In this document: piece after piece, positions 1-49,036 of the stretch
Layout: each line of letters starts with the position of its first letter
Position numbering within the stretch: the stretch's first letter is position 1
From: Girardia tigrina
Lineage: Eukaryota
DNA length: 49,036 nucleotides
Reading direction: 5' to 3'
NCBI GenBank assembly: GCA_001938485.1
Contig: MQRK01221720.1
Span: forward strand, 1-49,036
Notes under the pieces: generated by a model
Database searches by the model: none
The model's input: the letters and a program-made list of their open reading frames with translations, nothing else
Told to the model about the DNA's origin: nothing
Program-made: the position numbers and the translations under genes

Positions 1-129
1 GTTCCTTACGTGGATGATGCACAAGGACCACATTCGGGACGTGTGCCTCTATCCGCGATACACTGGCCGCTGCGAGCCGTGATTGTTGTCTCCGTGTGAT
101 GCGGTTAATAAACTGTTTGAGTTGCTTCA
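1..129 (+). mobile_element. Probable 3' end of an LTR, cut by the window edge
   Basis: GC-richer segment with an AATAAA signal, ending ...GTTGCTTCA before an abrupt switch to AT-rich DNA. No partner or TSD is visible. Confidence 0.3.
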
Positions 130-689
130 TGTTTCACTGTTTTATTTTCGATAACTGTTTATATTATTTGCTTCTATCAATGATTTATTGATGAATTTTA
201 TGGACACAGTAACGCATTCGGATATGTCTATTATTGATATTTGAAAGGTGTTTTGTTGTGATTATTGTGTAGAAATTATGCAGTCTCAGTTGTAAAAAGA
301 GCTTCTTTGAAGTCCATTTTCCTGATTAATTTTTTATTAAAAGTGATAATCGATGAGCTTCATTTATTTTGTTTTCGTTTCGTGCGTTAATTGAAACAAT
401 TTTGATGAAATTTTATTAAAAATTTGAATGAAAAAGAAAAAAAGCAACCAAAAATTGACTATTGATCTATTAAATTTGAAAATTTTACCTTTTTAATTAT
501 CATTAATAATTTAGAAGTTTTGATAATTTTTCGCTAATGTTAACCTAATTTATTTAAGAACGATAAATAATAAATTATTATTAATAATAAAACGGTAAAG
601 TAACCTCAATTTTTATTAAAACCTTTAACAAAGACAAGTGAACAGTTTGTAACATAAGAGTTGTATTGTGTGCCAGCATAATAATCAAG

Positions 690-1098
690 AAAATTTCGAT
701 TATATTTCAGAAGTGAATTGAGCATCGAGAAACTTTGCTATCCTGCGGAGGATGTTAGTGGACAATTAAACAACCTTCCATACACCAATGGTGTTACAAA
801 ATTTTTTTATTTCTCTGATTGCTTGAATGTCATTCGGTCTGATTCTAGCATAGATATATTGTCCAACAGTGCATGAATCACCCTTGAAATCAATACTAAC
901 GATTTTATCAAGTGGCTATGCAATTGAAAAATGCTCTCCTTGCATTTTGATTGCCAAAGTTGCCAGAGACTTGTACTCAGAAGATATTGTCTCTATCAAT
1001 AGCAAATTGGGTGATTTAAGTGTATTTTTTGGATTGCTAACAAGAACTTCATTATTGATGATTTCAAAATTTCTTTGACAGTTGGCAAATTTTCGGCA
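690..1098 (-). pseudogene. hAT-superfamily (CGGBP1/DUF659-like) transposase remnant, C-terminal part
   Basis: Minus strand reads ENLPTVKEIL... and ...LFNCPLTSSAG*QSFSMLNSLLKYNRNF, resembling the hAT dimerisation motif P(I)TS..ERSFS..K..L...R. It joins in frame to 2165-2440 once the solo LTR is removed. Confidence 0.65.
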
Positions 1099-2164
1099 TG
1101 TTCCGCCCGACCCTCAGCTTGCCTCGAGAATCGGATGGAGTGAGCAGGGTTGTACAGTGATTTATTTAGATTTTGCTGGGCCCATTTATTGAGAAATGAA
1201 TGAAGAGAAACACTGTATCCGGAATAATCGTAGCAGATGTTCACATCGAACCGAAACGACGATCGCTGTGATGCGCTCGTTATCTCAAATATTCGATTTG
1301 TTTCTCACAAAAATAGACAAAAACAAAAAATTCCAAATCGATTCAATCGATAAATCAATCGACTATAAAGACGCACACAAATCGCACAGAAAATGGAGAA
1401 ATTCGTAATAAAAAAGAACGAGTTCGAGATCGACATTCAATTGTTTTTCGGCGATCCGAGACCCAATCTCTGTGCCCTTTCCTCTGTAGTGAACATGACT
1501 TTCTGTCGACAGTCAGTTGGCTATCATTGTTGTGGAACACAAACAACTGCCGAAAATGCGCCACGTTGAGTAAATATCGCAATTTTTTTGTATTGATCAT
1601 TTTTAAATACAGATTTTAACTCATCGATTTTCACTTTCAAAGAATGTTGGATTCTATTCTCAATCCACGATATTCGATAGTCGTTATTCATCATAAAATT
1701 TAATGAAATCAAATCGCTGTGATTCGCTCGTTATCTCAAATATTCGATTTGTTTCTCACAAAAATAGACAAAAACAAAAAATTCCAAATCGATTCAATCG
1801 ATAAATCATTCGACTATAAAGACGCACACAAATCGCACAGAAAATGGAGAAATTCGTAATAAAAAAGAACGCGATTCGTAAATGATATTTATTATTATTC
1901 AGCAATACAAAATTGTTTTATTTACACTTTATCACATTGGCACTGAAAACTCTGATTTATTTATTCCATTTAAACAAATCACAAAAAAATCAACAATCCA
2001 ATTCAACTTCTCACTCGATCAATTAAAAAAACAATCAATTTCAATTTCAACCAATTAATTAACATAATTCGATTTGATTAAAAAACAATTTCAATAATAA
2101 AAATAATGATAATAATTTAATTTAATTTAAAAATATAATAATTCAAATATTCTAATCCCGAACA
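1099..2164. mobile_element. Solo LTR (1066 bp, BEL/Pao-like termini) inserted in the hAT transposase
   Basis: Starts TGTTC and ends GAACA, flanked by a 5-bp TSD CGGCA (1094-1098, 2165-2169). Removal restores the reading WGSSLYYA|ENLPTVKEIL. Confidence 0.85.
1262..1871 (+). repeat. 159-bp direct repeat pair inside the solo LTR (1262-1420 and 1713-1871)
   Basis: Near-identical copies, ATCGCTGTGAT...AAAAAGAACG. Confidence 0.9.
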
Positions 2165-2440
2165 CGGCATAATATAATGATGAGCCCCAGCAGATCAGAA
2201 TCGGTGCTGGTGGAACTCCTATTTATAAAAAAGGTTTTTTTGCTTGCGATTTTTGACTGAAGAAATCAAATCGACAACATCTTTAAACTTATTGCGAACT
2301 ATTTCGGCAACATTGTGCATAAGGTCTGAAACACATGTGACATGGAAAAGCTTTGGATATAATATTTTTGATGAATTTCCAACAGAGACTATATATCTTG
2401 CATCATTTATAAGCAAAAGACAAACTTTTCTCTACCAATA
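2165..2440 (-). pseudogene. hAT (CGGBP1/DUF659-like) transposase remnant, central part
   Basis: LLINDARYIVSVG...LYPKLFHVTCVSDLMHNVAEIVR..F.DV..LISSVK, then PPAPILICWGS. This matches the D-A..YM / H.TC.AH..H.VAE / P..TRWG pattern of this family. Confidence 0.75.
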
Positions 2441-3454
2441 GCTGATAGGAGAACGTGCACAGCATGATTGCGGTACCCTGTAGTCGTGAGGCGGATGTGG
2501 GGTCGGGGGAAACGTTTAATTTTATTTTACTTACAAGAATCATTTCCTTTAGCAATCCCTTCGCTCTCTCCTCATCAGTGCCATAATTATCCGATTTCAC
2601 AAGCAAAGAATCATCGATATTAAATCTGTCAACTAATTCTTTTCGGTTGGACACTGGTATATGCTCATCGAATCGTAAATTCACAAACCGACTGAACACC
2701 AACACCTCACGACCCGCAAACAACTCTCACATGTTACGTGGATTTGGAAATCATTCATTGCAGATAAATTGTCAAAAATAGAATCCGAATTTTCTGCTGC
2801 ATGACTTTTGTAATAATGATTTCTCAGCAAACAAGGATGATTGCAAAGTTGACAAAATTCCCTAATTTTTTTGACAATTTGATACTTGTCGTTTAGCTGA
2901 AGAGTTGTCACGCAGTTTAGCTAAAATTTTGTCATACAACTTTTGCAGAGTAGCTGTTAAAATTAAAAAAACACATTTCCCTATATTGTGACTTTTAATC
3001 AAAACAAAAACAAAAGAATTTCTCGCTAAAATTTTATTATTAATTCAATCAAACAAAAAATTACAATTATAAATTCGACCAAATTAATACACAAATTCTA
3101 AATGATCAAAAAAATATTTAAACCCTTTAAAATCTTTTCAAGAAAATTCAATTCCCAAAAAAATTGTTTAGTTCTTACGACAAAAATTGACCAAATTAGT
3201 TCGATTAAAAAAATCAAATTTCGTCTTAAACCAAAAGATTCGTTTAAATTCAAACTTTAATTTTTTTTAAATTCGTCAAACACTAGCAATGTGTTTGATA
3301 ATTCAGTCCATTTCAGTGGAAAAATTAGCAGCGGTCAGAAATTTTATGGAAAACAGTTAACCGTATAAAACAAGTTTGCTCAGGATTTTTAATCAATCCA
3401 ACAAGAGTGTGACCAATATCAATTTTTGTAAAAAAATACTGTTTAGAGCAGGGA

Positions 3455-5260
3455 TGGCAAATTGCCTGAAACCAAATTGCCAGTCGTCCAGTATCCTTTC
3501 GAGATGTGGCAGTAATCTATTTGCAATGATTCGGGCCATGATCTTTCCTCCTACATCAAGTAGGAATATGCCTCTATAATTATTCAATTCCTTCTTGGAA
3601 CCCTTTCCTTTGTATAGGATCACAACTTTCACCGTTTTCCAAGCCTCCGGGAATTCTGCTCTTTCCTAACAATTGTCCACGAAACATTTCTGTATCTTCT
3701 CAGTCAACTGGAGACCGCCCCATTTATATAGCTCTGGAATGATACCCTTGTTTCCAGGAGCTTTATCGTTCTTTAGTTATCCAATAGCGGTACCTACTTC
3801 TTCTACGTCCGGTGAGTGGTCTATTTCGAGTGCTTGGTTCTGTTCGATTTCCACGAGATAGTCTCTTTCGCTTTTTCTGAATAGATGTGAGAAGTTCTCT
3901 GCTAACACTTCGTCCTTCACACTGCTTTGTACAGTACAGAGAGAGAATTCCTTCGTTTCACTATTGCAGAGGACTCTGAGCTCCTTGTATAACTCAGAAG
4001 TCTTGCCATAAATTCTCTGTTGAGAATTCCTTCTATTTCTTGCCCAATTCCCTCAATCCTCTCTCTTTTCCATTTCCTGAGATGCCGCAAGGTGTTCAGT
4101 CTTGCAGTCTTCCACGTAGAATATGTTCTTTCACATATATTCCGAATGTATTCTTTCCTTCGCTTCCATTTCTCCTGCCGTAGCAGTTTCAGCTCTTCTA
4201 GGTGTCCGTGTAGCCACCTCTGATTGAGTGGGACTTTTTTCTTTCTATATCTTTTTGAGGTCTTCAAAATGACCTTCTCCACATCATCCCAGCTCTCGAC
4301 ATTCGGACAAGCATGTCCTGTGTCACTACTGATGGCCACTTTGTTGTTCTGCAAAGAGAATCTATCAATTTTTCCTTTTCTTTTCTTTCTTCTATCATTC
4401 GCCAACTTGGCTACCTTATTGTTATTGGTGATCCATATCGTTAACTCGACTAAGTCGTGGTCAGAGCCGCAGTCAAAATTCGGGTAGCTTTTGACATTGC
4501 TTATCCTGTTGCACCTGCTCTTTTGCGACAGGAATAAGTCCAGTAGTAGTCTTTTTCTCGTTGCAGCGTGTGTCCAGCTAGTTCTCTGCGCCATCTTATG
4601 TTTGTAGAAGGTGTTCTCTACTCGTAAGTTGCACGCGTCAGCAAGATCTATTAAAAGATCTCCGTTTTCTGATGTTACTGTTGAACTAGTGTAACACCCG
4701 ACAGTCTTTCCGTTTTCCTCCGTCCGATTAAGTCGACAGTTGAAGTCGCCTCCAAGTATCAGTTCGTGTTTCCACTTTTCAGCCTCAGTCGTCGCCCTTT
4801 CGACATGTTCTTACAGTAATACGAAGAACTCTTCCTTTTCCTCACTTGAGTGTCCACTGTCAGTCGGAACGTATACATCCACCACTGTGATCGACCTTTG
4901 GGGTATATGACAGAGAAACACTCTCTCACTGATCTCTTCGAATTCGATGTTAATTGAATCCCCAGATTTTACCATCATGGCTACGCCGTTTTCCCTTATG
5001 CTACTCGTGCTGCCACTATGATGGATCCTCCAATCCCCGAAAGAGGCAATTTCGGTTCCGATCCAGTGCGTCTCTGTGAGTATACACATATCAATTTTCA
5101 GTTTTTCGAAAATACTGACGATGTTTAGTATCTTTTCATCGGTTAAGCCTCAAACATTCCAAATTCCAACCCTCAGTCCACTGCAAGTGGAATCCTTAAC
5201 AAGGGATCCTCCTCTCGGGAGCTTAATGACTTCGGGTCCTTCCAGACCCCTTAGTAAATG
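3455..5260 (-). mobile_element. Degenerate RTE-like non-LTR retrotransposon (APE endonuclease plus N-terminal RT), 3'-truncated
   Basis: APE motifs GIWNV*GL, LTETHW, GVAMMV, VYVPT...EEKEEF, GDFN and SDHDLV. RT motifs KAPG, ILYKGKG...NYRGIFLL...KI.ARII.NRL and QFGFR, after which similarity stops. Multiple stops and frameshifts. Confidence 0.88.
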
Positions 5261-6813
5261 ATTTAGTAAACAGTTTGTCACTTTATTTGGACATGAGTTA
5301 CATAAAAACATAACCCACTTCCTTTAGTGCATTTTATTTTTTCCTGTTCTGTAGGTTTATTAGTACAAAAGTACAATAACCTTCTTAACAGGAGACTCGC
5401 AACAACTTAAAATCGTGATTTAATGTTTAATTGTTCATTTAAACAATTTTTTTCTATTATTTTGAAATAATTTAATTTGAATAATTAAATTTTACAAAAA
5501 TTATACATCTGTTTATTTTTAAAAATAGTTTAGTTTTTTCTCTCAATTGACTTTATCAAAATGAAAATAAATTTTAAATTAATTTATTAAAAACGATTAG
5601 CAGAAAATGTGTCATTTATTTTGAAAATTAAAATATTATATGTGATATTACATCTTACCATCAAGTATATATAATATTTTAAATAAGCATTATTACTAAG
5701 TAAATTATTAATAGTAATTCAAAAAATTGGTATATCCATTCTTTATGCCGACAGAATTCTACTTGACCAACAGAATTTTAGTTATCTTTTGTAAAACAGA
5801 AAATTATTATTACATTTTTAATAAATTTATTATGTTATTAGTAACTATTTCAATATTTTGCTGAAGGGAATATTTCATACAAAAACATTTTACGATTCTA
5901 TTTTACAATTAAAATGTTACTAATAACATAATAAATTTATTATAAAGCTTAGAAGGGATAAACCAGTAGAGAGAAACATACTGACGGTGATTGTGTTTAT
6001 GACACCTTCAGCAATAAAAAAATATGTAGAGACGGATGGTAAAAATTATAAAGAAAACTGAAGGCCGTATTTACCAAAGAAAAATTCTTAAATGGAAAAT
6101 CACATTAATTGAATGTGATAGATATGTAAAAACTATATGATTATTGCGACTATATCATTATTCTTGTATTAACTGTTCGAACTTAATTGTTTTTTAGGAA
6201 TTCCCAGTAAACATTTTAAGCTAAAAAAATTTGTCATTCATGGAAATATTGAAACGAATGGGCTTCGAAGAAAATAAAGCATAGTCGCTTTGTTTGTCTA
6301 TGAAATTAGAGATTGTTTAAACGTTTAATTTGCTAAACGAAGACCGTTTAAACGTTTAGATAACTTTAAAACGTACCCATGTATAGTTGTTACTGCAAAA
6401 ATAAAAAGTCAATAACTCATAAAAAAACCTTTATTCAAATATTTATGTATCTCCTCGAACTGTCAATTAAAACAAATGAATTTAATTTCTTCACTTTATC
6501 ACACAAATTTTTTATTGAAGGATTAATTAAATGTAAAAAACTGCAGCAGCATTCCTCCACGTTAAGAGTCTTCCTCCAATGACTAGGTATACATCAGTCG
6601 GCTGTATTTAACTTACATCCTATATTCTATGACAATAGTTCTATTTATATTATTTAGAACAGCCCAACGACATTGAATGACAAGTAAGAACAGATTTGAA
6701 TGACAATATAATAAAACGTGTCACGTTTGCTGAACTCTGTACGTTGAAGTATGTGCCATGACTGTATATATGTCTTCAATATTTATGATTATAATTAAGA
6801 AAATACAGTATTT

Positions 6814-7811
6814 ATGAATTCATTACCGTCAGAGATCGAATTTATTCAGGTAAATTAATGCTTATTTTAAAATATTCAAGTAGAAATCATTCACGATCAG
6901 CCTATATTTGTGGATATCAATGGTATTGGTCGAGGAAAGGTTTATCCGATCGATAAGTTACAATCTCTCTTCAAGAATCAAGAAGAAATCGTCAATGTGA
7001 TCGGGATCATTGGAACGCAACATGAGCTTCCCTGTTCTCTAACTGAACTGTCCGGTATGATTCCTTCATTTCTTCCCAACATTTGAGACTTCGTTTAGAT
7101 GAGCATTATAAAAACAAAATCATTGTTCCCGATCAGTCGACCTTAGTAGTCGCTCCATGGAGTGATGATTCTTCTCTCGCGTTTGTTTTCTTTGATATTT
7201 ATCAAAGCAACAGTACACCATTCCCTTGTAATCCTCGTCTTTTAGCTAAAAATAAGATCAAGGTTATATTTTGAAAATTTATTTTTAAAACTGTTTTTGA
7301 TATCCCTTTAGGAACTCGAAGATATGGGACATAAGTTTGTTATGGGAATCGAGAATGAGTTTCGATTGTTTGACAAGATCACCAAACAGCCCTTCCAGGA
7401 TAAGATCAAACCAATGGTACAATTTTCACAAGCAACTCATCTTCTTCCTTACATGAGAAAACTGAAAAGGGATATTAAAAGATATGGTTAGATCTGTTAT
7501 ACTGAAGAATTCTTTGAAGAAATACAACAGGTATTGAGATGGAGTATTGGAATTTCGAATATGGTAGTGGTCAAGTAGAAGTTCCATTGAGAAAATACAG
7601 TGGGATAGAAGCGGTGGATAATGAATGGATGTTCCGAGAAATGGCGAAATATATTGCCGACAGCATGGGTCTTGTTGCCAGCAATATGACGTTTCCATTA
7701 GCGACGGAATCGGCTAACGGAATGCACATAAATCATTCTTTATGGAAGGAAACTGAATCTGGATTGGTAAATGAGATGTGGAAGGATTTTGGACAAGCAG
7801 ATTTATCTGAC
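6814..7811 (+). CDS. Glutamine synthetase type I-family (GSI/lengsin-like) protein, exons 1-5
   Basis: Exons 6814-6849, 6901-7054, 7099-7262, 7312-7486 and 7531-7811 with GT-AG introns of 51, 44, 49 and 44 nt, all phase-consistent. Motifs FVDINGIGRGK, PDQSTL..APW, PR, GIENEF.L, EYGSGQVE and GMHINHSLW. Confidence 0.92.
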
Positions 7812-8138
7812 GTAAGCATGTTATTAGTAAAATAAAATAATATTTAAAATACGAATAAATCAATTATCATAAATAAATATAAAAGAAGAATAAAAATAAT
7901 AGGATTTTGGAGAGGGAACATAATTTATTGAATTTTAATATTTATCGAATTTTATTATTTAGAATTTTAAATTTTAGATATATTTCATACATTAAAACCG
8001 TGATTATCCAACCACGCGAAGGCACATTAACTGTTCTGCGATAGAATGAAATATAGAATTGAAAATTGTCACAAAAAGAAAATCAGTACAATGCAAAATA
8101 ATGGTAATGTAATCAGTAAATGAAAATTATGTAATTTG

Positions 8139-8140
<2 letters not shown>

Positions 8141-8175
<35 letters not shown>
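8141..8175. repeat. (AT)n microsatellite
   Basis: Pure AT dinucleotide run. Confidence 0.95.
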
Positions 8176-8176
<1 letters not shown>

Positions 8177-8439
8177 TAGATATACTAGATATATATACTA
8201 ATAAATATATACTAGACCAAGTGGTGCAGTTAGTCATACAAAATATTTTATTCATCATTTACTTCACTGTTTTTCAAACTTTATTTTACCACGTCTCCCT
8301 TAAAAAATATTTTATATATGACACCTCCCTTCCATTTTATAAAATAATACAAACAAAAAAATTTTTATTGCAAAAACATTTATTAATACAAATTATGGAA
8401 AACAAAAAAAGAGATTAACAATATTTGATTATTGTCTTA

Positions 8440-8989
8440 TTACTGAGATGGATGTGCTTGTCTATTCACGCAAAGTTTATCAAATCTCTGTGTTTTTGAC
8501 GAGAAAGCTACTCGTAGCTCTTTTTATACAATTAAACGAATTAGATATTTTGATTTCTTTGCAGCTAATGCAGAAAATCCTGTTTCACAAGCTTTGCTTG
8601 ACAAAGTATTATATTCTGTCATAAACTTAAATTTTAATTTATAAGAAATTTTTACACACATAAGTTATTTTAAAATTTAAAATAAATCAAAAAAATTAAT
8701 AATTAAATTAATTAAATTAGGATTTTGATACTAATAAGTTTTTCAATTAATAATATTTGATTAATTCTTTATATTTTTCTTTAAAAATTAAACTTCTAAA
8801 TTACCTACTATTTTGACCATTAAGTAATTATGCTATTAAAAATATTTGTTTTATTTCTTCTTCAGAATTTTATTTTTAAAACTTTAACAATCATTTGAAA
8901 AATTGGTCGCTGTGGCTAATTTTCACACATCCACTTAAACTAATCAGCGCCTCCATATGGAGGCGCACCTAACAGTTTGGAAAACTCTG
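8440..8989 (-). mobile_element. hAT Buster/Charlie-type deletion derivative
   Basis: Minus strand reads CETGFSALAAKKSKY...KELRVA...RFDKLC.NRQAHPS, a Buster-type C-terminus. A TIR-like CAGAGTTTTCCAAACT begins at 8989, with a subterminal GCGCCTCCATATGGAGGCGC palindrome. Confidence 0.7.
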
Positions 8990-9169
8990 ATTTACTTGAT
9001 TTAAGTAATAAAAAAATTATGTATTCTTGATTGATATAATGTTCGGATATCTCGGATGTACTTCGTACACATATTCGTACATCTTCGTGCTTTTAGCCAT
9101 TCACTATTTTCCTTTTGGTTGATTTCTAATCAAGATGGTTAATATGAAATGAATAAAATGAGTGAGCTT

Positions 9170-9526
9170 TGGTAATCTAGAATTGGAGATGCGAGTGGCT
9201 CAATCATTAATTCATCCAAATATTGCTGAAATCTGCAAAGATCATCAAGCTCATGTATCGCATTAAATTTAAATTTTTACGTATTGTAAATTTGAATGAT
9301 TTTTAAAGAAAAATGTTTACATTAATCAGGTACTTTATTCTTTTATAAAAGAATATTTTGAAAAGTGTTTTGTTTCTGAACAATAATACTCTTGTTTTTA
9401 TTGTGTTTTAGAATCCGAAAAATTTCGCCACTTATGTTTTAAAGGTAATGTATTATTGTAAGTGTTCCGCAGGAATAAATGTTAAAGTTTAGTGTTCCCT
9501 TGTTTCAAAAAGATTGAGAATCACGG
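9170..9526 (+). mobile_element. Second hAT Buster-type 3' remnant
   Basis: NLELEMRVAQSLIHPNIAEICKDHQAHVSH* followed by a degenerate terminus GTGTTCC...AAAAAGATTGAGAATCACGG. Confidence 0.6.
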
Positions 9527-10101
9527 CATTAAATTATTGCAAAAGAAACTTTAGAGTAAAAAAATATGTTTAATAAATAAAAATATTAGAAAATTTCATG
9601 TTTAAAAAGATTTTAAATCAATATCTAAAAGGAGAATTTTATCATTGAAACATTATTATAAAAATCTAAATTTTATAAGAATATAAAATCATAATGAAAA
9701 GTTTAGTTTAATATTCTTTAAAAATGTTTATCATTTAAAATAGAAACTTTATAATCGAAATAATTCTGATATGAAGATTTTTTAAATGAATTAGAAGGCA
9801 AGAATGTTAATTAAACATTTAAAGAATAAAATTTTAATTAAAGAAATGTTATAAAACTAATTTTGTAAATTCCCAAAAAAAGAAATGATAAATTAAGTAT
9901 TTGTATTTATATTACATTATCTTTATCTATAAACAGTTTGTCCGAGGGAAAAGTTGTTCCTTGAATATATATGTTCGCAAAATATGTTAGTGTTTGTTCG
10001 ACCGATCCTTAGGAGACTGGCAAATAGCAAATCCTCATCAAGAAAGAAGAATGTGAATATCAAAGAATCTCTGGTGATATTGAAAAATCTTTTAATCAGT
10101 T

Positions 10102-10223
10102 TGTAGAGAAATAGCAATCGGATTTAATTACAATTGTTTAATCGAACTAATTAATTGCGGTGAATTTGAGCGGGTAGAATTTTGATTTAAAAATAAAACT
10201 TGGCCATCAGCTTCGACTTATCA
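10102..10223 (+). repeat. 5' LTR
   Basis: TG...CA termini; matches 13888-14009. Confidence 0.9.
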
Positions 10224-13200
10224 AGCTATCGCGGCCATGAACCGGATTAAATTTATGGATGCTGACCGAACGTATGATGGCTGCGGCGATTTCGCGATTT
10301 GGTAACGCAAGTTTGATCTGACATCGACAAAAGTCCGGCGCTACCGATGCTCTTGACCCGGTGCTCATTGGATCTTTTTTCGGGGTTGACGAGCGAGTAC
10401 CAGCGGAACTATGATGCAGTAAAGGCCGCACTGTCAGAAGCACTCTGGTCCGATCCACATGAGGCGTTCGAGCATTTTTATCGCGATCGATTCAACCGGC
10501 CGAATCGATCGAGGAGTATATGTCGTCCCTGCGGCGTCTCGCGACCATCATCTGCATGGGGCAGGAGCCGCAGGAAAATTTTTGCACCAGGCATTTCTGG
10601 CTGGTTTGCAGACAGAAGTGTCGAAACATCTTTTACTCGGAAACAAACCTCTACGAGACCTGATCCCAATATTGCGGTCACTTCTCCGCATCAACACGAG
10701 AATGAAGAAGGCGGTCGAACCACCAAGTGGTGGAGTGATGGCATCAGCTTCGAACGTCAAGTACGGCGCCAATCAGAGACAGTGTTTTAGATGCAACAGG
10801 CGCGGTCATCTGCAAAAGGACTGCAGGGTGTTACTAGAAGTGAAGTAGGGTCCATCACCATTTTCAAAATTCAGAGCGTGCTTCATCGGCAGCGCACTGG
10901 ATCATTTTTGTGTGGCTTGTCCACAACGGAATCGAAAGTCGGGAAAAGATCAACAGGCCCTCTCTTCTGCGCAGGGCAGGTACCTGTGAATGGCGAAGCG
11001 CCATTACCCGTAGTCGTCGTCCGAGTAGGAGGAGAATTGGTGAAAGGACTCGTCGACACGGGGTGTTCCGTAACCATGATGGAACAGCGGTTGGTGCGAC
11101 CGGATCAAATTTCAGGCGTATCCGAAAAACTGCAAACGTTACTCGGTCAAGCAGTAGTGACACACGGGCATGGGTGGAAATTGAAGTGTTCGGCAGCTTT
11201 TAAAGTGCTGAGTTTTGTTGGCTAAAAGTTTGAAGTCGATAGGAGTGGATACAATCGCCTCAATGGGAGGGGTGAATGTGGGTGCCACAGGAAAAGGAAT
11301 CAGATTCGGCGCTGGCACAGTGAATGGACCGTAACAAGCGCAGTGTAAGTCGGGAGGCAGACATAGAGCATCGACCGAGGCCGCTGTTGCAGCGCCAGTG
11401 AAAGACTCGTTGGATCAACCGGGAATTCAGACAAGTGCATTGAAAGGCTCTTCACCAACTCGTATCGTCGATCAGAATTTCACGGCAGTGTTCGATGGAT
11501 AATCTTTGTCCGTTACGTGGCAATGGAAAGATGGGCGAGCGAAAGGATAGATGGTGGAATGTGAAAGACACCGGCAGTCGATACTGCCCCTCATAGAATA
11601 TTTCAAGAAGCAAAAGCGAAGGTTCGACCAGTCCTCGACTTCCGGGAGCTCAACGAGTCAATCTCAATTCATACGGCTGAGAGCCTTGTGTGCGCTGAAA
11701 AGTTGAAGAAATGACGCCAAATTGGATGAAACCTGGTCATTGTGGATTTGCGGCGTGTTTACGACAAATCAAGGTCAATCAATCTTTGTCGGCTTACCAG
11801 GTAGTACAACAACGGAATAGATCTTACTATCTAACCAGGCTCAGGTTCTGGTTCAGTGTAGCCTCAAAAATAATGCAGAAAATTCTATCACACGTATTGG
11901 GGTCGGATCCGGTGGTGCAGGTGAACACAGACACATACTACGATGACATCGCAGTCAATGTCGCCGAAATGCCGGTCAATCGAGTTCTAAAAGTGTTGCT
12001 GTGCTTCGGATTAGAGGCTAAAGATCCAGTTCTCATAGACAGCGGTCGAGTGTTGGGTCTCTCGGTTAAGGTAGACGAAGGCGGGAAATTACGGTGGTAC
12101 CGTGGCGGAGAAGTTCGACCACTGCCAGAGCAAGTCCCTCGCCGCAATTTATTCGCGTGGACCGGTCAATTGGTGAGACATTACCCGGTCTGTAGTTAGT
12201 TACGGCCGGCGTGCAGCACCCTCCAAAGGATGACCAGCGATTGTGGATGGGACACGGTCGTGGAACCTCAAATTGTGGAAATAGCTCGGCAGTTGACACA
12301 CCGGGTCCAAACGTAAGATCCGGCCAAGAGCGAATGGGAGGTACAGCAAATCGAGAGGGGGCGTATGGGGTGCCACGCAAGCTTAATCGCGGTCGGTATA
12401 TGCATTGAAATAGGTGATGTAGTCGTTGAGAATGCGTCAAAAAGACGACACTAACCACATCAATTTAACTGAGTTGTACGCTGCAAACTGCGCACTCAAA
12501 GAGGGAGTCAAATGGGGAATTCGGGAATTGGAATTATTAACCGACTCAGCAACAGTCACTAAATGGCTCTCATCGGCACTTTCGGGACGCGAACCGATTA
12601 GATATCAGGCACTCAGCGAGATTCTAATCAGGCGGCGGGTGCGCCTATTTAAACAAGTCGTCGTGGAAGAGACATTGAAAGTCACCATAATACTGGTCTG
12701 ATTTGAAGAAAACAAAGCGGATGCGCTGAATCGGGTTCCAGCGAGCTGGTGGACGTTCGCGAGAAACCCCGCGGTGGCAGCAGCAGTAACTGTCGGAGAT
12801 CAACGGGAATCAGAGGATGGTCTTAAGCAACTTCACGAGATGCATCATTTCGGTGTGAAAAGATTGATGTTCTTAGCTAGAAAAATATGGGGTCCGGGCA
12901 AGGTGTCAGAAGACCAAATCAGAGCAGTGATTCAGGAGTGCGAGCAATGTGCATCAATCGACCCATCGCCAATTCAGTGGATGAAAGGTGATATCCGGGT
13001 AAGGAAATCATGGACCCGATTTACTGAGGATGTAACACACGTTGTGGCGGTAAAATGTCTGACCATGGTGGACTGCGGCCCCAGGAAATTTATGATATGG
13101 CACCAAATTGCGACGAGAGTGAAGCGGATATCTGTTCCGCAATGAACAGCATCCGGAATAAATTCGGTCCACCAGAGGAAGTAATTATCGATAACTATGC

Positions 13201-13887
13201 ACTTTTAGGGGGTCGGGTGTGTCGAGTCTGCTAGAACGAGAGGGTACTGAAGCTCACTTCAGATGCGTGAACCGTTCGAGCGGAAATGGAATTTTGGAAC
13301 GCGGCCACAGGACTATTAAACAAATGGTGGCTCGGAGTAACAGACCGGTCGGTGAGATGGTTGCATGGTATAATGCAACACCAAAACCAAGTGGCATCAT
13401 TCCAGCCTCAATCATCTTTGCACACAGACGGAGGCTATTATTGTCTAAGGCATTCAACCTCACTAACATCAGTCGGAGTCCAGAAATAAAAACTAACGGA
13501 TTTCGAATTGGAGATGAATTATTGTGAAACCGTATTCGTGCATGCCACAGTGGAAACGTGCAACCATTACCGGGTTGCACCTGCCGCATCAAGTGGAAGT
13601 CGACAGACCCTCCCACGTAAGTCACGTGCGGTTTGGCCCCACCCGCGGCGAGCAGTGATGATGTCGGACGAACCGAGATTAGGGATACGGGCGATCCGCG
13701 CGCGACTAGTGAAAATAGCGATCGGGACGGGCCACAAGCCATCGAATGCGAGTTAGAAGAGCGAAGAGAGACTCCGGTGGGGCGAGATTCGAAGAATTTA
13801 TCTGTACGGGAATTCAAGCCAGTGTTGGTGATCGGGTCGCCCCCTACTCAAGTGGTGTCTGCTTGTGTACCTTGAGGGCAGGGGGCG

Positions 13888-14009
13888 CGTGAAAAAATAG
13901 CAATCGGATTTAATTACGATTGTTTAATCGAACTGATTACTTGCGGGGAATTTGAGCGGGTAGAATTTTTATTGAAAAATAAAACTTTGCTATCAGCTTC
14001 GACTTATCA
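13888..14009 (+). repeat. 3' LTR
   Basis: Follows the PPT and ends TCA before the TSD CAGTT; first base is mutated T>C. Confidence 0.9.
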
Positions 14010-14691
14010 CAGTTCTAACGGAAGTGACATAAAAATCAATTCTGAAAAATTATTTGAATAGAGCAAGTTGTGACGCTTGAAAAACATCGTTTCTCAGAAA
14101 TATTAAACAAGATTTCCATGTCTCAAAAATATATTAAATTAATTAAAATAACGGATCTCTAATATTTGACTCATATTCTTCGATCATCCATTGAATAAAT
14201 AATCTCAAATATGTTCGTACTGAACGGTGAAACCGATTTTATATTATGATTTTTATTGTTCAAAGTATTCTTCAGTCGGAGTCAGAACAGTGATGCCAGC
14301 GGTCAGGCATCAATGGGTCAGAAGGACGACTAACGAGTTTTTTTATGTCTATTCCAATTATTCAATGATCTCTAATTTGGATTGAATTTCAAGTGAAACG
14401 AAACCATCAATTTTACCGTAGACTCGATTTATTAATATTCTGTGTGATCGATCAACAACGGTTCAAAAATATCATAAAGATCACAGTTTTATTTGTAACA
14501 ACAAATCGAACAGTTTATTTTATTTTGACTATTATTAATTAATTTTATCGATTGAAGAGAAAAGAACACGTTGCAGAACATTCTATATTATTAAAATAAT
14601 AAAAAACCGTATAGTAAAAAAATAAATATACTATATAGTAAATATAAAAAAGGGGAAAGCAAAGTAGGTCCACGAATTTGCCAATAGAAGG

Positions 14692-15420
14692 TGTGAAAAT
14701 ACTGCAACACGAGAAATTGATAAATTGCCAAACTGTATTTTAAATTATACACAAAACTGGAAAATCACTGATTTAAACAACAATTAATTCACACCTTCTC
14801 TTGCATTCAAGGCACACACGCTTGGAGATCCCACCTTTCTCTGTCGACTTCAATCCTGCGCAAACAAAGTCCACGAACCTTTGCTGATGGGACAACTGTT
14901 CGTTGCGGCCTCGGCTTCCTCACCTCGCCGGTCGGTTGCTGGTCGCCACCCGTTCCTTTTCCATTCAGTCAGCTACTGGATCACCTCTTTCTCGTGTTGC
15001 TTGACCGACGCGTAGGCAGCAGCTCCCCCGAGTGACTCAGACAGCCTCGCCGCTATTCCATTTCCATGCAGCTGTCCATGAGCATCGATCCTCGTGCGTG
15101 AGGTTGATTTGCTTTAAACACCGCCACCTGGTGCTCACCCTATCCGCACTTAAAGCACCTGTTTAGTTATCGCGACTCTAGGTTCTCGGTTCGATCAGTT
15201 GCTTTTTGAGAGGGGCGCTTCCCTGTCGAACATTCACACGCGAAATGCCCATTTCCGCCATAGGAGTATCATCTCAGTCGTCCTGTATCCGGTAATAAAG
15301 GAAGTTGAGGCCGATTTATGGGTCGTGCGGTGGTCGACAGGTGGATTACAATGATAGATGACAGTAAAGTGCGAGCCTCAGAGAGTAAGTTTGAGGTGGT
15401 AATCGGTGACGTTTTATGCG
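14692..15420 (-). mobile_element. LTR retrotransposon deletion remnant (gag zinc knuckles, PPT and 102-bp LTR)
   Basis: Minus strand reads R*YSYGGNGHFACEC and CFKCG*GEHQ. A 3' end GTGTGCCTTGAATGCAAGAGAAGG resembles that of the 10102 element and is followed by TGTGAA...TTCACA (14692-14793). Confidence 0.55.
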
Positions 15421-15428
15421 TTACGTAG

Positions 15429-18343
15429 TGTTTAGTTTAAATTTAAGTTTCACAAAAATAATTTATTATTTTTTTAATTTGAAAATTTAAAAGTTATGAA
15501 ATAAGTTTAAATAAATTTTAAAATTAATAATTAACGGATTAATATGTGAAGAAATAATTTTTTTAATAAAAGGGTTTATTGTAAATTTAAATTAATTAGT
15601 TTTTATGATAAAGTTTCGTAAAAATGTTTGAACTAATTTAAAGTTTAAATTTCGTAAATTTTCAAAATTTAATCGAAAAATTTAATGAATTAATTTTGGG
15701 CGAAATAATTGAATTATTAAGAAATTTGTTTAAATATGTGAATTGTTGATATTAATAAATTTTGTAGTGTTAAATTATGACTTCGGAATTTGATAATACT
15801 GAAAGTGGCATAAACGCTACTTACATGGTGAACAACGCTGCTTTGGACAACTTCACAAACCAATTACTACCTGAAAAGTTCAAGAAAGGTGACAATGTGT
15901 AGACGTTCATAGAAGAATGTGAAACATTCTTTGAATTCGCGGGAGTGGCAAAAGCGAAACAAGACGTCATTGTCTTTTGTCTGTTGGACAGAGACATAAA
16001 GGAAAAATATAAGACCGTTGACAAGTCGATAAGTGGTTATAAAAATCGACTTTGAAAAACATTTGGTAGGACATCTTCAATATTTGAGGATTGGTCGGTA
16101 GATTGCCGGTATAGCATGAAGGATGATATACCTGAAGTTTTTTTCGAAAAAATAGAAAAGATGACAGAAAGAATTATGCAACATAACATGTAAAAAGAAA
16201 GCATAATGGAAAAAATATTAATGAACTGTTGTGATGACATAGATATCATGAAAGAAGTTCGGATGAATAATCTAAAATGAGTAGAACAAATAAAAGAAAA
16301 GATCAAAATGATACACGAGATTAAGAGTATAGAGGATCAGATAAACGTAGTGAGAGAGAACGGAACGGAGAACAGACCCAGGAGCTACAAGGATGCTGTG
16401 ACTCAAAATAATAATACATTTGAACAAAAGCATACAAGAGTCGGGGGCACAGAAAAGAACAGATATACTAATGGTCAAAACTGGGAGAGAAACCAATACT
16501 CGAGCGTAACAAATAGACAACGTGAGACTAGGAAATGCTTCGGATGGGGAATGGAGGGACATATTAGAAAAAACTGTACAGGGAGACAAATCAAATGTAA
16601 TGGTTGTGGACAGCAGGGACATGTAAGAAGAAACTGTCCGAATATCGAATGTAAACGGTGCCATAATAGAGGACATCGGGAGGACGAATGTTACACACAC
16701 TTAAACGGCAGAAGAAACCAACAAAGATCAACGAATAACAATTATCAAGGAGGGGGTTACAATCAACGACAATATAGAGATAGAGAAGACAGGAGAAGAG
16801 GAGACAATAGAGGATTAGTAGCGAACATTGAAGAAGAATATGAAGAATCGGTAATGGAGGAAGATCACCCAAAATACAGAGCCTCGACAGAAGTGGAGCC
16901 AGTCGGGGCAATAAACTAATAAATATAAAGGACTCCCAAAATATCGGTATTTATAGTAAAAGTAGTATAACAGATATTATAGACGTAATGAGTGACAAAT
17001 CAGAAAATATTTAAGCAGTAGAATGGATCGTAAATGATAAAGTTCGGAAGTTTTTAAAAAAAAGATGTATACGGAGATAATTGTGAAAAATGTTTAGTTG
17101 AACCAGTAGATGACAGACATACTAGCACAGAAACTAGGATTTTAACCATAGAAGAATGGAAAACTGAAAATATCGTATACAACAAAATGCAAGGTCGACC
17201 AAGTGTAAAAGTAAAGATACAACATATCAAGGAGGACTGTTTATCAGATACTGGGGCTAGAGTGAACGTCATGAGCAAGACGATTTTTGACAAACTAAAG
17301 GATGTGTAATTGGAAGCAGCAGATATTAAATTACACTGCGCTAATAACAGTCCACTAGAATGTATTGGTAAGATATCAGTGAATGTAAATATCAAAGACA
17401 AACAGAGAAATATAACGTTTATAATTGTAACTGACATTAAACCAGACATAATAGGAGGGATAAATCTTCTTAAAATCATTAAATTAAATCTTCTCCAAAT
17501 CATTAGAAAAGCATTACGAGATTTTAGACAGAGTATTGGATAGAATTGAAAAGGCAGATCTCAGAATTAATCCAGAAAAATGTCATATTTTAAAGACAGA
17601 AGTCAAATTCCTGGGTCATGTAATCAACGAAAAAGGGATTCAAACAGATCTGTCCAAATTGGAAGCTATTAAATCCTTTGAAAAACCGAAATGTATAAAG
17701 AATTTAAGAAGTTTCCTAGGGATCTGTAACTATTATAGAAGATTCATCAAAGATTTATGCAACGAACGCAAAGACATTGTGTGGATTGGACAAGAATAAA
17801 TTATTATGGACAGAGGCGTGTGATATAGCATTTGCTGAGATGAAGGAAGCCTTGACTATTCCCCCAATTCTTGGATTCCCAGATGGGGAGAAGGAATTTA
17901 TTCCACATGCGGACGCTAGTTTCGACACCATCGGAGTGGTTTTGTCACAGAAATGGTCACGAGAGAGTCATTGCATATGGGTCACACTCAATGAGTAATC
18001 ATGAAAAAGGTTAATGCATACCAAGAAAGGAGTTATTGGCAATCTATTACTTTTGTCAACATTTTAACCATTATTTGTACGGAAAAAGATTTATTCTGCG
18101 GACAGATCACAAGGCAATTACATTCATGCTGAAGACAAAGAAACCGATTACAGCGCAATTTCAGACGTGGATAAACTATGTATCAAGTCTGGATATACAA
18201 CTAGAATACCGAAAATGAGTGAACCATTCTAACGCAGATATGTTATCACGGAACAAGTGTGATACATGCACACAATGTTTAATAGCACACGAAGAGGCAA
18301 AGACGCAGGAGATCAAGACGCGAAGGATAAACGTAGTAGGCAT

Positions 18344-18382
<39 letters not shown>

Positions 18383-19789
18383 AGAAGGAGTCATGGACAA
18401 AATAAAGATGAACATAAAGACAGGTAAAAACAGAAACCTTGTGATTATAGATGGTATAATAAAGACAAACAAATGAAAAATTTGGATACTGAAATCAAAC
18501 AGAGAAGAAATGATTATGCAGATACACACGTTGCTTTCTCACGCTGGTGCGGAAAAAGTGAGAAAATATATTGCAGAAAAGTATGAAATGACCAATTAAA
18601 ATGAAATAATAAATGAGGTCATGGGACGATGTGAAGCATGTCAAAAAAGCAAAACAATAACGACGTCCACAAAAGAAAAACGAATAACATTGCTCGCAAA
18701 CGAACCATTTGAGAAATTATATATCGATATTTGTGGACCACTAAAAGAGACATGGAGAAAGAAAAATTACATTGTCACAATCATCGATCAGTTCAGTAGA
18801 TATATTTCATTAACATCGGTTAGTAAACAAGACGCAACCACTATAAAGAATACAATTATGACAAAATAGATTTTACGGTTTGGTGCTCCGAAAGAGATTT
18901 CATACAGATTGTGGTAAAACATTCGAATCGAAGGTAATAAAAGACATGGCTGAAAGCATGAGCATTAAAATGTGTTACTCAAGCCCTTACTATCATAACA
19001 CGAATGGAATAGTAGAAAGACAATTTCGAACGATTAGAGAATATTTAAACGCATCGTTAAATACAAAGAAAGGATCGGACTGGGAGGAACTACTACCAGA
19101 AATAGAATTCACATTAAATGCAACTTTTCAGAAAACAATAGGGAATAACCCAGCGGAAATTATATTCGGTAAAAAAATATACAGAGAAGGATGACATAGT
19201 CAAGATATAAAGTTACAGCAAGAAAAAGAAGGCACAACAACCAAAAGAAATTTTGAAATCGGAGATGAGGTACTAGTCAAGGTGGAAACGAGGATAAAGA
19301 GTGATAGAGAAAACACATGACAGAAGGTATAAATTAATAAATGAAGATGGAAGAAATTTAGATCGAAACGTGGAAAAATTAAGGAAATTCTTAAAGGGGT
19401 TAGTTTAAATTTAAGTTTCGCCAAAATATTTTATTATTTTTTTAATTTCAAAATTTAAAAGTTATGAAATAAGTTTAAATAAATTTTAAAATTAATAATT
19501 AACGAATTAATATTTGAAGAAATAATTTTTTTAATAAAAATGTTTATTTTAAATTTAAATTAATTAGTTTTTATGATAAAGTTTCGTTAAAATGTTTGTA
19601 TTTAAAGTTTAAATTTCGTAAATTTTCAAAATTTCATCGAAAAATTTAATGAATTAATTTTGGGAGAAACAATTGAATTATTAAGAAATTTGTTTAAATA
19701 TGTGAATTGTTGATATTAATAAATTTTGTAGTGTTAATTTATGACTTCGGAATTTGATGATACTGAAAGTGGTATAAATGCTACTTACA
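15429..19789 (+). mobile_element. Ty3/Gypsy LTR retrotransposon, degenerate, with an internal RT deletion
   Basis: AT-rich LTRs of about 395 bp (approx. 15429-15825 and 19400-19789), both ending CTACTTACA, with PBS-like TGGTG at 15826. Gag has three CCHC-type knuckles (ORF 16308-16919). Also protease DTGARVNV, RT C-terminus (KFLGH, FLGICNYYRRFI), RNase H (ADAS, TDHKA) and integrase (DICGP, TDCG..F, NGIVERQFRTI). No TSD found. Confidence 0.9.
18347..18380. repeat. (AT)n microsatellite inside the Gypsy pol
   Basis: AT run that produces the YIYIYI translation. Confidence 0.95.
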
Positions 19790-20880
19790 AATTGTTGATA
19801 AATTGTTTCCAGGATTTAACGCCATCGTTGGTCTCGACTTGATCCAATGGCTGGGGATGTGCCAATTGATAAAGAAGCGGTTTTCGGCCGTGAGAAAATG
19901 GATTGCGTTGCAAATGATGATTATGATTGAGAAAAGGTCGACCAATTAAAAATTACAGAGAAGAATTTCGAGGTATCGTATCGCCGGTGTTGGAGATTGA
20001 AATGGAAATGGTCAATAGGGGAGGAGCTCAAATTTGATTATCAGTGTGGTAGCTACGATGTTAGTTAATCCGCCAAAGACAAGTTTGAGGAGTTAATGGA
20101 ACAGTGGGTTGAGAAAGGATTTTTAATATTGTGTGATGAACAGAGATTCGGGCCTCCTAAGTGCACTATTCCAATTTTTCAAGTCGTTCAGGTAAATAAA
20201 GACAAGATCAGACTCGTTTTCAATTTTCGACATATCAATAAGTACGTGAATGTGTACAGTAGCAACAGTGTAGTTTTCTGTGAGAAGCTCCGAAAGTAGA
20301 GAAAAATGTCTGGTAAGTGCGCAATGTTGGACTTTAGGGACGCGTACATGCAAGTGTTCGTCGAGGATGAGATGTTATCGTATCAAAAGAGGTTATATAA
20401 AAATAAAATGCATGCATTAACTAGAATGGATTTCGGGTTGAATGTGGGTCAAACTGTTATGACAAAAATTAAGGAGAAGGGGCTGTCAAAGAATTCGTAG
20501 ATCAATGAAGCTGCCGACGTTTATATAGAAAATATTTTTGTGGACAAAGTATAGTACAAGTAGAAAGAGTCAAAGATTATTTGATAAAATACGGATTAGT
20601 ATCGAAAGATCTGGAGAAATTTCAACAAGAAACATCCTTGATAGTGCTGGGATTGGAAGTCTTTCGAGACAATTACGGCATGCTTCGGTGGAGACGGGCA
20701 AACAAACTGCAGTTAGATCTGGACGAGGTCATATCTAGGCGAGATCTGTATTCTTTCTGTGGACAAATCATCGGAATCAACCCCGTTTGTGGCTGATTAT
20801 GTGTTGCAACGTCGTTTCTTAAACGTCAATCTACCGGAGATTCGGACAGTCCGATTTGCGAAGAGTTGAAGATTCTAATT
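19790..20880 (+). mobile_element. pol remnant (protease C-terminus and RT) of the same retrotransposon group as 10102-14009
   Basis: IVGLDLIQWLG, WKW, VVQVNKDKIRLVFNFR..N, CEKLRK, LDFRDAYMQV, LTRMDFGLNV, LGL...LRWRR. Confidence 0.82.
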
Positions 20881-21033
20881 GGTTGAAATTAAATCTTAAC
20901 GTTTTTAAAAAAAACACCAATTAAATTAATATACTAATATTTTAAATTACATTAAAAATTAAATATTACATTCGAAAATTATTTTAAATCTTTTTACTTT
21001 AAAATTAAATTATTTTTAATTAGTAAGAAACAA

Positions 21034-21310
21034 TGAAACTATCAATCAGCCATCTGGGTAGAAGAGACGCAATCCAAAACAATATAAAACATGCACAATA
21101 TACAACAACAAACAATTCAAAACAAGGTTTCTGCCAGTAGCTAACGGATCACATCGTAACAATGAGTTATTTTGTGAAGCAATTTTTTCCTGGCTTCTTG
21201 AGCCTCAATTTGGGCCCAGTCGTGGTCATGATCGAGTGGTCTTGGATCCATTTCGATTCTCTGTCTTGCATGTACTTCGGTAGTATTTTGTTTTAACACA
21301 TCCCCCATAT
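21034..21310 (-). mobile_element. Possible LTR fragment with PPT
   Basis: Minus strand GGGGGA then TGTG...TTTCA over a GC-richer block. No partner seen. Confidence 0.3.
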
Positions 21311-21685
21311 GAGATACTATTTTATCAAATATTTACTGTAAAGGAATCCAAAGTTTTGTCAATTTTTTGACAATTTCAAAAGATGTAACTCAAAATTGTT
21401 ATTTGTACGTAAGATACACTAAAATATTCATATATGCACGTGAGATTACATTCGGTTTAATAAAAAAGGTTTACAAATGTTTGGGATTACACAAAGTATC
21501 ATCTTTTATTAAACTGTACAGAAAATATAGACACTTTCATTTTGTTCATATTTTGAAACAATTTAGATGATAAAAGTTGTCGAAAGACCTTTTTTACTAA
21601 TGTTTGTTGTAATGTCGAAAGGAAATTTTATTTATTTATGAACATAACATATCAAATAAAAAGATAAAAATGTATATATTTGCAG

Positions 21686-22256
21686 ATAGGTAAACATTGG
21701 CTTGCCGGCCTTATAAAACATAACAGGGCTCTCTGTGCTTTCTTCTCTCCGACAGTCAATTGTTATCGCCGATTTCGAGTAGCTTTTTGGGCACCCAATA
21801 AATCATCGTGGAATTATGAGGATAGGTTAGTTGCTTACAATGTCAAAATATCAAAAGAAAATCCGACAAGAAACTTCATTGAAAACCGACTTCCTGGTTC
21901 GGCTTGTAATATTTATCTTGCAGTAGCAGCGATGATTGTCGCCGGTATGGACGGTCTAAAGAACAAAATTAAATTGGGTGAACCTGGAAATCTTCCTCAC
22001 AGTGACTTATTGCCAACATCGCTATCTGAAGCTTTAGATGCTCTGAAAGAAGACGAAGTGATGGTGAAAGAACTGGGAGAGAAATTCGTAGATTGGTTTA
22101 TTAAAGTAAGAATTCTATTTATTGCTGCAATAAAAAGTTATAAAATATTTCAAGATCAAACGAGAGACCGATGTTGAAGTCTTGAAGGATGTTAATATTG
22201 ACATTCAAACGGATGAAGGTTTGATGAAGGAGCGCATGAAATATTTCGATTTGTAG
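21686..22256 (+). CDS. Glutamine synthetase type I-family protein, exons 6-7
   Basis: Exon 21686-22105 carries PTVNCYRRF, WAP, EDR, IENRLPGSACNIYLA and LPTSLSEALDAL. A 49-nt intron precedes exon 22155-22256, which ends ERMKYFDL*. AATAAA at 22403. Total CDS is 1332 nt (443 aa). Confidence 0.92.
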
Positions 22257-22416
22257 CTAAAGTTGAACATTGATTATCTTTTGCAATTTAAAGACATTGA
22301 ACTCGGTAGAGGTTCTGCAAACTGTCTTAATGGATTCTTTTTAATATCCTGTTTCATAAATGTTTGTTAAATAGAAAATTCAATTTTATGTGCTGAGAAA
22401 TGAATAAAGATACATT

Positions 22417-22472
22417 CAAGGCCGGATTATCCATTGTGTCAACTGTGCCTTGGCATAGGGCCCCATGGACCC
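22417..22472 (+). mobile_element. Short DNA-transposon terminus (hAT-like) into which the Polinton inserted
   Basis: CAAGGCCGGATTA...GGCATAGGGCCCC resembles common hAT termini. It stops exactly at the Polinton end. Confidence 0.35.
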
Positions 22473-22847
22473 AGTAGTAGTTTAATATTATGCCATATAG
22501 CTCATGACCCCAAGAATTCAAGAAAAAAAAATAAAAAAAAATATTAGAAATAGAGAAATTAGAAAATAGAGAAAAAATAGAGAATTAGAGGATTTGAGCT
22601 CAGGAAAAAAAATATATTAAATTTGACCAAAATGAAAGTTGAAACTTTTTAAAAAAAAATTCAAGAAAAAAAATAATATTTAGAGAAATTAGAAAATAGA
22701 GAAAAAATAGAGAATTAGAGGATTTTAGCTCAGGGAAAAAAATATTAAATTTGACCAAAATCAAAGTTGAAACTTCTTGTGTGAAATTAGGGAAATTTGA
22801 ATTCTTGGGGTAGTGTTTAAAATTTTTAACACAGATGCAAGAGATAA
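22473..22847 (+). repeat. Putative left terminal (TIR) region with a ~130-bp tandem duplication and a 15-bp inverted repeat
   Basis: Copies at about 22515-22647 and 22658-22775. ACCCCAAGAATTCAA (22507-22521) pairs with TTGAATTCTTGGGGT (22797-22811). The right TIR is absent, so the extent is inferred. Confidence 0.65.
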
Positions 22848-22872
22848 CAAAAAGCTATTCCGAAGAATAGCT
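22848..22872 (-). terminator. Hairpin AGCTATTC-TTCG-GAATAGCT plus T tract, terminator-like
   Basis: Perfect 8-bp stem with a cUUCGg loop followed by TTTT on the minus strand, downstream of the leftward gene block. An identical 23-bp core occurs at 34684-34706. Function is inferred. Confidence 0.45.
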
Positions 22873-22982
22873 AATGGTTATTTTTTTTATAGTATCTATG
22901 AGAAATTAAAAATTATAATTATTTATAAGACTAACAAATTAATAAAAAAAACATTAGATTATTTATAGCCATTTAAATTTTT

Positions 22983-23249
22983 TTATTCAGAATCATTTTC
23001 ATTATTCGGGATATATTCAGGATCGGAATTATCATTAGAAGAGGAATAATTATTCGGGATATATTCAGGATCGGAATTACTATTATTATTTTCAGTATTC
23101 GGTAAATATTCATTATCAGAATTAACAGCTTTATAAACTTTTTCAAAGTTCGATTTTACATGATGTTTTTTACTTTCCAAATGTCTCTGTTTATTTTGTA
23201 TTAATCCTTTAAAATTGCAGACATTACAAATAAATTTTTCTTTCTCCAT
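22983..23249 (-). CDS. Polinton small zinc-finger protein with repeated acidic tail
   Basis: CNVC...RHLESKKH C2H2-type motif, then NSDNEYLPN and two NSDPEYIPNN repeats. Confidence 0.6.
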   Translation of the reverse strand: MEKEKFICNVCNFKGLIQNKQRHLESKKHHVKSNFEKVYKAVNSDNEYLPNTENNNSNSDPEYIPNNYSSSNDNSDPEYIPNNENDSE

Positions 23250-23302
23250 TTTTTTTTATTTTTATTTTTATAAAAAAAGAAAATAAAAAAAACCTTCGGT
23301 AA

Positions 23303-23938
23303 TCACAATTTCTCTAATAATATTTTTAATTTTTCCAAATGATCATTTGTAATTAAAGTATTCGTTTTATCTTCTCTTTTTTGACCGTCATTTAATTTTC
23401 CAATATTTATTTTACACTTTTCCAAAATATCTTTACTCATTTTTAACTCGTCATCAGTTATCAAATTATCACTNNNNNNNNNNTTATGAAACATAAATAA
23501 TTCATCATTAGTCTTTTCTAATGTTCGTAAATAATTTCGATATTTTTTCAATTTTTTCAAAGTTATTAAATTAGAGCCATTATCTCCAATATTCGATAAA
23601 ACCCCCAATCCGGCAAAAGCAGCAGTTAATGGAATTGTTAAAGCTCCCAAAGTTGAAATGGAAACAACAATTATCGCTCCAACAGATCCAACGAGAGTTA
23701 ATACCTCATTACAATATTTTACAGTTACAGCAATTCGTTTCCATCTCTTATGTAATTTTTGATAATGGGCAATATGCTCACTTAAATATTCCAAATCTTT
23801 CTTAAAATACTGAATATGTAAAGTATTCAATTCTTTTTTATAACTTTCGGGAGTTTCCTCTTTTTGTTTGTATTTTAACATAAAATCCTCCAACTCTTTT
23901 TCCGGATATAAATTAATATTTTCTTCATCGTCACCCAT
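23303..23938 (-). CDS. Polinton predicted membrane protein (hydrophobic hairpin)
   Basis: 211-aa ORF with the hydrophobic stretch VLTLVGSVGAIIVVSISTLGALTIPLTAAFAGLGVL flanked by charged helices; contains a short N gap. Confidence 0.7.
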   Translation of the reverse strand: MGDDEENINLYPEKELEDFMLKYKQKEETPESYKKELNTLHIQYFKKDLEYLSEHIAHYQKLHKRWKRIAVTVKYCNEVLTLVGSVGAIIVVSISTLGALTIPLTAAFAGLGVLSNIGDNGSNLITLKKLKKYRNYLRTLEKTNDELFMFHXXXXSDNLITDDELKMSKDILEKCKINIGKLNDGQKREDKTNTLITNDHLEKLKILLEKL

Positions 23939-23986
23939 TTTTTACAAAAGTATTTATATATATTTTTTTTTATATTTTCTATATTT

Positions 23987-25084
23987 TCACTTTAAATTAT
24001 AATAATAAAAAAATATAAATCTTGTAAAAAGAACAGTATCTTCACCCGATTTATTCTTAATAACATAATATTTTCTATTTCCAAATTCACAATTCCCAAA
24101 AATTGANNNNNNNNNNNNNNNNNNNNNNNNNNNNNNNNNNNNNNNNNNNNNNNNNNNNNNNNNNNNNNNNNNNNNNNNNNNNNNNNNNNNNNNNNNNNNN
24201 NNNNNNNNNNNNNNNNNNNNNNNNNNNNNNNNNNNNNNNNNNNNNNNNNNNNNNNNNNNNNNNNNNNNNNNNNNNNNNNNNNNNNNNNNNNNNNNNNNNN
24301 NNNNNNNNNNNNNNNNNNNNNNNNNNNNNNNNNNNNNNNNNNNNAATATCTCATTATCTTTTATTCTATTAAATAATAAACACAAATTTTGAAGACTAAG
24401 ATTAAATAATATATCTTGAATATTATATTTTTTTAATGTTGCATCATCAACTTCTTCTGGTTTCATAATCTCATTTTCTTTAGGGATATGGAAATTATAC
24501 CGTCTCGAATTTTCTGCTAATGTAACTAAAGATGAATGGATTTTTCGTTTTTGACTTACTAATAATTTGACTTCTTTGCTATAATTGAAAACATAATTAA
24601 TTTTTAAATTCATATCCCAAATTGGTTTTAAAATTGTTAGACAATCAATTTTTTCATCTAATCTTTCAATTTCTTTTGAACTTACATCTTTCTTGATATT
24701 CGCCTCTATTTTCATGGATTTAATATTTTCAATTTGTTTCTTCATTTCATCTTGATATTTATTAAATTGTTCCACCATTGAATTAATCGTAAGTTTCAAA
24801 TTTATAATACTTTTCTCGACATCCATATTCCGAATCATAATTTTATCCTCAACTTTCAAAGAATTCACAGGATCGTCACCCCGCTCATTCACAAATATCT
24901 TTTCTAAGTTTTTATTATTCACCTCTATAGTTTTATTTATTTTTTCTGTATTCACATATCTCCTATCCGATTCTGATAATATTATCCGATTATTTGCTTG
25001 AATTTTTTCAAATATTTTTTCTTCTCGCATTCCACCAATCTGCATCACCATTCCTAATTTATTCACAGGAATTTAATTATTCAT
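23987..25084 (-). CDS. Polinton coiled-coil protein (possible fibre-like), with an assembly gap
   Basis: Long ORF with heptad-like segments. The likely ATG at 25084 is followed by an in-frame TAA at codon 4. N run at about 24107-24344. Confidence 0.5.
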
Positions 25085-25123
25085 TTTTTTATTCTTTTTC
25101 AAAGTAAAAAAAAATATTTTAAA

Positions 25124-25591
25124 TTATAATAAACTCTCCGGCCATAAACAATCTAACATTTCCTCAATTATATCATCAAACTTTTGCGTCTTATTACCGC
25201 ATACACACTGATTCATTTTAAATAAAAAAAATAAACTCAATTGTCCACATAGTCTCGTTCAGAAGGGTTGTACTTGTCCAGAATTATATATACATTTTGG
25301 AAAATCCGGTAAAGGCTCTATTCCATACGGATCGAAGTAGAAAGATTTTGGCTCTTTCTCAAATTCTTTTTCCCCATTAAAATATCCCACCCAATGACTC
25401 CCCTGCTCATCCGAATCCTGGTAATTTATTATTGATAATTTTTTATTATTTAATTTTTCTTCAACCTCATCCGCCATCAAGACTTGTATTTCAATTTTTA
25501 ATTTTCTTGCCCAATTTTCAAGTTGAATATTTGTTGAAGTGTCAACTCCGAACATTTGCATTATATCTTGTAAGTTGTAAAATTCTATCAT
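25124..25591 (-). pseudogene. Adenain/Ulp1-like cysteine protease (Polinton PRO) with one in-frame stop
   Basis: IINY...GSHWV (His), YFDPYG (Asp), Q.Q...CGQ (Cys). TGA at 25259-25261 lies just before the catalytic Cys and the frame continues to TAA at 25124. Confidence 0.88.
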
Positions 25592-25596
25592 TTTTT

Positions 25597-26363
25597 TTAC
25601 TTTTCTATTATTTGTCTCAGTCTCAAACATAAATTAATTCGCTCATTTCGGAAATCAATTAATCGTCCTTTGTTGTCAATAATTCTCACAGTAAAATCAT
25701 TTATCTGATANNNNNNNNNNNNNNNNNNNNNNNNNNNNNNNNNNNNNNNNNNNNNNNNNNNNNNNNNNNNNNNNNNNNNNNNNNNNNNNNNNNNNNNNNN
25801 ATATTTATATCGGTTATCTGAAAAGTATATTTCGATTCAAAATTTTCCATTGGTCCTGTTAAGAGAATATTTTCCACATCAAAGAAATAGTTGAATTTGG
25901 ATTTTTCGAATCCATGCATTGAGTGNNNNNNCGATTGATTAGTGAATTCAATGGAATAATTATCCAGGATCTTGATTCGGGATTTTGATGTTTTCTCATC
26001 TGTCTCCACTTTCACTGCTCCATTCGTTAATTTAAAAATTTCCTCATTGATATCTTTATACTCCCAAGCACCCTCTTTCAAATCAAGTTTTGTATAAAAA
26101 TAAGCATCATTGTTTTCTCCCCGAATAAGCGAATTCCTAATTCCCTTGATTTCCTTTGGTAAATCTTTTCCTTTATGTAGAATAATAAAAGAATTGTTTT
26201 CCGAAGTGACATTTGCAACAGTATTATAAGTTGAAAACCAGACCAATCCGATTTCGTATTTATACCGCGGATTCAAATCCAACTGAATAGGCAGCTTAAC
26301 CTTGATTTCCGATTTCGCAGCAGAAATTGTAAACGTTGTAGAAAATCCACTAGTCTCGCCCAT
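25597..26363 (-). CDS. Minor capsid protein (penton)
   Basis: YEIGLVWFSTYNTVANV...NNSF and GAWEYKDIN. After the N gap the C-terminus reads IIDNKGRLIDFRNERINLCLRLR. Confidence 0.85.
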
Positions 26364-27543
26364 TTTTATCAAATATTTTTTTCAATAATTCCTCTTGTTT
26401 TTCTTTTGATAATAATTTTTTTCGTCTTAATTTCTTCATAATATTCAAAATATTATCATCCAAACCATCATGACCAGCCTTCTTTGCAGCGATATATTTG
26501 TACAAATATGAAAACATCGAAATCGGGTCTTTGGGTATTCCCCTACCAGCTGTTTTTCTTTGTGGAGCTGGTGATTGAATAGTATCGAAAAATGCTTCTT
26601 TTTCTTCCTCTTTCTTTTTCGCTTGTTTCTCAAACTCTTCATTCTGCTTCCGCTCTTCATCCGTGAATCCTTTTATTTCTTTTGGTCCCACTTCTCCCTT
26701 CAGTTTTCGCAAAGCATCATCACAGAAATCAACATACTTAATAGTAATATCCTGATAATTGAATCCCGCATTTTTTATCAATAATAAATATTTTTCGAAA
26801 GATTTCTCTTTTTGTTCCACAGTATATCTTTCATCGTAAATAATATCATAATTACCAATTAGAATATTATTGAATAAGTCATCAACCTCAACTCTAAAAC
26901 CCGCATTTGATTTCACAAAATACAATTTTCCTTCTATATTGGTTAAAATATATGTATGTTTGTTTAATTCCATATATTGATATCCCTGTGCATGCTTTCC
27001 AAATTTCGGAATCAAAGTTGTCTTAAGTCCAAAATTATCTTTATATTGTGTTTGCTCAAATAACTCAATGTATGGTTGTGCGCGATGAGATATGAATACT
27101 GTTCCCAATTTCTGTGCCAATTGCTCTAAATATTTTTTTGCTTCAGCCTGATGACTGGTAATATATTCCTTATCTTGGGGATATTTCTCGGTCATTTCCT
27201 GCATTATCGGAGTTAATTCTTGTTGGATTAATAAATATTCCTGTTGATACTGATCAAAAAAAGATTTGGATTTTATATTATCATAATTCTTTATATCGAC
27301 TTCGAGAAATCGTTTGAGATCATTTTCCAATTTAATGACTTTGGTTTTTAGAGCTGAGATTCTGTCTGTGATGGGGCCTTGCATTCCAGTTAATAAAGGT
27401 TGAAACATTTTTGACATTGACGTTTGAAAATCCATAGCACCAGTCCGGTATTCCCGCTCTTGGTCATTATACTGTTGAAATGCTCTAACTTTTTCTCTTA
27501 ATGAATTCTGTAAATAATTAAGATATTTTTGATGGTCATTCAT
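26350..27543 (-). CDS. Conserved Polinton PZ-like (putative core) protein
   Basis: N-terminal SKMFQPL and C-terminal GRG.PKDP......L...IAAKKAGH....NI..I..KL pattern typical of the Maverick ORF next to penton. Confidence 0.7.
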   Translation of the reverse strand: MNDHQKYLNYLQNSLREKVRAFQQYNDQEREYRTGAMDFQTSMSKMFQPLLTGMQGPITDRISALKTKVIKLENDLKRFLEVDIKNYDNIKSKSFFDQYQQEYLLIQQELTPIMQEMTEKYPQDKEYITSHQAEAKKYLEQLAQKLGTVFISHRAQPYIELFEQTQYKDNFGLKTTLIPKFGKHAQGYQYMELNKHTYILTNIEGKLYFVKSNAGFRVEVDDLFNNILIGNYDIIYDERYTVEQKEKSFEKYLLLIKNAGFNYQDITIKYVDFCDDALRKLKGEVGPKEIKGFTDEERKQNEEFEKQAKKKEEEKEAFFDTIQSPAPQRKTAGRGIPKDPISMFSYLYKYIAAKKAGHDGLDDNILNIMKKLRRKKLLSKEKQEELLKKIFDKNGRD

Positions 27544-27886
27544 TTTTAATATTTAAATCAGCTAGCCGTTTAACAATTCGTTCCTCTTCTCGTTCCTGTT
27601 TTGCTAATAATTTTGCCAGGATTTCTTGCTCTAGTAATTTCAATTTTAATCTTTTTTCCTCAGCTCGAGCCCTGATCTCGTCTTCCGATTTCACAGGTTT
27701 CTGTTGTCGATCGTGAAATTGATAACCCTCGTTTCTGCGAACGTATAATCTTTTTTTAATTTTTTCATTATATTTCTGTCGAGCGGCTTTCTCTCTTCGT
27801 AATTGTTCTGGGAGAGTCTGCATAAAATTATACAAATCATTGACATTAACAGGTTTATTCTTTTTTATTTTTTTATTAGTATTCAT
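27536..27886 (-). CDS. Polinton basic, helical hypothetical protein
   Basis: 116-aa K/R/E-rich ORF overlapping both neighbours by a few bases. Confidence 0.6.
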   Translation of the reverse strand: MNTNKKIKKNKPVNVNDLYNFMQTLPEQLRREKAARQKYNEKIKKRLYVRRNEGYQFHDRQQKPVKSEDEIRARAEEKRLKLKLLEQEILAKLLAKQEREEERIVKRLADLNIKNE

Positions 27887-28536
27887 TTTCTATTATTCCC
27901 GGAATTCGGATCCCAAGGTTCCAAGTACAAACCTTTCCCGGTGAATCGACATTTCAATTTCCCACCCAATTTCCGATTCCGAGCTAATAATTTATTTTTT
28001 GATTTTTTATCTTTATTTGTTTGATTAATCTGTTCACGAAAAAAATTCTGAATTCCTTTACCAGTATAATCGTCCCAATACAACCCTTCTCCTTCGTCTT
28101 CATCATCTTCATAATCTTCATTTTCATAATCTTCATCATCGTAATCATCTTCATCTTCTATTCCTTTTCCTTTTTTTCCTTTTTTCCGCAATCCCGATCC
28201 TGATTTTCCTAAAGAACTTCGAATAGCTAATTCAGCAATAGGTAATATAGCTTTCATTATAGGACTTAATTCTCCGCCTTTTGATTTTTTCTTTAATCCC
28301 GATCCTGTTGGCGTGGCTGGCGTGGCTGCTTTGGCTGCAATTTCTTGTTGCAATTTCTGGTTTTGTAATCTAATACCCTCGGTTTCAGCCTGATTTTTCT
28401 GTGCTTCTTTTGCTTTTTGNNNNGTTGTTGCAACTCCGGCTGCTGCGCCGCCTAAACCGCCAACAACAGTCATAATTAATGGAATTAATGCCGCCAGTGG
28501 TAATAATCCGCCAGAATGGTATTTATCCCCAATCAT
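27883..28536 (-). CDS. pX/pVII-like core protein precursor
   Basis: GGLLPLAALIPLI...GG motif resembling adenovirus pX, repeated GxG sites (TGSG, SGSG, KGKG, EGEG, TGKG) and terminal GLYLEPW. The 5' part (to about 28668) appears disrupted. Confidence 0.7.
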   Translation of the reverse strand: MIGDKYHSGGLLPLAALIPLIMTVVGGLGGAAAGVATXXQKAKEAQKNQAETEGIRLQNQKLQQEIAAKAATPATPTGSGLKKKSKGGELSPIMKAILPIAELAIRSSLGKSGSGLRKKGKKGKGIEDEDDYDDEDYENEDYEDDEDEGEGLYWDDYTGKGIQNFFREQINQTNKDKKSKNKLLARNRKLGGKLKCRFTGKGLYLEPWDPNSGNNRK

Positions 28537-28689
28537 TCCTCCTTTCTCTTCTATTTTTTAAATTTTTTTCAACATTTCCCGATTCAAATACATTTCTTTT
28601 CCTCCATATCTTATTAAACCAGGAGTTTGAGTATCTATCAATTTTCGTATTTTTAACGAGTCCGTCATTTTTGTATTTTTACTTTATTT

Positions 28690-30037
28690 TCACTTTCCCT
28701 TGAATGGTTCGATTATCGTGATTTGCGATCCGCGAATAGACATTTCCACCTTGGCTTCCTGGAGAATTACGCAATACATTTTTGGAATAAACGTTTCAGA
28801 TTTTCGAATTAGCAGTGTAACGGAGACATTGTTAAGATCCAAAGTTTTATCAATATCCGAGGTATCGAAACAGACAATTGGATAAAAAGATTTCCAATCT
28901 TTCAGCGATAGCATTGGGGCCTTATCTTGGAATCCGCGGCAGCATTGCACGTAACTATTATATAATTCATAAAAATTCCGATTTTCTGTATTATTCACCA
29001 TTGGCTGGATTGGGTAATAGGTATTATTTAATTTTAATTGAATCGAGAATTCTTTAGGATCCATTTTGAACAGGGAATTATTTTTATTATATCCCGAATT
29101 ATCAGTTTTCATTCCGACGAAAATATATCTTGGTAAATAATTCAGATATGCCGCATTCCACGAGAAAACCTTTTAGGCCGTCAAATCGTATTCCACTGAG
29201 ATTCGCTGGAGAAAATCCACATAAATCGGTTTATCTTTCAGATTCAGCCGATCCACCAATCGGGCATAATAATCAATATTCAACTCCAGTTGATTCATGT
29301 GCAGTTCCAAGGAATTTATTGTAATAGTTCCTTTGGTCCCATTTTTCGCGAAAAAAATATTTGCATTATCCATTTTTCGAACCAATGTGAATTCCAGAAG
29401 AATATTATAAATAACTCGGTTATAATTTTGCAAAAATCCAAAGAGATGTTTCAGCGAGAAAGAGCCTCTGAATTTCATTAAATTGTATTGATTTTTCCGG
29501 ATTTCAAATCCAATATTTTGATATCGCAAACCGACTGGAACTGCAGCTACTGCTGGCGGACCAGCGGCAGCATCTATTTTTTCTCCATAAACCATTTCAT
29601 TGTGATCAGGGATAAAATCGGTTATTTCTCCACAGGGTAAATAGTTTCTATCTTTAGAGACATATAATAACATATCTGATACAACTCCAGGATTATTTAT
29701 CGATTCAACGACATAATTTCCTAATTTTAATGACATACATGTAAATAATTTCGGGAAGAAATTAGTTTCTAAAACGGTATCACATTCTGTGATTGTGATA
29801 TCATAAACCAGTTTTGCATTACAAATATCTATCGGATCAGTGGTTTGTGATAATTGATAAACTATAGTTCCATTGCTATTCAAATATGCCATTGATCCGG
29901 ATGTTGGCGCCAGTTTTATTACATCGGATTTTTTTCAAAACATGAGAAAATTCTTTATTGTTATCGAAATCTAAAATTCCCAAGAAAATCATTCCTGAGG
30001 TTAATTGATTTATTGGTTTTTCGAAGCTTGTTTCCAT
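28690..30037 (-). pseudogene. Major capsid protein (double jelly-roll, PY) with one frameshift and one in-frame stop
   Basis: LNSNG.I, NFFPKLF...L.LG....ESINNPG, SLKHLFGF...Y.RVI, PRYIFV, LNNTYYP and YPIVCFD. TAA at 29173-29175 is in frame with ORF 28690-29112. A frameshift in an A run near 29935 separates the ATG at 30037. Confidence 0.9.
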
Positions 30038-30048
30038 TTTTAAAATAA

Positions 30049-31384
30049 TTAATTATTTTGTACTTTGCCAATTCGCGTAATCTGTAAATCCGCTTCATAG
30101 AATCGTCCAAATAATTCTTTATCTTTTTCAGGATTTTTCAACTTATAAGTTACAGGATATTCATGATCCAAAACTTGAGAAATTTCATAAATTTCTCGAG
30201 TCCATTTCGGTTCATATCCTTTTTTAAAAGTTTGTAATTTCCGTTCCTGGTTTTTATTACGAGTACCTTCAGGTTTATCTCCGCTAAATATTTTTGTTTC
30301 GAATACCCGAACTCGATCTCCGACTTTGAATTTTGGTTTAACTTTTTTCTTGGGTAATTTTTGAGGTTTTGGAAGCGGAATAACATTATTAAACATTACA
30401 TCGTGCGGTGATACGCGGATAGAGCTATGAATTCTATTATTATAATCAGATAATATTTTTTCCATTTCTAGCTCAGTGATAACTTTCTCACCTTTCTCAG
30501 TAAATAGTTTATAGATTTCAGATTTTAATGTTCTATTAAATCTTTCAATAAAAACAGGTTTTTCCTTTACGAAATACATTTTAATATTATTCGCTTTCAG
30601 GAATTTTTTCTCAAATTCTTTGTTTGTGAATTCAGCTCCCTGATCAACCCATAAATATTTTGGAATTGGTAATTCAGTATTTGTTAATTCCGTTAAGATT
30701 GAAATGAAAGCTTGGATTATCGATTCAGATTTCTTATTGGGAAGAAAACGGAAAAAAACCATATCGTGAATAAATATCTATAACTGTTAAAATGTAATAT
30801 TTCCAAATTTTACGAGTTTGTCCTGATTTTGTTATTGTTGTTGCAACGACACCATTTTCAGTATCCTCTTTCGCGTCAACAGTTATCAAGTCTGCAGACC
30901 AAATCCGATTCAATGATTTAACATTTATTCGAAGAAAGTCTTTATTTTTTTTATGTGCTTTATGTAATTCTTTAGCTAATTGTTTATTATTTTTATTATC
31001 TATTTCCCCACCAAATGCGATTTTACCTTTCATAATTGTTTTTATGAGAAATCTTTCGAATTTTTGACGTAAAGTTAGATCTTGTAATTCATTAATATAG
31101 TGAATAAGATTTACATCCGCCAAGTGCCGATCTCGTAAATCTTCAGATCTGTAAGCGATATCATGTTTGTAGCATGCCTGATCCAATCCATCTACTGGTT
31201 TATTATCTTCACCGATTGGCTGATCTTGATCATCTAATCGAATATCCAATCTTGTTAGAGGACCGCAATAATTTTTACCCGGCAAATGCAGTTCACCGTA
31301 TTTCGTTTTCATAAATCCAGGAATATATTTCGCAAAATTTCCCATAGATTGTTGAACGTCACCTCCTTTTTTAATAATCATCAT
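30049..31384 (-). CDS. Phospholipase A2-retroviral-type integrase fusion, split by a 1-nt frameshift near 30755
   Basis: PLA2: ELHLPGKNYCGP...LDQACYKHDIAY...D. Integrase start in the same ORF: LAKELHK, IWSADL, YILTVIDIYSRY. It continues as LWVDQGAEF, ERFNRTLK, YNNRIHSSI and KGYEPKWTREIY. Confidence 0.9.
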
Positions 31385-31567
31385 TTTTGGAAGTAATTTA
31401 TTTTTAAATAAAAAATTTCCAATACTATCAAGCTATTTCTGTAGACATGATATTAAAGGAATATTGTTAGATAGGAAAGAACAATAATATTTTTAATGTG
31501 TATTCCATGATATGTTATTAACTATTTCAATATTAGTAAAAGAAAATCACAAAGGTTTTATTTTTTA

Positions 31568-32476
31568 TTACTCGCTTTCATCATTTTCAATATCTGAGTG
31601 CATGTTCGGATTTTCGATTGTTATTTCTTCTTCAGTAAATATATTTTTATAAATTTTTTTCTCAGTACGATCGAAATAAATATAATTATATTTTTTCCGC
31701 TGCCATTGATGAATGATTTCCCGCTGATATTCGTTAATATTTTCGCTATTGGGTAAGAGATCAGAAAAGATATAAGATTTATCTCTTTTTCCTAATTCGA
31801 AAAAAATGAATCCAGTGGAATTATTCCGGATAGAATGCTTATCCAATCCGTAGAAAGTTTGGGAAATATATATCGTATTACAATTATTATGTCTTCCCCT
31901 GGTAAAATATGATTTCATTATTTTCTGATCTGACAGATTCACCACGTCATCGAAAATAATGAGATTCTTTGCATCTTTTGGTAGCGAGTCGCAAGCGACG
32001 ATTTGATTGGGATCACTTGAAAATAGGACTGATATCGCTTTTTCAGGATCTCTAATCAAGTATTTTGATTTATCAATATTATTTTTATTATTAATAAATC
32101 TTTTATACGCATAAACGAGATATTCTGGAGGAGGAATATAATCTTTATCAGAATCATTACCTAATTCCTCTTTTATCATTTCCAGTAACATTTTCTGTTT
32201 ATCGAAAATATCGCGTATTCCGGTTTTTGTTAAAGATGATCCATCTTCAAAACGAAAACCACTTGCAATAACTTTCAATTCTGGTTGATCAATAGTTGTG
32301 GAATAAAATATTAAATTATTAAAATCGAGAAATCCGTCTTCTAGTAACATTTTAGTTAATAAAACATTTTTACCACAACCAGATTCACCAACTATTAACA
32401 GTCTGAAATTCTTTGGAGATAATTTGTTTTTAAACTTTGACTCGTACATTGTTAAAATATTCAGTTTTTCCTTCAT
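31568..32476 (-). CDS. A32/FtsK-like genome-packaging ATPase
   Basis: Walker A GESGCGKN, Walker B LIIFDD and YFTRGRHNN...YISQ. Probable ATG at 32476. Confidence 0.92.
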   Translation of the reverse strand: MKEKLNILTMYESKFKNKLSPKNFRLLIVGESGCGKNVLLTKMLLEDGFLDFNNLIFYSTTIDQPELKVIASGFRFEDGSSLTKTGIRDIFDKQKMLLEMIKEELGNDSDKDYIPPPEYLVYAYKRFINNKNNIDKSKYLIRDPEKAISVLFSSDPNQIVACDSLPKDAKNLIIFDDVVNLSDQKIMKSYFTRGRHNNCNTIYISQTFYGLDKHSIRNNSTGFIFFELGKRDKSYIFSDLLPNSENINEYQREIIHQWQRKKYNYIYFDRTEKKIYKNIFTEEEITIENPNMHSDIENDESE

Positions 32477-32672
32477 TTTTAAGTTGGAAAAGTATTTTCC
32501 AAGCTTAAACATACAGAGGCTTCGCCGACCCTTTCGGTATTTTTTTTGTGTCAAAATTTCGAAAATGCAAAAAAAATATTTTTATAAAAAATGTCTGATA
32601 AAAAAAAAATTTCCAACGATTCCGACCAAGAAAAAAAATAAAAAAAATATTAGAAAAATTATTAGAAAAAAA

Positions 32673-33443
32673 ATGAGAACCATGAGATCGGATATCTTCA
32701 CCAAGTCCGATGATGACGAGAAAAATGTGAAATCGACTGGACGCGATTCTGAAACGGAATCAGCAAGTATACCTATAACTCCAAGTCCGAGAGTTCAAAC
32801 TCCTGAAGCTGAATCTGATACCGATTCACCCAAATCAGCCGGATTTGAATCGGCTGATGAAAATAAATTAATAAATGAATTCAAATGCTTATATGAATCC
32901 AAAGATTGGCGTCGGAATCCCAATTTCAATGTTTGCAATTACTGCAAACATGAATTTGATAAATTGGAAAATTATAATACAACAATGCATTATTCTCATA
33001 ATGCATTAGAAAGAAAAATGGAAAGGAAATTAAAAAATAAAGATATACAGATTAAATATCTTAAAGGGGATAACAAATATTTAAAAAGAAGATTTAGAGA
33101 AAAAAATGCCAATATTACTATTAATAATACTATTAATAATACTATTAATATCGGAAAAAAGGACGATGATGAAGATTCCGATGAATCGGAATATGTTAGT
33201 AAAGATTTTCGCCCATCATTGTTTATGAAACCTAAGGAATTATATTTAAGACAAAATATTACTAGTATGCAACAAGAATTATGGTGTTATATTAATGGTA
33301 AAGATTACAGAGCTGAAAGAGCTGAAAGTAATTTTGAAGAAAAACCTAAAAAGGTAAAAACTGGTGGCCGAAAACCAGGGACACCAAATAAAAAGACTTT
33401 GGAAAAAATAAAGGCCATAGAAAATAATAATAATAATATTTAA
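32673..33443 (+). CDS. Polinton hypothetical protein (possible Zn finger, coiled coil, basic tail)
   Basis: ORF from MRTMRSD with an acidic Ser-rich N-terminus, CNYC...H..H and KTGGRKPGTPNK. Confidence 0.6.
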   Translation: MRTMRSDIFTKSDDDEKNVKSTGRDSETESASIPITPSPRVQTPEAESDTDSPKSAGFESADENKLINEFKCLYESKDWRRNPNFNVCNYCKHEFDKLENYNTTMHYSHNALERKMERKLKNKDIQIKYLKGDNKYLKRRFREKNANITINNTINNTINIGKKDDDEDSDESEYVSKDFRPSLFMKPKELYLRQNITSMQQELWCYINGKDYRAERAESNFEEKPKKVKTGGRKPGTPNKKTLEKIKAIENNNNNI

Positions 33444-33632
33444 AATATATAATATCTTTCATTAAATAACCATATTATTTTTATTTTTATTTATAATATG
33501 CCTATACTTTTTAAAAATAAAAATTATATTGGATAGGCTAAAAATAACCCCTTTTTTCATGTATTTTACACTATATTTTATTAACAACTTTAGTTTTCCG
33601 TGGTTTTCCTTAGTTTTCCGTTGTTTAACTTA

Positions 33633-34143
33633 TTAATCCGGTAGATCATTATTTATATTATCAATTTCTTGTAAAGTGGAAATAAATTCACATTCTTCTG
33701 GTGACCAATTATACATTTTATTTAACACTTTTGAAAGTATAGATTTTCGATTATTAAATTTTGGGATAGCTACAGATTTATCCAATATTTCATTTTGTTG
33801 TTTTATCAAATCCTCATATTTCTTTTGTTTGTCTTTATCATCGTTTCCAATTTCTTTCAAGCACATATCTATTTGATTATTTTTTGTATCTATCACATCA
33901 TTTAAATACAGAATCTTTTCATCTTTTTTTTTCCACTTCTTCTGCCAATTCAGCGCAATAATCTACAGCGGTAAACCATTTACTTTTTATATCTACGACC
34001 TCTCCTTTCAATTGAAATATTTGAATGATTTGTTTTCGTCCTTGTTTCGCTTGAGATTTCAAATTCATCGTATCAAATTCTTTTTCAGCATTTGATATTA
34101 ACTTTGATATATTTTTTTTATTTTTTATTTTCGCAAGTTCCAT
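33633..34143 (-). CDS. Polinton coiled-coil hypothetical protein, frameshifted in an A9 run
   Basis: ORFs 33919-34143 and 33633-33896 join as EVEKK-DEKILYLNDVIDTK if one A is removed. Confidence 0.5.
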
Positions 34144-34642
34144 TTTCTTTAAGATAATTTGAATTTCTTTCTTCTAATATTTTCAACATTCTTTCACGAT
34201 TTTCATTTTTAATTTTTTCAGATTCGGATTCCTGATCGGATTCCGATTCATGTGCGGAATATAGTTTTCCTTTTCCAATTTCAACTTCTTTTTTCTGTTT
34301 ATATTTCGGTTTTGAAATCGGTTTAGGTTCTTTTTCTTTATCCATTATTTTCTTTCCTTTTTTCGAAGAAGAAGCAGATGGAACACTATGACGATTCAAA
34401 GATGGAATCCCCATATCTTTTAACATTCTCGCGAATTTGTACTCACTGCTTCCGATTTTCTTACAAGCGTCTTTATGGTTGAGACCTAAGTTTTTATATT
34501 TTTTATATTCTTCTATCATATTTTCGTTTGCTGTATATTCATTATTTATTATCCTTGCGCGAGAATATTCTTTAAGCAATTCAAAGTTGAAATCCTCCAT
34601 TCTTTTCATATTTGCAATATCAAGCGAATTTTTTTTAGTCAT
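34118..34642 (-). CDS. Polinton putative helix-turn-helix protein
   Basis: LNHKDACKKIGSSEYKFARMLKDMG fits an HTH pattern; the tail is basic then acidic. Confidence 0.55.
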   Translation of the reverse strand: MTKKNSLDIANMKRMEDFNFELLKEYSRARIINNEYTANENMIEEYKKYKNLGLNHKDACKKIGSSEYKFARMLKDMGIPSLNRHSVPSASSSKKGKKIMDKEKEPKPISKPKYKQKKEVEIGKGKLYSAHESESDQESESEKIKNENRERMLKILEERNSNYLKENGTCENKK

Positions 34643-34683
34643 TTTTTCTTTAAAATAAAATAACATTTGAAACTATCGGGTGC

Positions 34684-34716
34684 CAAAAAGCTATTCCGAA
34701 GAATAGTTATTTTTTT
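34684..34716. promoter_or_regulatory. Second copy of the hairpin motif, in the divergent intergenic region upstream of pPolB
   Basis: CAAAAAGCTATTCCGAAGAATAG is identical to 22848-22870 and is followed by a T tract. Confidence 0.45.
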
Positions 34717-34755
34717 ATAAATTTTCAAAATACAAAAAAAATTTGAAATAAAAAA

Positions 34756-36030
34756 ATGACTGATAAAAATAAAAACAAATCTCATGCCAAGAAAAAAATT
34801 AGAAGAGCTGTTGTAAGTTTGGATCCAAGTGTGGATCTACCAATAGATTTTGATATTAATAGAGAAGTAGAATCTCCAATTACAGTAGAACCGCCAGAAG
34901 CAGAAACGAACCCTAATTGGGATAATCCATTATATTGCCGATTATGTGATAAATTATTTCACAATAAAGCTGCTCTAATATCGCATAAAAAAGTAACGCA
35001 CATATCCGAAAAGAAACTAATAATATTAGTATAAAAATTGAAAATGTGGAAATAGTTCATAATTTAAAAGAAAATATTATTGATCTCGAATATTATTTCG
35101 AAGAAGATGGGAAAAAGGTATTATTCATTGAAGATATTACTCGATTAATTGATGTCTACGATAATCTGGATGAACGGTTGAAATTTCCAGTTCTTATTGA
35201 TGTATCTTTGAAAGTTGAATTTATTAAAGGGGAAGAAATAATTGAAAAGGAAATCAGTTTACCGGCAAGAAGACTTCTGACGCAAAGACGAATGAACCGC
35301 CACGTGAGGCATCTGCCGGGAAAATTAAATGCAAAAATACGGGAATGCGAATTACGGGGATCTGGATTTAGCATTCACAAAATTGTTAAAATAAATATTA
35401 GAATATCTCCCTATAAAAATTCCACTTCAGGTATTTTTCTTGATCCACCGGATCGGTTGAAAAATTCCCATAGTATTATAAACATTCGAAATAAGGATGA
35501 CAAATGTTTTCTATGGTGCTTTGTCGCGCATACGATGCGAGATCGATTAAAGGAAATAATAAATAAATCACGAGTTTCCAATTATACCAGAGAATACGAA
35601 TCCAAGAAAAAGTATTTCGATGATATTTTCAAAGACGATATCAATTTCCCAACGAAATTGGAAGATATAAAACTTTTCAATAAAAGAGTCCCAGAAGAAA
35701 ATAAAGTCAATGTTTTTGAAGTGGATTATCAGGGAAATGTATTACCGGTTTTAATCTCTCATCTCGATGTTAAAGGATTCAATATTTTATTTTATTCCCA
35801 GAAAATCAATGACGAGATAAAAACTCATTTTGTTTATTGTAGAAATATCAGAAGATTTCTAGCCTGCAAATATTTTCTTTGTCTTAATTGTATGTGTCAA
35901 TTTCAATTGGAATCGACTTACCAAAAACATGTGGATATTTGTCAAAATAATAAAGCGATTAAAGCTTCTTTCCCGAAAGACGAATATTATCAATTTAATA
36001 AATTCCATTATAAAGTTAGAGTCCCTTTGA
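34756..36030 (+). pseudogene. Protein-primed DNA polymerase B, N-terminal portion only
   Basis: C2H2 finger CRLC...HKKVTH, frameshift near 35010, then GSGF, IINIRNKDDKCFLWC, HFVY and CLNC...H...C. It stops at KVRVP, just before the expected exonuclease I motif. Confidence 0.88.
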
Positions 36031-36551
36031 GTTAGAGAACCATTGAATACGATAATTATAAAGCAAATAATAAAGCTATTCGATTTCTAATTAGTAAATC
36101 TTTATTGATTTATTTTACTTTGACAATTTTACTAATTACGGAGTTTCCGTAATTAGTTTAAACAAAAACTAACAAAACTTAATTTATAAGAATAAATATA
36201 TATTTATATATATATACATTTTCTCATATAAATATATATATCATTTAATTTTTTTTTATTTTTTTTAAATAAATTTAATGATAAAAAATAAAATTTTTCT
36301 TTAATGAAATTTAATTTAAAAAAAACGAAAACCGAACAGTCACTTTTGCCACACAAATTCTTTTTGATATTTTTTTTCATTTTTTTGTGCCATTTTGGCA
36401 ATTTTTTTTCGATTGAATATATATTTAATAAACAAATAAGCATTCGAAATATGCAAAATAATCTCAACATTCATAAAATTGAAGACCGAATTCGACATTT
36501 GAGTGTACAAACAAATAACATTGCCATTTCATTTTATGCAACTATACAGTT

Positions 36552-37435
36552 TCATTTCTCAATAGAGCAAAGAGCGTTATTGATTCTCTGAGATATTTTA
36601 ACCACTCTGTCCAAGATAATAGGCTTGTCGACTTCGGTAATGAACTCACAACACCGATTCATAAACCGATCAGGGTGCCAATTTACTTGTAATGATTTAA
36701 GTTCTTTACGAATACCATCGCTCTAGTCGATCAGCCAGTCAGAAATTAAGGAAGAGATGTCCGAGTCCGGTAGCCAAGGAATGTCTTTAATGGTGATTGT
36801 ATCTGAACTGTTTAGTATTCGAATTTTCGATTCGAATAACAATCATTGACGCTTGAATTCTTCATAAATAGAACTAGAGAAATAGAAATAGAGTATTTTG
36901 CCATTGCTCGAGCGTGCTTTTCTCAGAATTGTCGATCCATATCGGCGTCATATTGTTCGATTTTATTAACTCCAATTTTCTTGGAAGACTGATGGTAACT
37001 GGGAGGATCACTTTTATTATAATATTCTCGTACCATTGTCTAGGTTCATCGATCATAGCTCTCCTATTCTTCATATTGATTGAAATAATCGTTTTCATAT
37101 TTGCCCCATTTCTGATTGTACTCGGCTTCTGCCTCTTATTCAATCTCATCGATCCACGCCTCTTCATTTTGATACTTTTTTTAAATTCTGAATTTTAATC
37201 AAATCCGCTATTTTATTCAGTAATTCAAGAAGAGATTCACCATGTTTATTTTTTTTGCTGATTTAACTGAAACATTTCTAGCGACAAACAAATTCCAGTA
37301 TTGAATAGCCTCATTTAACAATCGTTTCTTAATGCACGACTTCAATGCTAAATGAAGTGCGGTGTCGTGTTCTCTGTCTCCAATCAAACAATCGTATTTA
37401 TTTTCTAAAGTCGAATTCAATTGCTCGAATATCAA
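36552..37435 (-). pseudogene. NFKBIL1-like (ankyrin plus DIPW...WHPDRF domain) pseudogene
   Basis: DTALHLA ankyrin-like motif and C-terminal KDIPWLP...LQVNWHPDRF...ILDRV..ISQRIN, with several in-frame stops. Confidence 0.7.
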
Positions 37436-37601
37436 TTTATGAGGGAACGGATGTCAAACAACCCCCCACAAAATTGAAAAAAAATTAAAATGCTTACATT
37501 TTCCGGATCATTTTCTCTTCTGGAATTGGCATCGCATCTTCAACCGTTTCTGAAATAGATAGAATTAAAAATTTATCTAAATTAATTTGAAAAATTACAT
37601 T

Positions 37602-38065
37602 TTAATTAAATATTTTCAACAAATTGGAAGAGAGACTTGTTTGGACATTAATGGACGGATTAAGTGATTTAATCAATAATGCTTCACAAGTAACTCTTTC
37701 CCAATAATTTTTAAAATTACTGCACAATATTTTAAAATTAGTTGTTTTCACCTCCGATTTACAACCCTTCATATGTCCAGCAATATTACTCCCATTACCC
37801 AATCGTCCATGCTACTGAATCCGTTTACAGAGATGACAAGACGTCTCTCCAATGTATGTAGCGTTGCACCCATTACACGAAAATTGATAAACCAGATTGG
37901 AACATAAACTCAAAGGAGTAAAGATTTATTGCTGAACATACTTTGAATTTTGTAAGATTTAGAAATGATTTTTAAATTCAAATTTTTACTATCGATTGAT
38001 TTTAAAATAGACGATTTGAATTTTTTGTAACCTTCTGAACAAGGAACGATTAGCGTATATCCAAT
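37602..38065 (-). mobile_element. Penelope-like element 3' fragment (GIY-YIG endonuclease)
   Basis: LVYQFSCNGCNATYIGETS...R..H...NFKIL...EALLIKSLNPSINVQ. Confidence 0.85.
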
Positions 38066-38627
38066 ATTAGAATTTTCATTAGATATGAATAATGAATAAA
38101 GAACATGTGGGTAAAGGCGAATTAAAACCCGATAAATTATCTATTGTTTGCGAATATTTTATAGGTATTTTAATGATTTTTCCGACTGCTTTACGTGCTT
38201 ATTCCTTCGTAATTTATTCATTATTCATTTTTTATTGATTAATTATTTTTATTCCAATTTCTTTATTTCTTTGCAAATTCTTTACGGATTTTCTCGCTTT
38301 TTACTTTATTTTGTTCTCAAAATTATTCTAGAATTTATGATAATTTTGTCGGATTTTTTATCTGATTAATTCAGCACGTTATTTCGATTTTATGGATTAT
38401 TGATCCGTAATCATCCGCTTTTCTACTGGTATCGGTACTTTTTAAATCACTTTGCAAATTTTTAACACTTTTTGTTACCTATTTATTATAATTCTTATGT
38501 TTTATATGAACTTTTCTCGTTTTTTGTTATTCATTTTCGTTTTCGATTATTTAGTTTTAGTCTATTGCTCTTATTTTATTAAATTTTCTTTGATTTTTGA
38601 TTCTATCTCAACAAAATCAATATAAAA

Positions 38628-40275
38628 ATGCCTAACATTAAGAAATAGGAAAAAAGAAAAGAAAAATATACAATTGTTAACTATTATGAATTCAAATGGA
38701 GACTGGAGGTCACTTGCTAGAGAATTACCGGTTTCACTATCAACAGCATATAAATGGTTAGTATAGGGAGAATATGTGGAAAAACGAGGAGGTGAAAGAT
38801 TTTAAAAATTCATTTGGATTATTTGGTTGAAATGATCGAAAATAATTGCCGGATTACATTAGTAGAGTTTGCTTTTGGATTGGAACAAAGATTTTCATTT
38901 TCAATTTCAAAGACGAAAATTTCAAAACAACTCGATTCTCTTTGTTACTCTCTTAAAAATGTGCGATATGAACCTAAACTGGGAAATAATTGAAAGAATA
39001 AAGAAAAAAGGAAAACTGTTTGTAGAAAGTCTATTAGAGTTTCAATAAAAAATGTGCCAAACCTGGTTATGAAAGAAAGAAATTTAAATTACCATATTTC
39101 AAGAGCACAATGTCAATCTGTCAAAGGAAAGAGACGTACTACAATAGCTGCAGGCTCAAAAGGTTCTAGTTATAGGATGCATAGACAGCATTGAGTTAAT
39201 AAATGATGAAATAAAGAGAATCTCATTTAAAAAACAAAGCACAAAGGCTTGGATGAAGACCTAAATTCGTGAATCAATGGTTCAATATGATACCCCTGTT
39301 ATCATCGCTATTGTTGAGTATTAAAATCTTAAATTTCAAATATTTATTTTTTAAAACACAAACCGTTAATCTTTAATCTTTAAACTTTAATTTGACTCTG
39401 CTTAATCAGTAGGTTCTTCCAACATAAATATATAAATGAATGAACACAAATTCTTTTTAGAAACTTTATTTTCGATAACAAAAATAACATACAGTTTTAT
39501 ATTGTTCAAATCAATAATATCAATAAACGTATTCAAAAACGGTTAAACGATGTGAGTTTGTCAAATCACAGTTTATTAACGTCGAAACTATAAATTTTAT
39601 AAAACAAAGGATAACTGTTTAATCTTAAAGTTAAATGAACTCTTTTCTCCTATAAGGGATACTTAGTTTAACTTCAAGATAAAAATGAAAAGAACAAAAA
39701 TAAATTTAGTTCACACGGACTCTTCTTTTAAAGTTTATTGTGGGAAATTATTGGTGTGACTATGACTGAATTCATTACTGTTTATATACTGATTTTTACT
39801 AACCTTGAAAATTGATTAACTAAAACAATTCACAAAATATTTTCAAATATTCAATAAATTTTATTAACGTAACTATAATGTGAATTGAAAATTAGTAATT
39901 TTTTACCAGAGAATTATTTTCAATTTTTCTACAAAAGCTTTTAGTTAAAATTTAAATTTATATTTTTCGGGACCACAACACTATTGATACTGCACCCTTA
40001 CCACAATACCATCGAAGAGGTTTTACAGGAGCGCTAACAAGATACTCCGATTGGTACCATACAGTCCAATGTTAAATCTGATAGAAAATGTTTGGTCAGT
40101 AATGAAAAGTTATGCGAAAAGAAAACTTTCAAAGGAAATTGTGAAAATAGTGAATGATAGGAATTTTGATTTAACCATCAAAGAGCAAATATATCGTACA
40201 TTTGAAAAGCTTGTAGAAGAGAGTCTACAAACAGTAACCCCAACAATATGTACTAACTGTATTGCTAGCATCTAA
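38628..40275 (+). pseudogene. IS630/Tc1/mariner transposase remnant interrupted by a solo LTR
   Basis: HTH (ARELPVSLSTAYKW), RGG, IENNCRITL, then VIIAI|DTAP across the insertion and PYSPMLNLIENVWSVMK. Confidence 0.85.
39312..39980. mobile_element. Solo LTR, 669 bp
   Basis: TGTTG...CAACA termini with a 4-bp TSD CTAT (39308-39311, 39981-39984). Removal restores ATC GCT ATT GAT. Confidence 0.82.
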
Positions 40276-41449
40276 AGGAAAGTTTATTGCCGCCGCAGTT
40301 TATTGTTTAATCATGTTATATGTTATATATTCATAGTCTTATTGAATAATAATAAATGGGTTCCGTTTAATTTTTTAGTTAACCTTATTATTTTTTCTCA
40401 TTTTGAAATTTACTATTCTCATTTTGAAGTTGAAAAGGTATTAAATTCCAAAGTTTTAGAACTACAAACATTATTAATTTACACCAGTTTCATTGGTAGA
40501 AACAAAACTAGCTGTTTGATTGAAAATTGAAGTGTGAAAAAGTCACAAATGATCGGTATATGCGTCAGAAATGATGAAAATGCAAGAATGTAAATTGTTA
40601 TAGTTTTATAAAAGTGAATCAAATTGACTATAAAGCTTTACAAAAACCAAACTTAAGATCGATTTTTTAAAAGAAATTAACTATTTTGTAAAAAACTTTG
40701 ACTGACAATCGACAGTTCTAAAATACTAATTAATTCTCGTTCGAATTAAAAAATAATTGCTTCCAATTTGTTTTTGATAATAAAAATATATGAAAGCAAC
40801 ATAAAAAACCCAAAATTATGTATACGATTTTTATCGAAAACTTTTTTTTCAATGAAAAAAGATAATAGCAATTTAATTATATAAAAGACCCTTTGACACC
40901 AAAAACTGAAATTTAATAATCGATAAGAAAGTTAATCGGATAATTTTTTTCAATAAAATACTTCATTCTAAATTACTTGAATTACATTAAATAAATTTGT
41001 TTTAATATCCATAATAGTTAAAGTATTTTTCAAGATATTTATTTGATAAGATTTTCCTTTATTTGATTACTAAAGTTTCATAAGATTTCAATTGAACAGA
41101 TCTAATTTACTAAATAATAAATATCGTTTTATTTATATTTAATTGAAAAATGAGTAATATTTTGAAGTAAGTTTTATTATTTAATAATAACACAGAAAAT
41201 TTTGTTTTATCTACCAAAACATAACTAATCCATTGAAAAATAGGTTTTATTTTGTTCGTATTGACGCTTTTTCGAGATAATTATTTATTGACTAGATGAA
41301 AATTGATCTAAAATGACAGTTATAAATGATACACTCGTTATAGATTAGAAATCCCGCGCAGACATTTACTAATGACATCCGTGTGATTTAATGATTTTCA
41401 TGTCGCTTTGAATTTTATACTTATCAATTCTAATGTTTTGTGAATTAAT

Positions 41450-42175
41450 ATTTGATTATTTTTAATTATGAATTAATTTTATGAATAATTATTAATTAAT
41501 TTGTGATTATTAATTCATTTATTTTCTATAATTTATTAATTATTTTGTGATTATGTATGATTTAATTTGTGAATACATATTAATTAATTTGTGATTATTT
41601 ATGAATTAATTTGTGATTATTTATTAATTAATTTGTGATTATTTATGAATTAATTTGTGATAATTTATGAATTAATTTGTGATTATTTATTAATTAATTT
41701 GTGATTATTTATGAATTAATTTGTGAATATTTATGAATTAATTTGTGATTATTTATGAATTAATTTGTGATTATTTATGATTTGATTTGTGAATACATAT
41801 TAATTAATTTTAATTATTAATTAATTAATTTTGGATTATTAATTAATGTTATTATTAGTAAATTTTTAATTATTTATGAATTAATTTATGAATAATTATG
41901 AATTAATTTGTGATTATTTATGAATTAATTTGTGAATATTTATGAATTAATTTATGAATAATTACGAATTAATTTGTGATTATTTATGATTTGATTTGTG
42001 AATACATATTAATTAATTGTAATTATTACTTAATTAATGGATTATTTATTAATCTGTAATTATTAGTAAATTTGTGATAATTTATTTGTGCTTATTTATC
42101 AATTAATTTGTGATTACTTAATAATGAATTTATTAATATATAACAATTTTTGATTATTTATTAATTAATTTATTT
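41450..42175. repeat. AT-rich minisatellite, unit about 22 bp (GAATTAATTTGTGATTATTTAT)
   Basis: Many tandem, variably degenerate copies, cleanest at 41580-41780. Confidence 0.9.
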
Positions 42176-42532
42176 AATGTGTCAAATTTCATATATAAAT
42201 GCTTACAAATTATGCATGTATCCGTATATGTATTGAACTTGTGTGTTTGGATATTTTCTATCCCTTCTATATAATCTGAAATATTTAATTGCTTTGATCT
42301 ATTAGAATGACCCTCAGATCCATTGTCATTGGTTAGATTATATTTAATCTACTTATTTACGTATATTTATTTTCAAGAATCTAACCAAATGCCTTTGTGA
42401 CATTTATAATCGGGAATCAGTGTAAATATTTATAATAAACTAAACAGAATTCTTCTCGATTATTTCGCAAAATTAATGGGCAAATAATCCGATTGAAATT
42501 CATCTAAAACCGTTTAATATTTTTAATAAATT

Positions 42533-43410
42533 TTTGAAAACTTATCTGTTTTAGTCAAATGGAAAGGAGCATATATCATTTATTGAAATATTAAAAAGCG
42601 AAACAGAAGCTATTGGGTACAAAGAACATTAAAAATATGGACACATTATATGTTTCACTGGAGTTAATATCATTTTCAACCCCAATAAAATTATTTTGGA
42701 ACATTTCAATTAATCGGGGATAATTGGTCGGTAACAATTAATAAAATTAAATTTGTTTGGTTGGGAATTTTTGTTGGATAATTACATTAAGTAATAAATT
42801 TAAGTAATTTTGACGATAAACAATTTCTGAAGAAAAATAACATCTTATATTATCTAAGGATTGCATTTACGGATAAATTTAAGATTGTTTATTGAAAAAC
42901 TTTGGTCCTTTTTAACAGTTCATTTTACATTTTTTAGATACTTACTTTTATAAATAATCAATTGCTTTACATTTAATGAATCGGGTCATTCAGAAAAATC
43001 TTCTATGATATTTAGTTAATAGAAATAAAGTCAGCAAAGGTTTAAATGCGAATATTTACATTCAATCATTTGTCAGAAAAATATTTTCCACATTCAATTT
43101 GAATGATTGATACCATTGTATTTGTTATCATGATTTTATAAACAAATATTAACAATTAGAATCTAAATGCAGGCTAAATACCAGATCCCAAATCTTAAAA
43201 TTTTTAAATAGATTTTTTAAAATATATTATTACATTAATTTCACGATAATTTTTAAAATGTAGTGCTTCGACAAATTAACTCCAGTGAAACATACAATGT
43301 GTCCATATTTTTAATGTTCTTTGTACCCAATAGCTTCTGTTTCGCTTTTTAATATTTCAATAAATTATATATGCTCCTTTCCATTTGACTAAAACAGATA
43401 AGTTTTCAAA
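42533..43410. mobile_element. 136-bp inverted repeat pair (MITE/foldback-like)
   Basis: 42533-42668 is the near-perfect reverse complement of 43275-43410, with a 606-bp non-coding spacer. No clear TSD. Confidence 0.75.
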
Positions 43411-43844
43411 GCGTTTTAAAAATATCTTAGTTAAGCCTGAGCATTTTCGCCGAACTTAGCTAATCTTTACAACGTTAGTAGTTATTCATAAAAAAGAAAT
43501 TATCTCTACAGTCTTTAAATTTAATTTTTTTCTTAAAATTAGAAATTCGTTCTAATAATTTGCAAGTCTCTAATTTTATGAATAATATTTGTAAAAAAAC
43601 CCAACCTTTTCAATAATTTATTTAATATTTTAATTTCATGTAATATTAACCAATCATTTGAATCACTTTGTTATCGATACAAAACTATCAATTATTTATT
43701 GTTCTTTTTTTTAAATTTATTGTTTGATAAATGGATTATCTATTTGAAAATTTTATAAATCTTGATGTATTATAATGCTTTAATTACTAATGAAAAAAAA
43801 CCTTAAAAAAACTATTTTTAAGGAGAAGTAATTTATCAAATATC

Positions 43845-44203
43845 ATGAATTCCTCCAATGATTTTCCAAGCGAAACGGTGTGTTATTATAGACGAATTTT
43901 ATTATGATTACAATAAATAGGGTTTTCAGATCACAGAAATATCTGAAGATATCAAGAATATCATTGGGGAATACGAGACAGATGGATCGTTGTTGAGTGA
44001 TCCATCTATGTTAGAAAAAATCGTCAATAAAATTAGTGCGGAGCTCCGATTGGAAGAATCAATCTCAACAGTATTGCTCGCAATGAAATCGTCTCAGTCG
44101 CGATCATTCAACACTATTAACAGAATCCATTCCAATAATAATATAAATATTAATAATGGTCGATACAATCAGTTGCCTGATTCATCCACAGATTCAAAAA
44201 ATA
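43845..44203 (+). CDS. Probable 5' exons of an unidentified host gene (43845-43877, 43921-44203)
   Basis: A 43-nt GT-AG intron, the same size class as the GS introns, joins MNSSNDFPSET to GFQITEISEDIK...STDSKN in frame. Donor GTAAAC at 44204. Confidence 0.5.
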
Positions 44204-45129
44204 GTAAACCTAATTTATTTTTTTTTCTTTAGAGAACGAATTTATTTCTTCCTGGATTTTAATATTATATAAACAAATTTTCTTTTTTAACGATTAACAA
44301 TAAATTATACAATTATAGTTTGTGAATGAATTTTCATTTTATCCCAGAACGGGCTTCAGCTAAAGGCTACACTTAGGTTTTTGTTATCGTGAGGTAATCA
44401 TAACACACAAATTAAAGGATAAATTCACCAGACAAGTCTAGACATCCTTATACATACTCATTCTAAGTTTTAATTACTTTTTAAAATATTTTTCGTTAAA
44501 TATTTCTTTGTGACTTATTTTTAGATAATTTTTTTGTTTTCTGAGATTTTTGAAATGTGATCGAAAAAATATCAAAACAGCACTGAAATATTTTGTTATC
44601 TGTAGTGAATTCACTTTTAAAACTTAGAAAAGAAGTATGACTTTTCTAGTTAGAAAAATATATGAGGTCTATTTCGGTTGTAAGGTAGGGGACCATGACA
44701 AATTCGTGGTGCGTTTAAATATCGAAAATAAATATGTTGAAAATAACACGTAGAAAATATTTTTTTTGTTTTTAAACCATACATTTTCACTGCTCTTAAT
44801 GGGATTTTAAAAACTAAGAAAGACAATGTTATGATTTCTCATGATGAGTTTTTATTTAAAAAAATAACAAACAGTAACGTATATTGGAAATGCAAAAACC
44901 GTGATGTGGTGCAACTGCTATAACTTCCGTTTCTTACAAAAATGATTTTACTATATGTATAAAAAGCAGTACAATCTCATTTGCAAAATTTGATTTGAAT
45001 AATTTTTCGAAAATAAAAATAGAATAAAAGAGCATTCCCACAACAATTTCATTTCAAAAGGGAATTAATTTTATATGGAATTGGAAATAGTTCAAGAGCT
45101 GTAATTTCATATACGAGATCAACTGACAG

Positions 45130-45760
45130 CTTGGTTCCAAGGATACAGTGTTATCACAGAGACCAGAAAGTTTCAAATGTAAATATTGTTGTGGAAGAGC
45201 TGGGTCTGATCAATGAGATGATTCCACATTGTTAAGAATCCGGTTTTTTTAACAATATGGAAAAAAATTATGGAAATAAAGTATGAGTTCAACAATTCTA
45301 TTTGGTGTATAGACTAAACTTTTGCAACAAGCCTTTCAGAGTATACTCAGGTATATACAATTGAAATCGCAAGAAATCATCATGTTCTTATTGTCTATGC
45401 AAAATTGTAAAAAAAGTCACAGCAAACTTACAATAGGTTTAGAGATTTTAAAATTATTACTTCCGAACATTGATCCTCATATAATTATTTGCGATATCGA
45501 ATAAATGCTTTTCAGCCTGCATTTCCAATTACTCAGATGCATTGATATTTGTTTCATTTAGGTCAAAACATTAAAAAAATAGTTAATTATGGGCTAAAAA
45601 TTAGATAGTAAAGATAAAAACTTAAGAAAATATACAAGAGCGTTGCTTAAACTATCTTTTGTACATAAAAACGATAAAAATAAAGCATGAGAAACGATCT
45701 GCTTATCAAAAATTTGCTATGTTTACTAATGGAGAAAATATAGGAAGAAAAGCAAAATAT
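45130..45760 (+). pseudogene. Highly degenerate MULE transposase
   Basis: Fragments KSQQTYNRF, IIICDIE, LFHLGQNI and LSFV match the MULE core pattern. Confidence 0.55.
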
Positions 45761-45897
45761 GTTGTTTTTAACGAAAGATTATTTGTATTTTTTATTGGAG
45801 CGTAATAATAGAGATCCTACAACATACATTTTTGAAGTGGCCTGTTTTATTTACTATTAATAAATTATGGCTTCTATATTGGTAATATGAATAATTT

Positions 45898-46863
45898 GGT
45901 AACCGGATGAAACAGCAAAGGAAAAAACAACACGACAGAACAGCATAGTGAAAAAAAACAGCACAATTAATATAACTAGCATTTATTCACGAATTTTGTA
46001 TTGCATTTTGACATGTTACTCACTGCAAATTAGCCATCCTTCGCAAATACTTCAACTTGTCTTCCTCAGCTTGGTATCCTTGAACTGCAGCAGCAACCTG
46101 TTGATGAAGTAGCTGATACTTCTTCTTCATGACCCCTGGTTGACCATCCTGTGCTTTTATCAATATCGGCGTCCTGTTGGCCATGTCAATCTGAAGACCA
46201 GAAAAGAGAGACCAGACACTTGGATGACTGCAGTGGAAGATGACATTAAGCGAATTGTGGAAGCCTTCACAGCAGTTTGTTGTCTTTGGTGATTGTTCAT
46301 CAGCAGCTTCATAGTAATTCCAGATACTGATGGGAAATTGTTGCTCTCGTTCTGCTGCACCCTCAACGTAAGTAGAAAAGAAGTAGGTGAGGATATCATT
46401 GTAGCTTTCCTCATCTGGAAATGTGGCTGCAAGTGTATCAAACACAGCTCTCACTTCTTGCATTGGCACAAATGCCAAGACAGACAACGATTTTAGCATC
46501 AACTTGACTTCAATATCAGACTCTAACTCGATTTTCAAGCCAGCAGTGTTGATTTTTCTGATGAGGCTTTGACAAAGATGAAAGTAGCATCCTTTGACTT
46601 CAGTGTTTGGAAAGTCAATCAATGATGCAGAGATATGTCCTGGACATATGAAATTACGCAAAATTGTTGTTAATTCAGCCTGAAGATGGTGGAAAATCCA
46701 CCGAAATATATTGCGAAAATATATTTATTATCGATTTTTAAATGACCCTTTAATTGACAAGAAGAATGTTATATAATTTAGTAAAAAAAATAATTGTGCT
46801 GTTTTTTTCACTATGCTGTTTTTTCTTGTGTTGTTTTTTCCTTTACTATTTTTTCATGGAACC
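45898..46863 (-). mobile_element. Mutator-like (MULE) deletion derivative with a C-terminal transposase fragment (46020-46661)
   Basis: Imperfect TIRs of about 70 bp starting GG, and a perfect 9-bp TSD GAATAATTT (45889-45897, 46864-46872). Motifs GCYFHLCQ, LAFVP and TTNCCEGFHN. Confidence 0.92.
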
Positions 46864-46989
46864 GAATAATTTATTTATAAACATAGTTATTTTTTAAAAC
46901 TAAATTCTTTTATCTATAAATATAAATATTTTTTCACTTATTTTCTTCCTGTTTTTGAAATGTTTTTTTCGACATTCCAAGTCTATGGC

Positions 46990-47330
46990 CTCTCGAGTTT
47001 TTGGCATAGGAATATAATTGTCATGTGGTACATATCTCATTGACGATGGTAAATTGGGATACTCAATTTATTTTTTATAGAAAACCACAAAACATTCGTT
47101 AAGCAGAAATAAAAGTCTGTCATATGATCCTAAGGCTCAAGCCATACCATATGAATCGGAAATGGCATGGAGTTCTTCATATTTCAAATTTTCAATCCAT
47201 TTCAATCATTGTAGTATTATTTAGAGGAATTGAGGCCTGAAAAAAAGTTGGACTATAATTTTATGCAATTTACTCTGATTGGTCCCCCAGCACTCCTTGT
47301 CTAAAATTATATAATTTGTGTCATGTATTC
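46990..47330 (-). pseudogene. DNA transposase N-terminal remnant (possibly Sola-like)
   Basis: LGDQ...SMPFPIHMVWLEP*DHMTDFYFCLTNV...IEYPNLPS..R.VPH pattern. Superfamily assignment is uncertain. Confidence 0.45.
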
Positions 47331-48883
47331 AGTTGATCGAACATGTTGATCAATCCAAGTTTCTGATTTGTTTCCGAATTAAATTATTTGAATCACACTT
47401 GGAGCTATACCGATCATTAATTTCAGCAACGGTTTCGTAAGAATCAATGATGATATTTGAGTTAACTTCGCATAATGCTTCTCCAGCAAATTTAAAATTC
47501 TTGTGTTCTAATTTTTTTTCGATTCTTCGAATTTTTATTCAGATCTATTCACATTTTAAAATGGTTTTAAACGATTGTTTTGCATTTTTGGTTCACTAAA
47601 GTTGATATCTTTAACTTCTAAATTTCGTTTATTTGCAAAAAAACATCCTACTTCACTACTAAATATGGGATGTAGATTTAACATAACTTATTCTGAAAGT
47701 GAATTTTATTGAAAGAATTTTTGTAAGACGAAATGAAATGTAGAACAATAATAAAAAAATAGATTTTTTTATTATGTAACAACCTTTCGCACCTTCTCCC
47801 CCTCGTAACAAAATCACTGACCCCTCTTCCCACCTCAAGCGTTATGCAATAAGTGACCGTTTACTAATAATTGTTACAATCGACCGTTGTAACTGTTGCA
47901 ACAGCTATTTCAATAATATTTATCAACATCATATTGTCCGAAGTACCCTATAACAATTTTCTGCGAGAAAATTTAGTTTTAGAAAACATTTTCAATGGGT
48001 ATTAAGTAAGGCGGAAGAAAAATTAAGAAATGAGTTGTATCAACAAACATGTCGAATACTTGTTGCGTTTTATTAATCGACGTATTTCCCAATACCAATC
48101 ACGCTCCGGTAATGCTATCTTAATTTAATCTTAAAAATCAACCGTGAAATGAAATGAAAATGTTTGAATTATCAAATCACTTTGATATCAATATCTTATA
48201 TATGATTCCATTGTATATTCATTGTAGTTATGAGAGATATATATCATCCTCTTAAATGTCGGAATAATCACTATTTAGCTTTAGTTCGTCGAAGGTTATA
48301 ATTGAAACCGGACTTGCCAGTAAAACTTATCTTTACTCTTGCTTGCGGTGAATTTTGGGAGAAGTTTAATGTATATCATTTTTTGTTGCATTTCAAGGCA
48401 TTATTTACACAAGTAGTACTCAAATTAACATAATCGGTTTCATAAATCTTGTTCTTGATATTTTCTGGAGTTGCGTACCGGAGTTGTTCAACTATGTTTT
48501 CAATTTTCTGCAATATTACTAAAGTTATTTTTATTTTTCCACTGGGTTTTTAATATTACATTATTATATTAAGATCACTAATCAGAATAAAAGCTTTAAA
48601 CTTGAATGTGATAATTCTTGTAATAATCCACCAAATAGTATTTCTGTCATCTGTATGAATATGCAAAAAATAAAAGAAAACATATTGACATTCTGAACTA
48701 AGTTTCCGATGATCAAATTCATATTTATTTTTCTATCGACTACTAAATCCTTTATCAAGAAAAATCTATTTTATTAATTTTTAAAACTTACTTTTTTAAG
48801 GCTGATCACGAATTATATACTTTGATTATCTTATTTAAATCGTAAAATGGGATTAAATATAACTTTATTATTTTTATTTTCAG

Positions 48884-48922
48884 AGAAACTCGAATTGAAT
48901 AATGAAGGAGCCAAAAATGAAG
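48884..48922 (+). CDS. Probable 39-nt internal exon continuing the 43845 gene
   Basis: TTTTATTTTCAG acceptor and AG|GTAAAT donor; phase 1-1 and in frame with the exon ending at 44203. Confidence 0.4.
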
Positions 48923-48995
48923 GTAAATGATAAATACTTAATTTCTAAATAATTAATTATAAATTAATAATATTTCATGAAATATAAATTAAAGA

Positions 48996-48998
<3 letters not shown>

Positions 48999-49036
<38 letters not shown>
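48999..49036. repeat. (AT)n microsatellite at the window end
   Basis: Pure AT run. Confidence 0.95.

What the first reader, a model, noticed from the sequence alone, without database searches (positions are those of the whole stretch)
22473..36030. Endogenous adintovirus-like Maverick with a complete virion morphogenesis module
Seen: MCP, penton, adenain, packaging ATPase, PZ-like and pX-like core proteins, integrase and pPolB, plus about seven uncharacterised ORFs, behind an AGTAGTAG terminus. Established: Polintons have AG...CT ends, 6-bp TSDs and this gene set. Inference: a virus-like lineage in this host, inserted about 215 bp downstream of the GS stop codon, with expected TSD GGACCC.
Basis: partly seen in the sequence, partly recalled or inferred. 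Interest (0 to 1): 0.75.

Follow-up and report, generated by a model that had tools for sequence, protein, structure and literature searches.

The report
Decayed Maverick with phospholipase-integrase fusion
This is a real but broken, one-ended copy of a known kind of virus-like transposon (Maverick/Polinton, also called adintovirus); its one unusual feature is a membrane-breaching phospholipase joined to the integrase, a layout that related elements share and that I did not find described.

Summary
The gene inventory is confirmed. A Maverick/Polinton (adintovirus-type) remnant runs from AGTAGTAG at 22473 to about 36035. The major capsid protein (MCP) folds as a double jelly roll (pLDDT 92; top solved matches mavirus MCP and PBCV-1 Vp54).

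It is complete only as a gene list. MCP has a stop and a frame change, the protease a stop, the integrase a frame change, and the ATPase an atypical Walker A. pPolB stops just before its exonuclease. No right terminus or second GGACCC lies downstream. Two nonsense codons suggest recent decay (about 0.3% divergence), though some breaks may be assembly errors.

Its nearest relatives are unnamed metagenomic proteins (MCP 80%, then 40% identity), so the lineage looks undescribed, but decayed Mavericks are the norm.

The fusion is intact in relative L001 and in one frame (one stop) in L002. In all three, the only two Gly-Gly pairs flank the PLA2, matching the cleavage motif of this protease class. 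This suggests a virion-packaged, protease-processed entry-plus-integration polyprotein (inferred, untested). Verdict: new variant of a known kind, moderate interest.

The parts
22467..22472 (+). GGACCC, host flank; the would-be left half of a 6-bp TSD. No partner downstream.
22473..22480 (+). Left terminus motif AGTAGTAG, matching the published (AGT)2 Maverick end
   Evidence: PMC8097293 passage
22503..22815 (.). Subterminal cassette: 15-nt inverted arms (22507-22521 / 22797-22811), right arm ending in TAGTG (CACTA-like, recalled), enclosing two 130-nt tandem copies at about 89% identity. Either a nested MITE or part of the TIR.
22848..22870 (+). 23-nt hairpin-forming motif with an exact second copy at 34684-34706, between divergent genes; role unknown
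22983..23249 (-). 88-aa ORF with a C2H2/U1-like zinc-finger motif (by eye) and an acidic repeat tail
23303..23938 (-). 211-aa two-helix membrane protein, short N-run inside. ApoL-like or SLATT-like by weak leads only.
   Evidence: Atlas 0.82 to ApoL clusters and 0.78 to a cluster 58% viral; SLATT_1 E 0.089
23987..25051 (-). Unassigned coiled-coil-rich ORF, interrupted by an N-run
   Evidence: no significant hit
25124..25630 (-). Adenain-type cysteine protease with an in-frame stop at 25259-25261, just before the catalytic-Cys motif
   Evidence: motif order recalled; no library hit
25597..26363 (-). Penton / minor capsid protein, interrupted by two N-runs
   Evidence: 28% and 44% to the L001 ORF; L001 ORF scores 0.97 to Preplasmiviricota clusters; own fold inconclusive
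26350..27543 (-). PZ-like protein, 397 aa, open frame
   Evidence: C-terminal part 40% to the syntenic L001 ORF, E 3e-8; PZ label recalled
27536..27886 (-). 116-aa basic ORF, unassigned
27883..28536 (-). pX/cupiennin-like core protein standing alone (not fused to PLA2), rich in GG and GxG motifs
   Evidence: (L001 homologue Adeno_PX E 9e-4)
28690..30037 (-). Double jelly-roll major capsid protein; in-frame stop 29173-29175; frame change near 29930-29955
30049..31384 (-). PLA2 (parvovirus VP1 type) fused to rve integrase; frame change near 30737-30755; GG pairs at residues 7-8 and 125-126 flank the PLA2
31568..32512 (-). A32/FtsK packaging ATPase, open frame, atypical Walker A
32565..33443 (+). 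292-aa unassigned ORF with one CxxC
33633..34143 (-). Two overlapping small frames, probably one ORF with a frame change in a 9-nt run (inferred; no homologue)
34118..34666 (-). 182-aa unassigned ORF
34756..35034 (+). C2H2 zinc-finger ORF; probably the start of the pPolB gene in another frame (inferred)
34989..36035 (+). N-terminal (terminal protein/vOTU-side) part of pPolB, ending just before exonuclease motif I; marks the right truncation
   Evidence: 27% over 227 aa to P0200, an EndoVII-bearing pPolB

Best explanation
A Maverick/Polinton (adintovirus-type, class Polintoviricetes) integrated into the tail-to-tail gap between a GS gene and a downstream host gene. It then lost its right part (polymerase core, right TIR, TSD partner and some flank) and picked up a few disabling changes. 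This copy cannot replicate, integrate or build virions by itself.

SHOWN: gene inventory, DJR fold, the breaks, the missing right end, and the PLA2-integrase fusion in this lineage. ESTABLISHED for the family: rve-mediated integration with a 6-bp TSD, protein-primed replication, ATPase packaging, protease maturation. INFERRED for the parent lineage (about 0.4 on its own): the PLA2-integrase protein is packaged in the particle and cut by the adenain-type protease at the two GG sites. The released PLA2 then helps breach the endosome, as parvovirus VP1 PLA2 does, while the integrase travels with the genome. In described Alpha adintoviruses PLA2 rides on a pX core protein (PLA2X); here pX stands alone and the integrase carries the PLA2.
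For: MCP is a DJR: PF21738 E 7e-15, pLDDT 92 and pTM 0.91, top PDB matches mavirus MCP, PBCV-1 Vp54 and Sputnik. L001 carries the same gene set in open frames. The three homologue-anchored breaks align without extra sequence, so they are not introns. pPolB ends where P0200 enters ExoI. No right terminus or TSD partner, and no N-run at the right junction. Two nonsense codons in 10,110 coding nt imply about 0.3% substitutions per site (95% range 0.04-1.2%). Fusion: PLA2 and the first integrase Asp motif share one window ORF. L001 has a single 441-aa zf-U1 + PLA2 + rve ORF. L002 has both in one frame with one stop. In all three the only two GG pairs flank the PLA2 and are invariant where the flanks are only 3 of 12 invariant. 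The mavirus protease cuts GG|X, and mavirus virions hold the integrase and a cleaved hydrolase (PMC6048507, passages).
Against: Both homologue-anchored frame changes sit in 7-nt homopolymer runs, which occur in 74 of 1220 background windows. The element also holds five N-runs. Some breaks may therefore be sequencing or assembly error. No genome or reads could be examined, so the deletion at the right junction is not verified. The protease identity has no library support, and the penton fold is inconclusive. The GG argument rests on three homologous sequences 43-62% identical; four invariant columns at the 39% background rate would occur about 2% of the time, and glycines are often conserved for structural reasons. 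The P4 residues at most sites do not fit the strict adenovirus consensus. The window and L001 PLA2 calcium loops differ from the GPG seen in L002 and L003, so lipase activity is not assured.
Confidence: 0.75

Rival explanations
1. The locus holds an intact or nearly intact provirus. The frame changes, gaps and missing right half are errors of a fragmented assembly that collapsed a multi-copy element.
For: Five N-runs inside the element. The penton N-run is shorter than the roughly 70 residues missing against L001. Both anchored frame changes lie in 7-nt homopolymers. Most ORFs are still open and cover 90% of the element.
Against: Two in-frame stops and an atypical Walker A are substitution-type changes. 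The right junction is contiguous sequence without Ns. The two best-holding runs keep only 0.58 and 0.54 of sampled words, which says nothing about intactness.
Confidence: 0.15
2. A non-autonomous or host-retained derivative: the capsid/ATPase cluster or a cargo gene is kept for a function, either mobilised in trans or domesticated next to GS.
For: PZ-like, pX-like, ATPase and several cargo ORFs are still open.
Against: With one terminus it cannot be mobilised as a unit. MCP and protease are interrupted. At about 0.3% divergence most ORFs would stay open with no selection at all.
Confidence: 0.05
3. A chimeric join of a free virus, or of another organism's element, to host sequence.
For: Relatives are known only from metagenomic contigs. 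There is no TSD pair.
Against: The left junction is a clean terminus motif directly on host flank. GC content (about 19-36% per kb) matches the host DNA around it. The breaks suggest residence in a genome.
Confidence: 0.05

Closest known systems
Alpha-class adintoviruses / group 2 Maverick-Polintons (Starrett et al. 2021, PMC8502044, parts 1-4 of 6 read; Bellas and Sommaruga, 10.64898/2026.06.19.733378, passages)
   Same: Hexon-type DJR MCP, penton, adenain, FtsK/A32 ATPase, rve integrase and pPolB. Parvovirus-type PLA2 present (described as typical of Alpha modules and common in group 2). A SLATT-type membrane gene appears on the Hydra and Stylophora maps.
   Different: PLA2 is described as PLA2X (PLA2 plus pX) or as a separate CAP ORF. 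Here PLA2 is fused to the integrase and the pX-like protein stands alone. No named adintovirus MCP is close: the top 50 BFVD rows are at most 14% identical. This copy is truncated and disabled.
Spodoptera Sf-Mavericks 1 and 2 (PMC5803895, passages)
   Same: pPolB type with an endonuclease VII insertion (P0200, the only full-length relative found for the window's pPolB piece, carries PF02945), PLA2, integrase, ATPase and protease.
   Different: Their PLA2 is a separate ORF (CAP), and they are transcribed, apparently intact elements.
Vertebrate Mavericks (Barreat and Katzourakis 2021, PMC8097293, passages)
   Same: (AGT)2 end motif, core genes including PZ, and most copies degraded.
   Different: Different gene order. 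No TIR pair or TSD is seen here.
Unnamed metagenomic relatives L001, L002, L003, P0003-P0005
   Same: L001 has penton, PZ-like, ATPase, pX, MCP and an intact ZnF-PLA2-rve gene. L002 has PLA2 and integrase in one frame. L003 has a PLA2 start after MCP. L001 and L002 MCPs fall in one 98-supported clade of 15 rows with the window MCP.
   Different: MCP identity is only 36% for L001-L003 (80% for the fragment P0003). Gene order differs. L001-L003 carry an N-terminal zinc finger that the window ORF lacks.
Mavirus virophage (PMC6048507, passages)
   Same: DJR fold match. It is the precedent for a GG|X-cutting protease, a virion-packaged integrase and a cleaved virion hydrolase.
   Different: It is a protist virophage, MCP identity is about 9%, and its integrase and hydrolase are separate genes.

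Membership tests
Maverick/Polinton (Polintoviricetes) | rve integrase | tested here: met
   Two pieces align contiguously to the L001 integrase (rve E 6e-13); IS481/IS3 hits at E 5e-7 and 7e-5. Frame change in this copy.
Maverick/Polinton (Polintoviricetes) | Protein-primed PolB | tested here: inconclusive
   Only the N-terminal part is present (27% to P0200, pairwise E 1e-18). The Exo and Pol motifs are absent through truncation.
Maverick/Polinton (Polintoviricetes) | Double jelly-roll MCP | tested here: met
Maverick/Polinton (Polintoviricetes) | Single jelly-roll penton | tested here: inconclusive
   Homologous to a syntenic L001 ORF that scores 0.97 to Preplasmiviricota clusters. Own model pLDDT 39, best VIA Z 4.7.
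Maverick/Polinton (Polintoviricetes) | A32/FtsK packaging ATPase | tested here: met
   PF04665 E 6.5e-9; 44% to L001; atypical Walker A
Maverick/Polinton (Polintoviricetes) | Adenain-type cysteine protease | tested here: inconclusive
   His-Trp, Asp-Pro and Cys-Gly motifs in the expected order (pattern recalled). No hit in Pfam, NCBIfam, PHROGs or PDB.
Maverick/Polinton (Polintoviricetes) | Terminal inverted repeats with AG...CT ends and a 6-bp TSD | tested here: inconclusive
   The left end motif is present. The right end and TSD partner are absent in a copy cut inside pPolB, so the pair cannot be tested.
Intact ('potentially active') Maverick as defined in PMC8097293 | All core ORFs uninterrupted, TIR pair, TSD pair | tested here: not met
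Adintovirus Alpha vs Beta class | PolB and hexon clustering with the Mayetiola or Terrapene references | not testable with these tools
   No named reference sequences were retrievable. Indirectly Alpha-like: an EndoVII-type pPolB relative as in Sf-Mavericks (panel A of Fig S2) and PLA2 present.
Adintovirus PLA2X gene | PLA2 followed by a C-terminal pX-like domain | tested here: not met
   PLA2 is followed by rve; the pX-like ORF is separate.
Adintovirus integrase | C-terminal chromodomain | tested here: inconclusive
   No chromo hit for the window or L001 in Pfam at E 0.05; a conserved C-terminal extension is present.

The most novel reading that the evidence does not exclude
The window samples an undescribed lineage of animal Polintoviricetes whose integrase is made as a polyprotein with a parvovirus-type PLA2 between two conserved Gly-Gly sites. 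The protein is loaded into particles and split by the maturation protease, so membrane breach and integration are delivered 1:1. An entry enzyme physically tied to the integrase would be a genetic argument that integration in this lineage follows infection by virions and not transposition inside a cell.
Probability: 0.35. Interest if true: 0.65.

Novelty: new variant of a known kind. Interest (0 to 1): 0.4.

Why it matters
Whether Mavericks spread as infectious particles is a long-standing question; a 2026 preprint still says no virions have been observed. A decayed copy adds little to that. A conserved PLA2-integrase fusion with protease-type GG borders gives a concrete, testable link between entry and integration, and a marker gene for finding intact members of this lineage. 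The locus also shows that such elements were inserting recently next to housekeeping genes in this host.

Tried and rejected
Read depth, junction-spanning reads and free ends were not examined; no read data were obtained.

Run search: 10 of 18 rows hold some of 26400-33400. Two hold half or more (organism A, one study, possibly the source). Two hold 0.27.

IMG/VR scans with the ATPase, the MCP alignment, the PLA2 and the L001 integrase gave no loci. Prokaryote genomes and phage records gave none. A degenerate motif scan gave 12 loci, of which 0 match any of 18 element ORFs; they are unrelated phage-like contigs.

Penton AlphaFold2 on a 2-row alignment was uninformative; the weak match does not show a different fold. 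PDB sequence searches with MCP, protease, PLA2 and two unknown ORFs found nothing significant. Rfam: 0 hits. PADLOC: weak noise only.

The first tree run timed out; a FastTree was used. Of 153 MCP-like hits other than P0003, 100 of at least 380 aa were kept. None of the 30 relatives looked up had an informative name, so the tree cannot place the element among described groups.

Introns as the cause of the breaks: rejected for the three homologue-anchored breaks; not testable for the others. A degenerate right TIR after 36030: no better than shuffles. Host identity: GS relatives are 63% (unnamed) and at most 45% for named molluscan lengsin-like proteins, so only 'probably an AT-rich invertebrate' is claimed.
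Full report
OBSERVATION. The window is AT-rich eukaryotic DNA with spliceosomal introns and many transposon remains. A GS gene (PF00120; exons at 7518-7886, 21686-22108 and a last exon ending at 22256) ends 216 nt before GGACCC|AGTAGTAG. From there to about 36035, ORFs cover 12,203 of 13,563 nt. The 8-mer occurs twice in the window against 0.40 expected, and 8 of 100 shuffles reach 2, so it is weak alone. By my arithmetic about 0.005 copies are expected in the roughly 575 nt between the GS poly(A)-like signal and the first element ORF, and it matches the published (AGT)2 Maverick end (PMC8097293, passages). The window has no CTACTACT and no GGACCC downstream, and the first 30 nt have no better-than-chance inverted match downstream.

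GENES. MCP: read with X at its stop it hits Pfam DJR-like at E 7e-15. AlphaFold2 on 114 sequences gives pLDDT 92 and pTM 0.91. Foldseek's top PDB rows are mavirus MCP (E 3e-12), PBCV-1 Vp54 and Sputnik. The ATPase is Pox_A32 at E 6.5e-9. A 6.7-kb metagenomic contig, L001, one of 5 loci, carries matching penton, PZ-like, ATPase, pX-like, MCP and integrase genes in open frames. The L001 penton scores 0.97 to Preplasmiviricota clusters in the Atlas, but the window penton's own model was uninformative (pLDDT 39, best Z 4.7). The protease is assigned from recalled motifs and position only. The PZ label is recalled. The 211-aa membrane ORF has only weak ApoL (0.82) and SLATT (E 0.089) leads; SLATT genes are described in such viruses. 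The other unassigned ORFs gave no significant hit.

INTEGRITY. MCP has an in-frame stop at 29173-29175 and a frame change near 29930-29955. The protease has a stop at 25259-25261. The integrase gene changes frame near 30737-30755. The ATPase Walker A departs from the canonical form at one position kept in L001 (effect untested). The pPolB ORF has no ATG for its first 101 codons. It aligns to the N-terminal part of P0200 (27% over 227 aa), the only hit among 501 candidates, and stops where P0200 enters exonuclease motif I. By the TP-vOTU-EXO-PALM layout (10.1101/2024.03.18.585575, passages), the catalytic core is missing. About 520 nt later a host gene ends on the minus strand (NFKBIL1-like, recalled). 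Earlier AI notes on intron-bearing Mavericks prompted a check: the three anchored breaks align to homologues without extra sequence, so they are not introns. Two nonsense codons in 10,110 coding nt, where 6.2% of point changes give stops, imply about 0.3% divergence (0.04-1.2%), less than the 5-7% between the LTR pairs of two nearby retrotransposons. Against over-reading: both anchored frame changes lie in 7-nt homopolymers (background 74 of 1220 windows) and there are five N-runs, so some breaks may be assembly errors. No genome or reads were examined.

RELATIVES. A word-seeded search found 5 MCP relatives among 1333 candidates: one 80% fragment, then 27-40%. A profile search found 1786 at E<=1e-3. 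In a FastTree of 105 rows (100 of 153 hits kept at >=380 aa, plus the window, P0003 and three loci) the window MCP groups with P0003 (100) inside a 15-row clade (98) that also holds L001 and L002. Of 30 relatives looked up, none had an informative name or an NCBI/UniRef source. The top 50 BFVD rows are at most 14% identical. The lineage looks undescribed, but it could not be placed against named references. Indirect signs point to the Alpha / group 2 side: P0200 carries endonuclease VII as Sf-Maverick pPolBs do (PMC5803895, passages), those are in panel A of Starrett's Fig S2, and PLA2 is described as typical of Alpha modules and group 2.

THE FUSION. ORF 30734-31384 begins with a parvovirus-VP1-type PLA2 (PF08398, E 1e-9) with an intact His-Asp pair and runs on in frame into the integrase N-terminus. 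L001 encodes zf-U1 + PLA2 + rve as one 441-aa ORF. L002 has both in one frame with a single stop. L003 breaks off inside the PLA2. L004 and L005 do not cover the gene. So 2 of the 2 loci that span the junction have the fusion frame. In the window, L001 and L002 the only two GG pairs in the protein sit just before and just after the PLA2. Both are invariant while their flanks are 3 of 12 invariant, against 71 of 182 columns overall. The mavirus protease cuts GG|X, and mavirus virions contain the integrase and a cleaved hydrolase (PMC6048507, passages). Adomavirus core protein appears cleaved in virions (10.1101/341131, passages). Polinton lipases are proposed to aid entry (PMC4642659, passages). 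Hence the inferred mechanism: a packaged polyprotein cut at maturation into an entry lipase and an integrase. It rests on three homologous sequences and analogy.

IS THE FUSION IN PRINT? Paper searches did not show it. Nor did passages read in PMC3671162, PMC5803895, PMC11296320, PMC4642659, 10.1101/2024.03.25.586562, 10.64898/2026.06.19.733378, 10.64898/2026.10.13.758929 and 10.1101/2023.08.22.554363, or parts 1-4 of 6 of PMC8502044. These describe PLA2 as PLA2X or as a separate ORF. The Starrett supplement was cut and its slides and protein files were not seen. bioRxiv supplements were closed. Repbase and subscription papers were not searchable. The fusion may be annotated there. Earlier scan notes held no match for it.

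VERDICT. This is a recently disabled, right-truncated Maverick/adintovirus of an apparently undescribed lineage (0.75). As an endogenous element it is ordinary. The PLA2-integrase fusion makes it a new variant of a known kind. Interest 0.4; most novel reading probability 0.35, interest 0.65 if true.

Noticed in passing
window 7518-22256 (+): GS (lengsin-like, PF00120) gene whose roughly 14-kb internal stretch holds two LTR retrotransposons: repeats 10109-10223/13895-14009 at 93% and 15432-15825/19400-19789 at 95%.
   Followed up: partly
window 22416-22472: GC-rich 57-nt stretch just left of the terminus that resembles the 5' end of a hAT-type MITE (recalled). Its inverted end is not in the window, which would fit a deletion reaching into the right flank.
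   Followed up: partly
window 22503-22815: Inverted 15-nt arms with a CACTA-like right end around two 130-nt repeats, 30 nt inside the Maverick terminus; no clear TSD.
   Followed up: partly
window 22848-22870 and 34684-34706: Exact 23-nt hairpin-forming duplicate, near the left end and between divergent genes; candidate regulatory site.
   Followed up: partly
window 36131-36157: Near-perfect hairpin about 100 nt after the pPolB break; unclear whether it is element or host DNA.
   Followed up: no
window 36552-37560 (-): Host gene pieces with an ankyrin-like segment and a WHPDRF C-terminal motif, like NFKBIL1 (recalled; no library hit); tail-to-tail with GS.
   Followed up: partly
window 3396-5149 (-): Broken LINE-type element with an endonuclease-RT match (PF14529, E 8e-6).
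   Followed up: no
window 38600-40272 (+): Fragmented Tc1/IS630-like transposase (DDE_3, E 1.5e-5).
   Followed up: no
window 46020-46724 (-), with inverted arms 45887-45940 / 46821-46874: MULE-like transposase fragment (recalled) between imperfect inverted repeats.
   Followed up: no
window 41456-42171; 42521-43422; 1262-1871: 22-nt minisatellite; a 148-nt inverted-repeat MITE-like element; a 159-nt direct repeat at 99%.
   Followed up: no
L001 4586-5191 (+): Stand-alone endonuclease VII gene (phrog_1035, E 2e-14) between MCP and the PLA2-integrase gene; absent from the window element.
   Followed up: no
L002 1562-2353 (+): PLA2-integrase frame with one in-frame stop between the domains: either a decayed copy or a real split form.
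   Followed up: partly

Follow-up and report, generated by a model that had tools for sequence, protein, structure and literature searches.

In the Polinton lineage described here, a phospholipase A2 (PLA2) and an integrase are parts of one in-frame protein, and this PLA2-integrase fusion is widespread and apparently undescribed. The window, that is, the whole stretch of DNA that was analyzed (49,036 nucleotides of Girardia tigrina, contig MQRK01221720.1 of assembly GCA_001938485.1), carries one copy of the fusion in what its gene content identifies as a decayed Polinton (Table 1).

Table 1. Features of the Polinton copy in the window
Feature	Position	Strand	Basis
PLA2-integrase fusion ORF, N-terminal 216 aa	30734..31384	-	PF08398; full-length natural sister copies
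KGG motif, predicted protease site, before conserved leader helix	31361..31369	-	Copy conservation, model
Parvovirus-type PLA2 domain; YCGP loop 31259-31270, HDIAY 31151-31165	31016..31300	-	PF08398, E 8.9e-10
FGG boundary motif, predicted cleavage site	31007..31015	-	Conservation in copies and relatives
Variable flexible linker	30986..31006	-	Linker lengths, pN/pS, pLDDT
rve integrase; WSAD 30890-30901, second Asp 30643-30645, Glu 30544-30546; without C-terminal chromodomain	30049..30985	-	Pfam, alignment
A32-type packaging ATPase	31568..32512	-	PF04665, E 5.6e-09, over cut-off
DJR capsid protein gene, split by stop	28690..29892	-	PF21738 on both halves, just under cut-off
Separate pX-like core protein, 12 GG/GxG motifs	27883..28536	-	BLASTP to stand-alone PLA2 tails
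Probable penton (minor capsid) gene	25701..26363	-	Position and size; no Pfam match
Adenain-like cysteine protease, stopped before catalytic Cys in window copy	25259..25630	-	Motifs
Protein-primed DNA polymerase B, N-terminal part, truncated	34989..36035	+	Sister frame

In the window copy (L001), the fusion ORF holds only the N-terminal part of the protein, with KGG at residue 6, YCGP at 39, HDIAY at 74, FGG at 124, and WSAD at 162. Pfam PF08398 matched residues 31–118 with a score of 39.1 bits (cut-off 23.9). Past a frameshift in a homopolymer run near 30750–30760, the integrase continues in a different frame (30049–30777). This frameshift is particular to the window copy, and the sister copies are uninterrupted there. 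A single frame of more than 430 aa with both HDIAY and ERFN was found in 29 of 54 distinct sister copies, with lengths of 435–505 aa, and PF08398 and rve matched the same ORF in five single-frame sister copies, rve exceeding its cut-off in four of them. The first-pass annotation had read the PLA2 and the integrase N-terminus, including its first catalytic Asp, in one ORF and had held that the fusion does not depend on the downstream frameshift; both statements were confirmed, and the profile searches that it proposed bore them out. A programmed frameshift at the break in the window was ruled out, since the sister copies carry the open frame straight across, and chance read-through or an assembly artefact as the source of the fusion was rejected on the basis of the sister copies, the relatives, and the selection described below. 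A contig from an RNA library (X8) crosses the junction unspliced at 30792–31219; it may represent DNA carry-over and was not used as evidence.

To the extent that it can be read from gene content, the element belongs to the Polintons/Mavericks, having PolB, a D,D,E rve integrase, an ATPase, a capsid protein, and a cysteine protease; as judged from the same genes, it is a member with neither PLA2X nor a chromodomain-type integrase. A 1330-aa sister frame, 94% identical to the window PolB, matched PF03175 (E 4.4e-11, 42.8 bits versus a cut-off of 25.8). Pfam gave no match on the protease piece in the window (25259–25630), and in 18 of 19 sister loci a single frame held the His, Asp, Gln, and Cys motifs of the protease. 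By BLASTP, the ORF at 27883–28536 matched the tail of one stand-alone PLA2 with an E-value of 2e-04 and that of another with 0.004. It corresponds to the 'X' part that other Polintons join to the PLA2, and it is separate in the window element and in L061. Neither terminal inverted repeats nor a target-site duplication was found around the window copy, which is truncated. A 31-bp direct repeat (87%) at 22849–22879 and 34685–34715, inside or at the edge of the element, is a possible regulatory motif.

Outside the element, the window contains a decayed LTR retrotransposon (15427–19789), with long direct repeats about 3965 bp apart, a zinc knuckle, and RT- and integrase-like fragments, and a GC-rich retroelement-like stretch (10109–14009) with 115-bp direct repeats and matches to aspartyl protease and DUF7047. 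A frame at 21668–22177 presumably resembles the C-terminal part of glutamine synthetase. An AT-rich tandem array with a 22-bp unit (41423–42197), a 148-bp inverted-repeat element (42521–43422), and an inverted-repeat pair (45887–46874) were also observed; the pair flanks a frame at 46020–46724, which we take to be transposase-like.

The sister copies were collected by a search of the 1.43-Gb assembly, in which 150 of 1864 candidates were scored and gave 157 matches, mostly 90–97% identical. A second search, with the C-terminal half of the integrase as the query, gave 150 further rows on contigs partly shared with the first. The genome holds more than 100 copies of the element. The linker that connects FGG with the KQLAKELH helix had 13 different lengths of 12–111 nt (4–37 residues) and was in frame and stop-free in 47 of the 47 scorable copies; a stop followed by a separate start between the domains, which the first-pass annotation had named as the observation that would speak against it, was looked for and seen in none of them. 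Among the 20 copies chosen by the C-terminal half of the integrase alone, 12 linker lengths occurred, each a multiple of three, with odds of about 1 in 180,000 if the lengths are independent and frame-blind, the copies being related to one another. The seven unscored copies consisted of three in frame with variant motifs, two at contig edges, one with an N gap over the junction, and L040, in which no PLA2 precedes the integrase and stops are present upstream.

Pairwise pN/pS among the sister copies was 0.05, 0.09, 0.11, 0.17, and 0.65 for the leader, the PLA2, the integrase core, the C-terminus, and the linker, respectively, and the values were alike in the two sets in which the copies had been picked. 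The integrase catalytic residues D, D, and E were found in 53 of 53, 53 of 53, and 51 of 52 window-family copies, respectively, and the PLA2 residues His, Asp, and Tyr were nearly invariant among the sister copies as well. Purifying selection acts on the PLA2 and the integrase, including both catalytic sites, and the linker is free in sequence yet held in frame. A similar insert of 13–15 residues was observed in the linkers of L036, L054, and L058 and in the N-termini, before KGG, of L007, L012, L020, and L024, which suggests copying between the two Gly sites.

The PLA2 domain had been assigned to the parvovirus VP1u type in the first-pass annotation. The HDxxY motif with a downstream Asp and the PF08398 score fit a parvovirus-type PLA2, and the His, Tyr, and Asp were invariant across 36 diverse rows. 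The calcium loop was YCGPL in 50 of 50 window-family copies, with Leu in place of the last Gly of the parvoviral YxGxG; it was YAGPG in a second fused family of this genome and Y/F-x-GPG in most relatives. In the available part of PMC3626588, YxGxG and HDxxY are the stated PLA2 motifs, and the last Gly of YxGxG is named as calcium-binding. The YCGPL loop without this Gly counts against PLA2 activity. Natural parvoviral calcium loops with a bulky residue at this position exist. The assignment is upheld by PF08398, YCGP, and HDIAY and falls short at the last Gly of the loop. Ahead of the domain, a leader helix was predicted at residues 11–19 in an AlphaFold model of a natural copy; its hydrophobic moment reached only about the 90th percentile of the protein, and amphipathicity is therefore not claimed. 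In the viral contigs searched for PLA2, four matches were obtained, which were stand-alone and weak.

PF00385 (chromodomain) matched neither the window-family copies nor the fused relative P0002, and only 4–5 residues followed the integrase profile in these proteins, compared to about 42–50 in most unfused relatives. The chromodomain by which Starrett and Buck characterize the adintovirus integrase is absent from the window family. A PDB sequence search returned foamy-virus integrases only, as weak matches, and fold searches with the whole model as the query returned integrases only, the best viral match being the integrase of a MELD virus.

The fusion is not unique to this genome: fused relatives in protein searches and in the ESM Atlas reject that idea. 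The first protein search yielded four fused relatives. Among the best 150 of 657 protein matches at the 50%-identity level, 40 were fused, 33 of them with an integrase score of at least 25 bits, and both PF08398 and PF00665 were present in 45 among the best 120 of 823 nearest integrases, including P0256 from the coral Oculina patagonica. A search of the ESM Atlas returned clusters of 184, 111, and 72 members in which both families occur, and two of these three are automatically named for the combination; their cluster scores of 0.81–0.83 make them leads only. The first-pass annotation could not tell how widespread the fusion is and had tied its novelty to rarity, which these counts contradict, the architecture being common in sequence databases.

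A PF08398 search of the genome, from which 20 regions were sampled, revealed the second fused family (L146–L157, L160, and L162) in 13 of the 20. This family has a zinc-finger-like N-terminal segment ahead of KGG, and its linkers of 15–87 nt were in frame in 17 of 17 cases. In L147 and L155, the start of the PLA2-integrase protein is doubled within one frame, by tandem duplication or an assembly artefact. Further PLA2 genes in this genome (L143–L145, L158, and L161) have non-integrase tails and frames of up to 657 aa and may belong to other Polinton or parvovirus-like elements. A C2H2/U1-type zinc finger opens many fused relatives (P0002 at residues 1–31, L061, L064, and L148) and is absent from the window family; its zf-U1 score (E 8e-04) was under the cut-off.

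The integrase tree was computed by a quick method from 125 rows, after 26 of 151 rows, consisting of near-duplicates and five N-truncated ambiguous sequences, had been dropped; ten rows with PLA2 remnants or Pfam matches were relabelled as fused. A clade of 57 fused rows without a chromodomain, with an SH-aLRT of 96, contains both families of this genome, and the exact place of the window family in the tree is unsure because it forms a long branch. Fifteen more fused rows lie outside this clade, some with a chromodomain. Several independent origins of the PLA2 fusion, which would correspond to the seven changes on the 125-row tree (two of them forced by starred branches), are not claimed; an AU test on 40 of the 125 rows did not reject a single fused clade (p 0.41).

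A parallel fusion was found in P0224, P0226, P0234, and P0271, which form one clade and have an adenain-like domain ahead of the rve integrase with GKG or GG linkers. Peptidase_C5 matched these proteins with E-values of 0.0004–0.003 and 17.5–20.5 bits against a cut-off of 21.3, and the His, Asp, Gln, and Cys motifs are visible. The integrases of the protease fusions carry a chromodomain, their clusters have 4–215 members, and P0221 is a remnant. The viral contigs searched for a protease-integrase fusion yielded nothing. With this sister lineage, in which a protease is the carrier, there are two different virion proteins to which the integrase has been joined.

We propose that the PLA2-integrase protein is probably a virion polyprotein, in which the integrase is packaged with the PLA2 and is then cut at Gly-Gly motifs at maturation. 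The PLA2 part would retain the packaging role of the stand-alone virion protein and bring the integrase into the particle one-to-one, and the element's own cysteine protease would cut the Gly-Gly motifs on both sides of the PLA2. At entry, the PLA2, released together with its leader helix, would breach the membrane of the endosome, and the freed integrase, beginning a few residues before the ELHK helix like its unfused relatives, would accompany the genome and insert it with no need for prior viral gene expression. According to the available parts of two papers, mavirus virions contain an integrase and a cleaved hydrolase (PMC6048507), and Polinton lipases have been proposed to be packaged entry factors (PMC4642659). 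A similar polyprotein had been put forward in the first-pass annotation; the selected linker frame, the flanking Gly motifs, the intact sister protease, and the protease-integrase parallel speak for it, and packaging, cleavage, and PLA2 activity are the parts that we infer.

The Gly motifs noted in that annotation, FGG at the junction and KGG at the N-terminus, were both present. FGG was kept in 50 of 51 copies with 3–5 codon types, and the Gly residues of the leader KGG were kept in 50 of 51 and 46 of 51 copies, respectively. Of 72 fused proteins, 70 (all except P0200 and P0211) had GG or GxG at the end of the PLA2 domain, compared to 2 of 1522 windows across the integrase portions of these proteins; for the ten relabelled rows, the motif was sought across the whole pre-integrase stretch, which is a looser test. 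A second Gly motif lay upstream of the PLA2 in 36 of 43 scorable fused proteins. Within the window element, GG/GxG occurred twice in the fusion, besides the 12 in the pX-like ORF, and was absent from the MCP, the penton, the protease, and the C-terminal half of the integrase. In the AlphaFold model (pTM 0.48), the PLA2 and integrase domains were both predicted with confidence, and residues 127–130, directly behind FGG, formed a loop of low confidence (pLDDT <50). In 34 of 42 unfused relatives, the protein starts 6–12 residues ahead of the ELH helix; the GG of the window copy is 12 residues ahead of this helix, and the predicted cut there would give the integrase of a fused protein a start close to the unfused ones. 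The adenovirus protease consensus is (M/L/I)-x-G-G or (M/L/I)-x-G-x-G; with Ala as the P4 residue of the junction and Lys as that of the N-terminal site, neither motif follows the adenovirus M/L/I rule. The junction motif, which the first-pass annotation had proposed as an adenain site, fits the rule of the mavirus protease, for which cleavage at GG|X and GX|G is described (PMC6048507, available part), and it lies at the low-confidence loop, where cleavage is predicted.

The protein might instead be packaged and left uncut, with the PLA2 staying permanently in place as its N-terminal domain and packaging tag and with the Gly motif as no more than the structural end of the PLA2 fold, a reading that we regard as unlikely. 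Of 40 complete ORFs for a stand-alone PLA2, 32 had the same end motif; many are, by sequence, related termite-gut-type contigs and not independent. FGG is therefore not fusion-specific; the boundary motif is inherited, and its conservation by itself is no proof of cleavage. After the motif, 11 of these 32 proteins had a basic pX-like tail and 21 reached a stop 1–8 residues later, where a cut would have no clear purpose and the motif may be a structural helix cap. The missed P4 consensus, the nearly linkerless state of some fused proteins (11 residues between the PLA2 end and ELH), and the Foldseek result that full-length foamy-virus integrases with helical N-terminal domains overlay most of the model, loosely (rmsd 10–13), are likewise consistent with an uncut protein. 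Such a protein would nevertheless combine a membrane enzyme with a nuclear integrase, which act at different sites, and it does not account for a linker that accepts any sequence of 4–37 residues, for the second Gly motif that brackets the PLA2 on its upstream side, or for the same kind of linker in the protease-integrase fusions.

There is little chance that the fusion itself does little and that the integrase arises as a product of its own, by internal initiation or from a shorter transcript. A Met lies six residues ahead of FGG in 51 of 52 window-family copies, gene callers start some proteins at such internal Mets (P0173, P0177, and P0180), and the close stand-alone PLA2s L071, L072, and L074 stop one residue past the Gly motif, with an integrase-like ORF of weak score overlapping the PLA2 end in L074, possibly as a pre-fusion or split state. 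Against separate products, that interval lacks a Met in 23 of 62 fused proteins, and the linker stops or frame changes that such products would allow were seen in 0 of 47 copies. Parvovirus-type PLA2 requires calcium levels found outside the cytosol. The least probable reading, by a slight degree, is an intracellular role with no virion, in which the PLA2 helps the integrase-DNA complex across internal membranes or is a tolerated passenger; the family is known here from genes alone and its high copy number is compatible with intracellular spread, but a pN/pS of 0.09 with invariant catalytic residues is not what a passenger would show, capsid, ATPase, and protease genes are retained in the element, and the calcium need would be met outside the cytosol.

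Beyond the virion polyprotein proposed for this lineage, it is possible, although we would stop short of calling it probable, that a large branch of animal Polintons loads its integrase as a cleavable polyprotein tail on two carriers, an entry phospholipase and a maturation protease. If this is true, the branch would be a DNA-virus counterpart of retroviral Gag-Pol, and the selection on the fusions would be direct genetic evidence of infectious particles and of integration straight after entry. At stake are whether animal Polintons are real viruses and how the integrase reaches a new cell; a selected in-frame tie of an entry-only enzyme to the integrase argues for an integrase that travels in particles. 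The fusion also offers a small biochemical test of how specific the Polinton protease is, with one protease and one junction. As regards annotation, neither PLA2X nor a chromodomain-bearing integrase is general among Polintons, and many Polinton 'integrases' are PLA2 fusions of 380–480 aa, which are often either called wrongly from an internal Met or given the name 'transposase InsO family'.

In the available parts of the literature consulted, the PLA2 is given as PLA2X or as a separate gene and the integrase as chromodomain-bearing (PMC8502044, PMC3671162, PMC5803895, PMC6048507, PMC11161782, PMC4642659, and PMC11131425), and the same picture is drawn in 10.64898/2026.06.19.733378, 10.1101/2024.03.25.586562, PMC4405056, 10.64898/2026.10.13.758929, and PMC3626588. 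Full-text searches of the literature yielded no description of a PLA2-integrase fusion, and a prior mention is possible in Repbase, subscription papers, and bioRxiv supplements, which lay outside this scope. The available text of PMC8502044 describes no such fusion, and its sequence file S2 and slides could hold such proteins.

Among known systems, the PLA2X of adintoviruses (Alpha, Mayetiola-class; Starrett et al. 2021, PMC8502044), as far as the available text describes it, has the same PLA2 type, the same gene set (PolB, rve integrase, ATPase, capsid, and protease), and the same domain end, K-x-K-x-G-x-G. PLA2X, however, consists of a PLA2 with a C-terminal pX-like tail, next to a separate chromodomain integrase gene, whereas here the PLA2 is joined to the integrase, the pX-like ORF is separate, and the 57-row clade lacks the chromodomain. 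The mavirus virion (MV02 integrase, MV13 hydrolase, and MVP protease; Born et al. 2018, PMC6048507, available part) likewise contains an integrase and a predicted hydrolase, but these are encoded by separate genes without a fusion, the hydrolase is an alpha/beta hydrolase and not a PLA2, and mavirus is a protist virus. Ginger1, likened by the available description only (PMC4405056), has an integrase and a protease in one polypeptide and is comparable with the sister lineage, but it has no PLA2 and no capsid genes. The parvovirus VP1u PLA2 (PF08398) shares HDxxY, the downstream Asp, the YxGP loop, and the N-terminal tether to a virion protein, which is presumed here; it differs in that the partner here is an integrase and not a capsid protein and that the last Gly of the loop is Leu in the window family. 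In retroviral Gag-Pol, the integrase forms the tail of a precursor, enters the particle in this form, and is released by the viral protease. The integrase as a precursor tail, as proposed here, and the same integrase fold make this an analogy of working and not of membership, since the present system would be that of a DNA virus with a cysteine protease, without frameshifting or RT, and with an entry enzyme as the carrier.
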